DNA from: Acidobacteriota bacterium
GTDB taxonomy: Bacteria; Acidobacteriota; CAIWXX01
Assembly: GCA_040755995.1 (NCBI GenBank)
Contig: JBFMAF010000012.1
Location: 1 to 64,000 of the forward strand
Direction of reading: 5' to 3'
Length of the DNA: 64,000 nucleotides
Shown here: piece by piece, positions 1-64,000 of the stretch
Layout of the letters: each line of letters begins with the position of its first letter
Position numbering within the stretch: position 1 is the first letter of the stretch
The notes under the pieces: model-generated
Seen by the model: only the letters and a program-made list of their open reading frames with translations
Told to the model about the DNA's origin: nothing
Databases searched by the model: none
Position numbers and translations under genes: made by a program

Positions 1-77
1 TTCCCGCCCTTCAGACGGAGGTGCAGCACCTCCAGCCGTTGGCCCGCATATGGATGACATGGGTGCGTGATGACCAC
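1..77 (-). CDS. Partial DUF5372-like small protein running off the window edge
   Basis: A minus frame not in the track reads VVITHPCHPYAGQRLEVLHLRLKGG. The HPxHPxxG motif resembles DUF5372/Y4bD-type proteins. Confidence 0.35.
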   Translation of the reverse strand, partial: MVITHPCHPYAGQRLEVLHLRLKGG

Positions 78-358
78 CGATTCATTCCTGACTCTCCTTG
101 AGTAGGCATTTCTTTCATCACTACGCGAAGTAGTGCACGAGCTGGGTATTTTCTTGTGGGATATGCGAAGTGAGGCGCGCGATCCAGGGTGAGGACCCCG
201 GCGGCCATGATCCCCGTGCGTGCCTTCGTCTCCTATGCGGTTCTCTTCGGCGACTTCTTTATCACCGTTCCCCGCTCATCGACGCAGCGAGCCACGCTGC
301 TCGCGCTCTGTACCGCCTTCGTGCTCACGCCGCCGTGACCCCGGCCAGGAGGGCGAAA

Positions 359-1120
359 TCAGGGGTCGCTCTGCAATCCGAGGAACCGCCGCAGAGCCGC
401 GAACAATGGTGCCGGGCGCACGGAGACGCGCCGGTCGGCAAAGAACAGCCCCCTCTTCCCGTATTTCGCGTTCACTTGCCCATGCCAGGTCACGCTGAAG
501 CCGGCTCGCCCCAAGCCTGCACCAAGGTCTTCAACAGCAAACTCCTCGCAATTCGGGATTCGGACGTGCGGCGCCAGTTGGGCCCGCAGCTCGTGGCATT
601 CGCCGACAATGCGGTCGACGCGCCCGAGCAGCCTGGAGGTGAGAAGAATTGGGAATTCCGCGCCCTCGCAGTCGATCTTGACTAGATCGATGCGGCGCGC
701 ACCACGGTTGCTTGCCGTTTCGACGACCTCGTCGAACGGCACCACATTGACCAGCGGGCCGTCCGTTTGCAGGATCAATGTCCCGCCGCCGGCGTTCGTG
801 ACGTCACTCGATGCCGAGAAATGCAGCGGCGAGGCTGGAATGTCGGACCGCCAGACAGCGCAGTTGGAGAGCTGGACGCGATCACCAAACGGCGCCAGGT
901 TCCGACTCGCACAGGCATAGTTGGAAGGCTCGGGCTCGAAGCCGTACACTCGAGCTGCACCTCGCACGAGCGCCAAATAGCAGAACGTGCCGATGTGCAT
1001 GCCAATGTCGATGACAACCGCTCCAGGCGCGAAGCGGTCCGGCAGTCGGTACTCATTCCGACGCACGACGAGGTCATAGATCTCGTGGTCATTGGTTCCC
1101 GGCCGGAACGAAAACGTCAT
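359..1120 (-). CDS. FkbM family methyltransferase
   Basis: Motifs VIDIGMHIG, YGFEP and IDLVKIDCEGAE. Confidence 0.9.
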   Translation of the reverse strand: MTFSFRPGTNDHEIYDLVVRRNEYRLPDRFAPGAVVIDIGMHIGTFCYLALVRGAARVYGFEPEPSNYACASRNLAPFGDRVQLSNCAVWRSDIPASPLHFSASSDVTNAGGGTLILQTDGPLVNVVPFDEVVETASNRGARRIDLVKIDCEGAEFPILLTSRLLGRVDRIVGECHELRAQLAPHVRIPNCEEFAVEDLGAGLGRAGFSVTWHGQVNAKYGKRGLFFADRRVSVRPAPLFAALRRFLGLQSDP

Positions 1121-1720
1121 TGATCGTCACCTCTCACACTATCACGGCCGTTGACCATGAGAACCCGCTTCTCTGATCGAAGCATGGAGCCGCCCTCCTC
1201 CGGACACAGGAAACCCTTGTCTGATCCCACCTGGAACTCTCGGAAATCCCCGAGGACACTGGAGGGTGTTGGATAGTCGCGCGTCGCGCAGAAAATCACA
1301 CCCAAACTCACGCGGAAAGGTAACAAGTTCGCAACTCGCTGTCAACGAAGCGAATCGATCGCAGCACCTGTTCGTGACGAGGTACGCACACGTGCTCCTG
1401 CTCCGTCTGGCCATTCCGAAGAAGGGGTTCCGCTCCAGTGTCACATGCATGTCGCAGGATTCACCCATGAAGATCAGGTCATACTCCAGCGGAATGTGCC
1501 GGGTTGGCTCCGCGAACCGCGCACAGAAATCCGCCGGCAACACAACATCGTCCTCCAGGATCAGGGCGGAACGCTGCCCTCTCTCGATGACGTTCCTGAA
1601 GATCCGCTCGTGCTTGAGGAACAAGCTGACCTCCTGCGGCGTCAGTGCATCCTGGGTCACCCGCTCCCGGAACAGGCGACACGGCACCTCATCCCAGTCC
1701 GGGGGTGAGATGTTCCATAG
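1117..1720 (-). pseudogene. Degenerate glycosyltransferase family 25
   Basis: The GT25 core is present (EVSLFLKH, ALILEDDV, YDLIFMG, STCAYLV). The normal N-terminus is missing, the ATG after the promoter opens only MEHLTPGLG*, and a possible C-terminus lies in another frame (1117-1326). Confidence 0.6.
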
Positions 1721-1742
1721 ACTGAGCCTGGAACACGTTTGG

Positions 1743-1771
1743 AAGATAGGATTCCCGGCAGGAGTTGTCAA
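1743..1771 (-). promoter_or_regulatory. Sigma70-like promoter
   Basis: TTGACA-17 nt-TATCTT on the minus strand. Confidence 0.5.
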
Positions 1772-1865
1772 GGCTGGCTGCAATCAATCGCCCCATCGCC
1801 ACGCTGGCCTGTGCCCCTGAAGGGGGATGGCACGTCGCGCGCCTTGGGTGATACAATGCGGCTCA

Positions 1866-2576
1866 ATGGGTATCGAGCCAGAACATCGACTGAGGCCCAC
1901 TAGCCTCTATGACACTCTCAGGAGTGCTGCCGGTCTGAGTTCACGGGCTGATCATTTCTGGGCGAGCTTCCGTCCCTGGGCGCTGTTCCGCCGATTCCCC
2001 CGCCGGTATTTCGAGCGCATTTACGTGGAGCCCGACCCCTGGGACTGTCTGACGAGTCCTTACGAGCTCGCCAAGTACGAGAAGACTCTCTCGCTGCTTC
2101 CGCGCGAGCGGTACGGTCGAGTATTGGACGTCGGCTGCGGCATCGGTGTGTTGACCGGGAAGCTGGCTTGGCGGGCCGACTGTCTGGATGCCATCGACAT
2201 CGCGCGGCCTGCGGTGGAACGCGCCCGCCGTCTCTGCCGACACCATCGCCACCTCAGCTTCCGTTCGCCAGATGTTCTGCACTTCTCCGCCCGTCGCCCC
2301 TACGATCTGGTCGTATGCTCGGAAGTCCTTTACTACATGTGGGATCCGGTTTGGGTCCGGCGAGCCGTGAAGCGCAAGCTCGAGAGATTGCTCGCTCCGA
2401 ACGGCCACCTGATCACCTCCTGGGGCGGGTATCGGCTCGTGCAGGACTGGGATGCCGTCTTGCAGCAGGGCGCTCGACTGCGACTGGTGCGCAGCGAAAT
2501 GCTGGACGACCCCGTCCGCCCCTATCGAGTGTCCCTGTTCCAATCTGTGCCGTCTTCCCCGTTGGGTGAGCCGTAA
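1866..2576 (+). CDS. Class I SAM-dependent methyltransferase (NodS-like)
   Basis: N-terminal DPW...SPYELAKY motif, VLDVGCGIG and YDLVVCSEVLYY. The start is placed at ATG 1866, after TGaTACAAT. Confidence 0.85.
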   Translation: MGIEPEHRLRPTSLYDTLRSAAGLSSRADHFWASFRPWALFRRFPRRYFERIYVEPDPWDCLTSPYELAKYEKTLSLLPRERYGRVLDVGCGIGVLTGKLAWRADCLDAIDIARPAVERARRLCRHHRHLSFRSPDVLHFSARRPYDLVVCSEVLYYMWDPVWVRRAVKRKLERLLAPNGHLITSWGGYRLVQDWDAVLQQGARLRLVRSEMLDDPVRPYRVSLFQSVPSSPLGEP

Positions 2577-2584
2577 ACACGCCG

Positions 2585-3685
2585 ATGACGACGGGTGGCA
2601 CCGAAGAACGGATCGATGCCGTCTACTCGTGGGTGGACGGAGAGGACCCTTCCTTCCTCGCTGATTGCCGGCGATGGATCGGCCCGGCGCAAGAGCCGGA
2701 TGCCATCGCGGCCCGGCGTTTTCGTGATAATGGTGAATTGCGGTATTCGCTGCGCTCCATCGAGCGCCACGCGCCGTGGATCGACGGCATTCATTTCGTC
2801 ACCAACGGCCGAATGCCGGAATGGCTCAATACGTCCCATCCGCGCGTCTCCGTCGTCGACCACCGGCAAGTCTTCCCCGATCCTGCCGTTCTGCCCGTCT
2901 TCAACTCCTGTGCCATCGAGCTGAATCTGCACCGGATCCCGGGATTGTCGCGGCGGTTCCTCTATCTGAACGACGATCTCTTCCTGGGCCGCGACCTCAG
3001 CCGCGGCGACTATCTCGTGGGAGATTGCGCGTTTCGCTATTATTTTGAGCCGAACCCGCTACCCATGCGCTCAGGCACGGGCCCTGTCCACGATCGAGCC
3101 TATGCGTACACGAGCGCGGTGCTGAACCGTCTTTCAAAGGGGCGGCGAGTGGAAACGAACAGAGCCGCCTACGTGGTGCCGCGGAGGTACAAGCTGGCAC
3201 CTCCATCGGTCCGCCGCCTCCTGCCGCCTCGCCGGCTGCTTCCGGCGCACGTTCCACAGCTGTACGACCGATGTGTGCTGGAGGAGCTCGAGCGATGGTT
3301 GCCGGTCGAATTCGCCGCCACCCGCGCCCACAGGTTTCGCGCGGCCGATGATCTGGTATTGCGGATCCTCTATGCCTTCTACCTGCTGGAATGCGAGCCC
3401 GCTGGGTGCCGCCTGGAACCGGTGCTCCTGGATTGGGAATCGTCCGACTACCAATTCATAAGCCTGCAAGTTTCGCCCGAAGGAGTCGAAGGCGCTTTCG
3501 CCCGCATGGCTTCGCTCAACCCGCGCTTTCTGTGCGTCAATGACGACCTTGGCGACGTTTTTCCCGATGATCCCGTGCTGGCGCTGTGGCGGCGAGTCCT
3601 GCAGGCTCGTTACCCCGCGCCGTCCTCCTTCGAGAACGTGAAGAGCGCCGGCGCAAGCCTTTCGGCGAATGCGAGTGGCGCGTGA
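2585..3685 (+). CDS. Stealth family protein (putative hexose-1-phosphate transferase)
   Basis: CR1 IDAVYSWVDGEDP; CR2 RFRDNGELRYSLRSI...FNSCAIE...FLYLNDD; CR3 AHVP...HRFR; CR4 FLCVNDD. Confidence 0.92.
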   Translation: MTTGGTEERIDAVYSWVDGEDPSFLADCRRWIGPAQEPDAIAARRFRDNGELRYSLRSIERHAPWIDGIHFVTNGRMPEWLNTSHPRVSVVDHRQVFPDPAVLPVFNSCAIELNLHRIPGLSRRFLYLNDDLFLGRDLSRGDYLVGDCAFRYYFEPNPLPMRSGTGPVHDRAYAYTSAVLNRLSKGRRVETNRAAYVVPRRYKLAPPSVRRLLPPRRLLPAHVPQLYDRCVLEELERWLPVEFAATRAHRFRAADDLVLRILYAFYLLECEPAGCRLEPVLLDWESSDYQFISLQVSPEGVEGAFARMASLNPRFLCVNDDLGDVFPDDPVLALWRRVLQARYPAPSSFENVKSAGASLSANASGA

Positions 3686-4062
3686 GCACTCTGAAGCAAC
3701 GGGCTATCCGCATGTCGCGCATGCTCGCGTGTCGTGGCTTTGCCTGGGCCGGCCTCGGTATGGGATCGACGCTGCTGCGGGCCGCCGCAGAGAACCTGCT
3801 GGCGATTGTCCTGCTCCTTTTCCTGTTCTCCTTCGGCCTGGTCGATCCTTCGCGGATGCCGCGCTGGCTGCCGGATCGCTGCGACGAGCGGCACCCCTGG
3901 GCACAACCCCGGATGGAAGACGCGGCCGCCATGATGCGTCAGGTGGCAGGAGACCGGGCGGCGGCGCGCGCGCGAGCCCGGGCGTGGGTTCCGGCGCTGC
4001 AGCGCGAGTTCTCTTCGCGTGCGGTCGCGGAACGACTTCGACGAGTGCTGAGTGATGGCTGA
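3682..4062 (+). pseudogene. Glycosyltransferase C-terminal remnant
   Basis: WAQPRMEDAAAMMRQV...FSSRAVAERL resembles the C-terminal tail of GT4-type enzymes. The catalytic core is absent. Confidence 0.45.
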
Positions 4063-4957
4063 GACTCCGAACCAGTACCTTTTCGTGTTCGGCCTGAAGA
4101 GGCAGACCGAGCCGTTTCACATCTGTCACTACCTCTGCATCGAATCGTGCTTCCAGGTCAATCGACCCGAACGAATTCTCTTCTACTACCAGCACGAGCC
4201 GTATGGTCGCTACTGGGATCTCGCGAAGCGCCGGCTCACTCTCGTACACGTGCAGCCCGGCCCGGCTTTGGCCGGGTTTCGCTATGGCTGGCGGCACCGC
4301 GGCTGCCGGAAATATCGCTATGCGCACCTTTCCGATTTCATGCGTCTGGAGAAGCTTATCGAGCAGGGCGGCGTGTACGCCGACATCGACACGATCTTCG
4401 TGAACCCGCTGCCCGCAGCCCTGCTCAGAGAGCCGTTCGTCCTCGGCCGCGAGCAGCCCGTCCGCTGCCAGGACACCGGTCTGGTTCGCCCTTCACTTTG
4501 CAACGCTCTGATCGTGTCGCCGCGCGAGGCAGAGTTCGGGCGACGATGGCTCGAAGAGATGCCGCGGGCCTTCAACGGCTCGTGGAGCAATCACTCCACC
4601 TTCCTGCCACAGCGCCTGAGCGAGGAGATCCCGCACGCGATTCATATCGAGCCGAGCCGCAGCTTTTACCCCTGCATGTGGACCGCCGAAGGGATCCGGA
4701 CGATGCTGCAGGGCTGCGACCCGGACACGCGCGGAATTTACAGCATGCACCTGTGGAGCCATCTCTGGTGGTCAAAGCGGCGGCGGGATTTATCCGAGTT
4801 CCACGCCGGATTGCTGACCGAACGTTACATCCGCGAGGTCGACACGACGTACAACCTCATCGCGCGACAGTTCCTGCCGCACGAGCAGGCTATGAAACGG
4901 GATTCGACGAGGGTCCGACTCGCAACGCTTCTGACGTGGGGCTCGGGGAGAAGGTGA
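4052..4957 (+). CDS. Glycosyltransferase with DXD sugar-binding domain (GT32-like)
   Basis: Motifs AHLSDFMRL, GGVYADIDT, LCNA and MHLW. Confidence 0.85.
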   Translation: MMAETPNQYLFVFGLKRQTEPFHICHYLCIESCFQVNRPERILFYYQHEPYGRYWDLAKRRLTLVHVQPGPALAGFRYGWRHRGCRKYRYAHLSDFMRLEKLIEQGGVYADIDTIFVNPLPAALLREPFVLGREQPVRCQDTGLVRPSLCNALIVSPREAEFGRRWLEEMPRAFNGSWSNHSTFLPQRLSEEIPHAIHIEPSRSFYPCMWTAEGIRTMLQGCDPDTRGIYSMHLWSHLWWSKRRRDLSEFHAGLLTERYIREVDTTYNLIARQFLPHEQAMKRDSTRVRLATLLTWGSGRR

Positions 4958-5547
4958 TGCGGCCACAGCTGCTCTACCTTTCGCCGCTGACGCCGGCGCC
5001 ATCGGGGTCGGGCCTGGCCATGCGGGCGTTTCACAACCTGCGGGCGCTCGCCGTGGATCACGACGTGCGGCTGCTGGTCATTCAATACGGACTCCGCGTG
5101 GATTCCGCGGGGATCCACGTGCGGAGCCTGTGTCGGGAAATCGCCGTGCTGAGGCTGTGCGTGCCGGTGGATGCGACGAGGATGGCCATCCAGAGACTGA
5201 TGAGAGCCGGCGGCGCTCGATTCGGACCTGCGCCCCGATGGCCGCTGGAGCTGCGCGGGCTGTCGCGCCGACGGCTGCGAGCTGCCTCACAAGTGTTCCC
5301 CGGCATTCGATTCGACACGATCCATGTCTTCCGGCTCTACCTGGCACCGTACGGTTTCGCCTGCCAATCACGCACGGCTCGAACCGGACAGGCCCCCGTG
5401 CGTCTCCAACTGGATCTCGACGAGATCGAGTCGCGAGCCCGGCGCAGCCTCGGCGATCTCCATCGCGAGCGCGGCTCGTTCCTACGTCGCCCGCGAGCAC
5501 TTCGCCGCGATGCGCGAGGCCGATGTCCCGTCGATGCCCCTTCTTGA
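4957..5547 (+). pseudogene. Truncated GT4 glycosyltransferase (N-terminal part only)
   Basis: MRPQLLYLSPLTPAPSGSGLAMRAFHNLRAL...FDTIHVFRLY...LDLDEIES is GT4-like. The similarity stops near 5470 and the C-terminal Rossmann domain is missing. Confidence 0.65.
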
Positions 5548-5598
5548 TGCTCACGAGAAGGCCGTCACCATGGCCGACCGCCTCCTGCCAGAAAGACC

Positions 5599-5781
5599 AT
5601 GGATTTCTTGAGTGAGGACGACCTCAACATCCAGCGTATGACTGACGCCGAGCTTGCGTCAGCCTGGTATCTCTGGTTCACTCTCGCTCAGACCACCAAC
5701 GGGTACGATGAACCCTATGCACACGGCTGTTTCGTGGGCATTGACCGCGAGGAAATAGAAGCGAGCACCCGGCGTGCTTGA
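5599..5781 (+). CDS. Small acidic hypothetical protein (60 aa)
   Basis: Protein-like sequence MDFLSEDDL...WYLWFTLAQTTN. It overlaps the end of an upstream C-terminal fragment (...LLPERPWIS*). Confidence 0.55.
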   Translation: MDFLSEDDLNIQRMTDAELASAWYLWFTLAQTTNGYDEPYAHGCFVGIDREEIEASTRRA

Positions 5782-5814
5782 CACCGAACCGTCGCATGGC
5801 TCCATTGTGAGCCT

Positions 5815-5900
5815 GGTCGATGGGCTGACGCTCGTGAAGTTCTACCGCGCCAGTCCGGCTACACGCGACGTGCCGCTCATTGTGCTCTCGACAAAGACGG
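5815..5900 (+). pseudogene. Response-regulator receiver fragment
   Basis: VDGLTLVKFYRASPATRDVPLIVLSTK matches the middle of a REC domain. Neither end of the domain is present. Confidence 0.55.
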
Positions 5901-5939
5901 TCGCAATTCACCCTACAGTGCCGAGTGGTGCCGACTGGC

Positions 5940-5968
5940 TTGACATCGGGGAAGCGCCCGTATACGTT
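5940..5968 (+). promoter_or_regulatory. Putative sigma70 promoter of the lasso B1-C genes
   Basis: TTGACA (5940-5945)-17 nt-TACGTT (5963-5968). Confidence 0.45.
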
Positions 5969-6016
5969 ACATCTTCGCCCTGCTGCGAAATAAGTTGCAA
6001 CAGCCGGTCGAGGTGG

Positions 6017-6289
6017 ATGATGCGGGTCAGCATTCCGGATCAGATCCTGATGCAAGAGCTCGAGGACGAGGTTGTGTTGCTCGACCTGGAGAGCGGGCGA
6101 TATTTCGGGTTGGCGGCCGTGGGAGCCAGGGCTTGGCAGCTTCTGAGCGAGACAGGGGATACGGAAGAGACGTTTGCGAAGCTGGCCGGCGAGTACGCCG
6201 TTGACGAAGCCACACTGCGCCGTGACCTGGATGAGTTTTGGCAACAGCTCCTCGATGCGCGTCTCCTCACGGCGGCACCCAAGACTTAG
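6017..6289 (+). CDS. PqqD family RiPP recognition element (lasso B1)
   Basis: QELEDEVVLLDLESGRYFGL..VGARAWQLL...LAGEYAVD...DL is the PqqD pattern. A GAGGT RBS precedes ATG 6017/6020, so the track's N-terminal extension from 5774 is not part of the gene. Confidence 0.9.
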   Translation: MMRVSIPDQILMQELEDEVVLLDLESGRYFGLAAVGARAWQLLSETGDTEETFAKLAGEYAVDEATLRRDLDEFWQQLLDARLLTAAPKT

Positions 6290-6316
6290 CGACCTGACGC
6301 AGGCAAGTGCCTCCCC

Positions 6317-8221
6317 TTGAGCGCGATATACGGCGAGTTTGTCCGGAGTGGTGATCCGGTTGATCCGGGCGCTCTGGATCGCATGGCAGCAGCGATCCGC
6401 TGGCATGGTACGGATGGCGGCGGCCAATGGTCTTCGCATCAGGTTGGACTCGGGCACCTCCTCCACTGCGTGACGCCGGAATCCCGCTTCGAGCGTCAGC
6501 CGTTGGTCGATGGAAGCGGGCGTTTCGTGATCGCAGCGACCGCAAGGCTGGACAACCGCGCAGAGCTGCTCGATGGGCTTGGACTCGGCTCACCTTCCGA
6601 CCGCCCCCTGACCGATCCCGAGATCATCCTGGCGGCCTATGCCGCATGGGGCGAGGAATGCCCCGCCCGCCTGCTCGGTGATTTCGCTTTTGTTGTCTGG
6701 GACGTCACTGAGAGAAAGCTGGTCTGCGTCCGCGACCAGATCGGCATCGGCCCCTTCTACTACTATCTGAGCGACAGCCGTTTCGTGTTCGCCAGCGATC
6801 TGCGCGCTGTCGCCGCGCACCCAGCAGTGCCGCGTCGTCTGAACGAGAGCGCCGTCGCCCTCCACCTGCGTTACGTGCACTACGTCATGCCTCGCGAGAC
6901 CTTCCTTGCCAACGTGTTCAAGCTGTTGCCGGCACATGTCCTCAGTGTCACAGCGGACGGTGTGCGCGAGCGTGCGTACTGGACACCGGAGTCGGCTCCC
7001 GCGATCCGCCTGCCTGATGAGCCGGCTTACACTGAGCGGATGGGCGAACTGTTGAATGAAGCTATCCGCTGCCGATTGCGCTCCCTCCACCCACTGGGGG
7101 CGCACGTGAGCGGGGGGCTCGATTCCTCGGCCGTTGCCTCCATCGCCGTGTGTCAACTGGGAAAACAGGGCAGGACCCTCGCGGGCTTCAGCTGGCTGTG
7201 GCCGCCGACACCATCCGACGATCCCAATGGACCGGGATACGCTGCCAGGCGCGTTGCCTCGGCACTTAGGATCACACTCGAAGAGGTGAAGATCACTCCT
7301 AGGTCGGTCCGGACGGGACTGGACCAGGACATCAGCCTGGATGGCTACACGGATCTCTGGTATGAGCCACTGGTGCGCGCCGAGGCAAGGGCACGTGACA
7401 TCCGCGTTCTGCTCTCGGGCTATGGAGGCGACGAAGCCGTTTCCTATGACGGCAGGGGCTTCCTGGCCGAGCTGTTGCTCAAGGGCAGATGGCAGCGTCT
7501 GGCAAGGCTGATCGCTGCTCGCAGCCGTGGTGCCCCTCATCCCTGGCGACGTGCCCTGGGGACACTCTACAGCCAGGTATGGCTACAGGCTCTGCCTGCC
7601 TGGGCTCCGCTGGTCAGATCTGGAGCTGATTTGCGCAGGATGGACCGCCTCACCGGCATATCACGCGAGTTTGCCGCCCGCACGAGGACGCTCCAATCGG
7701 GATTGAGGGATAATCGCCGTGGCGATGTCCATGCCAGGCAGGCACATTGCCTGATGAGGGGACATCTCCAGGCGCGCATCGAAGTGTGGTCCACACAGGG
7801 AGCACGCGACGGTATCGAGTATCGCTACCCCCTGCTCGACCGCCGGCTCATCGAATTCTGCCTGGGAGTGCCTGGAGAGCTTTTCTTTGGTACGCAGCAG
7901 GGCCGCCATCTGTTCCGCCAGGCTCTCGCCGATGTCTTGCCGGATGATGTCCGTCTGGCCGAGCTCAAGCTCGAACTGAGGCGGGTCGCACAATACATCG
8001 AGGTGATGGACGCTGCCTGTGCTCGGTGGCTCGGGGCGGCTACCGAAGACGAAGCGTACTGGAAGCAGACGTACGCGCCAGCAGCACGGTATCTTGATCT
8101 CCGCTGGGTAGCTCAACACTGCCGCGATGAGCTGGCTCCGAAAGAGCGACTGTCGCGCATGCTCGGACGAGAGCGCCAGATCCAGGTGCTCGTGATGGCG
8201 CGAGGGAGCACTCAGGGTTAG
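6317..8221 (+). CDS. Lasso peptide isopeptide-forming cyclase (asparagine synthetase-like, C protein)
   Basis: Starts MSAIYG, lacking the catalytic Cys of AsnB. Motifs ARLDNRAEL, GDFAFVVWD, SGGLDSS, LLSGYGGDE and YPLLDRRLIEF. It lies between PqqD and the precursor. Confidence 0.9.
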   Translation: MSAIYGEFVRSGDPVDPGALDRMAAAIRWHGTDGGGQWSSHQVGLGHLLHCVTPESRFERQPLVDGSGRFVIAATARLDNRAELLDGLGLGSPSDRPLTDPEIILAAYAAWGEECPARLLGDFAFVVWDVTERKLVCVRDQIGIGPFYYYLSDSRFVFASDLRAVAAHPAVPRRLNESAVALHLRYVHYVMPRETFLANVFKLLPAHVLSVTADGVRERAYWTPESAPAIRLPDEPAYTERMGELLNEAIRCRLRSLHPLGAHVSGGLDSSAVASIAVCQLGKQGRTLAGFSWLWPPTPSDDPNGPGYAARRVASALRITLEEVKITPRSVRTGLDQDISLDGYTDLWYEPLVRAEARARDIRVLLSGYGGDEAVSYDGRGFLAELLLKGRWQRLARLIAARSRGAPHPWRRALGTLYSQVWLQALPAWAPLVRSGADLRRMDRLTGISREFAARTRTLQSGLRDNRRGDVHARQAHCLMRGHLQARIEVWSTQGARDGIEYRYPLLDRRLIEFCLGVPGELFFGTQQGRHLFRQALADVLPDDVRLAELKLELRRVAQYIEVMDAACARWLGAATEDEAYWKQTYAPAARYLDLRWVAQHCRDELAPKERLSRMLGRERQIQVLVMARGSTQG

Positions 8222-8289
8222 AACGCCTGAGACTATAGAGCATGCTACCGCTGCCCCCGCCCGTCCTGCCTGGCTGCCCGGAATCCGTC

Positions 8290-8318
8290 TTGCTGGGACA
8301 TCTGGCGTGTGCTAGCAT
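8290..8318 (+). promoter_or_regulatory. Putative promoter of the precursor gene
   Basis: TTGCTG-17 nt-TAGCAT with an extended -10 TG, followed by a GGGAGGT RBS before ATG 8356. Confidence 0.4.
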
Positions 8319-8355
8319 GGGCCAAGAGCAAGCCCAAGGGTGAGGGAGGTTGCTG

Positions 8356-8505
8356 ATGGATGAGGAACATTCGTTGAAGGCGGATCCCCCCGTCGAACGT
8401 AAAGCATACTCGAAACCAGAGCTTGTGGAGTACGGCAAGGTCAACATGATGACTCTTGGCGGTACCTACCCCCAAATTGAAGGTGGAATCTACACCTCCG
8501 GCTAA
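8356..8505 (+). CDS. Lasso peptide precursor, 49 aa: MDEEHSLKADPPVERKAYSKPELVEYGKVNMMTL|GGTYPQIEGGIYTSG
   Basis: Translated by hand because it is below the track cutoff. It has the YxxPxLxxxG leader motif, Thr at -2, Gly1, a Glu8 acceptor and a strong RBS, and it directly follows the cyclase. Confidence 0.9.
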   Translation: MDEEHSLKADPPVERKAYSKPELVEYGKVNMMTLGGTYPQIEGGIYTSG

Positions 8506-8566
8506 TCTCGTTCGGCCGCGGTGGGATCGCTCCCGCGCGCAGCGAGAAACCGATGCTCCATGTGAC

Positions 8567-9589
8567 TTGGGTGAGAATACGCCCTTTCTTTACGCCGTCC
8601 ACGGCATAGTGGTATGTAGCAATCGTCGGCTGGATATCTTCGCGCCATTCGATGGCAAGTCCGTGCCGGTGTTGGACATCTGGCTAGGCAACTTGAACGA
8701 GCTCTGCCAACGCCACCCAGAGATAAACTCGCTCGTCCTTCAACATGAGGGCTTCAGGCCGTCACAGGACGTGCTGCCGAGCAAGAACATGTCCCAAGGT
8801 GACGTTTTTCTCAACTGCGCCGGCGGTGAGCATCATCTTGTCGTGGCTGTCCTGTCGGCTACGGGGAATTCCATAGAGGTCGGTTGGCGCTGCGCGCCGG
8901 GTGGTTCGGAAGCAGGCATGGAGGAGGCGGTTGCCGGCTACCTCATGACTAACCTGCTGGGGATGGCCATGCGGCTCTCCGGGCAGATCGTTTTGCATGG
9001 CAATGCCGTCCGTGTCGGCGATCGCGCCGTCATCTGGGCTGGCGACAAGGGTGCCGGGAAGTCCACTCTCGCGGCCGCCTTCTTGAACGCCGGCTACCCG
9101 CTTCTGGCCGACGACCAGGTAGTGATCCGGCCTGTCGGGGATGGATTCATGGTCACTCGCGGCATCCGCCGACTACGGCTGTTCACTGAAGGCGGGCAAA
9201 TTCGGCGCCTCCTGGAAGCCGCCTACCCCTTTCATGAACCGTTCGGCCCGACCATCAAAGGCTATTTCGACGTCGATTGGAATGGCGAGCGGCTCGTCGC
9301 GGATCGGTTGACGCATCTGAGTGCAGTCTATGTCATCCAGCCCCGCGGCGCGGAGATCCGATCGCCCGTCATTGGGACGCCCCGGCCGAGCGCGCAGCTT
9401 CACTTGTTGCTCTCCCATTGCGTTGGCCGAAGGACCTTAGCCCTGAGCGCTGCACAGCAGCGGGCCGAGTTTTACGCGATGGGCAAGATGGTGGGGCGGG
9501 TGCCGGTTCGGTTCCTCCGGATGCCTGACGACCTGGCACGGCTGCCCGAGGCCGTGAGCCTGCTCGTGGCCAGGTGCGGACATGACTGA
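8567..9589 (+). CDS. HPr-kinase-like lasso peptide kinase
   Basis: LHGNAV, Walker A GDKGAGKST and LLADD. The start is uncertain because the track start at 8456 overlaps the precursor. Confidence 0.8.
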   Translation: MGENTPFLYAVHGIVVCSNRRLDIFAPFDGKSVPVLDIWLGNLNELCQRHPEINSLVLQHEGFRPSQDVLPSKNMSQGDVFLNCAGGEHHLVVAVLSATGNSIEVGWRCAPGGSEAGMEEAVAGYLMTNLLGMAMRLSGQIVLHGNAVRVGDRAVIWAGDKGAGKSTLAAAFLNAGYPLLADDQVVIRPVGDGFMVTRGIRRLRLFTEGGQIRRLLEAAYPFHEPFGPTIKGYFDVDWNGERLVADRLTHLSAVYVIQPRGAEIRSPVIGTPRPSAQLHLLLSHCVGRRTLALSAAQQRAEFYAMGKMVGRVPVRFLRMPDDLARLPEAVSLLVARCGHD

Positions 9590-10697
9590 GCTCGGGCACC
9601 CACGCGTGAGCGTGGTCACTACCACCCGCAACGGCGCACGTTTTCTCTCGGCGGCGATAAAGAGCGTCCTGGCTCAATCCTTCGAGGACTTCGAATATGT
9701 CGTCGTCGACAACGCATCGACCGACGACTCAGCCGAGATTGTTTCCGACATGGCGCGCCGCGACCGGCGCGTCAAGCTGATCAGGGGAAGCGTTGACTTG
9801 GGACCCGCTGGCGGCCTGAACCGAGCCATCGGGTTTGTCCGCGGCGAGTACGTGGCAGTGCTCGACTCCGATGATCTGGCCCTGCCGGAACGCATCGGCC
9901 GTCAGGTCGACTTCCTGGACAGGCACATCCAAGTCGGGGCCGTAGGCGCGCAAGTGCGGATCATCGACTCCGCGAGCGCTCCGATCGGACGATGGCAATA
10001 TCCTACTCATCCGGCCGGGGCCCGATGGGAGCTGCTCTTCGGCGCCAGCCTTCTCCACTCGGCGTCCATGTACCGTCATTCGCTTCTGGCACAGCTCGGG
10101 GGGTATTCCGAGCGACACCCGTTCGTGTGCGACTACGAGCAGCTTGTGCGTCTGGCCGATGTGAGTCAAGTGGTGAACCTGGATGAAGAACTGGCCTGCT
10201 ACAGGCGAAGCTCAACGCAGCTCAGCGTCATACACCCGAGGCGACAACAAGGCGAGGCCATGCTGCTGCGATATGCCATCCAACGCCGCTGGCTCGATCT
10301 GCGGCCCGACCTCGGAGTCTTCGCCAAGCTATTCCAATGGGGATGCGGGACGGCGCCCGCTACCACGGCGGAGGCGACAGCGGCAATGGAAATGCTGGAG
10401 CTGCTTTATGATCGCTATCGCCATGTCACACCGCTTTCGGATGGCGACCGCGCGGCGGTCGACAGCCGTTGTGCACGCCGGTGGTTGCGGATGGCGCATC
10501 ACGCGTATGACACGCTTCGTGAGGCCAGCCGCCATTGCTGGCAGCAAGCCCACCGGCTCGATCCGCAGCTGACGCGAACGTCGAGTGCCCATGCTATCCT
10601 GCATAAGCGCCGGGGGGCGCCCGACTCAGCAGTGAATCTGCCGCCGCCGGATCATCACGAGCCCCGCGACAGGACGGCACAGTTCGCGATTTCCTGA
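9582..10697 (+). CDS. Glycosyltransferase family 2
   Basis: Motifs VSVV, VVDNASTD, GEYVAVLDSDD and CDY. Its start overlaps the kinase stop. Confidence 0.9.
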   Translation: MTELGHPRVSVVTTTRNGARFLSAAIKSVLAQSFEDFEYVVVDNASTDDSAEIVSDMARRDRRVKLIRGSVDLGPAGGLNRAIGFVRGEYVAVLDSDDLALPERIGRQVDFLDRHIQVGAVGAQVRIIDSASAPIGRWQYPTHPAGARWELLFGASLLHSASMYRHSLLAQLGGYSERHPFVCDYEQLVRLADVSQVVNLDEELACYRRSSTQLSVIHPRRQQGEAMLLRYAIQRRWLDLRPDLGVFAKLFQWGCGTAPATTAEATAAMEMLELLYDRYRHVTPLSDGDRAAVDSRCARRWLRMAHHAYDTLREASRHCWQQAHRLDPQLTRTSSAHAILHKRRGAPDSAVNLPPPDHHEPRDRTAQFAIS

Positions 10698-10734
10698 TCT
10701 TCCCGCAGGTCATGGCCTCCGGGCAGGTGAGAAG

Positions 10735-11922
10735 ATGGATCACGTAAAGAGAATCGCCGTGCTGAATCCATATCTTCCATTGCTGGGCGGAGGCGAGAAA
10801 TACATGGGCCATATGTGCCAATTCTTGGAAGGCCATTACCCGGACGCTCGCATAGATATCCTCATTGACGATCACGATCATACGAGGGTCGGCGACGATG
10901 GCATCGACGACCTGAACAAGAGATTCGGCCTCGACCTGAAGAGGACGACCACCAGAAGGATCAAGCTTGAAGAGGAGCTATCAGAAAGGGAGTGGTTGAA
11001 GAACCAGTGCGTCGTCGCGAGGGTCACCGGAGAATACGACATCTTCATCAACAACATGTTTCTAAGCAGACACGCTGGTAAAGCCAAGAAGAATGTCTAC
11101 ATATGTATGTTTCCGCCCAAGCCCTTGGCCCGAGAGATTCATGACGAGACCGCGATCGCCAAGACGACATCACATATCATCGATCGTATATTCGTGAGAT
11201 GCTATGACAAGGTCGTAACTATATCCAATTTTGCGGACCGTTGGACGAAGGAGTACTTGAAAGGAATACGCGATAGCGTTGTGGTCTATCCTCCGGGTCT
11301 GTCTGAAAGAGGCATGCAAGACAACTACGAGGAGAACAGGAAGGAAAACAGAATCCTCGGGGTTGGACGGTTCTTCGTTGGAGCACACAACAAGAAGCAG
11401 CTGGAGATGGTGCGGCTCTATCTGAGCAGCAGAGGGAAGCTGAAGGAGTACGAGCTGCATTTGGTGGGGGCATTGGCCGGCAACAAGAGGGACATTGCTT
11501 ACGTGGACAAGATCAAGGCGATGGTCAAGGACGAGAAGGTGTTTCTGCACGTCAACGCGCCTTTCGGTCTTCTGACGGACATGTACAGGAAAGCGAAGAT
11601 ACTCTGGCACGCCACAGGTTTCAACGAAGACGCGAACAGAACGCCGGAGAAGATGGAGCACTTTGGCATTGCAACAGTGGAGGCAATGGGGTATGGCGCA
11701 GTCCCCGTCGTAATAGATGGAGGTGCTCAGCCGGAGATTGTGCAAGATGGAGAGAGCGGCTTTCTGTGGGGTAGTGAGTCAGATTGGATTGGTCAGACTA
11801 AGCGACTGATCCAGGATCAAGCGCTCAGAGTCAGGCTGGCGAAAGCTGCAAGCTCGAGATCACGGGCGTTTTCAGTAGAGAGATTCTATGAGAGCCTGAG
11901 GGGCGTATTTGACACAATGTGA
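10735..11922 (+). CDS. Glycosyltransferase family 4
   Basis: Motifs GGGEKY, VGRF...KKQ and EHFGIATVEAMGYG. Confidence 0.9.
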   Translation: MDHVKRIAVLNPYLPLLGGGEKYMGHMCQFLEGHYPDARIDILIDDHDHTRVGDDGIDDLNKRFGLDLKRTTTRRIKLEEELSEREWLKNQCVVARVTGEYDIFINNMFLSRHAGKAKKNVYICMFPPKPLAREIHDETAIAKTTSHIIDRIFVRCYDKVVTISNFADRWTKEYLKGIRDSVVVYPPGLSERGMQDNYEENRKENRILGVGRFFVGAHNKKQLEMVRLYLSSRGKLKEYELHLVGALAGNKRDIAYVDKIKAMVKDEKVFLHVNAPFGLLTDMYRKAKILWHATGFNEDANRTPEKMEHFGIATVEAMGYGAVPVVIDGGAQPEIVQDGESGFLWGSESDWIGQTKRLIQDQALRVRLAKAASSRSRAFSVERFYESLRGVFDTM

Positions 11923-11981
11923 AGACAGGTCTCCTCGTAGTGGCGATCTTCGGTCCGCTCGAGGATGGCCAGTGCGGTTTC

Positions 11982-13913
11982 CTACGGGAACGCCAGGGAT
12001 CTATGAGCTCTCGAGACGGCTCTCCGGAACATAGAGGGTGGGTGCCTGCTCCTTTCGATCTCTATGGAATTGGAGAGACTGCATGCGTGGACACAGGCGC
12101 AGTTCAGAATCCTCCTCCTGTGCCCAGCCGCCTCCTCTGAATTCCATGCGATCGAGAGGTCGTAATTCCAGTTCTGAAGATTGCCAAACGGCTTCAGCTG
12201 TTCGCAGACGGCGACTGAACCATCGTTGTACACTATGGCCCCCTCGTACCCTGCATAACATCTTATCTGCCTTTTCCGGGAGCGCAGAGTGCTCAGTATC
12301 AGGTCCATGAGCCGCTTGCTGTGGGCTTGAAAGTATCTCGGATACTTCTCAGAAAGGGCGGAAACAACAGCTTCAATCTCATCAACGGTGAGACTATTGT
12401 CTGTCTTGGGGCCGTAATCCTCCACTTCAAGGTCCTTGTCGAGATTGAAGCTGCTGAATGAGTTTCCTCTTACCGGTGTCAGGAGGCTCGGGAAGCCGTT
12501 CGACAGCAAGAAACCAACCAAAGCTGCTATCTCATCTATGTTGTCTTTCATGAGTACGATATTTGCTGCAAGACTGAGATTGCGGTATTTCAACGACAGG
12601 CATCTGGCGATTCTGCATGACTCGACCGCGTTCTTGAAGGCAGATGGGACGCCTCTGATCTTGTTGTGGGTTTCTTCGAGTCCGTCCAAGGAGATGGAAA
12701 TGTGGATGTGTTTTATGGAGCGGCAGATTGCGGGCTCCAAAGCCGCTATTCTCTCCGGCAGGAATCCGTTCGTCGTGATGGCGATGCTGGCAATCTTCTC
12801 GTGGGAGGCGAGGCGACCGAGGAGCGTGGTCAAGTCGTCCCTCATGAGCGTTTCCCCCCCAGTCAGAATGATGTCCGAGGGCTTGCTCAGAGAATCGGCT
12901 ATCTTCAGTATGTTGCTCTCCCGCATGTCCGCTGTGCCGTTGTTCAGATTCCTCAAGAAACAGTGCCGGCAATTTGAGTTGCATCTCGAGGTAATGAAGA
13001 AGGTTATGTACCTGGGGGTCGCCACATGGTTCTTCTTGAATAGTCGCTCTTCGACGCTCCGCCTTATTCTTGACTTGACCGGTATCTCCAACATGAACAG
13101 ACAAAGAGCACGCAAGAGCTGGACCGGATTCTTCCTGGCGAGTACCATGTCCATCCAGCTCTTGAATGCGCCTTCAAGCGACAGCCCGGGATCAGCACGC
13201 TCTCTTCTCTTCTTCGCGTATGAAACCGGCAGCGCGTAATAGTCCCTCAAGCTTCTCCCTTTGGAAAGAGAATACAGGCAGTTGAGATGCCCACCGAGGA
13301 TCTCCGCGGCCGGCAGCGATGAGTACTTGGTGAAATGGTAGACGACGGCCTTGCTGGTGATAATGGCTCTGAGGCCTCTGTCTTTCATTCTGTTTATCAG
13401 GTCAAGCTCGTCATAGAAATGTGAGTAGACAAGCCACGGGTCAAAGGAGAAGCGTCGAAAGGCATCCTTCCTGAACGCCATGTTGCAGCCGCTGATTCTT
13501 CCGGGCGCGTAAACGTTCCTGCTGCGCCCGATGTAGGACACTCCCCCAACGGCCATCACACTCTTGTCTGACACGAGAGGGCGCGAGATCTCGTTGAGCC
13601 ATGACCTCTCAACTACGCAGTCGTCGTCAACAAAAGCGACTATCTCTCCTTTCGAGTGCTCGAGCCCGACGTTGTACAACTGGGCGGTAGACTTCCTGCG
13701 CTTCACAGCAAGAGCCCTCACCTTCCCGTCCGCGAGATAGTTCCTGGAAAGGAATTCGGTTGTGCCGTCTTCAGAGTTGTCGTCTACAACAATGACTTCG
13801 TAGTTTTCGTGGGTTGAGTCCAGAATCGAGTCTATGCATTTGTCGAGATATTCTTTTCTGTTTCTCGTCCTAACAACAACGGACACGAATGGACTGGCAA
13901 GTGTCTTGTTCAT
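11982..13913 (-). CDS. GT2 glycosyltransferase fused to a radical SAM/SPASM-type domain
   Basis: The N-terminus has VSVVV, VVDDNSED, AFVDDDC and GCNMAFRK. The C-terminus has CNSNCRHC (CxxxCxxC), TGGE, ITTNG, SLDG, CYAG...DGSVAVCE and CACVHAC. Confidence 0.88.
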   Translation of the reverse strand: MNKTLASPFVSVVVRTRNRKEYLDKCIDSILDSTHENYEVIVVDDNSEDGTTEFLSRNYLADGKVRALAVKRRKSTAQLYNVGLEHSKGEIVAFVDDDCVVERSWLNEISRPLVSDKSVMAVGGVSYIGRSRNVYAPGRISGCNMAFRKDAFRRFSFDPWLVYSHFYDELDLINRMKDRGLRAIITSKAVVYHFTKYSSLPAAEILGGHLNCLYSLSKGRSLRDYYALPVSYAKKRRERADPGLSLEGAFKSWMDMVLARKNPVQLLRALCLFMLEIPVKSRIRRSVEERLFKKNHVATPRYITFFITSRCNSNCRHCFLRNLNNGTADMRESNILKIADSLSKPSDIILTGGETLMRDDLTTLLGRLASHEKIASIAITTNGFLPERIAALEPAICRSIKHIHISISLDGLEETHNKIRGVPSAFKNAVESCRIARCLSLKYRNLSLAANIVLMKDNIDEIAALVGFLLSNGFPSLLTPVRGNSFSSFNLDKDLEVEDYGPKTDNSLTVDEIEAVVSALSEKYPRYFQAHSKRLMDLILSTLRSRKRQIRCYAGYEGAIVYNDGSVAVCEQLKPFGNLQNWNYDLSIAWNSEEAAGHRRRILNCACVHACSLSNSIEIERSRHPPSMFRRAVSRAHRSLAFP

Positions 13914-14152
13914 TTACGCGAGAGATAGTAATTCCAGGGGTTCTTCATTGACTTCACATGCGAAAGCATCGCACGCAGTCTCTTCCGTGAAAACGGCCAG
14001 GCCATTGCGCCTCGCTGGTAGGATTGTGCCCGTAGCATGCCGACGAGTATACTCGGCCCCTGGAAATTAGGCCACCGAAAGACGGGAAGCCACGAGGGCA
14101 ATACTCGGACTCGTGGACGCATGGGATGCGAAGGGGGTAGTAAGAACCGGCA

Positions 14153-15424
14153 ATGCCCAATCCTCACATGCGGCCGCTAGTCGTCCATGGAGTGAGCAAG
14201 ACAGAGGAATTGCTCCTGGATTGTCTGAAGAGAAACCCACAGTGCCCGGAGCGGGCGGCGACAGACTCCTTGCGTGCGTCGGATTGGCATCAGCTGCTTG
14301 ACTTGGCCACGGCGCAGCGAGTCCCGGCTTTGCTCTATCATCGTTTGAAGGCAAAGCAGCTGGATCATCTGCTGCCGGAAGAGGTCAAGACTGCATTCCG
14401 AAAAGCCCACCGGGAAACCACCATGCGAAACATGTCCTTCTACGGTGAGCTTCGGCGCCTGGGGGCGGCGCTGCGCGAGGACCGAGTCCCGCTGCTGGTC
14501 TTGAAAGGTATGTACCTGGCGCAGGAGGTCTATGGAAATATCGGCGTGCGAGAAATGAACGATATCGACGCCCTGGCTCAACTACACCACTTGGGCAGGA
14601 TCGTTGAGAAGCTCGACAGCCTTGGCTACGCTCCAGAACGGCCCTTCTCCATCGAGAACATCCTACAAGTCTGGTCGCATCTTCCCCGCTTCATCAACCC
14701 GGGTAGGGCCGGAATTGAGATTCACTGGAACCTGACCGTGCCTACGGAGACATACACCATCGATCCAGCCGAGCTGTGGCAACGCGCCGTGCAAGTGGAG
14801 CTGGCGGGAGGTGGATTTCGCGCGCTTTGCCCCGAGGACATGCTCCTTCATCTCTGCCTGCATTCCGCGTACCGACACCAGTTCGCATTCGGCCTTCGTC
14901 CTTCATGTGACATCGCCGAATTGCTGGCCCACTCGGGCGGCGACATTCGCTGGAAATGTGTTCTGGATCGCGCCAAGCGATGGGGTTGCCGCCGTGGCGT
15001 CTACGTGGCACTGCGGCTGGCGAAAGAGATTGTCGACGCCGATGTTCCGGACCATGTCCTGACACGACTGCGTCCGGCGGAATTTGACGAGGCCATTGCA
15101 GAAACTGCGATGGCTCTGGCTCTTACAGACGCGCGTCTTGCGAGCACAGTGCCGGTGCCAATCGCGAACCTGCTAGGAACAAAGGGCACGTGGGCGCTGG
15201 TCAAGCTTCTCGCAAATCGCGTGTTCCTATCCAAGAAGCTCATGGCGACCGTTTATCCAGCAGCGCCGGATTCTCTCAAGATCTACTGGTACTATCCAAT
15301 CCGCGTGGTCGATCTCCTCACGCGCCACGGCCGGACGATGCGCAAGGTGCGGGACAACGAACCCGAATTGATCCGGCTGGCTGAGCGGAAGCGCACGATC
15401 GATCGGTTTCTGCTTGGGGGCTGA
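14153..15424 (+). CDS. Nucleotidyltransferase family protein (NTP_transf_5-like)
   Basis: LKGMYLA..Y...REMNDID, EIHW, LLHLCLH and DIA. The true start may be GTG 14192. Confidence 0.85.
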   Translation: MPNPHMRPLVVHGVSKTEELLLDCLKRNPQCPERAATDSLRASDWHQLLDLATAQRVPALLYHRLKAKQLDHLLPEEVKTAFRKAHRETTMRNMSFYGELRRLGAALREDRVPLLVLKGMYLAQEVYGNIGVREMNDIDALAQLHHLGRIVEKLDSLGYAPERPFSIENILQVWSHLPRFINPGRAGIEIHWNLTVPTETYTIDPAELWQRAVQVELAGGGFRALCPEDMLLHLCLHSAYRHQFAFGLRPSCDIAELLAHSGGDIRWKCVLDRAKRWGCRRGVYVALRLAKEIVDADVPDHVLTRLRPAEFDEAIAETAMALALTDARLASTVPVPIANLLGTKGTWALVKLLANRVFLSKKLMATVYPAAPDSLKIYWYYPIRVVDLLTRHGRTMRKVRDNEPELIRLAERKRTIDRFLLGG

Positions 15425-15459
15425 TCATCAACTCTTGTGCCTGAACACAAGGCCTGCAG

Positions 15460-15954
15460 TCAGAGATCTGGACGCCGGACGGCCCCCCGTCCGAAAAACT
15501 CGGCGACTACCGCGAATTGCTCATGGCCGGCGGCGCCGGTGAGAATGTCGTCGCCACACCGGAGCCATGCGTGCGCGGTGAGCATCTCAGGATTCGTTCC
15601 ATCCTTGGCCACGCCAAGGCACAAGGTCCCGGTGATGCGGCGTCGCTTGAGCATCCATTGTGCTGCCACGGCCTGGGGCAGACACGCTCCGACCCATGGC
15701 ATGTTGTTTGCGGCCGAGCGGACGGCGTCACCGACTTCTCGAGCTCGAAGCAGGTCATAGGCGTCGATCTGCGACTCCGGATCATTCATCTGCACGCCTA
15801 GCCAGACGGACAGCCGTCTGAACGGCAGGACAAGAAGCGCGAGGCGCGCAAGGCCCAACAGCACGCACGCTTCGACCAGCAGCACGCGCTCGGCTCGTGT
15901 GCGACGGCGCCACCTGGCGGGTGCGCCGCACAAGGACTTCAACAGGCCGGCCAT
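15460..15954 (-). CDS. Lasso peptide B2 leader peptidase (transglutaminase-like)
   Basis: ACLPQAVAAQWML...LGV...AHAWL...D, which carries the catalytic Cys and His motifs. Confidence 0.9.
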   Translation of the reverse strand: MAGLLKSLCGAPARWRRRTRAERVLLVEACVLLGLARLALLVLPFRRLSVWLGVQMNDPESQIDAYDLLRAREVGDAVRSAANNMPWVGACLPQAVAAQWMLKRRRITGTLCLGVAKDGTNPEMLTAHAWLRCGDDILTGAAGHEQFAVVAEFFGRGAVRRPDL

Positions 15955-16169
15955 ACCTTCGTTCCTCGCCGTCAGAACAGAGTGCCCCTCGATCTCCCGT
16001 CAAGAATACCCGCTGTGCTCAGGGCGCCCGCCGTGCCCGGCCTCCCGGATTTCGATCGCATCATCGCAAACGCACGCGCGAGGCAGGGCTCTGACCTCTT
16101 CGACGACGACATGTCGCCGCTCCAAATCGGCTTCTGAAGCGTGCAGCTACAGCCAAGGAATGACCGCGC

Positions 16170-17648
16170 TTACTTCGCAGCCGGCGTCAAGCGGACGGTC
16201 AGCTTCGTCGTTCGCTCCTCCTCCACGACCACCGGCAGCTCCTTCGTCCGATACCGCGGAGCGCTCGCGCGCAGCGTGTAGTCGCCCGGGAGAATCGCCC
16301 TCAGCACGAACGTCCCGGAGGCGCCCGTAGTCACCGGCTGGTAGCCCGTGCCGACTAGCTCGATCTTGACGCCGGCTCCGATGCCTGAACCGGTGGTGTC
16401 GACGGTCCCCTTGATGCTTCCTGGCGAACTCTGGAGGCCTGCGGCCTGTGCTGCGGCCAGGACGTTGGTGAGCACCATCTTCCGGAGGTGCGATGGGACG
16501 ATGTTCGCGACCACGTCGCAGGTCTTGTGATAGCAGGAGTAACTGTCCCAGTCGTAGTCGATCGTCAGAGCGGCGGGAAACCCGAACTCGTCGAACGCCT
16601 CGTGATCGCTGCCCCAACCGTCCTTCGGGTAGCGATAGACTGAGAGATCCGTGTAGCTTCTGGCGGTGGCTTCGAGCAGGTCCAGTAGTGCCACAGACCC
16701 CGGGTTGGCGTGGAAACCCTCCAGCCACAGATCAGGCTCGCCGGGAAGGTCGAAGCCCACCATGTCCATGTCGAAGAACCCTTGCAGATCCCACCCCTCC
16801 TCGGCGGCCTGGGCCGCGAGGTGTTCGCTTCCGATGAGCCCCACCTCTTCTCCGGTGAAGCAGACGAAGTAGAGCGTCGACTCGGTTCGCAGGCGCGCGA
16901 AAAGGCGCGCGGCTTCGACGACACCGGCCGAGCCGCTGCCGTTGTCCTCGGCGCCTGGAGCAGAGGTATTAGGCACCGGCGAGATCGAGTCCAGATGGGC
17001 GCCGATGATGTAGATGCGATCGGGGTACAGCGTCCCTATCTTGACGCCGACAACGTTGCGGATCGTGTAGCCCGCGTAGTTGAACGTGTCGTAATAGGAC
17101 CGATCCAACTTGTACTGGCGAAGACGCTGGAGCACGTAGCGGGTGGCGGAGCGCATCCCACCCGTGTAGCAGTAGCGTGTCGGGATCTTGCGTGAGATCT
17201 CGTCCAGATGAGTCATCATCTGCTTCTGACTCACTGCGGCGGCGAGGCTCGTCAGAACTCCGCTCGGCACGCTCGACGGCGGCAGGTCGACACTGGCGGT
17301 GCGCGCCGGCGGAGGAGTCCGATCGCAAGCCAGCCTCAGCCGTACGCCGAGACTGCGGAGATTCTCTGCTGCTCCCGCATCCAGCCACACCCGCGCCCTC
17401 GGGCCGTCGATCGTGATGAGCCTCGCACGGCGCAGCTCCGGCAGACCCGCCAGATCCGGGTCGTCCCAATCCTGCCGCGCGAAGGCTTCCCACGCCGCCG
17501 CAAGCGCCGGGTGCGATCTTTCGTCGATATCGTAGACGGCCCCTTGCGGCGACGAGCCAGCCGCCAGCCCGACCGAGCTCACATCCGCCGGAGCGGGCCA
17601 GAACAACGATACCAGCACGCCCACGCCAACCCAGATCGCTCCTCTCAT
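16170..17648 (-). CDS. Secreted M28 family peptidase with a C-terminal carboxypeptidase-regulatory-like domain
   Basis: Signal peptide MRGAIWVGV, GAHLDS, PGAEDNGSG, GEE, DM, SDH and YH. Confidence 0.88.
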   Translation of the reverse strand: MRGAIWVGVGVLVSLFWPAPADVSSVGLAAGSSPQGAVYDIDERSHPALAAAWEAFARQDWDDPDLAGLPELRRARLITIDGPRARVWLDAGAAENLRSLGVRLRLACDRTPPPARTASVDLPPSSVPSGVLTSLAAAVSQKQMMTHLDEISRKIPTRYCYTGGMRSATRYVLQRLRQYKLDRSYYDTFNYAGYTIRNVVGVKIGTLYPDRIYIIGAHLDSISPVPNTSAPGAEDNGSGSAGVVEAARLFARLRTESTLYFVCFTGEEVGLIGSEHLAAQAAEEGWDLQGFFDMDMVGFDLPGEPDLWLEGFHANPGSVALLDLLEATARSYTDLSVYRYPKDGWGSDHEAFDEFGFPAALTIDYDWDSYSCYHKTCDVVANIVPSHLRKMVLTNVLAAAQAAGLQSSPGSIKGTVDTTGSGIGAGVKIELVGTGYQPVTTGASGTFVLRAILPGDYTLRASAPRYRTKELPVVVEEERTTKLTVRLTPAAK

Positions 17649-18514
17649 TCCATGCTCCCTTCGCCCTCTTCCCTTTGTCCTTTCCCCTTGACCCTTTCGC
17701 CTTGTTTCAGGCCGACTAACCTTCTGCTCACTTCCCACAGTCGCTTCGCGGCCTCCCGGTCGCGGCTCTGTGTGGACGATTCGAGCTCCTTGCATTTCGC
17801 GAAGTACTTGCCCGTGACGCCGGCGACCTCAGGGGAACTGGCGAGATAGACGGACGTCCGTGCACCCTCCTCGACACTCGCTCCGCCCATCCCGAAGCCC
17901 GCGCGCAGAAGCTTGGTGCCGATCACACCCGGATGCAGACAATTGGCGGTCGCGCCGGTGCCGGCCAGGCGTTCTGCCAGCTCGTTCGTGAACAGGATGT
18001 TGGCGAGCTTCGAGAGTGAGTATGCTGAGTAGCCGTCGAATCGCTTCTCGCCCTGGAGGTTGCCGAAGTCGAGCGTGGCCCGGTGATGGGCGACGGAGCT
18101 CACCGTGATCACGCGCGACGGTGCGCTGCGTTTCAGCAGGTCCAGCAGCAGATGAGTCAGCAGGAACGGTGCCAGGTGGTTCACCGCGAACGTCGTCTCG
18201 AAGCCGTCTTCAGTGAGCACCCGCCTCGTCATGTACACCCCGGCGTTGTGGACGAGCACGTGGAGGCGGTCGTACTTCCTCGTCAACTGCGCGGCCAATT
18301 CTCGGACCTGCTTGAGTGAGGCCAGGTCCGCGACGAAGGTGTCCAGGCGCCGGCTCCTCGTGGCCTCCACGATCTCGCTGCGGGCCGCATCGCATCGCGC
18401 CGACTTGCGCCCGTGGACAAGGACCTTGGCGCCCATCCTTGCCAACTCGAGTGCCGTCTGCTTCCCGATACCATCGGTGGCGCCGGTGACTAAAACGACC
18501 CTCCCGTCAAGCAT
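17645..18514 (-). CDS. SDR family oxidoreductase (retinol dehydrogenase-like)
   Basis: Motifs TGATDGIG, NAG, YSLSK and LHPG. Confidence 0.92.
   Translation of the reverse strand: MLDGRVVLVTGATDGIGKQTALELARMGAKVLVHGRKSARCDAARSEIVEATRSRRLDTFVADLASLKQVRELAAQLTRKYDRLHVLVHNAGVYMTRRVLTEDGFETTFAVNHLAPFLLTHLLLDLLKRSAPSRVITVSSVAHHRATLDFGNLQGEKRFDGYSAYSLSKLANILFTNELAERLAGTGATANCLHPGVIGTKLLRAGFGMGGASVEEGARTSVYLASSPEVAGVTGKYFAKCKELESSTQSRDREAAKRLWEVSRRLVGLKQGERVKGKGQREEGEGSME
17657..17703. repeat. Degenerate pyrimidine-rich heptamer tandem repeat
   Basis: CCCTTCG CCCTCTT CCCTTTG TCCTTTC CCCTTGA CCCTTTC. Confidence 0.6.
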
Positions 18515-18567
18515 CAGAATGGATTATACCGCAGGATTGGCACGGCGCAGGCGCCACCTTCACGCGC

Positions 18568-21500
18568 TCAGCGTCCGCCCGCGCGCCGTGCCGCGGCCTT
18601 GCGGGCCACGAGAACGAGTCCACGGGAGCTCGCGTTTTTCTCGAGCGCGCCAAGGCGGTTCGCACCTTCAGTAGCGGCGCCTGCTTTGAGCTCGGCGCCG
18701 GCCAGCTCCAGCTCGGCCTCCATCTGAATGTCGACGCGTCCCGCGGTCGCCGCCGTCTCGATGATCTCCTCGAGCTCCTGCCGGGCCCGAGCAAGATCGC
18801 CCGATGCAACCTGGCAGCAGGCCGTCGCGAGCTTCGCGGCCAGGAGGTAGGCGAGATTCTGCCCCTTGGACGCCTGTGCGATCGCGCGCTTTGCATCGCG
18901 AGCCGCTTCGGTCAGCTTGCCCTGCGCGAGCAGGCTCCTGGCTGCGATCGAGAGTGCCCACGCTTCCTTGTCGCTCGCGTCCTCGGCGCGGTATTCGCCG
19001 GCCGCACGCCGCGCCAGGTTCTCGGCAGCGGGCCAGGCGCTTTCCTCCATCGACAACAGCGCCGAAGCCATGTGACAGTCGGCCACACCCTGCTTCTCCC
19101 CGAGGCTCTCGTGCAAGGCCATCGATTCCGAGTACTTCGCGCGGGCCTGCGCCAGCTCCCCTCGCGCGACGGCCACGTCGCCGAGACCGTAGATGCAGAA
19201 AGCCTGACCGCTCTTCTCGCCCGTCTCCTGAAACGCCTTGAGGGCCTGCGTGTAGCGAGCTTCTGCGGCGGTCACATCCCCCATCGCGAGCATGATCTCA
19301 CCGAGTGCCACCGTGGAGAAGGCGCCAGCGCTTCGATTCCCAATTTCACCGGCCAGCCGCAGGTTTTCTTCCTGGCGGCGCCGCGCTTCCTTCACCTGCC
19401 CCTGCAGGAATAGCGCGTTTGCCAGGTTGCTAAGCACCTTTGAAACCGAGCTCCTTTCGTCTATTGCCTGCAGCGACACAAGCGCTTCCTCGTATGCGGC
19501 AGCGGCGGCCTTGAGGTCGCCCTGGCTGTATGCCACGTTGGCGAGCGTGTTCAGGGCCAGCGCCACGCCACGCTGGTTGCCTATCTCGCGGTACGTGGTA
19601 AGCAGATCGCTAGCCAGCCGGCGGGCGCCTTCGAGGTCGCCCTGGTTGTACAGCATCGATGCCAGGACGTTCTGCGCCTGCGCAGCGCCGTCGCGGTCGC
19701 CGACCGCTTCATAGATGGTGCGGGCCGTCTCTGCGGCGACCTGGGCCGCGGCGTTTTCGCCGAGCTGCCGCAAGGCCCGCGCCTCCGTCAGTCGCGCGCG
19801 AGCGGTGAGCAACCGCGCACCCATCGACTCGGCTCGCGAAGCTGCGGCGGCTGCCGCGTCCCGCTGATGACGGTAATCGGCGAGCGCGTAGGCGGCGTCG
19901 GCCTCGGCGAGGTCGATCCTCGGGTCATCGGAGGCGGGCTTCTGCAGCTTTCGGAGCTGTGCCAGTGTGGCCAGGGCGTCGGTCGCGTGGCCGCCTTTGG
20001 CCTGCGAACGCGCCAGCTCGAGGCCGTACTCGAGGTTGTCCGGGTAGCTCCTCATGAGATCCCCGTAGATCTGAGTCGCCCTCGCCCAGTCGCCCGCGAG
20101 GATTCGGTAGCGCCCTTCGATTGCGAGCTTGCCTTCGGCGCTGAGGGGGGCACTGAGCTCGAATGCCTTCTTGGCCTCGTCCTGCGCGCGGCGGTCATAC
20201 CCGAGCTGGGACCAGGCCAGGGCCAATGCCCAGTGCGAGAAGGGGTAGGTCGGGTCGCTGTCCACGGCCTCCTGCAACGGCTTGATGGCATCCACGGCCT
20301 CGAAGCGGCGGATGCGTTCGAGACCGGCGGCGTACAACCGGGCTGCAGCAGGGCTGGCAGGGAGCGATGCCTGCACTGCGGGGAGCTCCTCGCTGGGCAC
20401 GGCTGCAACGCCGAGGCGAGCGCGCAACGAGCTTCCGGCCGCCGACACGACTTCGAAGAGGCGACTCACCGAGCCCTCCTCGCTCAACAGCGCCACGCTC
20501 TCGCCGGCCGCAGTGTCCTGGATGCGCGCATCCAGGCGCAGCCGGCCGCCCAGGCTCTCGTCAATGGCTACATACGACCCTATGACCACGAAGTCGGCCC
20601 CGAGCTGCTCGCCGACCCTGTGCAGGGTCTCCGTGCCGAGGGTGTCGATGTCGCGTAGATCGAGGTCACGAACGGCTCGCGCGACGTTCTCTCCCGGCAC
20701 GGTGCGCAAGGTGCCGCCCGCTGCGAGCTCGGTAGTGAGCATCTCGGCGAGTGCGGTGGACAGCCATGCCGCATCCGGGCGTCCGGAGCTGTTTCTGAAG
20801 CCGAGCACCGCGACGCTTCGGCGTGCCTTCCCAGCCGATGGGCGTGGCTCCTCACGCCCCGGTACGCTGCCCCGGTGGATCATCCGGCCGATCAGGAGTG
20901 CGCCTGCCAGGGCGAGCATTACGGCGGCAACGATGCCGAGGTTGAAAAATCGCGACCTCGCAGCTCGTATCATTCGTCGCTTCGGCGGCGCCGTAAGTGC
21001 CCGAAGTAGTGCGGTCCCATCCGGCAGGCGGTCTTCGGGCGAGCGGGCCAGGCAGTGCATAACAAGGTCGTCGACTGCTGCGGGCAGATCCGGCACGATT
21101 GCGCTGGGCGGCTTGGGTGTTTCGTTGAGGCGCTTGGCAGCGGCTGCGATCGGGCTCGCCGCCTCGAACGGCAGGCGGCCCGTCAGCATTTCGAACAGCA
21201 CGACGCCGAATGAGTATATGTCCGTGGCCGGGCCCACGGACTTGCCTTCGAGCTGCTCGGGAGAGATGTAAGCCATCGAGCCCATCACGGCGCCCGGTTC
21301 GGTGGCATTCATTGTTGTCGGTGCCGATTCCGAGTCGAGCCCGGGGACTCGAGGGAGAAGTTTGGCGAGGCCGAAGTCGAGTATCTTGACGATGCCCGCG
21401 GAGGTGATGAACAGGTTCTCGGGTTTGAAGTCGCGATGCACGATCCCTTTTGCGTGAGCCGCCGACAGCCCTTGCGCGACCTGCGTGGCCAGCGCCAGCG

Positions 21501-21840
21501 CGTCGTCGACAGGCAGCGGCCGGCCTTGCAACCGCGAGCGCAGAGGTTCCCCTTCCAGAAGCTCGGTCACGATGTACGGGGCACCCTGGTGTTCACCGAC
21601 ATCGTGGATGACCAGCACGTTGGGATGATCGAGCTGCGCGGCCGCGTGGGCTTCGATCTCGAACCGGCGCACACGCTCTGGGTCGGAGGAGAAGGCGGCG
21701 GGTAGCACCTTGATCGCCACGTCGCGATTCAGGCGCGTGTCCCTGGCCCGCCATACCTGTCCCATGCCTCCCTCGCCCAGCAGACCGAGGACCTCGTAGG
21801 GGCCGAGCCGACTTCCGGCCGCCAGTACTGTCGTCATCAA
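18568..21840 (-). CDS. Hanks-type Ser/Thr protein kinase with a TM segment and TPR repeats
   Basis: GEGGMG, VAIK, HRDFKPEN and DFG, followed by a TM helix, SVAVLGFRN and TPR-like repeats. Confidence 0.92.
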   Translation of the reverse strand: MMTTVLAAGSRLGPYEVLGLLGEGGMGQVWRARDTRLNRDVAIKVLPAAFSSDPERVRRFEIEAHAAAQLDHPNVLVIHDVGEHQGAPYIVTELLEGEPLRSRLQGRPLPVDDALALATQVAQGLSAAHAKGIVHRDFKPENLFITSAGIVKILDFGLAKLLPRVPGLDSESAPTTMNATEPGAVMGSMAYISPEQLEGKSVGPATDIYSFGVVLFEMLTGRLPFEAASPIAAAAKRLNETPKPPSAIVPDLPAAVDDLVMHCLARSPEDRLPDGTALLRALTAPPKRRMIRAARSRFFNLGIVAAVMLALAGALLIGRMIHRGSVPGREEPRPSAGKARRSVAVLGFRNSSGRPDAAWLSTALAEMLTTELAAGGTLRTVPGENVARAVRDLDLRDIDTLGTETLHRVGEQLGADFVVIGSYVAIDESLGGRLRLDARIQDTAAGESVALLSEEGSVSRLFEVVSAAGSSLRARLGVAAVPSEELPAVQASLPASPAAARLYAAGLERIRRFEAVDAIKPLQEAVDSDPTYPFSHWALALAWSQLGYDRRAQDEAKKAFELSAPLSAEGKLAIEGRYRILAGDWARATQIYGDLMRSYPDNLEYGLELARSQAKGGHATDALATLAQLRKLQKPASDDPRIDLAEADAAYALADYRHQRDAAAAAASRAESMGARLLTARARLTEARALRQLGENAAAQVAAETARTIYEAVGDRDGAAQAQNVLASMLYNQGDLEGARRLASDLLTTYREIGNQRGVALALNTLANVAYSQGDLKAAAAAYEEALVSLQAIDERSSVSKVLSNLANALFLQGQVKEARRRQEENLRLAGEIGNRSAGAFSTVALGEIMLAMGDVTAAEARYTQALKAFQETGEKSGQAFCIYGLGDVAVARGELAQARAKYSESMALHESLGEKQGVADCHMASALLSMEESAWPAAENLARRAAGEYRAEDASDKEAWALSIAARSLLAQGKLTEAARDAKRAIAQASKGQNLAYLLAAKLATACCQVASGDLARARQELEEIIETAATAGRVDIQMEAELELAGAELKAGAATEGANRLGALEKNASSRGLVLVARKAAARRAGGR

Positions 21841-21936
21841 TTGCTTACTCGACGGGATCGCTTGTTCTCGACATCACCCTGATGTTCTCGCGCTTCTGTG
21901 CGCGAGGGCGGCTCAGGCGCAGCCGCGCATGGAGGC

Positions 21937-22200
21937 TCAGGGGTCCGGCGGCCCGCCCGAATCATCCTGATCGCGCCGCTTTTCTCGCATGACGATCGCC
22001 GTGTGGTGCTTGCCGGGCTCCAACAGGGACTCGATCTCGAGCATCGCGCCGCCGAAAGTGCCCGGGCTTGCCTTCCGCCGCCGATAGAATATCCATCCGC
22101 GAGCCTCCGCCCAGAGCAGGAACCGATCGACCAGGAACAGCCCTGCGCCGGCAGCGATGCTGACTGCCGTCAGCTTGACGATACCCTGAATCGTGATCAT
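21937..22200 (-). CDS. Small hypothetical membrane protein
   Basis: An N-terminal hydrophobic helix followed by DRFLLWAEARGWIFYR. Confidence 0.6.
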   Translation of the reverse strand: MITIQGIVKLTAVSIAAGAGLFLVDRFLLWAEARGWIFYRRRKASPGTFGGAMLEIESLLEPGKHHTAIVMREKRRDQDDSGGPPDP

Positions 22201-22333
22201 GTGAATCGCGGCTTGGCCGCTGCCTTCATTCTACCCCGCCGGCAGGCGGACGTCCACGGTGGGGGATGGGGAGTGGAATTACTACACACGTAGTGACTCG
22301 CGCATCTAGGGACGGCCATAGTAGGATGAAGCA

Positions 22334-23089
22334 ATGGAGTGCGCTCTCGAGTTGAGCGGCGTGACCAAGCGATTCGGGGCTACCGTCGCTGTCGATGGTC
22401 TCGCCCTTCGGCTCGAACCTGGGGTCTTCCTCGGCTTGCTGGGGAGAAACGGAGCCGGGAAGACCACCACGATCAGCATGTGCACAGGGCTGCTCAAGCC
22501 CAGCTCCGGATCGATCCGCGTCCTCGACATCGACGTCGTGGCGAACCCCTTGGCGGTCAAACGACGAATAGGCGTCATGGCGCAGGAGGAGGGCTTTCTC
22601 GACTATCTCACAGGGTCGCAGTACCTCCACTTCGTCGGCCGGGTCTACGGTCTCGACGATGAGGAGACCAAGAGACGGTCAGAGGAGCTGTTCGACACCT
22701 TGGAGCTGGCACCCCAACCTGGAACTCTGGTTCGGGAATACAGTTACGGTATGAAGAAGAAACTGGCACTCTCGGCCGCCCTGATTCATGGTCCTCAGAT
22801 GTTGTTTCTTGATGAACCGTTTGAAGGCATCGATCCGGTGACGAGCCGCACGATCAAGGACATCCTGCTTGGCCTGCATCGGAAGGGCGTCACCGTGCTC
22901 ATGAGCTCGCACATACTCGAAGTGGTGGAGAGGCTTTGCGCGCAGGTCGCTATCATCGACAAGGGCCGGCTGATGGGGTGCGGCACGATGGATCAGATGC
23001 GCGAACGCCACGGCGAGGCGGTGAGCCTCGAGCAGCTGTTCGTGGATCTCATGGGAGGCGCGAAGAGAGGTGAGCTCTCTTGGCTCTGA
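22334..23089 (+). CDS. ABC transporter ATP-binding protein
   Basis: Motifs GRNGAGKTT, YSYGMKKK, LDEP and SSH. Confidence 0.95.
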   Translation: MECALELSGVTKRFGATVAVDGLALRLEPGVFLGLLGRNGAGKTTTISMCTGLLKPSSGSIRVLDIDVVANPLAVKRRIGVMAQEEGFLDYLTGSQYLHFVGRVYGLDDEETKRRSEELFDTLELAPQPGTLVREYSYGMKKKLALSAALIHGPQMLFLDEPFEGIDPVTSRTIKDILLGLHRKGVTVLMSSHILEVVERLCAQVAIIDKGRLMGCGTMDQMRERHGEAVSLEQLFVDLMGGAKRGELSWL

Positions 23090-24636
23090 GGGTCCTCCGG
23101 ACGCTCGTCTGGGCCTACTATGTGAGTGCATGGAACCGCGTCCGGCGCCAATCCGGACTCGGCGGGATCGTCGCGACCGCAGCGACATTGGGCATCGTGG
23201 GTCTCGTTCTTCTGGTCCCCTGCGTCATGATGCTCACGATTGGCCTGAGCCTCGGGCGCGATATTGTGCCGGCGCGAGACCCGGAGGCGCTCTTCTATTG
23301 GAACCTGCTGCAGGCCCTCTTCACAACAGCCTTCGCTTTCCTGGGAGCAGTGCGATACAAGCCGGCGTTCACTGCGCGGGAGATCGGACCGTACCCCGTC
23401 CGGCCCATCTATCTTCTGCTGGCGGAGCTTCCCGCAAGCGTCTTCGAGGTGTTCCCCTTGCTTGGGATCGCGGGGATCTTCTTCTCGAACCTGGGGCTCG
23501 CCGTGGTGATGCCTCGGGCGGGCACCGCAGTCCTTGTCCTGGCAATTCATGGAATCATCGCGATGCTCGCACTCCAGCTGATTGCTGGCAGCCTCAAGCG
23601 GTTTCTGGTGAGACACTGGGTCGTTGCATTAGTTGTGGCATCAAGCTCGATCACGGCCGTGTTCCTCCTGGGGCGGGAGCAGATCAGGTGGCTCGTGCGG
23701 ACCGCTCTCCCGTTCCTGCCCGGATCCATGGCATACATGGGCCTCATGGATCTCTGGCGGGGGCAGGGTTTGGCCGGCGTGGGGAGGATGCTGGGAGCGT
23801 TTGCAGCAACGGGTGTGCTGCTTGTCGTCGCCGGGCGCATGCACTATCGTGAGATCTTCAGTGAAGCAGGCTCGCGGGGATTCCAGCTGACCCGCAGTTC
23901 GGCGCTGAGGTTCGGGTCGCTGGCTTCGGGGATTGGTCGCCTGTTTCTCAAACTGATTCTCAGCTCCAACAGCGGGCGAACGCACCTGCTGATGCCACTG
24001 CTATTCTCGGGACCTGGCGTCGTGGTGCTGTGGGCGATTCGAACGGCTATGGAACAGAAGGAAACCCTTCCCGAGATAATGGTTTCCTACGCTCAATCGA
24101 TACTCAGCCTGCCCCTGCTCGGAATCCTCCTCTTCCTCCTTGTGCCTCTGAACTCAGAAATCTGGATGAACCAGTTCGGCTGGGATCGCGCCGGCGTCCG
24201 AGCGCTCCTGTCGTTGCCGATCTCGCACCGAGACCTGGTGCTGGGCAAGATGTTCGGCCTGCTTCAGCTCACCCTGCTTCAGCTGGCAATCGCAATTCCA
24301 CCCTTGCTCGTGCTCTACACGCCCAGCCTCCGCGAGGTCGTCTGGGGACTCGGGGCCTCGGGTACAGCGTTCATGGTTACGACGGGAGTCGGGCACGTCT
24401 TCTCTGTCAGATTCCCGCGGGCCATAGAGCGAGAGGGCGCGTCTCATCTGCCGCTGTACGTCTCGTGGATCCCGACTGTGCTGCTGCTTCTCATTGGAAC
24501 GATGCTGTATGCTGTGGGTGCGATGCCTCTGGCCCACCTGGCCCTTCTCGGCCTTTCCATCCTGGCCTACATCCGCCTTCTTCCACTAATCGCCGCGCAA
24601 GTCGAGCGCCACCAGGAACTGCTTCTTCGGATGTAG
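23080..24636 (+). CDS. Putative ABC exporter permease
   Basis: Polytopic hydrophobic protein overlapping the ATPase gene, with an NQFGWDR motif. Confidence 0.75.
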   Translation: MALRVLRTLVWAYYVSAWNRVRRQSGLGGIVATAATLGIVGLVLLVPCVMMLTIGLSLGRDIVPARDPEALFYWNLLQALFTTAFAFLGAVRYKPAFTAREIGPYPVRPIYLLLAELPASVFEVFPLLGIAGIFFSNLGLAVVMPRAGTAVLVLAIHGIIAMLALQLIAGSLKRFLVRHWVVALVVASSSITAVFLLGREQIRWLVRTALPFLPGSMAYMGLMDLWRGQGLAGVGRMLGAFAATGVLLVVAGRMHYREIFSEAGSRGFQLTRSSALRFGSLASGIGRLFLKLILSSNSGRTHLLMPLLFSGPGVVVLWAIRTAMEQKETLPEIMVSYAQSILSLPLLGILLFLLVPLNSEIWMNQFGWDRAGVRALLSLPISHRDLVLGKMFGLLQLTLLQLAIAIPPLLVLYTPSLREVVWGLGASGTAFMVTTGVGHVFSVRFPRAIEREGASHLPLYVSWIPTVLLLLIGTMLYAVGAMPLAHLALLGLSILAYIRLLPLIAAQVERHQELLLRM

Positions 24637-24776
24637 GCGCCGATCGAGACCGGCCAGGATCTGCAGACCGCCCAGCTGAACCATCGCCGGCATCGTGGAG
24701 AGGCAGGACGGCAACCGCGAGCTTCTGGTTGGTACAGCGCAGCTTTAGGCAGCGCAGAATATAGTACAATGAGGAG

Positions 24777-27416
24777 ATGCCACCCACGTGTCCGTCATGC
24801 GGAGCCATTGTTGAACGGGAAGGCATCTTTTGTGAACGTTGTGTCACACAGCGTCCGACCGAATCGGAACAGGCTGGAGCGGCGGCCGCGGCCATGGCCG
24901 CCTCCGCGACTCCGGCGCTTGTGCCGGGTGCCCTGCTCGCCGGACGCTACCGGATAATCTCCAGGCTCGGCAGTGGAGCGATGGGGGATGTTTACCGGGC
25001 GGAGGACCAGAGGCTCGATCAGATCGTCGCGCTGAAGTTCCTTCCCGCCAGAGTTGCCAGTGATCCGCGCCACATGAGCCGGGTGCGGGACGAGGTAAAG
25101 GTGGCAAGGCGCGTTTCTCACCCGCACGTTTGCCGTGTCCACGACCTTGGGGAAAGCGAGCGCGGGCCGTTTCTGTCGATGGAGCATATCGATGGGGAGG
25201 ACCTGGCTTCGCTTCTGCGAAGGGTCGGGCGGTTGCCGGAGGAGAAGGCGATCGAGCTCGGCCGCCAGGTCTGCGCGGGCCTGGCAGCGGCACACGCAGC
25301 GGGAGTCCTGCACCGGGATCTGAAGCCCGCCAACGTGATGCTGGATCTGCAGGGGCGCGCCCATATCACCGATTTTGGCATTGCCATCGTTCGGGATGAC
25401 GCCGGCAGGCCCATGGACATTGCCGGAACTCCCGCTTACATGGCGCCCGAACAACTGGCTGGCAAGGTGCCGTCCGAGCAAAGCGATCTTTATTCATTCG
25501 GTGTTCTGCTGTACGAGTTGGTCACCGGCAAGTGTCCTTTTGTGGCAGACTCACTCGACGACCTGCGCAGGCAGCAGCTGAGAGGAGCTCCGGCGCCGCC
25601 CTCCATGCTGGTCAGCGGCGTCGGCCCCCGCCTCGACGCGGTGATTGCCAAATGCCTGTCTGTGGATCCGCACGAACGCCCGTCTTCTGCGGTGGCTGTG
25701 CTTTCCGAACTGATGGGCGGGGACGAAATGGGCGCCGCGCTTTCGGCCGGACAGACACCCTCCCCGCGTGCGGTAGCCAACGCAGTCGTCACAGGCGCGC
25801 TCAAGCCGGCATTCGCATGGGCGTGCTTTGCTGCTAGCTTGCTTTGCATCCTGTTCTGGTTCACGTTTGGGAAACGTCTCAGTCTGGTGGAGCGGGCCTC
25901 GTTGACGTCCCACCCGGAAGTATTGACCGCGCGGGTGCACGAGATCCTGGATCAGCTCGGCAACCGCGCGCAGGGTCTGATCATCGACCGAGGATTCGAA
26001 TATGACGAGCAGGCGATCGAGACAATGACGAGGCGCAGCAATCCGGAACCGAAGGCAATTCCGATTCGATTCTGGTACAGGCAGGGCAGGCAACCGTCGT
26101 TGGGTATCGACTGCAGGAACCTCATCGGCAGCGATTCCCCACCTCTGCAACCCGGCGAGCTGGTCGTGGTCTTGGATCCTGCCGGCCGGCTGATGCGTTT
26201 CTCCCACAACCCGGGTCCTGGCCCAGAGTCGCATGGTGCCAGTGCGCCTGATGACGTGTGGCCCGTTTTCTTCCGTTTTGCCGGCCTGGAGATTCCGCAG
26301 TTTCGAGAAACCAAACCGAAGGTGTTCCCGCCCGTATACGCAGATACGGTCAGTGCATGGGACGTGGTTCGTTCAGGTGAGTCTCCCGTTTCCCGCGTCG
26401 AAGCAGCTTCGGTGATCGGGAGCCCGGTCTACTTCGAGGTGTTTCACAGCTGGCGAAAGGTGTCATTGCCTCCAAGTGCCGGCCTGTGGTCCGTCGGCGC
26501 TCTCTCCAAAGCAGCGTACGACCTGATCACCCTTACGGCAGCCTTGCTGGCCTGGCTGAACCTTCGCGGCGGGCGGGCGGACCGGCGTGGCGCAATGCGC
26601 ATCGCCTCCTGCGTGTTTGTGCTGTACATCGTCGCATGGCTGTGCGGTGCCCATCACGTGCCGGTCATGATCAGGGAGTTGTCGATGCTGGCGCGGGGAG
26701 TTGCGTGGGGGCTCCTGATGGCCTCCTGGATCTGGTTGTACTACCTGGCCCTCGAACCGTACGTCCGGCGTTACTCACCTGCAAGTCTCGTTTCCTGGAG
26801 CCGCCTCGTGATGGGGCGAGCCACAGACCCGATGGTGGCACGTGACATCTTGCTGGGCATGACTGCGACCTGGCTCACCTTCGTGCCAGTCACTATCACG
26901 CTGCTGGGGGCTCAATCGGGCTCGGTTCTTGCCTTCGAAAGATCGCTCCAACCCTTGCTCGGGACACGCTTCTTTGTTGCGGGAGTGGCTGATGCGGTAG
27001 CCGACGCGGTGTACCTCGGGCTGATGTTCCTGTTGCTCCTGCTGCTCGGCCGTTCGTTGATCCGCTACCGGCTCGTGGCCGCCACCGTCTTCGTCTGCAT
27101 GGTTGTAGCGCTCCTCTTCGCATGGGGGACGACCCTATCAGGGCTCTCAGCGGCCGCCGGCCTCATCTTGATACTCCTGTGCGCCTTGCTATGGCTCTTC
27201 GTTCTTGTGCGTCTCGGGTTGCTCGGCATCGTTGCCTCCACCTTCCTCATGACTCTGGGGCTCTGTGTCCCGGACGCGATGAGTCTATCTGCCTGGTACT
27301 CGTTCATCACCTGGTCCTCCATCGCAGTCTATGTCGCACTCGCGGGCTTCGGGCTCTACTTCTCGGTCGGCCCGGGAAAGCTGATCCGCCTCCCCTCTCC
27401 CGACAGACCCGCCTGA
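24777..27416 (+). CDS. Ser/Thr protein kinase with a multi-TM C-terminus
   Basis: N-terminal CxxC...CxxC, GSGAMG, HRDLKPAN, DFG and GTPAYMAPE, followed by many TM helices. Confidence 0.92.
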   Translation: MPPTCPSCGAIVEREGIFCERCVTQRPTESEQAGAAAAAMAASATPALVPGALLAGRYRIISRLGSGAMGDVYRAEDQRLDQIVALKFLPARVASDPRHMSRVRDEVKVARRVSHPHVCRVHDLGESERGPFLSMEHIDGEDLASLLRRVGRLPEEKAIELGRQVCAGLAAAHAAGVLHRDLKPANVMLDLQGRAHITDFGIAIVRDDAGRPMDIAGTPAYMAPEQLAGKVPSEQSDLYSFGVLLYELVTGKCPFVADSLDDLRRQQLRGAPAPPSMLVSGVGPRLDAVIAKCLSVDPHERPSSAVAVLSELMGGDEMGAALSAGQTPSPRAVANAVVTGALKPAFAWACFAASLLCILFWFTFGKRLSLVERASLTSHPEVLTARVHEILDQLGNRAQGLIIDRGFEYDEQAIETMTRRSNPEPKAIPIRFWYRQGRQPSLGIDCRNLIGSDSPPLQPGELVVVLDPAGRLMRFSHNPGPGPESHGASAPDDVWPVFFRFAGLEIPQFRETKPKVFPPVYADTVSAWDVVRSGESPVSRVEAASVIGSPVYFEVFHSWRKVSLPPSAGLWSVGALSKAAYDLITLTAALLAWLNLRGGRADRRGAMRIASCVFVLYIVAWLCGAHHVPVMIRELSMLARGVAWGLLMASWIWLYYLALEPYVRRYSPASLVSWSRLVMGRATDPMVARDILLGMTATWLTFVPVTITLLGAQSGSVLAFERSLQPLLGTRFFVAGVADAVADAVYLGLMFLLLLLLGRSLIRYRLVAATVFVCMVVALLFAWGTTLSGLSAAAGLILILLCALLWLFVLVRLGLLGIVASTFLMTLGLCVPDAMSLSAWYSFITWSSIAVYVALAGFGLYFSVGPGKLIRLPSPDRPA

Positions 27417-27527
27417 TGGAAGCCCGTGTCTGTCGGCTCTCGTAGTCAACGACGACCAGATGGATCCGCGTCCCGAACACCGAAGCCTCCAGCCCCCTCC
27501 CCGTCGAACGCATCGAGCGCCTCGATA

Positions 27528-27557
27528 CTTGACTTTCCGTCAAGCATTAATTAGGCT
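27528..27557 (+). promoter_or_regulatory. Sigma70 promoter with an overlapping inverted repeat (candidate operator)
   Basis: TTGACT-17 nt-TAGGCT. The inverted repeat CTTGAC-5-GTCAAG covers the -35 box. Confidence 0.5.
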
Positions 27558-27603
27558 GATTGGGAGAGGAGAGGATGGTACTATGAAGCAAGAAAGCGGC
27601 TAG

Positions 27604-27996
27604 ATGAGCAAGTACGTGGGAGTCGAAGAACTGGAATGCTGGTTCCTGGTTCCAATCGTTCGCGATTCGGATCGCAAGAAGCAACAACCGATTCTGTGGC
27701 GGCTCCTTGAAGAAGCGTTATGCGCCGGATTTCATGGATGGAGCGGACCTGAGAAAATGGACTGGTTCAGGAAAATGGAACTCGTACCCGGAGGTTGGCA
27801 GCCCGAGAAACTCAACAAGCCAATCCGGGATGAGAGTCGAAAGTACACGGCCTTCGTTCCGCCGACGAGACTCCGGAATCTGTACTCCTTCCTGAAAAAG
27901 GTCGCAAACACATTTGATCAACAGGAGATCCTCTTGTGCGTCGCGGGGCGGCGCAAGAGGATCATCCCGAAGCCGCAAGACGGTTTTCTCGAGTAG
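27604..27996 (+). CDS. Hypothetical protein (130 aa), first gene of a TA-like pair
   Basis: Clean ORF directly behind the promoter. I recognise no family with confidence. Confidence 0.7.
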   Translation: MSKYVGVEELECWFLVPIVRDSDRKKQQPILWRLLEEALCAGFHGWSGPEKMDWFRKMELVPGGWQPEKLNKPIRDESRKYTAFVPPTRLRNLYSFLKKVANTFDQQEILLCVAGRRKRIIPKPQDGFLE

Positions 27997-28063
27997 CTCC
28001 CGTGGACACATCAACCCGTTTTCGCCCCTCCGACGCGGGGCCCCTCTCCCTGGGAGGCTAAGC

Positions 28064-28570
28064 TTGACTACGAAATCCGCTGTCTATCGCACAATTACCG
28101 GAAGACCGTTGAAGATTGAGAACCTCAGTCCTGCTGAACGGAAGTTCCTCTTGCGAGTCGAGGAGAAGTACCGTTCCCGTCCCGAGTGGACACAGTTCGC
28201 CTCATGGTGGGTGACGCGCTTTAGGAAGGCAGGGATCCCGGCCGAGTCTGCTGTGCACCGCATTTGCCAAGATCTTGAGGCGCGCCTCGGGATTGTCCAG
28301 GGCAAGGTTGCGCCCCCGGACTACCGAGACTATCTCGCGGATTCGATCGATGCACAATACGGGTCCCGCTACAAGTTCTGCGAGCAGACCGGCATCGACC
28401 AGGGGCAGCTCAGTCGAATCCTGGCCGGCCGGGCAGACCTCTCGATCCCAGCACTTCAGAAGATCCTACACATCCTCGGCGCAGTCATGGTCATTGAGCC
28501 GGAGGACGCGGTGGAGGCGAGGCTCGGCCCTGATGAGGCGAGCCGCACTCTGGAGGCCCTCACCGCCTAG
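28064..28570 (+). CDS. XRE-family helix-turn-helix protein (C-terminal HTH)
   Basis: YKFCEQTGIDQGQLSRILAGRADLS. A GGAGG RBS precedes TTG 28064. Confidence 0.8.
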   Translation: MTTKSAVYRTITGRPLKIENLSPAERKFLLRVEEKYRSRPEWTQFASWWVTRFRKAGIPAESAVHRICQDLEARLGIVQGKVAPPDYRDYLADSIDAQYGSRYKFCEQTGIDQGQLSRILAGRADLSIPALQKILHILGAVMVIEPEDAVEARLGPDEASRTLEALTA

Positions 28571-28594
28571 GACAGGCTCGACCCGTCGCCGAAA

Positions 28595-30205
28595 CTACCG
28601 TCCCTGCGGACCTCCCACCAGAAACGCCCGGTCGATGATGCGGCCCTCGGACCTGTAGCGCAGACTGCCAAGAGTCTTCATGTGGTCGCGAACGGCGTCG
28701 TACACGAAGACTCCGGTGTCAACTTTCGAGTACGGCTCCAGCCCCATGGATTCGAGGAAATCGAGTAGCTTCTCGGGGAGGGCCACTCGGTAGAGCCCCA
28801 TCGGATACATCGGGTATCCGTCGATCATGACGGATGTGGGATCGATGCGGCTGACCGAGCCCAGGGGCGCCGGCGGCTTGCTCGAGTCGTATGCGAACGT
28901 CAGGCCAGATGACTGCATCGAAAAGCTGTCATCGTATTCGACATACCTCACCGAGAACTCAAGACCCGCGAGGATCTGAAGCCCGACAAGCTGTACCACG
29001 TAGATCTTGAATCCGAGGCCTGATGTCGGATCGTACCCATACGGGACCGATCGCATGATATCCTCGCCCACCACCTTGCCCTTGTAGACCTTGTGCCCGA
29101 TGTATCCCATGGCTTGAAGCGAGCAGTCGGCTACGAAACCGGCGTTTTCCACCGAGGACTTCATCGCGTCAGCGATGAGATTCCCGACAGGTGTGTCGCG
29201 GTAGGGCGAGCCGGCAGTCCACTTGGCGTTCAGATCCCATGCCGCCGTGGCCACTCGCTCGGTGAAGACCATGCCGAATCGCGCATCATCCTGAATGCCC
29301 CGCTTTAGCGCCGTCACTGTCTGAGCGGTTGTCGGTTCCTCGGGGATATCCGGAGTGATCTGGTGGAGCTTGTAATTCTGCAGGCTCACGGCCTGGCCGT
29401 CGTAATCGACGGCGAGCTCGCCAAGATACTTCCCGTATTCACCGGCTTGAACGATGACCTTGCCGTTTGTCACGATCGGTTGTTTGAGCGCGTCATGAGA
29501 GTGACCGCCGACTATTATGTCGATTCCCGGAACCTGCGAGAGGCCCAGTGTGTCAGCCGCAAGGCCCAGGTGGGAAATGCACACGACGACTTCGCAGCCC
29601 TGGCTGCGGAGCGCCGCCGCTTGAGCCCCCGCCGCCCGGTAAGGATTCCTCCAGAGGGCGGCCACGTCCGATGAGTAGTACTGCGCTCCGGTAGTTGTGA
29701 CTCCCACGATCCCCACCTTGATTCCACCAACATCCTTTATCAGACGAGGCTGCACGAACTGCCTCAGCCCAGGATGATCCTTCAGGTTGATGTTCGCGCA
29801 AAGAAAGGGCATCGCGATGGGAGAGCTCTGCGCGATCGAGCCGCTGATGACACCGGTGAGCACGTCGATCCCCAGGTCGAACTCATGATTGCCCAGGCAC
29901 ATGGCGTCGTACAGAGACTCCATGATCTTCAGCTCGGGATAGCCCAGGTACTTGTTGAACTCGAAAGTCCCGACGAAAACGTCGCCTGCATTGAGCACGA
30001 GCACGTTTTCATCTTTGGCCTTCAGCCGCCCGACGAGCGTCGCCATCCTGGCAATGCCGCCGTAGGTATCGGATGGGCCGTACGGAGTGAGAGTGGAATG
30101 CGTGTCGTTAGTGTGCAGAACCGTAAGAGTTTCAGCCCAGCTCGGTGAGAACGCCGGGAGAAGAACAAACGAAATTAACGCGATGATCCCGATCGAACGC
30201 TTCAT
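28595..30205 (-). CDS. Secreted bifunctional metallophosphatase/5'-nucleotidase
   Basis: Signal peptide, LHTNDTHS, AGD, GNHEFD, SHLG and GGHSH. Confidence 0.92.
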   Translation of the reverse strand: MKRSIGIIALISFVLLPAFSPSWAETLTVLHTNDTHSTLTPYGPSDTYGGIARMATLVGRLKAKDENVLVLNAGDVFVGTFEFNKYLGYPELKIMESLYDAMCLGNHEFDLGIDVLTGVISGSIAQSSPIAMPFLCANINLKDHPGLRQFVQPRLIKDVGGIKVGIVGVTTTGAQYYSSDVAALWRNPYRAAGAQAAALRSQGCEVVVCISHLGLAADTLGLSQVPGIDIIVGGHSHDALKQPIVTNGKVIVQAGEYGKYLGELAVDYDGQAVSLQNYKLHQITPDIPEEPTTAQTVTALKRGIQDDARFGMVFTERVATAAWDLNAKWTAGSPYRDTPVGNLIADAMKSSVENAGFVADCSLQAMGYIGHKVYKGKVVGEDIMRSVPYGYDPTSGLGFKIYVVQLVGLQILAGLEFSVRYVEYDDSFSMQSSGLTFAYDSSKPPAPLGSVSRIDPTSVMIDGYPMYPMGLYRVALPEKLLDFLESMGLEPYSKVDTGVFVYDAVRDHMKTLGSLRYRSEGRIIDRAFLVGGPQGR

Positions 30206-30569
30206 CTGGATTCCTCCTTGCGGTAACGGGTGCTGGTCATGTCCCTGTGCTCGCTGCCGGATTGTGTCCAATCTAGGCCCCTTTCCGAGCGCTGTCAAGT
30301 CTGGTGGAGCGAAACGAACGAGTGCACAGTGGATTCGGAGGCGAAGGCCCCGTCAACGCGTGCCCGTACCCGTACCCGAGAAGGAGCGATCGAAAACGGT
30401 TTCATGCTCCGGCCGCCGAATCCGTTATACCCATATTGAGGGGAGAAAGTGTACGCCGGTGCTGCATGCGAGCTGGATCACGTGTGCGTACGCGTCAGTG
30501 CTCCGGCTCGTCGTGAGGCCCGGAGAGCGTAGACGCGATCTCCACCTCATAGAAATCAAGGAGGATCTT

Positions 30570-31403
30570 ATGCGGGGACCCAGAGCGGGGTTCGGGTTTC
30601 TTCTCGCGCTCTTGGTGAGCGGCAGTCCGTTGCTGGCCAAGACCGGGGTTGTCTTCGTCCACGGCAAGGGCGGGTCGAATCTTGCCCAGACGAGCGTGGC
30701 ACGAGCCTACTGGACCGAGTCCATGATCAGCGCCACCACCAAGGGCAACACGATTCCGTCCCTGGTGTGCCACTACGATGGGACTCAATACATGTGGGTG
30801 GCAGCCGGACAGGTCGCCGGGCAGATCTCTTCGTGGATGTACGCCAATGCGATAGACGACATCGTGGTGGAGACGCATTCCTTCGGGGGTGTGGTCATCA
30901 GGTGGATTCTCTCCAACCCGAGCTACGATTCCCGATACCCTGCAATCATCAGCCGGATACGCTGGGTCAACTCCATCGCCCCTCCGAACAAGGGCTCTGA
31001 GGCCGCCAATCTTGCCGGCACGCTCTCCGGCTCGTGGCTGACCGGATGGCTCGTTGACTTGGTCGGCCAGAACAACGATTCGACTCGCAACTGCCGCACG
31101 GACTACATGGCTTATTACAACCAGTACTACTTGAAGGGGACTTCGGGCCGCCCGGCGCTGCCCAAATCTCTGTACAACATCGCCGGGACTGGGCTTTGGA
31201 ACGACTTCGCGCATGCAGAGGACTACGGACTGGCGACACTCTCAGGTATCTCAGGCCTGCCCGGCCAGGATGACGGGATGGTCGCGCAGTACAGCGCGCA
31301 GGCAGCTGGCTCTGTCTGGTTCACAACCGACGCGAATCACCACCACAATCGTCGAAACGACTACCGCAAGATCGGCGATACACTCGCCACTGACTTCAGG
31401 TGA
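30570..31403 (+). CDS. Secreted alpha/beta-hydrolase (lipase-like)
   Basis: Signal peptide, VFVHG, THSFGG nucleophile elbow and DGMV. It has an AAGGAGG RBS. Confidence 0.8.
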   Translation: MRGPRAGFGFLLALLVSGSPLLAKTGVVFVHGKGGSNLAQTSVARAYWTESMISATTKGNTIPSLVCHYDGTQYMWVAAGQVAGQISSWMYANAIDDIVVETHSFGGVVIRWILSNPSYDSRYPAIISRIRWVNSIAPPNKGSEAANLAGTLSGSWLTGWLVDLVGQNNDSTRNCRTDYMAYYNQYYLKGTSGRPALPKSLYNIAGTGLWNDFAHAEDYGLATLSGISGLPGQDDGMVAQYSAQAAGSVWFTTDANHHHNRRNDYRKIGDTLATDFR

Positions 31404-31411
31404 AGGGGGAA

Positions 31412-32602
31412 ATGAAAGTGCGACGTTCTCATCTGATAGCGTCATTCGCAATAGTTCTGGCCGCTGCACCGCAGGCCCTGCTGGCCTCAGAAGCAGCCGT
31501 CACAGGCAGTTTTCCCGAGGGCCAGCTTTACTCGCCGCCTGAATTCCACGCCCCGGCCCATGTCTCACGCTTCTCGGTGCAGACCCTGGAGCTTGTTGGT
31601 GCGCGTGCGACGGTGGAGGTGATGGCGAGGGGCGAGGGGCCGTTGTGGGTCTGGATCGTGCCGATTGCCGATATAGCGCGTGCGGAGACGGATGCGCGTG
31701 TCGCGTGCACCATTATCAGCCCGGCCGGGCGTGAGCTGGAGGCCGGTGAAGGGAGCGCCCGCGTTCGGGAATTCGATGTGCTGGTAGAGGAGTTTGGGAT
31801 CGACGCCTCGATGGCGCAGAAGGCTTTTGAACTGAGGGAGCCGGAGGCAGGAGTGTACAGGGTCGAGATCCGAAGCGACGTGCCCGCGGTGACGGTGGTC
31901 ACCGCCGAGCCTTCCTCCGAGCTCACTCTCAAGACGTGGGCAGGACCGCTGTCGCGACTGCCCGGGGAGCCTGTAGTACTTCACGCCGAGCTTCAGGACG
32001 GCTCCGCTCCGCTGGCTGGCGGTCACGTGACGGCTCGACTCGCCGCGCCGAACAAGAAGGCGGGCGGTGAGCCCGTCGATCTATTCGACGACGGGCAGCA
32101 CGCAGACGGCGCTGCGGGGGACGGGGTCTACGCTGTCGGGATGAGCGAGCTTGAAGATGGAGGGGCTGGATTCTGGACGGTCCGCTTCGAGGCCCAGGGC
32201 ACGGACGCTCGCGGTCTCCCCTTCGCTCGCACTGGCTCAGCTGGTTTCGTGAACGAGCCCGGCGCGGCCCGACTCACGAGAGATTCGGTTACGGCGAAGT
32301 TGGTGAGCTCGCGAGGTGGGCGGTACTTGCGTGTGGAAGCGACAACCAACGTCAGTGCACCCGGTTTGTATCGACTCCAGATCACCGTGGCTGGCGCTCC
32401 CGCGGCCGATGGCACGCGGAGGGCCTTGGCGTGGGGCGAGCTCACCCGGCAACTTCCTGTGGGTCGATCGAAGCTGGCTCTGGAGATCCCAGTCGAGCAG
32501 ATACGGGCAGCGGCCGCCGAGCCGCTATTCGTGGATATCCAGCTCGTTGGCCTGGAGCCCATGGGAGTTGCGGGTCGGACCGTGCTCGAGATCACGCCCT
32601 GA
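31412..32602 (+). CDS. Secreted protein with a choice-of-anchor X-like motif
   Basis: Signal peptide and LFDDGQHADGAAGDGVY. Confidence 0.7.
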   Translation: MKVRRSHLIASFAIVLAAAPQALLASEAAVTGSFPEGQLYSPPEFHAPAHVSRFSVQTLELVGARATVEVMARGEGPLWVWIVPIADIARAETDARVACTIISPAGRELEAGEGSARVREFDVLVEEFGIDASMAQKAFELREPEAGVYRVEIRSDVPAVTVVTAEPSSELTLKTWAGPLSRLPGEPVVLHAELQDGSAPLAGGHVTARLAAPNKKAGGEPVDLFDDGQHADGAAGDGVYAVGMSELEDGGAGFWTVRFEAQGTDARGLPFARTGSAGFVNEPGAARLTRDSVTAKLVSSRGGRYLRVEATTNVSAPGLYRLQITVAGAPAADGTRRALAWGELTRQLPVGRSKLALEIPVEQIRAAAAEPLFVDIQLVGLEPMGVAGRTVLEITP

Positions 32603-32736
32603 CGTCATCTGCGTTCCCGAGCGGGCGGCGTCGCTGATTGAACGCAGCGAGAGGTCGTGATAGCGTTCTGCGCCGAAGAACATGACCGGGTCTACGGCTG
32701 ACATCGGTCCGCGAGAGGACTGAATACGGAGGGCAC

Positions 32737-33390
32737 ATGACGCTGGCATCCCAACAGGCTCTTATAGGGCTTCGCGACCTGTCCACCTTGCAGTGGTATG
32801 TGATACCACTCCTCGCGCTGGTTCTCTACGTCTACGCGACCGAGATCAAGCGTGCGCGCATCTCGGGTGACTGGAACTCAGTATTCGCTGGTCTCACCCT
32901 GTTCGGTATGGATTGCGTGAACGAGACATGGAACGGATGGGTTCTGGTGCTGACTGGGAGATCGGCCTGCTGGACGGCTCCTGGGCCCACGGCTCTCCGC
33001 ACCATGGTGGGTTGGAACATCGAGATCATGTTCATGTTCGCCATAGCCGGGATCGTCTTCTATCACACGCTGGGAGAGGATCGCAGGCACAAGATACTCG
33101 GGCTGCCCGAGCCGTGGTTCTGGGCCGTCGTCTACTCGGCGTTCTGCGTTCTTGTCGAAGTGCTTCTGAACATCGGCGGACTGCTCGTTTGGGAGTACGC
33201 GTTCTGGAACCGGTCGCTTGGAGGCGTGTGGCTGATCTTCCTCCTCGGCTACTTCATCTTCTTTGCGGCGGTCATTCTGGTGACCGGAATGCGCTCCAAC
33301 CGGGGTAAGCTCCTGGTCATAGGCACCATCTACGGGGTGGCGGTCATGATGAACATCCTCGGGATGGGCGCCTTCGGGTGGGTCTACTGA
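32737..33390 (+). CDS. Hypothetical integral membrane protein
   Basis: Multiple TM helices and a GGAGG RBS. Confidence 0.75.
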   Translation: MTLASQQALIGLRDLSTLQWYVIPLLALVLYVYATEIKRARISGDWNSVFAGLTLFGMDCVNETWNGWVLVLTGRSACWTAPGPTALRTMVGWNIEIMFMFAIAGIVFYHTLGEDRRHKILGLPEPWFWAVVYSAFCVLVEVLLNIGGLLVWEYAFWNRSLGGVWLIFLLGYFIFFAAVILVTGMRSNRGKLLVIGTIYGVAVMMNILGMGAFGWVY

Positions 33391-33445
33391 CGACAAGTCG
33401 CGCCCGGGTCATTCCGTACCGCCGTTGGGCGCTATCAGGCCCGGG

Positions 33446-33473
33446 TTGACTCGCCCCGACGTTCGCATAGAAT
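33446..33473 (+). promoter_or_regulatory. Sigma70-like promoter of glnA
   Basis: TTGACT-16 nt-TAGAAT. Confidence 0.5.
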
Positions 33474-33537
33474 GGCGCAGACGCCGGGAGCCGGAGGCGG
33501 CTGACCCTCGGCCCTGCTGAGTTCTGACGAAGCGAGG

Positions 33538-34881
33538 ATGAACATGAACATCAACACAGGCGACCTGCTCGAGCGGGCGAAAGCCGATGCAGTCCAGTTC
33601 GTGAGTCTGCAGCTGACGGACGTGATCGGCGCGATCAAGAACATCACCATTCCGGTTCACAAGCTGGGCGAGGCTCTGGAACACGGGATCTGGTTCGACG
33701 GTTCGTCGATCCAGGGGTTCGCGCGCATCTACGAAAGCGACATGTTCATGATGCCCGATGCGAGGACGTATCGTGTGCTGCCGTGGACGGAGGGAGACCA
33801 TCGCGTGGCGCGCATCATCTGCGATGCGTACACGCCGGATGGCGAGCCCTTCCAGGGTGACCCGCGCCGTGTGTTGAGAAACGTGATGGGGCGGGCTGAG
33901 GCCATGGGCTACCGCTTCACCACCAGCTCCGAGCCGGAGTTCTTCCTCTTCCGCAAGCAGGACAACGCCGAGCCGGTGCCGCATGACGTGGCCGGGTACT
34001 TCGATTTCTCGCCCAGGGACCTGGCGTCCGAAGTGCGCCAGGACATCATTCTTGCGCTCGAGGCGCTTGGGATTGAAGTGGAACGCGGTCATCATGAGGT
34101 CGCGGTCGGCCAGCACGAGATCAACTTCCGCTACGCGGACGCGCTGACAAGCGCAGACGCACTCATGACGTTCAAGTACACGGTCAAGGCCATCGCGCAG
34201 GAGCACGGTCTCTATGGCACGTTCATGCCCAAGCCGATCGTGGGCACCAACGGCTCCGGAATGCACACCCACCAGAGCTTCTTCGATTCTTCCGGTGAGA
34301 ACAACCTGTTTTACGATCCCGCCGATCCATATCGGCTATCGCAGCTGGCCTACCGTTTCCTCGCCGGACAGCTCGAACACGCCAGGGCGCTCGCGGCTCT
34401 CGTCGCCCCCACGGTGAATTCGTACAAGCGCCTCGTCCCAGGATACGAGGCCCCCGTTTACATCTGCTGGGGCCAGATAAACCGCTCCGCGCTCATGCGC
34501 ATACCCCGATACACCAAGGGCCGAGAGAAGTCCACGCGCATGGAGCTGCGCTGCCCGGACCCAAGCTGCAACCCCTACCTGGCGCTGGCAGCGATGCTTG
34601 CCGCCGGGCTGGACGGTATCGAGCGGAAGCTGGAGGCACCGCAGGCGATAGAGGAGAGCGCATACGAACTCAGCGAAGAAGAGCTTAGAAAGCGCAGCAT
34701 CGGAGTCCTTCCGGGCTCGCTCGAAGAGGCGCTGCGCGAGTTGGAGAAGGATTCCTACTTGCGTTCCGCGATCGGAGATCGCGCGTACTCGGCCTTCGCA
34801 CGCGCCAAGCGCCGCGAGTGGGACGACTACCGTCTCCAGGTCAGCAAGTGGGAGTGGTCGCGGTATTTCGAGGCCGTCTAG
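33538..34881 (+). CDS. glnA: Glutamine synthetase, type I
   Basis: Motifs FDGSSI, EPEFF, HHEVA..QHEI, FMPKP..NGSGMH, NSYKRLVPGYEAP and ELRCPD. Confidence 0.95.
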   Translation: MNMNINTGDLLERAKADAVQFVSLQLTDVIGAIKNITIPVHKLGEALEHGIWFDGSSIQGFARIYESDMFMMPDARTYRVLPWTEGDHRVARIICDAYTPDGEPFQGDPRRVLRNVMGRAEAMGYRFTTSSEPEFFLFRKQDNAEPVPHDVAGYFDFSPRDLASEVRQDIILALEALGIEVERGHHEVAVGQHEINFRYADALTSADALMTFKYTVKAIAQEHGLYGTFMPKPIVGTNGSGMHTHQSFFDSSGENNLFYDPADPYRLSQLAYRFLAGQLEHARALAALVAPTVNSYKRLVPGYEAPVYICWGQINRSALMRIPRYTKGREKSTRMELRCPDPSCNPYLALAAMLAAGLDGIERKLEAPQAIEESAYELSEEELRKRSIGVLPGSLEEALRELEKDSYLRSAIGDRAYSAFARAKRREWDDYRLQVSKWEWSRYFEAV

Positions 34882-35753
34882 ACGCGGCGGGCCCGCGCGA
34901 CCGCACGGGGGTGATCGAGGTTACCCCATTCCACGCACACGTCCCTGAGCCCGCAGGCCGAGCACAGCCGCGGATCGCGGCGATGGGGGCACTCGCGCCT
35001 TATGCCGAGTTGCGCTATTGCGAAGTCGTACTTCACCGGATCGCGCGGATCCAACAGGCGCAGCGATGCTGTGATCTCTGCGGCGGTGGTCCAGTCGTTG
35101 GATCGGCGCGAAGTAAGGCCGAGGAGGCGCCCGATACGCGCCACGTGCGTATCCAGCGGGATCATGAGATCGGCGGGGTCGATGCACTTCCATAGGCCGA
35201 GGTCCGGTGGCTCGTCCCTCGCGACCCATCGCAAGAACATGTTCAGACGCTTGCACGGACTGCCGCGCGCGACGGGATCAGGAAAGAAGAAGCCAAAGGA
35301 CTTCCCCGGTCGAATCCGGGCGCTCTTGGAGATTCCCAACAACTTCGATGAGAAGCTGGCGATCGCCGCGCGCAAATCGCCGCGATAGCCGTCGGCGAAC
35401 ACAGCCTCGATCGAGCCCCATTGTCGGAGGACCTCGCCCACTGTCAGCAGCAACAGTCGCAGGTCCGCCGGGCCGTGAAACCGGTGGCAAAATCCACGGA
35501 AGCGCATTGGATGGCGGGCCGTGTAGCCAGGCAGGAAGCCGGCCGGCCCTGGCGTCAGCCGCTCCATCACGAATCGCAGGCTGCGGAAGATCTGCTTCAC
35601 GTTGCCGTATGCGAACTGGGCAGCGATGAACGCCACAACCTCGCGATCCGCAGCGGTCGCGTACTGGTGCGGGAACCATACGGGGTCGCAATCGAAGTTC
35701 TTCGTATCCCGGTGGAGACCGTCCAGGCGGCGCTTCAGCCGTGCCAGTCTCAT
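34878..35753 (-). CDS. TIGR02757 family protein (DUF2400)
   Basis: Motifs DPVWFPH, FAYGNVKQI, CKRLNMFLRW, PLDTHV and DPVKYDFA. Confidence 0.88.
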   Translation of the reverse strand: MRLARLKRRLDGLHRDTKNFDCDPVWFPHQYATAADREVVAFIAAQFAYGNVKQIFRSLRFVMERLTPGPAGFLPGYTARHPMRFRGFCHRFHGPADLRLLLLTVGEVLRQWGSIEAVFADGYRGDLRAAIASFSSKLLGISKSARIRPGKSFGFFFPDPVARGSPCKRLNMFLRWVARDEPPDLGLWKCIDPADLMIPLDTHVARIGRLLGLTSRRSNDWTTAAEITASLRLLDPRDPVKYDFAIAQLGIRRECPHRRDPRLCSACGLRDVCVEWGNLDHPRAVARARRV

Positions 35754-35780
35754 CGCGTGTACTCGCAGTTGGTGCTCTTC

Positions 35781-35813
35781 ACCGCGTCTCCGTGTCGCCG
35801 CGTCACCGCGTCG
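35781..35813. repeat. Degenerate octamer tandem repeat
   Basis: CCGCGTCT CCGTGTCG CCGCGTCA CCGCGTCG. Confidence 0.6.
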
Positions 35814-35976
35814 CCTCCCATCGTGAACTACCACATCTTGTGGCCCCCACTCCGAGGCCGGAACAGCCTATAATGTAGACGTTTGCGCGCCAGTTGTCAC
35901 GAACACGCGGCGCGCCGGCCCGGAATGAGAGTCGAATCGCAATGAAAGCGTCCATGCAGCCAGGGGCTGTTGAGCC

Positions 35977-37179
35977 GTGGTAGCGCCCACTCTCATCTTC
36001 CTCGCGACCTACCTGGTCCTCGCGTTCGGGCGCATGCCCCCGTATCGCATCGACCGGACCGGCGCGGCGATCATCGGCGCCAGCCTGATGATCGCCTTCG
36101 ACGTGCTCACGCTCGGCGAGGCCTACGCCGCCGTGAACTATGACACGATCATGCTGCTCTTCGGCACGATGATCGTGGTGGCCAACCTGAGGCTGTCCGG
36201 GTTCTTCTCGGCTGTGAGCGAATGGGTGGTGGAGCACGCGCATAGACCGATCGTGCTGCTGATCTCGATCGTCGCGGTCTCAGGCATCTTCTCCGCCTTC
36301 TTCGTCAACGACACCATGTGCATCGTACTCACGCCTCTGGTGCTCGAGATCATGGCCGCGCTCGGGCGCAACCCGATCCCGTACCTGCTGGCGGTGGCGA
36401 TGGCGTCGAACGTCGGGAGCGTCGCGACGATCACGGGCAATCCCCAGAACATGATGATAGGCAGCTTCTCGGGCATCCCGTACCGGCAGTTCGTCACGGC
36501 GCTCTCTCCCGTTGCCATTCTGGGCCTTTTCGCCACCATAGTGGTGATTGCGTGCGTCTACGGGAAGGAGTTCCGGCTCGACCAGAGGATGACAATCGAG
36601 CGCCGTCCTGCTCGGGTGAATCGCGTGCTCATGTGGAAGGCGATCGCCGCCTCGGTCGGGATGATCGTCTTCTTCTTCCTCGGCTGGCCGGTGCCCAAGG
36701 TGGCGCTGGTGGCGGGAGCGCTGCTTCTGATCACCCGCCGCGTGAAGCCCGAGAAGGTTTATATGCAGATCGACTGGCAGTTGCTCGTTCTCTTTGTGGG
36801 CCTGTTCATCGTCGTGGCGGGCATGGAGAAGACGATCATGTCGAGCGACCTGCCGGGCCTTGTCTCTCAGTTCCAACTAGAGGAGATCGGCTGGCTGAGC
36901 ACGTTGACGGCGATTCTCTCAAACCTGGTGAGCAACGTGCCGGCCGTGCTGGTGCTGAAGCCCTTCCTTGCTCACTTCGCGAACCCCACCCGCGGATGGC
37001 TGACGATCGCGATGGCCTCCACACTCGCCGGCAACCTCACAATCCTCGGCTCGGTCGCCAATCTCATCGTCGTCCAGCGCGCACGCCGCACGGTCGAGAT
37101 CACCTTCTGGGAGTATTTCAAGGCGGGCGCACCGCTCACGGTTATCACCATCCTGATCGGCATCCTGATTCTGGGCTGA
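35977..37179 (+). CDS. Anion transporter (ArsB/NhaD/CitMHS superfamily)
   Basis: Motifs FFVND, SNVGSVATITGNPQN, SNVPA and GNLTILGSVANLIV. Confidence 0.9.
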   Translation: MVAPTLIFLATYLVLAFGRMPPYRIDRTGAAIIGASLMIAFDVLTLGEAYAAVNYDTIMLLFGTMIVVANLRLSGFFSAVSEWVVEHAHRPIVLLISIVAVSGIFSAFFVNDTMCIVLTPLVLEIMAALGRNPIPYLLAVAMASNVGSVATITGNPQNMMIGSFSGIPYRQFVTALSPVAILGLFATIVVIACVYGKEFRLDQRMTIERRPARVNRVLMWKAIAASVGMIVFFFLGWPVPKVALVAGALLLITRRVKPEKVYMQIDWQLLVLFVGLFIVVAGMEKTIMSSDLPGLVSQFQLEEIGWLSTLTAILSNLVSNVPAVLVLKPFLAHFANPTRGWLTIAMASTLAGNLTILGSVANLIVVQRARRTVEITFWEYFKAGAPLTVITILIGILILG

Positions 37180-37252
37180 CCGTGGTCCTGGTGTGACGGC
37201 CGTCACCGCGCGGATGGGGCGTTTCGAGCGAGACTATGTACAGAGGTGTCCC

Positions 37253-39955
37253 ATGAGCAAGACAACCGCGGCTTCCTTTGTGCTGCTGTTGGCGTCTGCC
37301 GTGACCGATCCGGCGTCGGCCGCGCCATCCCTGGAGCTCTACGGCAACTTCCACACGATGGGCGTCATCGTGACGATCGCGGGCGCGGACGACCCGAACT
37401 CGAACGCCGTGGCAAGTGTGTCGTATCGGGTCGGCGGTAGCGGCGGATACCGACAGGGGTTTCCGCTGAGCCGCATCACGAGCACCAGGTTCGCCGGCAG
37501 CCTGTTCTGGCTCCAACCCGGCACAGCCTATGACGTCACCGTGGCGTTCACGGATGCAGACCATCATCCTCTCGACGGGGCCAGCGTGAGCTCCACGGCA
37601 TCCACGCGCGCCGAGGTGGGCGTGCCGTCGGCCGCCGCGAGCTACTACGTCAGCCCGACCGGCAGCGGGACGACGTGCAGCGCCGGGTCGCCGTGCTCCT
37701 TGACCGAGGGGCTGAGCCGCGCGCAGGCCGGCGACGCGGTGGTGCTGCGCGGCGGGACGTATTACGAAGGTGAGTTCTCGCTCCCGCGTTCCGGCTCTGC
37801 CGGAGCTCCGATTGTGATTCGCTCGTATCCGGGCGAGACTGCGGTTCTGGACGGCGGCGACCCTGGTGCCTTCACCTGGACGGCCCAGGGCGGCGGCGTC
37901 TATAGAGCCACGGTGAACGCCGCGGATCCGCACCTCATCACGGCCAGCGGGCAGCGACTCATGCCGTACACGAGCCTTTCGGACCTCCAGAATCTCGTCT
38001 GGGGTGTCCCGGGGCTCTATGCGAGCGGCACCACCGCATACGTGCGGCTTGCGGGCGACGCCAATCCCAACTCCGTCACAATGGTCGTATCGCGCTACAA
38101 CAACGCGTTCTTCGTCGATCGGGACTACATCTACTTCGTTGACCTGGTGTTTCGCCACTATGGCCAGGGCGACTATCCCAAGGCCATATATTTCTACAGC
38201 GGTAGTAATAATCTCGTCCAGGGGTGCACCTTTGCGATCAACGACCTTGCGATAGGCATCAAGTATGCGTCGCATCGCAATCTCATACAGAACAACGTGT
38301 TCTACGACACGATCTTCGACTGGCCGTGGGATGCCTTCTACGCGGGTATCGATCTCTCGGGCGGCGGCATCCGCTTCTATGATCCGGTGGATGGACGCGG
38401 CAACGTGATACGGCGCAACACGTTCCACGACTACTTCGACGGCTTTGGGGCCTGTCCCGACTCGACCAGCGGCCAGACCAACGAGACCGACGTCTATGAA
38501 AACGTCGTCTACAATTGCGGAGACGACGGGATGGAAACAGATGGGCAGGCCAGCAACGTTCGCATATGGGGCAACACCTTTCACGATGTACTGATGGGCA
38601 TCTCGGTGGCACCTGTCTACACCGGGCCAGTCTATTGCGTCCGCAATCTCATCTATCTCACCGGTGTCGGCAACAACAGCTACACGGGGAGCCCGTTCAA
38701 GTTCAACAGCGGCTACTCGCAGTCAGGACCGATATATCTGTTCCACAACACCGGTGATGCGGCGCTCGCCGGCAATCACGGGCTCGACATCAAGTCGCCT
38801 GGGTCGTGGTCGCTCATCTATGCGCGCAACAACATCTGGTCGGGTACGGACCAGGCGATCAACGACTACAACACCGGCAACCCCACCGATCTCGACTACG
38901 ACGACCTGTACACCACCGCCGCCGGCAAGCTGGTGCGCTGGAACAGCACGAACTACTCGACGCTGAGCGCATTCACCGCGGGAACGGGCCAGGAATCGCA
39001 CGGGTTGAACGCGGCGCCCGCGTTCAGCAATGCAGCGGGCGGGGACTACACACTGAGCGCGGGAAGCGCGCTTGCCGACAAGGGACTCGTCATCCCCGGG
39101 ATCAACGACGATTACATGGGCGCCGCGCCGGACATGGGGGCATTTGAGAGGGCCGGGCAGTCCTGTCCGGTCTCCGTGTCCCCGCAAACGCAGGTCTTTA
39201 GTTCGGCGGGCGGAGCCGGCTCATTCGGCGTTTCGGCCGGCGGCGGCTGCTCGTACACGGCGTCCACCTCCGATGCGTGGATCACGGTCACGAACGGCGC
39301 GAGCGGCACCACCTCAGGCACCGTCGGCTTCTCGGTCGGAGCGAACGGATCTTCGTCCGGGCGGACCGGCACCATCGTGGTCCAGACCGGTGCAGGAAGC
39401 TCCGCGAGCTTCGTGGTAGTCCAGTACGGGCAGGGTCAGTCGTGCAACTACGCTGTGGGCGCCTTCGACGACTCCTTCGCCGCAGACGGCGGCACGGAGC
39501 CCATCAGCGTGACGGCGGATGCGGGCTGTGTGTGGGCGGCAGTGTCCAACGCGACCTGGGTGACGTTTTCCAAGCCGGCCGGCATCGGATCCGACACATT
39601 CACCATGACCGTCGCATCGAACGCGAGCTCGGCGGCGCGATCGGCCGTCGTGACGATCGCCGAGCAGGAATCCACGATAACGCAGGATGGCCGCGCGGGA
39701 AGCGGCCCTGCGATCAGCTCGGTCACCAGCAGGAAGGCGAAACCGGGAACGCAGGCCAGGATCAAGGGCTCGGGCTTCAGCTCAAGCTCGAGCCAGAACA
39801 CCGTGTACTTCGGGAAGAAGAAGGCAACCGTTAAGCGCGCGTCCACGACACAGCTCACCGTAACCATTCCAAAGGGGCTGAAGAAGGGGACGCTCTACGT
39901 CTACGTTGTAGTCGGCGGCAAGTCGTCCAACAAGGTCCCGTTTACGGTCAAGTAG
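37253..39955 (+). CDS. Secreted right-handed beta-helix protein with BACON-like and IPT/TIG-like C-terminal domains
   Basis: Signal peptide, YYVSPTG, LRGGTY, Asn-ladder repeats and APDMGAFE. Two C..W-type BACON-like repeats and an IKGSGF...VYFG IPT-like domain follow. Confidence 0.8.
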   Translation: MSKTTAASFVLLLASAVTDPASAAPSLELYGNFHTMGVIVTIAGADDPNSNAVASVSYRVGGSGGYRQGFPLSRITSTRFAGSLFWLQPGTAYDVTVAFTDADHHPLDGASVSSTASTRAEVGVPSAAASYYVSPTGSGTTCSAGSPCSLTEGLSRAQAGDAVVLRGGTYYEGEFSLPRSGSAGAPIVIRSYPGETAVLDGGDPGAFTWTAQGGGVYRATVNAADPHLITASGQRLMPYTSLSDLQNLVWGVPGLYASGTTAYVRLAGDANPNSVTMVVSRYNNAFFVDRDYIYFVDLVFRHYGQGDYPKAIYFYSGSNNLVQGCTFAINDLAIGIKYASHRNLIQNNVFYDTIFDWPWDAFYAGIDLSGGGIRFYDPVDGRGNVIRRNTFHDYFDGFGACPDSTSGQTNETDVYENVVYNCGDDGMETDGQASNVRIWGNTFHDVLMGISVAPVYTGPVYCVRNLIYLTGVGNNSYTGSPFKFNSGYSQSGPIYLFHNTGDAALAGNHGLDIKSPGSWSLIYARNNIWSGTDQAINDYNTGNPTDLDYDDLYTTAAGKLVRWNSTNYSTLSAFTAGTGQESHGLNAAPAFSNAAGGDYTLSAGSALADKGLVIPGINDDYMGAAPDMGAFERAGQSCPVSVSPQTQVFSSAGGAGSFGVSAGGGCSYTASTSDAWITVTNGASGTTSGTVGFSVGANGSSSGRTGTIVVQTGAGSSASFVVVQYGQGQSCNYAVGAFDDSFAADGGTEPISVTADAGCVWAAVSNATWVTFSKPAGIGSDTFTMTVASNASSAARSAVVTIAEQESTITQDGRAGSGPAISSVTSRKAKPGTQARIKGSGFSSSSSQNTVYFGKKKATVKRASTTQLTVTIPKGLKKGTLYVYVVVGGKSSNKVPFTVK

Positions 39956-40355
39956 CTTCGCAAGCGTACTGGTCGAAGCTGTCAGGTGGCTTGTGCTGCC
40001 CGCGGTATCTCTGCTCCACCGGCAAAGGCGGCCAAGTGTCGCGGCAGGCACCGCATGGGCCAGGCGCAGATCGGCCATGGCATCATCATACGGACTGGTC
40101 GCGGGGTTTTCAATCCCCGCTCACGGCTGATCGCACTCGGGCTGCAGCTCCGGCGGGTGGTGGCACTACTCCACATGCGCGCCGTGCGGTGTCACCACGC
40201 CTCCTTTCCCAGCTAGCCTGCCCCGCGACATATTATGCCGGACGCAAAGTCTGCGCGCGGTCCGGACCTACGGGGTCGATTCCTGCAGGCTTGCGCGGTG
40301 CCGGCTTGCCGGCGATAATGAGGTTGAGTTCACTATCGTCACGGAGGGATAGCCC

Positions 40356-40520
40356 ATGCCCACATACGAGTATGTATGCGACAAATGCGGCAAGCAGTTC
40401 GCGTTGACCATGACGATCAGCGAGCACGAGGGCAAGAAGGTGCAGTGCCCGGAGTGCAACAGCGAGGAGGTCTCGCGGCACTACAGCTCTGTCATGGTAA
40501 AGACATCGAAGAAGAGTTAG
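40356..40520 (+). CDS. FmdB family zinc-ribbon protein (54 aa)
   Basis: Translated by hand as MPTYEYVCDKCGKQF...VQCPECNS...KTSKKS. It has a GGAGG RBS and is below the track cutoff. Confidence 0.88.
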   Translation: MPTYEYVCDKCGKQFALTMTISEHEGKKVQCPECNSEEVSRHYSSVMVKTSKKS

Positions 40521-40601
40521 CGAGGCGGGGCCTCAGCGCATCGAGGCATGTCACGGCCGGCCGGCTTCGCAGTGTCTATCATTCATCGATTCGCGCTGTC
40601 A

Positions 40602-40760
40602 TTAGCAGCCATAGAACGCCGACACAGTGGTAATGCACCCCGACTGCGAGATCGTTGCCGTAGTCCTTTGCGTCGCCGTCGCCGTGGTGGTCGCCGTTCC
40701 CGTCGCCGTTGGTCTGATCTTAGCCTCGCCCTGCACGACAACCTCCGCGCACTCGATCAC
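40602..40760 (-). CDS. Possible Thr-rich small peptide (52 aa, or 44 aa from GTG 40736)
   Basis: GTG 40760 overlaps the sulfatase stop codon, and GGAGG precedes GTG 40736. It reads ...QGEAKIRPTATGTATTTATATQRTTATISQSGCITTVSAFYGC. Confidence 0.35.
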   Translation of the reverse strand: MIECAEVVVQGEAKIRPTATGTATTTATATQRTTATISQSGCITTVSAFYGC

Positions 40761-43423
40761 TCCAGATAGCCCAAAGCCTTCAATCGCGCGCGGTTCTCGT
40801 CGTTGTCCCTGCCGGGTGAGTGGATGGTGGTTCCGGACCGAGTCAGACGCACCCGATTGACCGCAGACGTAGAATCATTGGCCGCTCTCGACCATCTCCG
40901 TCCATCAAACAGGAACAGTGCTTCCCGGTGGCTCGGGCGTGCGAAGACTGGTGACGCGCTGAACCTCGCGATCTCGAGATCGAGCTGTCCGCCTCTGCGA
41001 TCACCGAGGAGGAGCTGGATGCTCTGCCGTGCCTCCACGCGGATGCGGATCTTCGATTCCTCGAACGAACAGCTTCCAGGAGGCGCGTCTAGCGATTCGA
41101 CTGCTTCCATACGAGCGTCTGCGCCACGGAGAACAACCTCGAACGCCTCTTGTGCTGAGTTCTGGATCGACACCACTATGCTCGATGAAGCGCTCCTCAA
41201 CTGCTGCGCGACCTCGCGTTCGAGCTGCAGCCGGGAGTCGGCGGAAAGGGTCTGGGGGTTCTCTTCGCCCGGGTCCCGGTCCAGCCGGAAGAACTCTCCT
41301 CGATCAGTTCCTGCCGACCACGCTGAGCTCGCGAACAGGTATTTCTCGAAGAGGTTGGTTCGCTTCGCGAAGCCTCTGTTGGACTTCCCGGCGTAGGACC
41401 AAACCGGCCGGGCCGGAAGTCCTTGTCCGTGGAGGACCGGGAGCAGGCTAATACCATCGAGCGCCCGCTCGGCGCGCCCAAGTGCGATGTCGAGCAGGGT
41501 GGGGAACACGTCGACCAGCGAAACCGGCGTCCCGACGCGCAGGCCGTGGCGGGCGACCCTCGGGCCGGAGATCAGCAGCGGCACGTGCAGATTCTCCTCA
41601 TACAGGTGGTGGTGACCAGCCAGGCCTCTTTCCAGCAGCGATTCGCCATGATCGGAGAGCACGACGATCACAAGGTTGTCACCGAGTCCCTCGTCCTCGA
41701 TTCTCTCGAAGAGCTCACCGATCGCAGTGTCCAGCCGGCTCAGCCCGCAGTCGTAGGCGGCATCGAGAAGCTCTCGATCCGCCGCCCCGAGTACCCGGCC
41801 GGCCAGGTCCTGCGCGGAGCAGACCCGCCAGGCGAGGACTGCTCGTCCGAATTCGTCGCGTGTCATCTTGCCAGGGATGACATACGAATCGGTGGCTCGA
41901 CTGGTGCTCCCCGACCTTCCCTGCGCGCACTCACTGAGGGAATGGGGATCATGAGCCTGGTAGGTGTGGAAGAAGATGAAGTCCGGACGATCGCGGCCTT
42001 CGCGCAACCATTCCAGGGCAGTCTTCACACCCTCCTCCAGCTCCCACCTCGCCGTCTCCAGTCCAATCTCTCCTCGCACGACAAACCGGTCGAAGCCGCG
42101 ATCGAGGCCGAAGCGCGGCGACAGGACGGGGCCGACCGCTGTTGCGCGGGTCTCGTATCCCGCTGCTCGAAATGCCTCACTGATGACAGGGTAGTCCGGC
42201 GTGAGCGGTCCGGCGACGTTCGCGCCGTGTCGCGTTGGATAGAGACCCGTGAAGAGCGATGCGTGTGAAGGCAGCGTCCAGGGCGCCGGCGCGATCGCTC
42301 GCTCGAAGATGACGGCGCGCCGAGCGGCCCACGCATCGAGGCGCGGCGTCGTCCTCTTTGGAAATCCGTAGAGTGACATCCGATCAGCGCGAACAGTGTC
42401 CATGGAAACCAGCAGGACATCGGGCCGTTTGCGCGACGCCACGAGCGCACGTTCGGCGAGGGAGCAGAACACGAACCCAGGATCCTCGTCGTCCACGCGA
42501 TCCGGATGGACCACGAGGCGGAATTCACGAAGGGTGGAGGAGCCGGGCATGGATGCGAGCTCCTGCCATTTCACAGAGTGGCTACTGCCGATTCTCATTC
42601 GAGCGCGAGCGACGACCCGTTCCTGTTCTCCAACCCGCTCCTTCAACTCGAACGTGACACCACTCCTGGAGTCCTCGGACATCCCCACAGCAATCTGGAA
42701 CGGTCCCTGGTGGACGGGAATCAGCATCTCGGTGGATCGCCCCGCGCGGGAGACACATGCGTCTCGAGTCTCGCCTCCGAGCGAGACTCGCCAGATGCGA
42801 TTCGCAACCGGCTCGTTCGACGCCACGCTCTTGTGGAGCTCACAGGCGCGGACCCGCACGGACCGATCCGTCGCCGTCGTCAATTGGAACTTGAGGCTTG
42901 CCGGGGGCCCCTTGCGACTGCGCGGGATCGAGATGTCGATTGTCTGTGCACCGCCGGCATCGAGTGTGATCGGCGTGCATTCCCAGTCGAGAGGCGATTT
43001 CTCGCGGGCCCAGCAGATGGTCAATAGGTCGCCCTCGTGATTGTCCTCGGTCTCGAGCCTGAGATGAGTTGCCGACCTGTCACCCGTGTCGATCGTCCGA
43101 ATCAGCCAGTAGCGCGCTTCCGGTTCGCTGAGTCTCAGCCAATGGTCGGTCTTCTCGTGCGACGCGTCCGCGAGCGGGCGCTCCACCCCGATCCAATCGC
43201 CGATCCTCCACCTCTGCAGCTCGCCCGGATCATCGAACTCGAACCGCCGGATGACTCGCCGTTCAATGAAATCGGAGGCGACGAACGTCGGAGGCCGCTC
43301 CGAAGCTTCTCCTGCCGGATATGTCGACGGGCCCCGCTCTCTGCAGGCGGAAAACAGCACCGCCAGGATCAGGACGACGATACGGTCGCCCCGGCACCTC
43401 GGGTAGCGCGGTGCCCCTGTCAT
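40757..43423 (-). CDS. Sulfatase-like (alkaline phosphatase superfamily) lipoprotein
   Basis: LFSAC lipobox, SMDTVRAD, WTLPSHASLFTG, HTYQAHDP and SDHGE. Its ATG overlaps the upstream stop. Confidence 0.85.
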   Translation of the reverse strand: MTGAPRYPRCRGDRIVVLILAVLFSACRERGPSTYPAGEASERPPTFVASDFIERRVIRRFEFDDPGELQRWRIGDWIGVERPLADASHEKTDHWLRLSEPEARYWLIRTIDTGDRSATHLRLETEDNHEGDLLTICWAREKSPLDWECTPITLDAGGAQTIDISIPRSRKGPPASLKFQLTTATDRSVRVRACELHKSVASNEPVANRIWRVSLGGETRDACVSRAGRSTEMLIPVHQGPFQIAVGMSEDSRSGVTFELKERVGEQERVVARARMRIGSSHSVKWQELASMPGSSTLREFRLVVHPDRVDDEDPGFVFCSLAERALVASRKRPDVLLVSMDTVRADRMSLYGFPKRTTPRLDAWAARRAVIFERAIAPAPWTLPSHASLFTGLYPTRHGANVAGPLTPDYPVISEAFRAAGYETRATAVGPVLSPRFGLDRGFDRFVVRGEIGLETARWELEEGVKTALEWLREGRDRPDFIFFHTYQAHDPHSLSECAQGRSGSTSRATDSYVIPGKMTRDEFGRAVLAWRVCSAQDLAGRVLGAADRELLDAAYDCGLSRLDTAIGELFERIEDEGLGDNLVIVVLSDHGESLLERGLAGHHHLYEENLHVPLLISGPRVARHGLRVGTPVSLVDVFPTLLDIALGRAERALDGISLLPVLHGQGLPARPVWSYAGKSNRGFAKRTNLFEKYLFASSAWSAGTDRGEFFRLDRDPGEENPQTLSADSRLQLEREVAQQLRSASSSIVVSIQNSAQEAFEVVLRGADARMEAVESLDAPPGSCSFEESKIRIRVEARQSIQLLLGDRRGGQLDLEIARFSASPVFARPSHREALFLFDGRRWSRAANDSTSAVNRVRLTRSGTTIHSPGRDNDENRARLKALGYLE

Positions 43424-44868
43424 TCTACTGGACCAGGAGGGCACGCCTGCGTCCCCCCTTCCCGTTTCTCTCCAATACTGGAATGACGATTGCGGAGTAC
43501 CAGGCCGCATGTGACGAGGATTCCAACAAGAAGCACCAGGGTCGGCTCCAGGGTGCCGAACCACAAGGGCATCTGCCACAGAAGGAGCAGCTTCATCGTC
43601 AAGTAGCATGAGACGGCGAACAACCAGAGATCGCGGGTCCAGCACAGTCGGGTGACGCCTGCAACCAGGATGAACACCACGATGTTCGCAGCCAGCACCC
43701 CCCACCATCCCCAATTGACGTAGCATTCGACGACAGCGGGGAGGGGAATTGACCCTCCTCCTTGTCCGTAGACGTACGGGTAGACGAGGTTGGCCGTGCT
43801 GACCTGCTGGTACGGCAGCAGGCGAAACGGGTTGATCAAGGAACGACCGCCAAGAAACGGAATAACGTCAGGAAAGAGCTTGTAGGCGACTGCCGTGCCG
43901 AGCGGGCTGACCTCCACGATTCGATGCCAGAGCGTACGCGCGAGCGCGCGTGCATAGCCCGTGGGAGTGCCCCGCAAGTAGATGGCATAGAGCGTCCCCA
44001 GCGCGACGAGGGCTGAAGCGGCGAAGGCGGTGAAGATCTTCCAGTCGATGCGACCCTTGTGTACCAGCGCGACCAGCGTCACCGCCGCCAGGATGTACAG
44101 GAGGTACTGCTTGCTGAGTATCCAGAGCGACGCCGGGAGGGCCAGGGCAAGGACGGCTGCGAACGTGGCCTTCCAGTTGAAGGACTCCCTCGCACCAACA
44201 AGTCGTGCGATGGGGATCGCTGTCGCTGCCAGGGCCACAATGAACAGCGGAATCTCGAAAGCAGCGAGGGCGAACCAGTGGAAAGGACGCGACGCGACGA
44301 CCGCTATACGCGCGTCGATGAGAGATCCAACCGGTCCGAAAACAGGGCCCGAGACGAGTCGCTTGCTCTTCAACTCTGCGGGCACTTGCTGGGCTGGGGC
44401 CTCAGGGGACGGGATCTCCTGCAGAACCTTCTCTCTCGACGCAGTCACTGGGCGCCGAACGAAAAACGGTGGCGTGACCCAGACCCAGAACGCCGCCATG
44501 GCCAGTATCGAACAGACGACTCCCGCGGCCAGGAAACGACGGCACCCCCGGCCTGTCCCACGGAGCGACTCCTCAAGCCGAACAGGGAGTGCCGGGCGTT
44601 CCGAGCGAGTCGCCCTATGCTTGACAACCAGATAGGACAGGAGAAGCGTAGCAGCTGTAGACGCGAACATCAGGTGGAAGCCTACACCGACTGCCAGTCG
44701 AGAAACCGCCGGGGACGCAGACCCGACGAGATTGAGCAGGAAGAAACTGGAGGCGGCAACGACGTACGGGAAGAAGCGCTGGAGCTCACCTCGGAGAAGG
44801 ATCCAAACCACCGGGCCCAGGACCATCACGATGCTTGCCCCCAGTGTCACGAGAGCCCAGTGATCCAT
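43420..44868 (-). CDS. Putative polysaccharide polymerase (Wzy-like)
   Basis: Polytopic membrane protein with ECYVNWGWWGV, located in an operon with Wzx and GTs. Confidence 0.7.
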   Translation of the reverse strand: MDHWALVTLGASIVMVLGPVVWILLRGELQRFFPYVVAASSFFLLNLVGSASPAVSRLAVGVGFHLMFASTAATLLLSYLVVKHRATRSERPALPVRLEESLRGTGRGCRRFLAAGVVCSILAMAAFWVWVTPPFFVRRPVTASREKVLQEIPSPEAPAQQVPAELKSKRLVSGPVFGPVGSLIDARIAVVASRPFHWFALAAFEIPLFIVALAATAIPIARLVGARESFNWKATFAAVLALALPASLWILSKQYLLYILAAVTLVALVHKGRIDWKIFTAFAASALVALGTLYAIYLRGTPTGYARALARTLWHRIVEVSPLGTAVAYKLFPDVIPFLGGRSLINPFRLLPYQQVSTANLVYPYVYGQGGGSIPLPAVVECYVNWGWWGVLAANIVVFILVAGVTRLCWTRDLWLFAVSCYLTMKLLLLWQMPLWFGTLEPTLVLLVGILVTCGLVLRNRHSSIGEKREGGTQACPPGPVE

Positions 44869-44896
44869 CAGCCTACAACCGGTCCCGGCTGCGCGC

Positions 44897-45826
44897 TCAC
44901 AGCGTACGTCTCCACGAGCGCAGGCGTTGAAGTGGGCCGCTGGCGATCTCCCGAACCAACGTCATGGATATTGCACCCCAATCTAGCCGTGGATCATGCC
45001 GTCGGGCCATCCTGACCGCCCGCAAACAGGCAACCAGACGTCCGCCTCGCAGATGATAGCAGCTCGCAATCAAATAAGCACGGCCAAGGGCGCGACAACG
45101 CACAGCAAGCGCCTGCGCTGGAAGGTCGGTGCGCGCGAAGAACTCCTCTGCGACGAGCACGTACTCCTCGGCCGAGTCCCGGCTGGTGCACCTGGACAGG
45201 TTCCCACCGTGAACGCGGTAGCAGGCCAGCACTTCGGGGCACAGGAGGATCTTGCCCATCAACCCCGCTCGAAGCCAGAACTCCCTGTCCGGTGCCAGGC
45301 GCAGATAGGGCTTCCATCCCCCGATCCTGTCGAGGACGGACCGTCTGAGGAGCGAGCCGGGGCCTATGTAGCAATACGGATCGACGATCGACTCCAGGTG
45401 ATCGAATGGACGTGCCACCGCCCTGCGTACCCTCCTGCCCTGCGCATCGATCACGTCGCAGTTGGGGAAGGCGGCAATGGCGTCTGGATGGTCAAGCAAT
45501 GTCTGAACCACCTTTCGGAGAGCCGAGGGGTGGAGGATGTCATCGCAGCTGAGGTAGCCCAGGATCGTACCGCTGCTGAGACTCCAGCCTGTGTTGAGGG
45601 CAGCAGCCTGCCCCATATTGGACTGCTGCATGAGGCGAAGCCTCCCTTGGTACCGGCGGACCACATCAGGCGTGCGATCGGTGGAACCGTCATCAATTAC
45701 GATGTACTCGATGCGGGGGTAATCTTGCGCGAGCACGCTTTCGACGGTCTCAGCGACGTAGCGTTCTCCGTTGTAGACCGGGGTGACTATCGAGACGAGC
45801 GGAAGTGTCTCTTGGGCCATCAGCAT
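44897..45826 (-). CDS. Glycosyltransferase family 2
   Basis: Motifs VSIVTPVYN, IDDGSTD and YLSCDD. Confidence 0.92.
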   Translation of the reverse strand: MLMAQETLPLVSIVTPVYNGERYVAETVESVLAQDYPRIEYIVIDDGSTDRTPDVVRRYQGRLRLMQQSNMGQAAALNTGWSLSSGTILGYLSCDDILHPSALRKVVQTLLDHPDAIAAFPNCDVIDAQGRRVRRAVARPFDHLESIVDPYCYIGPGSLLRRSVLDRIGGWKPYLRLAPDREFWLRAGLMGKILLCPEVLACYRVHGGNLSRCTSRDSAEEYVLVAEEFFARTDLPAQALAVRCRALGRAYLIASCYHLRGGRLVACLRAVRMARRHDPRLDWGAISMTLVREIASGPLQRLRSWRRTL

Positions 45827-47310
45827 CCCAGCGAAGGACCTTCACAGGGCCCTTCTGCGGACGGGCTGCCAGTCCTTGTGGATCCATGCCGAAGCGCTGC
45901 AACCAACCAGAGCATGAGGCCTACCGCCAGGACTAACGATCGCACCGCTGGCCGGTGCGCGGAGAAGCCGAGTCCAATGAAGACGATCCCAGCTAGTCCT
46001 GAAAGCATGGTGCGCCGCTCATTGCGAGCCAATACGATATCACTGGCAATGACCGCCAGCCAGACCAGTTCAAGAGCGGCTCGTACGGTCCAGAGGATCG
46101 CGACGGCTTCCAGGCCTGCGTGACTCACGGCCCACCAAAGGGTCCCGAGGTATGCGGGCAGGATGGCAAGCTCAGCAAGAGCGGCACGTCTTCCCCACCC
46201 CTTCGCGAGAATCAGCACCAGATACACTTGGGCCGCACTGTTGATGAGCACACCCACTGTCAACCACTGCATCAGACGAGCGCTCTTCTCGGCGAATTCA
46301 CTCGAAATCCAGAAAGACAGAATCTCAGGGGCCAGGCACACGATCCCCAGTACGATCGGAAAGAGGAGAAGTAGAACGGATCCAAGACATTCCCTGAAAT
46401 GGACCCGTACTCGATCCTGTGCAGCCGCCAGCCCGGCGGAGAACTCCGGGAAATACACAGTAGTGAAAGCCGCGGGAATGAGCCAGAGCTTGGTGACGAT
46501 CTCCCCGGGGGTCACATAGTATGCGAGGGATGCAAGGGCGAAGCGGGCGAGAAGGAACCGGTCTGAGTACCCAAGCAGCATTCCGGCGACGTTGCTAACC
46601 GTCACCCAACCACCGAACGAAACGAGGTCGATCAGGTGACGCGGCGCGGCCAGCGAAGGAGTCTTGAGTGCGGGCATGGTGCGGAAGCAGGAATAGAGGA
46701 GGAGCCCAAGAACCGTTGCCTTTCCCGCAGCCAGAAACGCGGCTATCATGCCGAGGTCGCCACCCAGACGAAGCGCAAAGACCGGCCCTGCGAAGGTCCA
46801 CACCCCGCCCACTACGCGGACGGCGTTCACGACTCCGAACTTGCGATGCGCCTCGAGCAGTCCACGCGCCGCGTCGGTGCCAATGGTGACAGGGACAGCC
46901 AGAGCGATGACCCTGAACGCGCGCTCTGATTCCAGCGCGAGCTCGGCCGGCAGCCGGAGCCATCTCGTCGCTATGGCCGGCGCCAGGACGGCCAAAGCGA
47001 CTCCGGCGAGAACGCCGGTCAATCCGAGGACCGCAAACACGGTCCAACAGAGAGCAGCTCCCTCGCGCACTCGGCCCTCTGGAAGAAGCACCGACACCCT
47101 CTGTGTCAAGGCGCGCCCCGCTGCGAGGTCCAGGAGCCCTGTGTAGGCGAGGAAGGTCCATACCAGCGAAAGGATACCGAATCGTTCCTCGCCGAGCATC
47201 TTCAGCAGATACGGAATCGTCACAGTCGCGACAAGAAGGGGGAGTCCGAGTCCCAACAGGTTGAACGTGACGCTGCGAGAGAACCGAGAGTCGGCATTCC
47301 GCGGCATCAT
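45820..47310 (-). CDS. wzx: Polysaccharide flippase (Wzx)
   Basis: N...PLLV...IPYLL..LGEERFGIL, SDRFLL and many TM helices. Confidence 0.85.
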   Translation of the reverse strand: MMPRNADSRFSRSVTFNLLGLGLPLLVATVTIPYLLKMLGEERFGILSLVWTFLAYTGLLDLAAGRALTQRVSVLLPEGRVREGAALCWTVFAVLGLTGVLAGVALAVLAPAIATRWLRLPAELALESERAFRVIALAVPVTIGTDAARGLLEAHRKFGVVNAVRVVGGVWTFAGPVFALRLGGDLGMIAAFLAAGKATVLGLLLYSCFRTMPALKTPSLAAPRHLIDLVSFGGWVTVSNVAGMLLGYSDRFLLARFALASLAYYVTPGEIVTKLWLIPAAFTTVYFPEFSAGLAAAQDRVRVHFRECLGSVLLLLFPIVLGIVCLAPEILSFWISSEFAEKSARLMQWLTVGVLINSAAQVYLVLILAKGWGRRAALAELAILPAYLGTLWWAVSHAGLEAVAILWTVRAALELVWLAVIASDIVLARNERRTMLSGLAGIVFIGLGFSAHRPAVRSLVLAVGLMLWLVAALRHGSTRTGSPSAEGPCEGPSLGC

Positions 47311-47358
47311 GCCTGCCTCGGGAACTGCCGACTCTGGCCGTGGCGACCTACCCTCATC

Positions 47359-48555
47359 TCACACATTCAGTCCGCAATCAGACTCGCGGCCACGGGAACG
47401 GCGACCACCAGGGCGACGGCCACGGGACGCCGAGAGCACTTCGCGATACAGCTCCACGTAACTCTTCACGACCGCGGACCACTGGTAGTCCCGGAGTGTC
47501 AGCGCGTTGAGCCTTCGCCCCATCTCTCCCAGCGTCTCCCGATTCACGAGCATGGTGGGCAGGGCCCATCGTATGGCGTCGACGTTCGCCGCCACAATGA
47601 GACCGCCGCCCGCCCTCGCGCACTCAGGGAATCCGCACCTGTCCGTCATCAGCACAGGCCTGCCGGCCACACCGGCCTCGAGCGCCACGATGGACATGGC
47701 CTCGCTCCTGGAAGGGATCGCCACCAGCTCCGCATGGCGGAACAGGTCGACCTTGTCGGGACCCGAAATGTGGCCGAGGAAGTGCACCGAGTCAAGTGCC
47801 CCGCGCTCCCGTGCCGTCGACCTGAGTACGCCCAGGAGTCCTTCGTCCGGGCCGGCAAACACGAGGTGCACGTCGGGGATCGAGCCTCGCGCATCGAGAT
47901 ACGCATTCAGCAGCAGGTCGGGCCCCTTGATGCGATTCAGCCTGCCGACGAACAGGATATAACTCCTGCCCTCCAACCCCACCCGCTGCAAGAAGTGCCC
48001 CTCCGCGGTCGCGTAGTCGGCCGGATCGATCCCGTTGGGTATCACTCTCACCATCGAGGGGTCGAGCCCATAGGCGGCGAAGTACTGCCTCTCATCCGAT
48101 GTTATGGCGACATGCGCGGATGCCATCCGCACGATCCGACGCCCGATCAGCAGGTCGTACGCCCGCTTCAGCAGAGTCGACCTCCCTGTGATCTGCAGAC
48201 TTCCCGAGGGGCAGACGACATGCGGTACACCGCTGCCGCGCGCCATCATATAGGCCATCGCATTGATCACAGTCCAATGATTCATCAGTGTGACGATGTC
48301 TGCCCGGGAAACCTCATCACGAACCCGTTGCATCCCGCCCCGTGGGAAGTAGAACCTCCGCCAACAGACCGGAAGAGCAGTCACTCGCACCCCCTCCAGG
48401 GCCTCTCGGCGCGCAGTCTGGATGCCGCCATCCGTCGTCAAGAGGCTGCAATCAAGGCCGGCCCTCGCAAGGTGACGGCAGAGCTGAAGAGTGCGTTCGG
48501 CTGTGCCTCCACCCGCCACCGGGTCGAGGGTCATGTTGACGACCAGAATCCTCAC
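47359..48555 (-). CDS. Glycosyltransferase family 4
   Basis: MRILVVNMTLDP..GGG, IPNG, FVGRL..IKG and SEAMSIVALEA. Its GTG overlaps the upstream stop. Confidence 0.9.
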   Translation of the reverse strand: MRILVVNMTLDPVAGGGTAERTLQLCRHLARAGLDCSLLTTDGGIQTARREALEGVRVTALPVCWRRFYFPRGGMQRVRDEVSRADIVTLMNHWTVINAMAYMMARGSGVPHVVCPSGSLQITGRSTLLKRAYDLLIGRRIVRMASAHVAITSDERQYFAAYGLDPSMVRVIPNGIDPADYATAEGHFLQRVGLEGRSYILFVGRLNRIKGPDLLLNAYLDARGSIPDVHLVFAGPDEGLLGVLRSTARERGALDSVHFLGHISGPDKVDLFRHAELVAIPSRSEAMSIVALEAGVAGRPVLMTDRCGFPECARAGGGLIVAANVDAIRWALPTMLVNRETLGEMGRRLNALTLRDYQWSAVVKSYVELYREVLSASRGRRPGGRRSRGRESDCGLNV

Positions 48556-49487
48556 GGGCAAACCCACTGCCCACAGGCCGCGACCAGCCTTGCTGCGCCC
48601 GCAACGCCGTGGCTGAACGCGAACCCTGTATGGCGGAGCCTCCGGGACGAATACCGTTGCCCCGGATGCAATGAGTTCCGGCCCCGGAGGCGCTGGGCCA
48701 GGCGCGAGGCGCGCAACGGCAGGTGAGCCACTGGCGCCTGCGGGAGCGGATAGGCGCCGCGGCGAGCCGCGAGATACAGGGTCCAGAGCCCCGAGAAGGT
48801 GTTCATCGGGTCTTCGTCGCAGGAGATGATGTAGCACACCGGCGATGGTTTGGCGCTCCCGATGAGAAAGACCGCTGCGTCGACGACATCCACGATCGAT
48901 ATGACATGCGCACAGGCTGCGCCATTGACGAGGATTCGGAGTCTGTCCAGCCACGAACCCCGCGCGGGGTACACAAACGGCCCGGGTCGCGAGGGACCCA
49001 CCACGTGGGTCGGGCGCAACACCGTCAGCCGGCAGTCGCCCATCCCGTTGATCACATCCATCTCCGCAGCCCACTTGCTGCGCTGGTAAGGCGTCACGGG
49101 GCGGCACTCGGCCTCCTCTGTCAGTAGAACGTCACCGGCAGGCCCCGTCACGATTGATGTACTCATGTGGCACATCCGGCGGATCCCTGCCTGCCTGGCG
49201 GCATCAACCAGCCGCCGTGTCCCCATCACATTCACATCCCACATCAGGCCCTCGTCGCGGGTCTCGCCGGCAATGTGCACAAGAAGCGAGCCACCGGAAA
49301 GGAATCGCTGCAACGATTCGGCGTCGTCCAGGCTTCCGCGGCAATGCTCGGCCCGCTCGTCCCGAATAGTATCTCGGCGACTCAGCACCCTCACCCGATG
49401 ACCGTCATCAATCAAGCGTCGTGTCACTGCAGACCCGATGAAGCCGGTGCCCCCCGTGACGCACGTGATGGGGGCTTGCAGGGTCAC
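48552..49487 (-). CDS. NAD-dependent epimerase/dehydratase
   Basis: Motifs TGGTGFIG, YQRSK and LRP. Confidence 0.9.
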   Translation of the reverse strand: MTLQAPITCVTGGTGFIGSAVTRRLIDDGHRVRVLSRRDTIRDERAEHCRGSLDDAESLQRFLSGGSLLVHIAGETRDEGLMWDVNVMGTRRLVDAARQAGIRRMCHMSTSIVTGPAGDVLLTEEAECRPVTPYQRSKWAAEMDVINGMGDCRLTVLRPTHVVGPSRPGPFVYPARGSWLDRLRILVNGAACAHVISIVDVVDAAVFLIGSAKPSPVCYIISCDEDPMNTFSGLWTLYLAARRGAYPLPQAPVAHLPLRASRLAQRLRGRNSLHPGQRYSSRRLRHTGFAFSHGVAGAARLVAACGQWVCP

Positions 49488-49660
49488 GCCACACCACTGA
49501 TGGACGGGCGTCGCTCGCCCGGCCCTCGGACGCTTTTCGAGGAATACCCGGGCGCGGCGAGGCCTGCCGCCCCTTGCTCGAGGGAGCGCTGCCGCTCGTT
49601 CGCGGCCGGAGCGAGCGGCCGCGCGAACCGTCCTGAGGTATCGGGTGCGCTCACGTCCCC

Positions 49661-49689
49661 AGTCTAGGTCCCCTGGAGGCGGCTGTCAA
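49661..49689 (-). promoter_or_regulatory. Sigma70 promoter of the polysaccharide operon
   Basis: TTGACA-17 nt-TAGACT on the minus strand. Confidence 0.55.
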
Positions 49690-49726
49690 AGGTCCGCGCC
49701 CCGCCGCCCCAGGCGCTCGTCGCCCG

Positions 49727-50212
49727 CTACCCCGACTTCGCCATCTTCGCGTAGAAAGCGTCCTTTCGCTTGGAGACCTCCTGCGGGGTGAGGTCCTCCG
49801 TGTGCGTGGCGATCGCCCAGTGGTAGCCGAATGGGTCGATCACGCTGCCCACCCGGTCGCCCCAGAACATGTCGTTAGGCGGCATATGGACTAGCGCCCC
49901 GGCGCTGACGGCTCGTTCCATGGTCGAGTCGGCGTGCTCGACGTAGAGATAGATGGACGCCGAGGTTCCTCCGAGAGAGGTCGGCGATTTCACCGGCGAT
50001 CCCTCGAATTCGTCCGCTACGAACACGATCGAGTCGCCGATCCTGAGCTCTGCGTGCGCCAATATCTTCCCATCGGGGCCGTACATTCTCATCAGCTCGA
50101 CTGCGCCGAATGCCCTCTTGTAGAACTCCAGCGCCTCGGCCCCTGATTTCACAATCAACTGTGGGGTGACTGAACGGTACCCTTCCGGTATCGGTCGTGC
50201 AGCCTTTGCCAT
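49727..50212 (-). CDS. VOC/glyoxalase family protein (PhnB-like)
   Basis: Motifs IPEGYRSVTP, FYKRAFGA, HAELRIGDS and FWGDR..DPFG. Confidence 0.92.
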   Translation of the reverse strand: MAKAARPIPEGYRSVTPQLIVKSGAEALEFYKRAFGAVELMRMYGPDGKILAHAELRIGDSIVFVADEFEGSPVKSPTSLGGTSASIYLYVEHADSTMERAVSAGALVHMPPNDMFWGDRVGSVIDPFGYHWAIATHTEDLTPQEVSKRKDAFYAKMAKSG

Positions 50213-50449
50213 GATTCATCCTCGATTTCTGCCTATCCCCTGCCCTGCCTACTCAGCATAGCATCCGGATCGTGATTGGCAACCCCTGCGACCCAAGTTC
50301 TTCGCCGCTCCCCACTCGCCGCGTCCTGCGTCGCCGCCTTGCCTCCACCGCGGGCCGTGCGCTACGATCTCGCGCAGATGGGATCGGCATGAGGAACGAT
50401 GGAGCAGATGTAGAGGCGCCTCGCGCCTGCGAGCAGCGGAGGACCGTCC

Positions 50450-51028
50450 ATGGACGGGGCTAGGTACCTGATCGCGTTGCTCCTTGTGATCAGCACGCCG
50501 CCCGGCTTCTTTCTCTGGTTCCTGATACATCCGTTCGCCAGGCAATGGCGCAGGATCGGCGCCCTTTGGACGTACGTGGTGCTCGCGCCCCCGAGCATTC
50601 TCATGATGGTCGCGGTGTTTCATGCGCGGCGGAGCATTCTCGCGATCGAGTTCGGGACCAATTATGTCCTGGTGGCGATATCAGTGTTGGCGCTGGCTGG
50701 AGCGATGCTCATCGCGAGGGCGCGCAAGCGGTACCTGACGTACGGCGTTCTCGCGGGACTGCCCGAGCTCTCGCCGCAACGATATCCCGGGAAGCTCCTC
50801 ACAGAAGGCATTTACGGCAGGATCCGCCATCCCCGCTACGTGGAAGTGCTACTCGGCATTCTGGGCTACGCGCTGTTTGCGAACTACCTGGCGGGCTATG
50901 TCCTGTTCGTTCTGTCCCTGCCCGCACTCTACCAGATAGTTCTGTTGGAGGAGCGCGAGCTGCGCGAACGCTTCGGCGCGGAGTATGTCGAGTACGAGCG
51001 CAGGGTCCCGCGGTTCGTGCCGTGGTGA
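50450..51028 (+). CDS. Isoprenylcysteine carboxylmethyltransferase/PEMT family membrane protein
   Basis: Motifs GIYGRIRHPRY and EEREL..RFG.EY..Y. Confidence 0.88.
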   Translation: MDGARYLIALLLVISTPPGFFLWFLIHPFARQWRRIGALWTYVVLAPPSILMMVAVFHARRSILAIEFGTNYVLVAISVLALAGAMLIARARKRYLTYGVLAGLPELSPQRYPGKLLTEGIYGRIRHPRYVEVLLGILGYALFANYLAGYVLFVLSLPALYQIVLLEERELRERFGAEYVEYERRVPRFVPW

Positions 51029-51200
51029 GACGCGTCTGCGGTCGCCGCTTTCGGGGTCGGCCGGGCAGGATCCGTGTCCGTTCCTGCCCGTTCGCAAGGT
51101 GAATCCTACCGGTGCATATTTGCGTCTTGATAGACGAGGGCCTGGTATGCACCGCAACGGGCCGTTGCCTGGATTCGACATGAGGTGCTACGATCATAGG

Positions 51201-52085
51201 ATGAGCGGCCATTTCTCGCTGCACGACGGCGACCGGGTGGTCGAGCTGGCTCGGGAACGCTCCGAGGTCGTGGTGACGCACCCGTACCTGATCGCCGCGC
51301 TTCTGCATGTGCTCGCCATCGTTCTGATCATCGACTTCAGCTTCGGGCCGCCCGAGCTGAATTTCGTGCTGAGGCAGCCGTCGGTCTCGGCCCGGTACGA
51401 CGAGATCCACCTCAAGTTCTACCCTACCGGCGAGTCCGGCAGGGGCGGCGGCGGTGGCGGCGGCGGGAAGGAACTGAAGACCGAGGCGCCGAAGGCATCG
51501 ATCGAGGGGCCCGCGCTCAACGCGCCTCCGCTGAAGGCTACGCCGGCGCCACCGGCGCAGCCGGAGCAGAAGGAGCCGGAGCCCGAGGAGCCCGAGCCGG
51601 CCGCAGTACACATCCCTGCCACATTTCCGACAGGCGAGACTACTCAGTCCGGCGTCGTAATCGAAGACGCTCCGCCCAACACAGGCCAGGAGACCGGTGG
51701 GACGGGCTCAGGAGGCGGTGTGGGAGGCGGGCGAGGTCCCGGGGTGGGCGGCGGCGAGGGCCCCGGCGTCGGACCCGGAAGCGGTGGAGGCGTGGGTGGA
51801 GGCCCGTACAGGCCCGGCGGCGGCGTCTCGCTCCCGAAGCTCATTCACGAAGAGAAGGCGAAGTTTCCGGACGAGGCTCGCCGCTACTTTACTACAGGCG
51901 TAGTAGTATTGGAGGCGGTTGTCAAGGCGGACGGCACCGTCGGCGACATCCGTCCGATTCGCACGCTCCCGCACGGCTGCCTCAATGCATCGATCGAGGC
52001 TTTGAAGAAGTGGCGTTTCCTGCCCGGCCGCAAGAACGGCGTCCCCGTCGACGTCTACTTCCTCGTCACCTTCACTTTCTACTAA
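51201..52085 (+). CDS. TonB family energy transducer
   Basis: TM helix with His, a Pro/Gly-rich linker and a TonB_C domain (GVVVLEAVV..DG...WRFLPG..NG.PV). Confidence 0.88.
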   Translation: MSGHFSLHDGDRVVELARERSEVVVTHPYLIAALLHVLAIVLIIDFSFGPPELNFVLRQPSVSARYDEIHLKFYPTGESGRGGGGGGGGKELKTEAPKASIEGPALNAPPLKATPAPPAQPEQKEPEPEEPEPAAVHIPATFPTGETTQSGVVIEDAPPNTGQETGGTGSGGGVGGGRGPGVGGGEGPGVGPGSGGGVGGGPYRPGGGVSLPKLIHEEKAKFPDEARRYFTTGVVVLEAVVKADGTVGDIRPIRTLPHGCLNASIEALKKWRFLPGRKNGVPVDVYFLVTFTFY

Positions 52086-52093
52086 CCTGGCCC

Positions 52094-52150
52094 CCCTCCC
52101 CTTTCCCCTTTCGGCTTGACCCTTGACCCTTTTCCCCTTTGTCCCTGTCC
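52094..52150. repeat. Degenerate pyrimidine-rich heptamer repeat
   Basis: CCCTTTC CCCTTTC GGCTTGA CCCTTGA CCCTTTT CCCCTTTG. Confidence 0.55.
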
Positions 52151-52293
52151 GTTGGCTCGTCGTGAAATGGCCCGCCGGACATGCTATGTTATGCGCTTAT
52201 GCATTGGACCGGCAGGACGGTCAGGCAGGCTGTGAAGCTCTACCTGCGAGGCACCCGGTGACCGGGAAGGGCGGCCGACAGGCAACAGAGTCG

Positions 52294-52845
52294 ATGCCGA
52301 CGCCCGACTCTTATTGGGTGAAGCAGGGCGAGCTCATGGCCGGGGAATATCCGGGCGCGTTCTACGAGGACTTGGCTGTCCTCAAGATCGGGCGTTTCCT
52401 CGATCTGGGTATCACGTGCTTCGTCGATCTGACCGAAGAGGGCGAGTACGGCCTGAGACCCTATGCGCCCGCTCTGGAGAGCGAGGGAGCCTCGCGCGGT
52501 CTGGGCGTGCGTCACAGCCGCCTGCCGATCGCCGACATGACTGCGCCTTCTGTTCCGAGCATGAGACGCATTCTCGCCACGATCGAGAAAGCGCTGGCCG
52601 ATGGTGACGTCGTATACGTGCACTGCTTCGGGGGAATCGGCCGCACCGGAACCGTCGTTGGATGCTATCTCGTCGAGCACGGGATGAGCGGTGAAGAGGC
52701 CCTGCGTGAGATCGATCGGCTCCGCGACGGCACGCCGGACGGCAACAGGCGATCGCCTGAGACCGATGCACAGCGCGGGATGGTACTCGGCTGGCAGAGG
52801 GCGCTGCGCACTGGTGAGAACAAAGAACAGAGATCAAGTCGTTAA
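52294..52845 (+). CDS. Dual-specificity/protein-tyrosine phosphatase
   Basis: HCFGGIGRTG (CX5R), PIAD and SPET..Q. Confidence 0.9.
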   Translation: MPTPDSYWVKQGELMAGEYPGAFYEDLAVLKIGRFLDLGITCFVDLTEEGEYGLRPYAPALESEGASRGLGVRHSRLPIADMTAPSVPSMRRILATIEKALADGDVVYVHCFGGIGRTGTVVGCYLVEHGMSGEEALREIDRLRDGTPDGNRRSPETDAQRGMVLGWQRALRTGENKEQRSSR

Positions 52846-52858
52846 GGAGGTATTCGAA

Positions 52859-53353
52859 ATGCCGAAGGACAATATCGTCAAAGCGCTGAACGAACAGATC
52901 AACGCGGAGCTGTACTCCGCCTATCTCTACTACTCCATGTCTGCCTGCGCGGCATCGATGAATTTCAACGGGTTCGCCGCCTGGCTGCACGTGCAGGCCA
53001 GGGAAGAGCTCGCGCATGCTGACAAGTTCTACATGCACATCATCGACCGCGGCGGCATCGTGACACTCGGCCCCGTGCAGGCCCCGCCCTCGAAGTGGGA
53101 ATCGATTCGGACGATCTTCGAGGACGTGAGCAGGCACGAGCAGGAGGTCACGGCGCGTATCCACCGCCTGATGGACGCGGCGATCCAGGAGAAGGACCAC
53201 GCGACCCAGGCCTTCCTGCAGTGGTTCGTGAACGAACAGGTGGAAGAGGAGAGAAACTCATCGGCGCTGCTCGAGCGCATTCGGATGATCGGCGCATCTG
53301 TCGGAAACCTGCTCTACCTGGACAAGGAAGCCGGCAAGCGGAAGGCGGAGTAG
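52859..53353 (+). CDS. ftnA: Non-heme ferritin
   Basis: LNEQINAELYSAYLY, EE..HA, HE and FLQWFVNEQVEEE. It has an AAGGAGG RBS. Confidence 0.92.
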   Translation: MPKDNIVKALNEQINAELYSAYLYYSMSACAASMNFNGFAAWLHVQAREELAHADKFYMHIIDRGGIVTLGPVQAPPSKWESIRTIFEDVSRHEQEVTARIHRLMDAAIQEKDHATQAFLQWFVNEQVEEERNSSALLERIRMIGASVGNLLYLDKEAGKRKAE

Positions 53354-53636
53354 ACGCGGAGACGCCGGGACGCGGGGACGCGCTGAACAACCACGGCCTG
53401 GTTCTTCGCGTCTCGCCGTCTCCTGAAGCCGTCGCTCCGGCAGGCCAGCTGCCGGCCCGTGAAACCTGCCCTCTCTGTACACGTTAGAATAGAGATGCGG
53501 CGGGTTTGGAGTGGAGTGCTCTCATGAACAGGCACGGAGGAGTGGCGACACGGTGAAGAGCCACCTGTCCGGTTCTTCGCGTCTACCTCTCACTACGATG
53601 TTCAACTGCCGCACGCATGCAGGAGGAGCTCTGATC

Positions 53637-54749
53637 TTGGGCTATCGGGCGCTGGTCCTGGTGCTGTTCGCCGGATTGTCGACGGGCTGCAGGAGCGGGA
53701 GCGAGGCGGGCGCCGCAGGGAAGGCCGGCGGTCGATCGCTGAACGTGCGCATGGGGGCGGTCCAGTCGAGAGATGTAGTCTACAGCGTGCAGGCGCTGGG
53801 TTCGCTGGAGGCCGAGGAGCTCGTGCGGATTACCGCGGAGGTGCAAGGTGCGGTCGCCGAAGTGCTCTTCGACGAAGGTGACCGTGTCACTCCCGACACC
53901 ATCCTCGCCCGGATCGATCCTGAGCGGTACAAGGCCGAGGCGGCACGGGCCGAAGCGGCTCAACGCAGGGCGATTGCCGACTGGCAACGGGCCGATGCGG
54001 AGATGAAACGGCGCGAGACGCTGGCCGAGCACCAGCTGGTAGCCGACGAGGAGCTGGCACGGGCGCGGATCGAGACCGAGCGTCTGGCTGCGGACGTAGC
54101 TGCGGCCAAGGCGGCTCTCGACATCGCCCTCCAGAATCTCAAGCGTTCGGACGTGAGACCATCGCGCGCCGGGAGCATCAACACGCGCACTGTGGACACC
54201 GGGCAGTTCGTGCAGGTTGGAACCGTGCTGGCGACTCTCGTTGACATCGGGCGCCTGCGGCTGCGCTTCAAGGTGTCTGAGGCCGAGTCGCTCCAGGTGA
54301 GACCGGGCCAGCTCGTGACGTTTCGAGTGGCGTCCCTCGGCCGGCGCGACTTCCAGGCCAAGGTTTACCACGTCGGCGACGTCGCCGACCCTGCAACGCG
54401 GCAGGTCGAGGTGCTGGCGTGGGTGAAGAACCCTGGCGTACTGAAGCCGGGCTTCTTCGCCGAGGTGCAGCTGTCAAGCCAATCGCACGCGAACGCGGTG
54501 GTAGTGCCAGAGGGGGCAGTGCAGGCGAGCGAGCGAGGTTTCGTGGTGTACGTGGTCGAAGCCGGAGTGGCCCGTCAGCGCCCTGTGCAGGTGGGGTTGC
54601 GGACGGGTGACGGATCGGTCGAGATCACGTCGGGTCTCCGGCCCGATGAGATCGTCGTCGTCGAAGGGTCCGATCGCCTCGCGGACGGCATTGCGGTCGT
54701 CGATGCAGAGAAGATCCCGTTCAAGCCCAAACCGGGTGCACCGCAATGA
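53637..54749 (+). CDS. RND efflux periplasmic adaptor (MFP)
   Basis: Lipobox LSTGC, a lipoyl/alpha-hairpin pattern and LKPGFFA. The start is uncertain (53598 or 53637). Confidence 0.9.
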   Translation: MGYRALVLVLFAGLSTGCRSGSEAGAAGKAGGRSLNVRMGAVQSRDVVYSVQALGSLEAEELVRITAEVQGAVAEVLFDEGDRVTPDTILARIDPERYKAEAARAEAAQRRAIADWQRADAEMKRRETLAEHQLVADEELARARIETERLAADVAAAKAALDIALQNLKRSDVRPSRAGSINTRTVDTGQFVQVGTVLATLVDIGRLRLRFKVSEAESLQVRPGQLVTFRVASLGRRDFQAKVYHVGDVADPATRQVEVLAWVKNPGVLKPGFFAEVQLSSQSHANAVVVPEGAVQASERGFVVYVVEAGVARQRPVQVGLRTGDGSVEITSGLRPDEIVVVEGSDRLADGIAVVDAEKIPFKPKPGAPQ

Positions 54750-57700
54750 ACAATACCACGGTTCCCCGCACTCCTGAACCGGCCGAGGACCCCAAGGCCA
54801 TCGCCACCGGAATGACGCTCGCCGACATCTCGATCCGGAACCACGTCTTTGCGTGGATACTGATGTTCGCCCTGATGGGGTTCGGTCTCCTCTGTTACAC
54901 CGGATTCGGCGACGTCTTCCGCGGCCTCGGGATCAGCCAGAACCCCGACGTCGACTTCCCGATCGTCAGCGTCTCGGTCACATGGGAAGGAGCCTCACCC
55001 GAAATCATGGAGACCGACGTCGTGGACGTGCTCGAAGATTCCGTCACCACCGCCGAGGGAGTCAAGGAGATTTCGTCGACGGCCCGGCAGGGGCAGGCTT
55101 CAGTCACTATCGAGTTCGACCTCGGCCGCGACATCGACGCGGCGCTCCAGGATGTCCAGACGAAGGTATCACAGGCCGCCCGGCACCTGCCCCGCGAGAT
55201 CGATCCGCCGACAATCACCAAGACGAACCCCGAGGATCAGCCGATCATCCGGCTGGCGCTCTCGGGCGACCGGACGCCGACGTTCCTTGCGGACTACGTC
55301 CGGAGCGTGATCCGCCCGCAACTGCAGACGATCCCCGGAGTCGGCGAGATCCACGCGTTCGGCTTCCGCGACCGGACAGTGCGGGTGTGGTACGACGCCG
55401 AGCGGCTCGAGGCGCACGGCCTGACCGTGATCGACGTCGACAGCGCGATTGCACGCGAGCATACGGAGGTGCCGGCAGGGCGCATCGAGGGGGCCGATCG
55501 CGAGATGAACGTGCGCGCCATGGGTGAGGCCATCGACGTCGCCGCGTTCGGCGATCTTGTGGTCACCTATCAGAACGCCGCTCCGGTCCGCCTCAAGGAC
55601 GTCGCGGTCGTGGAGGACGGGCTGGAGGACCGCCGCCGCATCGGCCGTGCGATGGGCGAACCCACCATCGGCTTCGGCGTCACGAAGCTGCGCGGAGCCA
55701 ACGCGGTCCAGGTCGGTCGCGATGTGAAGGCGAAGCTCGAGCTCGTCAAGGCACAGCTTCCCGCAGGCATGCAACTGAACGTGAACTGGGACACGACCGT
55801 CTTCATCGAGAGATCCATCAACGAGATCCTGTTCACTCTGGTCCTGGCTGCGATCCTTACCGGGGTGGTCTGCTGGCTGTTCCTGGGGTCCTGGTCCACG
55901 ACCGTCAACATCCTGCTGGCCATTCCGACGTCGATTCTCGGGACATTCATCGTCATCTACTTCTTCGGATTCACCCTCAACACCTACACCGTTCTCGGCC
56001 TCACCCTCATAGTCGGCATCGTCGTGGACGACGCCATCATGGTGCTGGAGAACATCTACCGGCACCGCGAGATGCGTGAGGGCAAGGTGTTGGCTGCTTC
56101 AGTCGGGGCGCGAGAGATCACGTTCGCGGCGGCCGCCGCGACGCTGGCGATCGTCGCGATCTTTCTGCCGGTCGCGTTCATGAAGGGGATCATCGGCAGG
56201 TTCTTCTTCCAGTTCGGCGTCACGATCTCTGTGGCGGTGCTTCTCTCGCTGCTCGAGGCGCTGACGCTCGCTCCGATGCGCTGCTCGCGCTTCCTCGAGG
56301 TGGAGCACCGCGGGCGAATCGGAGGCGCGATGGACCGGCTGTTCAAGCGGCTATCGGCGGCGTACCTGCGCGCGCTCCAGCCGGCTCTGCATCACCGGAC
56401 CTGGGTGCTCGCCATCTCAGTGGTTCTGTTCTTCCTGTCGCTGCTCATCGTCCGGCTGTTGCGGCAGGAGTTCGTTCCGAGCCAGGACATGAGTCGTTTC
56501 ATGATCCGGTTCCAGACGCCAGTGGGGACGAGTATCGACAGGACCGATCGCTACTTCAATCAGATCGAGTCGTTCTTGATCTCGCGCCCCGAGGTCAAGC
56601 TCTTCGCGGGGTTCATCGGAGGAGGAGGCGGGGAGGTCAATAGCGGGATGGCATACGTGAACATGAAGGAGCCGGACGAGCGCCCGGCCGATCCAGATCG
56701 CAAACGGCCTTTGACCCAGCAGGAGTTCATGGACGTCGTCCGCGCGTTTGCGAACGCGGTCCCCGGAGGGCGCGTCGTGCTTCAGGATCTGTCGCAGGCC
56801 GGCTTCAGCCCTTCGCGCGGAGGCGGCTTCCCGGTGGAATTCAACATCCGCGGCCCCGACTGGAACACGCTGGCCGGCTCGGCCAACGAGATCATGGAGC
56901 AGATGCGACAGTCAGGATTAGTGACCGACGTCGACAGCAACTACCAGGTTGGCATGCCCGAAGTGCAAGTGATACCCGACCGCAACAAGGCGGCGGATCT
57001 CGGCGTCAGCATGGCTGCGATCGGCGAGACGGTCAACGCGGCCATCGGCGGAATGCGCGTCGGCAAGTTCAAGGACCAGGGCCGCCGGTTCGACATTCGC
57101 GTGCGCCTGCTAGCGCCGCAGCGCGAGCGCCCCGAGGACATCGGGCGGCTGCTGGTGCGCACCGGCGGCGGCGGGCTCGTCCGGCTGGGGGACCTGGTCC
57201 GCCTCGAGCAACAGGCGACGCTGCAGACAATCACGCGACGCGACCGCGAGCGCGCGATAACGATCTACGCGAACGTGGTACCCGGCGTCTCGCAGGACAA
57301 GGCCGTGGAACGGTCGCTCGAGGTTGCGCGGGCGGTGCTGCCGGGCGAGTATCGCGCCGTTCCCTCGGGCAGCACACGCGCATTCCACGAGTCGTTCCAG
57401 TCGCTGTGGTTCGCCTTTGCCCTGGGGCTCATTGTGGCATACATGGTGCTGGCATCACAGTTCAACGCATTCTCGCACCCGTTCACGGTGCTTCTGGCCT
57501 TGCCGTTCAGCATCAGTGGAGCCCTGATTGCGCTATGGATCGCGGGCCAGAGCCTGAACGTTTACAGCATGCTCGGGCTCATTCTTCTGATGGGGATCGC
57601 CAAGAAGAACTCGATCATGCTGGTCGATTTCACCAATCAGATTCGCGCGCGGGGTGTGGAACGGCACGAGGCGTTGCTGAAGGCATGCCCGATCCGGCTG

Positions 57701-57964
57701 AGACCGATTCTGATGACGTCGATCGCGACGATCGCCGGCGCGCTGCCCCCTGCGCTCGCGATAGGTCCCGGCGCGGAGCTGCAGCGGCCCATGGCGCTTG
57801 CCGTCGTCGGTGGTGTCGCCGTCTCCACACTCCTCACGCTCTTCGTGGTGCCATCCGCCTACAGCGTGCTCGACGACGTGCTCGAATGGAACCGCCGGCG
57901 CCGCCTGGAGGGTATCGGCCTCCTCACAGCTCTAGCCCGCCCGCGGCGCTCGCAAGCCGGCTGA
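54746..57964 (+). CDS. RND efflux permease (AcrB/AcrD/AcrF family)
   Basis: Motifs PDVDFP, GIVVDDAI..LENI, GIAKKNSIMLVDF and RLRPILMT. Confidence 0.95.
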   Translation: MNNTTVPRTPEPAEDPKAIATGMTLADISIRNHVFAWILMFALMGFGLLCYTGFGDVFRGLGISQNPDVDFPIVSVSVTWEGASPEIMETDVVDVLEDSVTTAEGVKEISSTARQGQASVTIEFDLGRDIDAALQDVQTKVSQAARHLPREIDPPTITKTNPEDQPIIRLALSGDRTPTFLADYVRSVIRPQLQTIPGVGEIHAFGFRDRTVRVWYDAERLEAHGLTVIDVDSAIAREHTEVPAGRIEGADREMNVRAMGEAIDVAAFGDLVVTYQNAAPVRLKDVAVVEDGLEDRRRIGRAMGEPTIGFGVTKLRGANAVQVGRDVKAKLELVKAQLPAGMQLNVNWDTTVFIERSINEILFTLVLAAILTGVVCWLFLGSWSTTVNILLAIPTSILGTFIVIYFFGFTLNTYTVLGLTLIVGIVVDDAIMVLENIYRHREMREGKVLAASVGAREITFAAAAATLAIVAIFLPVAFMKGIIGRFFFQFGVTISVAVLLSLLEALTLAPMRCSRFLEVEHRGRIGGAMDRLFKRLSAAYLRALQPALHHRTWVLAISVVLFFLSLLIVRLLRQEFVPSQDMSRFMIRFQTPVGTSIDRTDRYFNQIESFLISRPEVKLFAGFIGGGGGEVNSGMAYVNMKEPDERPADPDRKRPLTQQEFMDVVRAFANAVPGGRVVLQDLSQAGFSPSRGGGFPVEFNIRGPDWNTLAGSANEIMEQMRQSGLVTDVDSNYQVGMPEVQVIPDRNKAADLGVSMAAIGETVNAAIGGMRVGKFKDQGRRFDIRVRLLAPQRERPEDIGRLLVRTGGGGLVRLGDLVRLEQQATLQTITRRDRERAITIYANVVPGVSQDKAVERSLEVARAVLPGEYRAVPSGSTRAFHESFQSLWFAFALGLIVAYMVLASQFNAFSHPFTVLLALPFSISGALIALWIAGQSLNVYSMLGLILLMGIAKKNSIMLVDFTNQIRARGVERHEALLKACPIRLRPILMTSIATIAGALPPALAIGPGAELQRPMALAVVGGVAVSTLLTLFVVPSAYSVLDDVLEWNRRRRLEGIGLLTALARPRRSQAG

Positions 57965-57983
57965 CGGGCCACGCGCGACTCTC

Positions 57984-58018
57984 GGTTCACGGTTCCCGGT
58001 TCGCAGTTCTGAGTTCTT
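57984..58018. repeat. Degenerate heptamer repeat
   Basis: CGGTTCA CGGTTCC CGGTTCG CAGTTCT GAGTTCT. Confidence 0.6.
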
Positions 58019-58102
58019 GGTGCTGATCGCATCTGCGCGTCTCAGCGTCTGATCGCGGGGATCGTGGGATGGGCCGTGTGGTGTATACTGCCTCGGGGAA
58101 CC

Positions 58103-59122
58103 ATGAAGACCTATCTCCTCGGAGTGCTGCTCGCGTTTCTTCCAAGGCGCTGGCGGGCTTCTCTTGCGGGAGACGTGCCGATCCATTGGGGTAGGGCCGC
58201 TCTGACGTCCGGGTTTCTGGAGATGCTGGTCGCGTTTGCGCTTCTGGCCGCGTGGTACTTCGCGACCATTCACTCGGCAGTCGATCAGCAGCTTGACGCT
58301 GCCATGACAGCGGCGGAGACCACGGGGAACGTTCCGGGGCGCGGCGGACAGATCATCATCGGCTTCACTGCATGGGCGTACTTCGCAGTGCACCCCCTTA
58401 CGTGGCTCTTGGGCTACCTCGTGTGCGAGGGGCTGGTGCGGACCCTTGCGGCGGCGATCACCGAGGAGCAGCCTGCGTGCCTGTTTCTAGTCGTGATAGA
58501 TCGTGTCGTAGAGAAGACGCGCCGGAGTCTCTACGAGGCCCGCGTGCCGCTCGTTCGGGACCAGGTGATCGTCCCGGCGAATGAACGGAGCTCGTGGGAT
58601 CTCAAGGTGCTTTCGTGCCGCTCGAAGCCCGACTGGAAACACCCGTTGACGATCTCGTACGAGGGCGAGGGATACAAAGTGGTAGCAGACGCGCCGGGGA
58701 CCGATGCGCGGCCGCACGGCTATCTATTGAAACGTCCGGCCGCCGGGGAAGCATTCAGGGGTTTCCAGGCATATCACCCAGAAGACATCCTGCTGACAAG
58801 CGATGACCGTGCGAGCTTCCTCGTCAGCCTCTTCCGCTGGTATCTGAATCTGCTCCGGAAACGCGACGAGGCGCCCCTGGGGGATGTGATCACTCGCGGG
58901 CCAGACGGTGATGATTCTATGGTGCTGGTGGAGTCTCTACGGCCGAAGCCGGAGTGGATGCACGCGCGTACGATTGAATTCGAGGAGCGTCTGTACCGAG
59001 TGGAAACGGCCTACAACGCGACCCGGCCTCGCCCGTTCGGCTACCGCCTGCGGCTGCTGCCTCCGGGCGAGGCTGCGCGAGGCCTCATCCGGTATTCCCC
59101 GGACCTGGACGGTGAACGGTGA
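58103..59122 (+). CDS. Hypothetical membrane protein with a duplicated C-terminal domain
   Basis: An N-terminal TM region followed by two similar units of about 80 aa. Confidence 0.75.
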   Translation: MKTYLLGVLLAFLPRRWRASLAGDVPIHWGRAALTSGFLEMLVAFALLAAWYFATIHSAVDQQLDAAMTAAETTGNVPGRGGQIIIGFTAWAYFAVHPLTWLLGYLVCEGLVRTLAAAITEEQPACLFLVVIDRVVEKTRRSLYEARVPLVRDQVIVPANERSSWDLKVLSCRSKPDWKHPLTISYEGEGYKVVADAPGTDARPHGYLLKRPAAGEAFRGFQAYHPEDILLTSDDRASFLVSLFRWYLNLLRKRDEAPLGDVITRGPDGDDSMVLVESLRPKPEWMHARTIEFEERLYRVETAYNATRPRPFGYRLRLLPPGEAARGLIRYSPDLDGER

Positions 59123-60246
59123 AGTCGAGGCTGCTCTTCATCGACATCGTGCGCGGGCTGGCCGTGCTGGCGATGATCGAGGGGCATGTGAGCAACTCCA
59201 CGATTCTGGACAGCATCAGGCGCACACCGCAGTTTCATCACATCGATCTGTTCAATGGTTTCGTCTCCGCCTGTTTCATTTTCATCTCGGGCTTCTCGTT
59301 GTGCCTGGTGGTGGAGCAGCGGCTCGAGCTCTTCCTGCAGTGGAAAACGCCGCTCTGGCTGCAGATCCGCCGGCTGCTCTTCATCCTAGCGCTCGGCTAC
59401 TGGCTCCATTCTCCTCCCTGGTCGCTCCGCGGGACACTGCAGATGGACCAACGGGCTGTGTTCGGCGTCTTCCGGTGCGACGTGCTCCAGGCTATCACCC
59501 TCTCGCTGTTCTTCTGTCTATTCGTGGCGATGGTCCTGCGGAGACGGGACGCGATCGCGATCGCGCTGGGCGCGCTTGCGCTCTTCGTCGTCTTCTATAC
59601 CCCCTTTCTTTACGACACCGATCCCAACACGTACGTGCCGGCGGTCATCGGCACGTACATCACTGCTCATCACAACCCGTTGTTTCCGCTTTTCCCCTCG
59701 GCGGCCTACACGTTCACCGGCTACTTCTTCTGCTGGCTGTATCTGAGGCTGAGGAGCCGCGGCAAGGACATGCTGCTCTTTTCCGTTCTGCTGCCGGCAG
59801 GTCTCGCGATGCTGGTCGGGGCTCTGGCGCTGTTCTACGCGCCGTGGAGCTATCATGTCTACGCAGACCCGTCCAGGTCCAGCCCGAGGCATTTCATGAT
59901 GAAGCTGGGCGCGGTACTGTTCACGCTGTCGCTGGTCTGGTTCTACGAGAGGCTCCTGAAGCCCAAGCGGTCCTACCTGAACATGGTCGGGCAGGAGTCG
60001 CTCTTCGTCTACGGGCTTCACCTGATGATCGTTTACGGCTGCGTGTTCACGCGGCACAGTTTCGCGCGCGACATCGGAAACTGCCTCACATATCTGCCGT
60101 CATTCACGTTGACGGCCATGCTCATAGCGGCCATGTGCCTCGCCGGTGTCGGCTGGCACGTGCTGAAGCGCGACTATCCGCGGGTCGCGAAGGGGCTGTT
60201 CTACGGGGCGGTCGCATTGTGGACGGTCGGGTTGCTGGTGCGGTAG
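59119..60246 (+). CDS. Membrane acyltransferase-like protein (DUF1624/HGSNAT-like)
   Basis: RLLFIDIVRGLAVLAMIEGH, FIFISG, DVLQ, FPLFP and G..SLFVY.LH. Confidence 0.8.
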   Translation: MKSRLLFIDIVRGLAVLAMIEGHVSNSTILDSIRRTPQFHHIDLFNGFVSACFIFISGFSLCLVVEQRLELFLQWKTPLWLQIRRLLFILALGYWLHSPPWSLRGTLQMDQRAVFGVFRCDVLQAITLSLFFCLFVAMVLRRRDAIAIALGALALFVVFYTPFLYDTDPNTYVPAVIGTYITAHHNPLFPLFPSAAYTFTGYFFCWLYLRLRSRGKDMLLFSVLLPAGLAMLVGALALFYAPWSYHVYADPSRSSPRHFMMKLGAVLFTLSLVWFYERLLKPKRSYLNMVGQESLFVYGLHLMIVYGCVFTRHSFARDIGNCLTYLPSFTLTAMLIAAMCLAGVGWHVLKRDYPRVAKGLFYGAVALWTVGLLVR

Positions 60247-60462
60247 CAGGGCTGCGGCGGCCGTCTCACTCGATGAGGTTCCTGTTTTTCGCGACGGCGG
60301 CGCGTACGAATCGCGATTGGACCTGATCGCTGGCGAGCCCCGCCCATCCCCTTCCAGAGTCAGCCTCCAGCGACTACGCAATTGCCTCCTGAAGCGCACT
60401 GCGACCAGTGAGTGGCTTGACGCGGCCCTCCGGATCCATCGGAGTGCATTGCGCAATGATAG

Positions 60463-60582
60463 GAGTGGCGCCGAAATCCCGCGTTAGTCGTTAGGAGGCC
60501 AGATGGGCCCCGAGGAGAAACGATGACTATGGGGCGAACGCGGGTGGAAGGCCGGCGCCGCCTCGCATCAGCCCGCAAGGGC
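60463..60582 (+). other. Candidate structured leader RNA (unassigned)
   Basis: Nested stems 60467-73/60553-59, 60478-85/60537-44 and 60486-92/60522-28, plus a GCCC-GCAA-GGGC hairpin abutting the RBS. Confidence 0.35.
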
Positions 60583-60595
60583 AAGGAGGTTTGAA

Positions 60596-61063
60596 ATGAT
60601 AGGCCAAGTCCGAGGTGTCAAGCCCCACGCCGGTACAGTTCGAGCTGCTGCAACGGGCGGCCAGGAGGCTAAAGCGAAGGGTGGATCGGTGCTCGACCGG
60701 CAGGAGAAGAGCGTGCTTGTGGAGCGTCCGAAACCGAATGTTATCGAGAGGGCGCAGGCGAACGCCAGGGCCGCGGAGCGGCAGGTACAGGAGGGTCTCG
60801 CGAACACCTGGAAGTCGGCTCACTATACTCCCCAGGCCATCGTGGACGTCGCCAAGGCGGCCGAGACGCCGCGGGGCGAGCAGCAGGGCGGCGGTGGGGG
60901 AGCGCAGCCGGATGCCGCGCCGGCTGACGACATGAACATCAGCCACTCGCATGGCCCGGTTGGACCCTCGGAGAACGAGTACGGCTTCCCTTACAACGGC
61001 CTGGGCATTGGCCACTCGCAGGGTCCGGCTGGTCCGGCGGCTATCGATCCTGAAGGTGAATGA
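60596..61063 (+). CDS. Hypothetical low-complexity protein (155 aa)
   Basis: Strong AAGGAGG RBS and a GC-rich hairpin after the stop. Confidence 0.7.
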   Translation: MIGQVRGVKPHAGTVRAAATGGQEAKAKGGSVLDRQEKSVLVERPKPNVIERAQANARAAERQVQEGLANTWKSAHYTPQAIVDVAKAAETPRGEQQGGGGGAQPDAAPADDMNISHSHGPVGPSENEYGFPYNGLGIGHSQGPAGPAAIDPEGE

Positions 61064-61115
61064 CCGGATTGCCCCCGGGCGTGCCTGGGCACATTCGCTG
61101 GCTCGTCCATCTGAG

Positions 61116-61176
61116 AATCGTGAGATGCGCTGGGCGGCGAGCCGGTGACTGCCGCCTCGGAGCGCTCCCGGGAAGC
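61116..61176 (+). repeat. 61-bp hairpin-forming direct repeat, copy 1
   Basis: 56/61 identical to 63253-63313 by manual alignment. Confidence 0.9.
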
Positions 61177-61567
61177 GGCATTGCGGACGGCGGACCAGTA
61201 CGACATCTGCGGTGTCGAGCGAGTGGGGGCCGGCCACGGAATCCGGAGCCGTGAGATGGGTCGGCAGCTACAACTTGCATGTGCGTGGAATGAAGCTCGA
61301 GTGGCGCTCTCCTCTGGGTCCGCAGACACACCGGGGCTGCAATGGGGAGCGACGGAGGATGGGATGTCGCCCTGGACGACACGGGCGGCGTTCTTGTCTT
61401 TGGCCGCTCGACCAGTACAAGTCCGGCCGCCACGTGCTTCTGGTCAAGCACTGAGGAAACAGCCCTCGACGATAACAGGATTTCCAGAGATAGATCGAGC
61501 CGGCCCCCGGGAGGTCGGGGGAGGCCACCGTCACTCTCGAGTGTGACCAAACCCCGTTCGCGGTACG

Positions 61568-62092
61568 ATGTATGGTGTGGACCTCGAGACCACCTTGCGG
61601 ATGCTTGCACCCGGCCTGTTACGCTTCTGCACCGGGATGATGGGCAGCACCACCGAAGGCGAGGACCTCGCCCAGGAATCCCTTGCGGCTCTTGTCCGCT
61701 TCTGGAAGCGGAGTGGTCCCCCTGATTCGCCGGCGGCGTTTGTCTACTCAGTCGCCCGGCGTCAGGCCGGTCGTTTCCGCCGTCGCTGGAACAGGTTTCT
61801 GCCGCTGGAATGGGGCGGTGCCCAGGCGGAGCCTTCCGTTGATGCCGAGCCTCACTCGATAGACCGGCAGCGCGTCGAGCAGGTCCTGACACTGCTGAAG
61901 AAGCTGCCGAGGCAGCAGAGGGAGGCGCTGCTTGTCGCGCTGGACAGCGATCTGTGCGTCACTGAAGCCGCGCAGGTGCTGGGGATCTCGGTCTCGGCGT
62001 TCAAGATGAGAGTACACCGGGCGCGCCAGTGCCTGAAACACTGGCTGGAGGAGAACCATGGGTGTGAACAACACCAAGAAGACCGCCGGTGA
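61568..62092 (+). CDS. ECF RNA polymerase sigma factor
   Basis: Region 2 EDLAQE and region 4 LP..QREALL...EAAQVLGISVSAFKMRVHRAR. Confidence 0.9.
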   Translation: MYGVDLETTLRMLAPGLLRFCTGMMGSTTEGEDLAQESLAALVRFWKRSGPPDSPAAFVYSVARRQAGRFRRRWNRFLPLEWGGAQAEPSVDAEPHSIDRQRVEQVLTLLKKLPRQQREALLVALDSDLCVTEAAQVLGISVSAFKMRVHRARQCLKHWLEENHGCEQHQEDRR

Positions 62093-62543
62093 AATGAGAC
62101 CGGAAGAGGTCGATGATTGGCTGCGCCACCAACTGGAACCCAGTCCGGAGCAGGCGAGCCGGGTGGTGCAGCGGGCGCTGGCTGCCGAGCGATACATCCC
62201 GGAATCGAGAGGCTTCTCCTGGAGAACCGCGGCTGTTGCCGCCATCTGCGTTTCCGTGTTCGCGGTCCTGCTGGCCGTGATTCTGATGCGGTTCGTCCAC
62301 GAGCGATCCAGGCCTCCCGGCCCGGTCGAAGACGGAAGTGGGTCACCCGAGATCGCCGCCATCATCACGAACCAGTCCGGGCAGGTCGAGCTGCGGCTCC
62401 CCGCGGGCACCGGTCTTCCCGCCGGAGCGGAGCGAATCCCGCCGCGCAGACCCAGTGCAGCGATCTTCAATCTAGACGGCCTGGTGGTCGCCCGAGTGAC
62501 CGACGGTGGCGTGCGGTACATAGTGATCGGAGGTGACAGATGA
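62058..62543 (+). CDS. Putative single-pass anti-sigma factor
   Basis: It overlaps the ECF gene and has one TM helix. Confidence 0.6.
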   Translation: MGVNNTKKTAGEMRPEEVDDWLRHQLEPSPEQASRVVQRALAAERYIPESRGFSWRTAAVAAICVSVFAVLLAVILMRFVHERSRPPGPVEDGSGSPEIAAIITNQSGQVELRLPAGTGLPAGAERIPPRRPSAAIFNLDGLVVARVTDGGVRYIVIGGDR

Positions 62544-63235
62544 ACCAACACACGATCAAGAAGCTGGCCCTGACGGTGGTCGCGGTGGGGTGGCTAGGTG
62601 GTGCGCTGCAGGCTGGAGTCGATGACATGAAGACCAGGATCGACAACGAACGCATCAGCCTGGACCTCAAGGATGCGCCACTGGTCAAGGTCTTCGAAGT
62701 CTACCGGGCGCTGCTCGGCGTGGAGGTCCGCATCCGCTGCGAGCAGGAACGTCGTTTGACCATCGCCTTCGAGAACATCACCGTGCGGACCAGCCTGAGC
62801 GCCATCTGCGAGAGTGCCGGGTTGCGCTGGAGCATCGAGGCGTCCGAGCCGCCGGTGCTGCTGATCGAATGCCGCAGTCCGTCGGCGGCGAGTCAGAAGC
62901 AGGCGCTGAGCCCGGTGAGGCCGGACGGCAAGCCGGTCGCAGGCAGTGACTGGGTGAAGGTACTCAATCCCGACAAGGAGTCCGCGGACCGGCTGGAACT
63001 TGTCCTCAGCATCGAACTCCATGATGCCGAGTTGGAAACGGTGCTCCGCATGGCGGCCCAACTCCTGGACGCAAAGCTGGTCATGGACATCAAGCTGGGT
63101 GGAGCGACGGTGAACCTGAGCTTGGAGAAATCAACGATGCGCCAATTCCTGGACGCCGTCTGCGCCCAGCTGCAGGCCAAGTGGGAGCTCACCAAGAAGG
63201 ATCCGCGGATGCTGATGGTTGAGAAGGCGTTCTGA
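62540..63235 (+). CDS. Secreted protein with two STN/secretin-N-like repeats
   Basis: Signal peptide, then ISLDLKDAPL...L.AICESAGLRW and LSIELHDAEL...LDAVCAQLQAKW. Confidence 0.65.
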   Translation: MNQHTIKKLALTVVAVGWLGGALQAGVDDMKTRIDNERISLDLKDAPLVKVFEVYRALLGVEVRIRCEQERRLTIAFENITVRTSLSAICESAGLRWSIEASEPPVLLIECRSPSAASQKQALSPVRPDGKPVAGSDWVKVLNPDKESADRLELVLSIELHDAELETVLRMAAQLLDAKLVMDIKLGGATVNLSLEKSTMRQFLDAVCAQLQAKWELTKKDPRMLMVEKAF

Positions 63236-63252
63236 GGAACACGCTTACCCGA

Positions 63253-63313
63253 AATCGTGAGATGCGCCGGGCGGCGAGCCGGTGACCGCCGCCCTGGAGC
63301 GTTCCCGGGAAGC
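63253..63313 (+). repeat. 61-bp hairpin-forming direct repeat, copy 2
   Basis: 56/61 identical to 61116-61176. Confidence 0.9.
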
Positions 63314-63397
63314 TGGACTTGCGGACCGCCGGCCGGGAACATAGGGCGCTTTAGCGCCCATTTTTTACCAACATGTTGTCAGGGCACGATAGCATGA

Positions 63398-64000
63398 TCA
63401 AGCCACCAGAGCCAATGACTGAAGGGTTTCGCGGACGTTCTTTCGGATGTTGGTGTAGTGGGTATCTATTGGAGTACGGCTCCGGGAACTGTTGAATTTG
63501 CGGAGGCCGTAGTTGGAGGCGACGAGTGGCCTTATGACCATGTGGTCGAGAATGATCCAGGCGAAGAGTTTGCCGCAATGTTGTAGGACGGGGCGGTAGC
63601 GGGAGGAGTTTTTGATTTTCTCGGCGAACCCCTTGCCTCTGATCTTTTTGAGGTCGTAGGCAGCGTGACGGACGGTGTAGTCGGTAGGAGATCTGCCGGT
63701 GAGCGCCTGGACTTTGGCAGCTAGGTCTCGAGTGGTGAAGCCCTGTGGCGCCGGGGTCCTTCTTCCTCAAGTTTAACCCGTTTTCTCCGTAGCGTTGTAC
63801 TTCCCAGACGGGTGCGGGAGCTTTCGCGACGAGAATCAAAAAGAGACCGAGGCGATCCGGGTCTTTCGCGAGATGCTCCTCGGCGATATGGTCTTTGCGT
63901 TCGCCACTCTTGCAGTAGATAACGGGGACGCCATGTCCCTTGGCCCATCCGCGAACCCGTCGTCCGAAGTGACCCGCCATCCGCATCAGGTGCGTATCGT
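63398..64000 (-). pseudogene. Internally deleted transposase-like remnant (family unassigned)
   Basis: An N-terminal-type segment (WAKGHGVPVI...GERKD.IAEEHL) joins out of frame near 63752 to a C-terminal wHTH-type segment (GFTTRDL...AYDLKKIRGKG...SSRY). GC appears lower than the flanks. Confidence 0.5.

Follow-up and report, generated by a model that had tools for sequence, protein, structure and literature searches.

The window, by which we mean the whole 64,000-nt stretch of Acidobacteriota DNA that was analysed (contig JBFMAF010000012.1, assembly GCA_040755995.1), carries the following genes between positions 6017 and 15954:

6017..6289, plus strand: B1, RRE protein of the PqqD family (PF05402, 62.7 bits, E 4e-17)
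6317..8221, plus strand: C, lasso cyclase, asparagine-synthetase-like (NF033535, 396.6 bits)
8356..8505, plus strand: A, precursor of 49 aa (leader YxxPxL...G...T(-2) followed by a 15-aa core)
about 8567..9589, plus strand: K, HprK-like peptide kinase (PF07475, 30.2 bits; TIGR04352, weak)
9582..10697, plus strand: GT2a, family-2 glycosyltransferase (GT), kinase-coupled (PF00535, 105 bits)
10735..11922, plus strand: GT4, in a low-GC insert (PF00534)
11982..13913, minus strand: GT2-rSAM, a GT2-radical SAM fusion in the low-GC insert (PF00535, PF04055 and a weak SPASM match; CxxxCxxC)
14153..15424, plus strand: N, nucleotidyltransferase, PsmN-like (PF14907, 218.9 bits; DxD motif)
15460..15954, minus strand: B2, leader peptidase, transglutaminase-like (PF13471; NF033537, 100.1 bits, cut-off 33)

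All nine genes, which the sequence-only reading had placed within about 10 kb of each other, were confirmed by position and open frame, and their catalytic motifs are kept. Since the minus strand encodes GT2-rSAM and B2, the set is not one operon. The reading frames of K and GT2a share 8 nt, GT4 starts 37 nt after GT2a on the same strand, and GT4 and GT2-rSAM together form an insert between GT2a and N. The 5.5 kb upstream of the cluster contain FkbM, GT25-like, NodS-like, Stealth and DXD-type GT genes. No ABC exporter (D) is present in 6017–15954; the sole transporter match among the 20 ORFs scanned at 1–27 kb was a DrrA-like ABC gene (22334–23089), 6.4 kb from B2 and set apart by unrelated genes. 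Promoter, terminator and repeat scans stayed at chance level, with no convincing repeat flanking the insert.

Lasso core peptides begin with Gly, Ser, Ala or Cys, carry Asp or Glu at position 7–9 and have a bulky residue in the tail. The core encoded here (8458–8502, 15 aa) has Gly1, Glu8 and the tail Tyr12-Thr13-Ser14-Gly15, and follows a leader with a Y/WxxPxL motif and Thr at −2; the ring is predicted to join Gly1 to Glu8. The core ends in Thr-Ser-Gly and therefore has no C-terminal Ser. A GGAGG lies 6 nt before the ATG at 8356, and the homologues P0181 (69%) and P0183 (65%) begin at the matching Met. A genome-wide leader scan revealed no second convincing precursor. The processing genes comprise the B1 RRE, 60% identical to B1 on contig C43 of genome G776 (G776:C43), a transglutaminase-like B2 peptidase with its Cys and His motifs, which is the only B2 match in the genome, and the asparagine-synthetase-like cyclase. 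For the latter, the lasso cyclase family NF033535 was the best NCBIfam match at a score below its 525 cut-off, and asparagine synthase TIGR01536 scored far lower (215 bits); the SGGLDS motif is present and an N-terminal Cys is absent. C is 57% identical to the G776 cyclase and 79% to its nearest homologue. The earlier assignment of A, B1, B2 and C as a lasso core therefore holds, with a canonical precursor and B1, B2 and C all intact.

K keeps the His-Lys-Asp-Asp set (His, Walker-A Lys, Asp-Asp) given as the motif of lasso peptide kinases in the accessible part of a review (PMC9266682); its PF07475 score lies under the 33.3 cut-off, and its start codon is uncertain (8456 or 8567). A tree places K and the G776 kinase as sisters (support 100/93). 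Kinases linked to GT2a fall into two pairs, both supported, and unite as one clade in just 54% of bootstrap trees. The translation of N contains D-I-D, and by family and motif it resembles PsmN, a nucleotidyltransferase of an uncharacterised family with a DxD motif (PMC6993621, available text). Its best relatives among the loci fetched are 31–32% identical and sit in lasso loci (L249 and L167). The sequence-only reading had taken kinase plus nucleotidyltransferase as the mark of paeninodin/pseudomycoidin-type clusters, which agrees with the K motif and with N but not with the acceptor: the lasso kinases that have been characterised act on a Ser at the C-terminus, as far as the same review covers them (PMC9266682), and Ser14 is penultimate here, being terminal only in the homologue P0181. 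The tail motif Tyr-x(0-3)-[Thr/Ser]-Ser-x(0-3)-end, defined after the sequences had been seen, occurs in six of six precursors of the GT2a group, with P0181 and P0183 recruited through similarity to the query, and in none of 38 precursor calls for other kinase-lasso clusters.

GT2a (371 aa) matched GT2 Pfam families only and is apparently a single-domain, soluble GT2. Its fold neighbours are glycan-building enzymes and not peptide GTs; it resembles EpsE-type and other glycan GT2s, and the ESM Atlas returned generic GT2 clusters. It has 32 homologues, most near full length. All four subfamily members with flanking DNA, which come from three genomes, score above 340 bits (next best 240) and lie directly behind K, and in three of these loci the contig also carries a lasso-type precursor and RRE ahead of K. 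In G776, B1 and the precursor end contig C43 and K-GT2a, again overlapping by 8 nt, lie on C29; we infer that C43 and C29 join, their ends having no overlap. On C31 of the same genome, a single frame of 695 codons encodes both K and GT2a, a fusion seen in one assembly that could be an assembly error. By comparison, K was present within the ∼1.5-kb flanks of none of 21 weaker GT2 loci. GT2a thus directly follows the peptide kinase both in this genome and in distant bacteria, in one case as a fusion, and so likely decorates the peptide.

The three Chloroflexota-side K-GT2a loci lie among housekeeping genes, and the DNA fetched for them contains no N, GT4 or rSAM, no B2 in cis and no other GT within ∼10 kb of GT2a. 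As none of the three has N in cis, the N-GT2a partnership is not conserved, and these gene surroundings lend little support to the larger multi-GT glycan or polysaccharide tether that had been proposed.

Ten of 46 close cyclase homologues lie on a contig equal in size to that of a GT2a homologue (8 of 16 for contigs of at least 10 kb), versus 2 of 54 among the distant homologues (0 of 20) and a mean of 0.35 in a jitter control; equal size suggests a shared contig and does not imply adjacency of cyclase and GT2a. The equal-size cases include Thiohalocapsa marina, where cyclase and GT2a homologues are 2 and 3 accessions apart, the order resting on accession numbers. No true GT2a member was detected by alignment in 400 same-phylum genomes (best 226 bits), in five further genomes or in five genomes of G401's order, and a plasmid search gave one partial 38% match. 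Separately, a cyclase scan of genome contigs yielded 24 loci (26–44% identity), all from outside the close clade and therefore uninformative on GT2a linkage.

The reading we favour is that the locus directs a 15-residue lasso peptide (Gly1–Glu8) that is phosphorylated on Ser14 by K and glycosylated by GT2a, with GT4 and GT2-rSAM as a later foreign insert that is not needed; in this full form it has roughly an even chance of being correct. Stated more broadly, the best reading is a lasso peptide that is phosphorylated and probably also glycosylated, with a single GT2 dedicated to it. The pathway builds on observed genes, motifs, gene order, co-conservation, the one-genome fusion and composition; each chemical step, sugar, site and function is putative, and the order is drawn from analogy with paeninodin and pseudomycoidin. 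B1 would bind the YxxPxL leader, K would phosphorylate Ser14 on the linear precursor, B2 would cut after Thr(−2)-Leu(−1), and C would close the Gly1–Glu8 ring around the threaded tail, which Tyr12 likely plugs. N, after PsmN, may put a hexose on the phosphate, and GT2a may add a sugar to a tail hydroxyl, either Thr13 or the first hexose. As to function, the guess published for pseudomycoidin, in the text available, is that the bulky group locks the threaded tail (PMC6993621). Glycosylated RiPPs are rare. The locus offers a cluster-encoded, apparently soluble GT2 coupled to a kinase, a relative adds a natural kinase-GT2 fusion and the precursors add a predicted acceptor motif, so that six or seven genes would suffice to test a kinase-then-GT relay directly; the same locus could reveal whether lasso kinases accept a non-terminal Ser.

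The insert has a GC content of 0.525 (GT4 0.518, GT2-rSAM 0.527) against a genome mean of 0.627, matched or undercut by one of 4745 genome windows, and its tetranucleotide distance is reached by 0.13% of random windows. GT4 homologues occurred in 12 of 250 same-phylum genomes, never on a contig with a B2 match, and B1, B2, C or N were present at none of the eight homologue loci fetched. The GT4 profile combined 36 of the 45 GT4 matches in the genome. Relatives of both genes sit in glycan loci without lasso genes, and at L084–L087, GT2 and rSAM are separate adjacent genes on short contigs free of lasso genes. None of 50 same-phylum B2+C loci had an rSAM within ∼10 kb of B2; one genome (G197) has two at 12–14 kb. 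The best 80 of 187 metagenome-contig loci included no close GT2-rSAM relative, matches in 300 same-phylum genomes were almost all to the rSAM half only (24–35% identity), and a solved-structure search with this half gave generic radical-SAM matches only. P0008 (GT2a, 74% identical) and P0042 (GT2-rSAM, 74%) are both on 39,971-bp contigs; one relative appears to keep the two genes together, and the insert may therefore be retained for a reason. Co-conservation of the GTs with the lasso genes, which the sequence-only reading had proposed as a test, was thus seen for GT2a only and largely failed for GT4 and GT2-rSAM, with their foreign composition and homologues away from lasso genes.

It is doubtful, then, that the whole block acts together, with N, GT2a, GT4 and GT2-rSAM equipping the phospho-lasso peptide with an oligosaccharide that includes a radical-SAM-modified sugar. 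The placement of the insert, the close spacing of GT4, the intact frames and the two 74% identities, near the 79% of the closest cyclase, would fit; however, the composition, the opposite strand of GT2-rSAM, the homologue loci, the rSAM survey and the split pairs all argue against it. We also consider it unlikely that at least three distant groups (the present genome, Chloroflexota and Thiohalocapsa) share a mobile RRE-precursor-kinase-GT2 cassette that carries out phosphorylation-primed glycosylation of a Tyr..Thr-Ser tail, with the captured GT4 and GT2-rSAM extending and radical-modifying the glycan. If true, this would be an undescribed RiPP branch and, with the captured pair, the first case of a lasso peptide whose oligosaccharide is built by enzymes and chemically altered.

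Quite unlikely is an ordinary pseudomycoidin-like phospho-lasso cluster beside which all three GTs, including GT2a, make surface glycans. The upstream glycan genes and the resemblance of GT2a to glycan GT2s agree with this, as does the presence of GT2 or GT4 near 19 of 50 same-phylum lasso loci, an association already published (PMC7533575, PMC13381572), but GT2a lies behind K in four of four loci, three of them in housekeeping surroundings and one a fusion. Improbable, too, is a conserved RRE-precursor-kinase-GT2a unit for a linear phospho-glycopeptide, with cyclisation optional or lapsed. Here, G776:C31 has the order B1-A-[K-GT2a] with no cyclase in the 12.9 kb examined, near a contig end, the first acidic residue of the G776:C43 precursor is at position 10, B2 is out of cis at the Chloroflexota-side loci, and linear polyphosphorylated peptides are known from the accessible part of PMC13381572. 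Yet the window retains B1, B2, C and the Gly1/Glu8/Thr(−2) precursor, P0181 has Glu8, P0183 and the G826 precursor have Glu9, and G776 has two B2 genes elsewhere. That the peptide is a primer or anchor for a surface polysaccharide, built on or joined to it, is very improbable: a Stealth-family sugar-phosphate transferase is among the adjacent glycan genes and in Bacilli, paeninodin-like clusters are often part of capsular loci (PMC13381572, in part), but the 20 ORFs at 1–27 kb include no flippase or polymerase (nearest flippase, 45.8–47.3 kb), the Stealth, GT25-like, NodS-like and DXD-GT genes are unmatched in the loci fetched up to that comparison, and the Chloroflexota-side loci are without glycan genes.

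The novelty lies in the kinase-coupled GT2, a putative tailoring variant and not a new class of system. The literature searched, whose coverage leaves out most subscription papers and supplements, holds no description of the kinase-coupled GT2 subfamily; lasso clusters near GTs and a GT2-glycosylated lasso peptide are already published (PMC7533575, PMC13381572, PMC6993621, PMC11912497, each available in part). Like the pseudomycoidin cluster psmCAKB1B2ND of Bacillus pseudomycoides, the window combines A, B1, B2 and C with an HprK-type kinase and a DxD nucleotidyltransferase. In its accessible account, however, the psm precursor ends in Ser and the cluster includes an ABC exporter but nothing recognisable as a GT, whereas in the window Ser is penultimate, the cluster has no linked exporter, the GT2a frame overlaps that of the kinase, and 3.5–4.8 kb separate N and B2 from GT2a, with the insert in between (PMC6993621). 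According to that account, pseudomycoidin is phosphorylated, then mono- or di-hexosylated, its authors being unable to decide between PsmN and a GT of the host as the source of the hexose; also mentioned, untested there, is one cluster from a cyanobacterium that pairs a kinase with a recognisable GT (PMC6993621). The paeninodin (pade), ThcoK and SyanK kinases share the His-Lys-Asp-Asp set and act on the linear precursor, but strictly on a C-terminal Ser, and the available part of the review reports no glycosylation (PMC9266682). In the davasins of Streptomyces davaonensis, a cluster-encoded GT2, IgtG, also glycosylates a lasso-peptide Ser; unlike the single-domain, kinase-tied GT2a, IgtG is a membrane polysaccharide-deacetylase/GT2 fusion with four predicted helices, and igt, as given in the accessible text, lists no kinase (PMC11912497). 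The Bacillota clusters for linear polyphosphorylated peptides and capsular lasso peptides likewise pair an RRE and HprK kinase with an NTP transferase in GT-rich loci (PMC13381572). The linear systems have a SipW-like signal peptidase and MsbA-like exporter, lack a cyclase of their own and show, in the portion of the paper available, no kinase-coupled GT2 subfamily, whereas the window has its own cyclase and B2 and neither of those two genes among the ORFs scanned at 1–27 kb; neighbouring GTs were suggested to be able to modify the peptides (PMC13381572).

All nine genes that the sequence-only reading had assigned to 6017–15954 are in place, each in an open frame:

6017–6289, plus strand: B1, RRE/PqqD protein
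6317–8221, plus strand: C, lasso cyclase
8356–8505, plus strand: A, precursor
~8567–9589, plus strand: K, HprK-like kinase
9582–10697, plus strand: GT2a, family 2 glycosyltransferase (GT)
10735–11922, plus strand: GT4, family 4 GT
11982–13913, minus strand: GT2-rSAM, GT2–radical SAM fusion
14153–15424, plus strand: N, PF14907 nucleotidyltransferase
15460–15954, minus strand: B2, leader peptidase

They are not one operon, because GT2-rSAM and B2 lie on the minus strand. Motifs are visible in the translations of B2 (Cys and His), GT2a (DxD), GT4 (E-x7-E) and the rSAM domain of GT2-rSAM (CxxxCxxC), which we take to be those typical of such enzymes. PF13471 matches the genome only once, at B2, and a second PF14907 gene is present on another contig. 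The K translation has the His, the Walker-A Lys and the Asp-Asp that make up the kinase motif in PMC9266682, and N carries the DxD described for such nucleotidyltransferases in PMC6993621.

The best reading of the cluster, to which we give about an even chance, is a phosphorylated, probably glycosylated lasso peptide with one dedicated GT2. At E ≤ 1e-40, GT2a matched 32 homologues, mostly near full length and 47–74% identical. Searched with a profile of these, 400 same-phylum genomes gave no true member (best score 226 bits); three members (345–596 bits) came from two genomes, G776 and G826, in a sample of 401 genomes of a Chloroflexi record's phylum plus 167 of G776's order. In all four members with DNA, the window's included, K precedes GT2a, versus none of 21 weaker GT2 loci. 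At one end of G776 contig C29, K (39% identity) and GT2a (57%) overlap by 8 nt, as in the window, and the end of contig C43 holds B1 (60%), C (57%) and A (54%); we infer that the two contigs join. On G776 contig C31 (9814–12725 of the fetched locus), B1 and A are followed by K and GT2a fused in one 695-codon frame, and in G826 (contig C55) a divergent cyclase precedes B1-A-K-GT2a. The fetched DNA of these three loci contained no N, GT4, rSAM or B2 within ~10 kb of GT2a, and PF14907 genes occur elsewhere in both genomes. More distant GT2 genes also adjoin lasso genes at two further loci (L249 and L250). At the closest fetched cluster, from G776 (L251 16731–16841 and L244 16768–19839), B2 is not in cis, the first acidic residue of the precursor is at position 10, and a TylF-type methyltransferase gene is convergent to GT2a; another adjoins the B2–C pair of locus L253.

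Protein tables, in which each protein is represented by its longest contig, gave wider but indirect support. Among 46 close cyclases (19 cluster representatives at 44–79% identity, plus 27 sequences belonging to 10 of these clusters), an exact contig size was shared with a GT2a homologue in 10, of which 8 were among the 16 whose contigs reach at least 10 kb. The corresponding counts for distant cyclases, a set without cluster members, were 2 of 54 and 0 of 20, and jittered contig sizes gave a mean of 0.35 matches. In Thiohalocapsa marina (accessions around KAA6187409–411), the numbers of cyclase and GT2a differ by 2 in one assembly and by 3 in another; judged by accession numbers, this spacing would be consistent with A and K in between. 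When 66 kinases were placed in a tree, K of the window came out as sister to a G776 kinase (100/93) and not to one from its own phylum. The four GT2a-linked kinases formed two supported pairs, a topology of these sequences that neither shows nor excludes a single clade. Together, these results suggest that the B1-C-A-K-GT2a cassette may have been transferred as a unit.

GT4 and GT2-rSAM differ from their surroundings in composition. GC content is 0.61–0.66 in B1, C, K, GT2a and B2 (genome mean 0.627) and 0.59 in N, whereas it is 0.52–0.53 in GT4 and GT2-rSAM; among 4745 genome windows of 3.2 kb, just one is as low. Likewise, a tetranucleotide profile this distant from the genome's is reached in just 0.13% of random windows. 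This skew points to a putative foreign insert between GT2a and N; a repeat scan gave no convincing flanking repeat. GT4 homologues (30–38% identity) were present in 12 of 250 same-phylum genomes, none on the same contig as any B2 match from the 401-genome phylum scan. None of eight fetched loci contained B1, B2, C or N; one had a weak kinase match 5 kb off, and neighbours included other GTs and sugar-nucleotide enzymes. The proposed co-conservation of GTs with lasso genes holds for GT2a only and largely fails for GT4 and GT2-rSAM. The GT2-rSAM fusion is rare, with 5 other proteins at E ≤ 1e-30 (8000 scored). Separate adjacent GT2 and rSAM genes, each corresponding to one half of the fusion, occur on four metagenome contigs of 1.8–6.8 kb (L084–L087) that carry no lasso gene; this pair recurs in glycan loci. 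A full multi-GT glycan on the lasso peptide, which would require these genes, is unlikely, yet one result runs against our reading of the insert. A GT2a homologue (P0008, 74%) and a homologue of GT2-rSAM residues 145–626 (P0042, 74%) lie on contigs of equal size, 39,971 bp, so the insert probably goes back to the divergence of that relative's lineage and has been retained since. No cyclase on a 39,971-bp contig was among the homologues listed.

Across the phylum, B2 was matched in 88 of 401 genomes. Of the 97 matches outside the window's own genome we fetched 73, leaving aside mainly the weakest ones and those close to a contig start; one further locus was added. Home-made profiles detected a cyclase-like gene with B2 in 50 of these 74 loci; within ~10 kb, K was detected in 43 of the 50, N in 31, a GT2 or GT4 in 19 and rSAM in none. 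K, N and a GT coincided in 16, so lasso genes with kinase, N and some GT are a common combination. Random 20-kb windows of the own genome contained GT2 or GT4 in 12%; this is a loose comparison, and kin loci are not independent. That the GTs are unrelated to the peptide, their presence being a matter of neighbourhood, we regard as somewhat less likely than a full multi-GT glycan, given the position of GT2a behind K.

The likeliest start of A is the ATG at 8356, with GGAGG six bases ahead, and its two closest homologues begin at the same Met. A YxxPxL leader with Thr at −2 precedes a 15-residue core with Gly1, Glu8 and Tyr12 that ends in Thr13-Ser14-Gly15. The MH+ calculated for this core in cyclic form is 1481.69, which would rise to 1561.66 with a phosphate, 1643.74 with a hexose, 1723.71 with both and 1764.74 with a phosphate and a HexNAc. 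C shows SGGLDS, presumably the cyclase motif. No cyclase was found in the 12.9 kb fetched from G776 contig C31, where the locus is near the contig end; a linear product is nevertheless improbable, marginally more so than GTs unrelated to the peptide. In the window's core, the Ser is second from the C-terminal end. A Tyr-x(0-3)-[Thr/Ser]-Ser-x(0-3) tail is shared by the four GT2a-linked precursors and two nearest homologues, only one of the six (P0181) having a terminal Ser, and was seen in none of 38 precursor calls, one apparently spurious, from other kinase-plus-cyclase loci. Since the motif was defined after the sequences were seen, it is a lead. The predicted fold of GT2a is confident (pLDDT 89), and Asp184 is invariant. 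Among proteins of solved structure, GT2a is nearest to WrtF, a Leptospira GT, SpsA, chondroitin and heparosan synthases, RmlT and TarS, with the polyprenyl-phosphate GTs ArnC and DPMS last in the sequence-search ranking. Given general GT2 chemistry, the acceptor would be a hydroxyl, on Thr, Ser or a sugar added first, and not the phosphate. Separately, P0187 (363 aa) is made up of about six repeats of 56 residues, in each of which one stretch resembles precursor residues 33–45 (63%); this may reflect coincidence or an array of repeats that was misread.

The residue modified by characterised lasso kinases is a C-terminal Ser (PMC9266682). In pseudomycoidin, phosphorylation is followed by the PsmN-dependent addition of one or two hexoses; its authors left transfer by a host GT possible and mention a single cyanobacterial cluster in which a GT is recognisable (PMC6993621). 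The sequence-only assignment to this type stands insofar as the lasso cluster is real and would work likewise, but the window's cluster lacks the C-terminal Ser and linked exporter. In davasins, a Ser is glycosylated by the membrane GT2 IgtG (PMC11912497), and GTs co-occur with 36% of rumen lasso clusters (PMC7533575). GTs near paeninodin-like clusters, which are located in capsular loci of Bacilli, were proposed to modify the peptides (PMC13381572). Tethering of the peptide to a polysaccharide is the least probable alternative, the neighbours scanned at both G776 loci being housekeeping genes. No additional kinase–GT2 lasso system appeared in the portions of PMC9576775, PMC12710340 and PMC13352647. 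What is new is the single dedicated GT2, coupled to the kinase, together with the precursor tail that matches it: the largely open-access main texts searched gave no description of the GT2a subfamily, the kinase–GT2 fusion or the sub-terminal Ser motif.

Several other loci were noted. Window position 1 is the contig start, and 359–5547 is a glycan-type block of host GC encoding an FkbM methyltransferase, a GT25-like protein, a NodS-like methyltransferase, a Stealth protein matching all four conserved regions and a DXD-type GT. Its frame at 4954–5547 looks truncated, as it matches (39%) one portion of a longer GT encoded on contig C37. Against a subset of the fetched loci, FkbM matched once and the other genes not at all. 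In the own genome, contig C50 opens (1–1514) with a further HprK-like kinase gene, behind which lies one of PqqD type. The same-phylum lasso locus L249 (genome G197, contig C43, 100–15900) holds PqqD, two radical SAM genes, GNAT, N, GT2-K-B1-C, an epimerase, an ABC transporter and B2. Pattern searches found no precursor at either locus. Finally, a block of GT2, polysaccharide flippase and GT4 genes with an adjoining sulfatase gene lies at 44900–49107, 29 kb downstream of B2.
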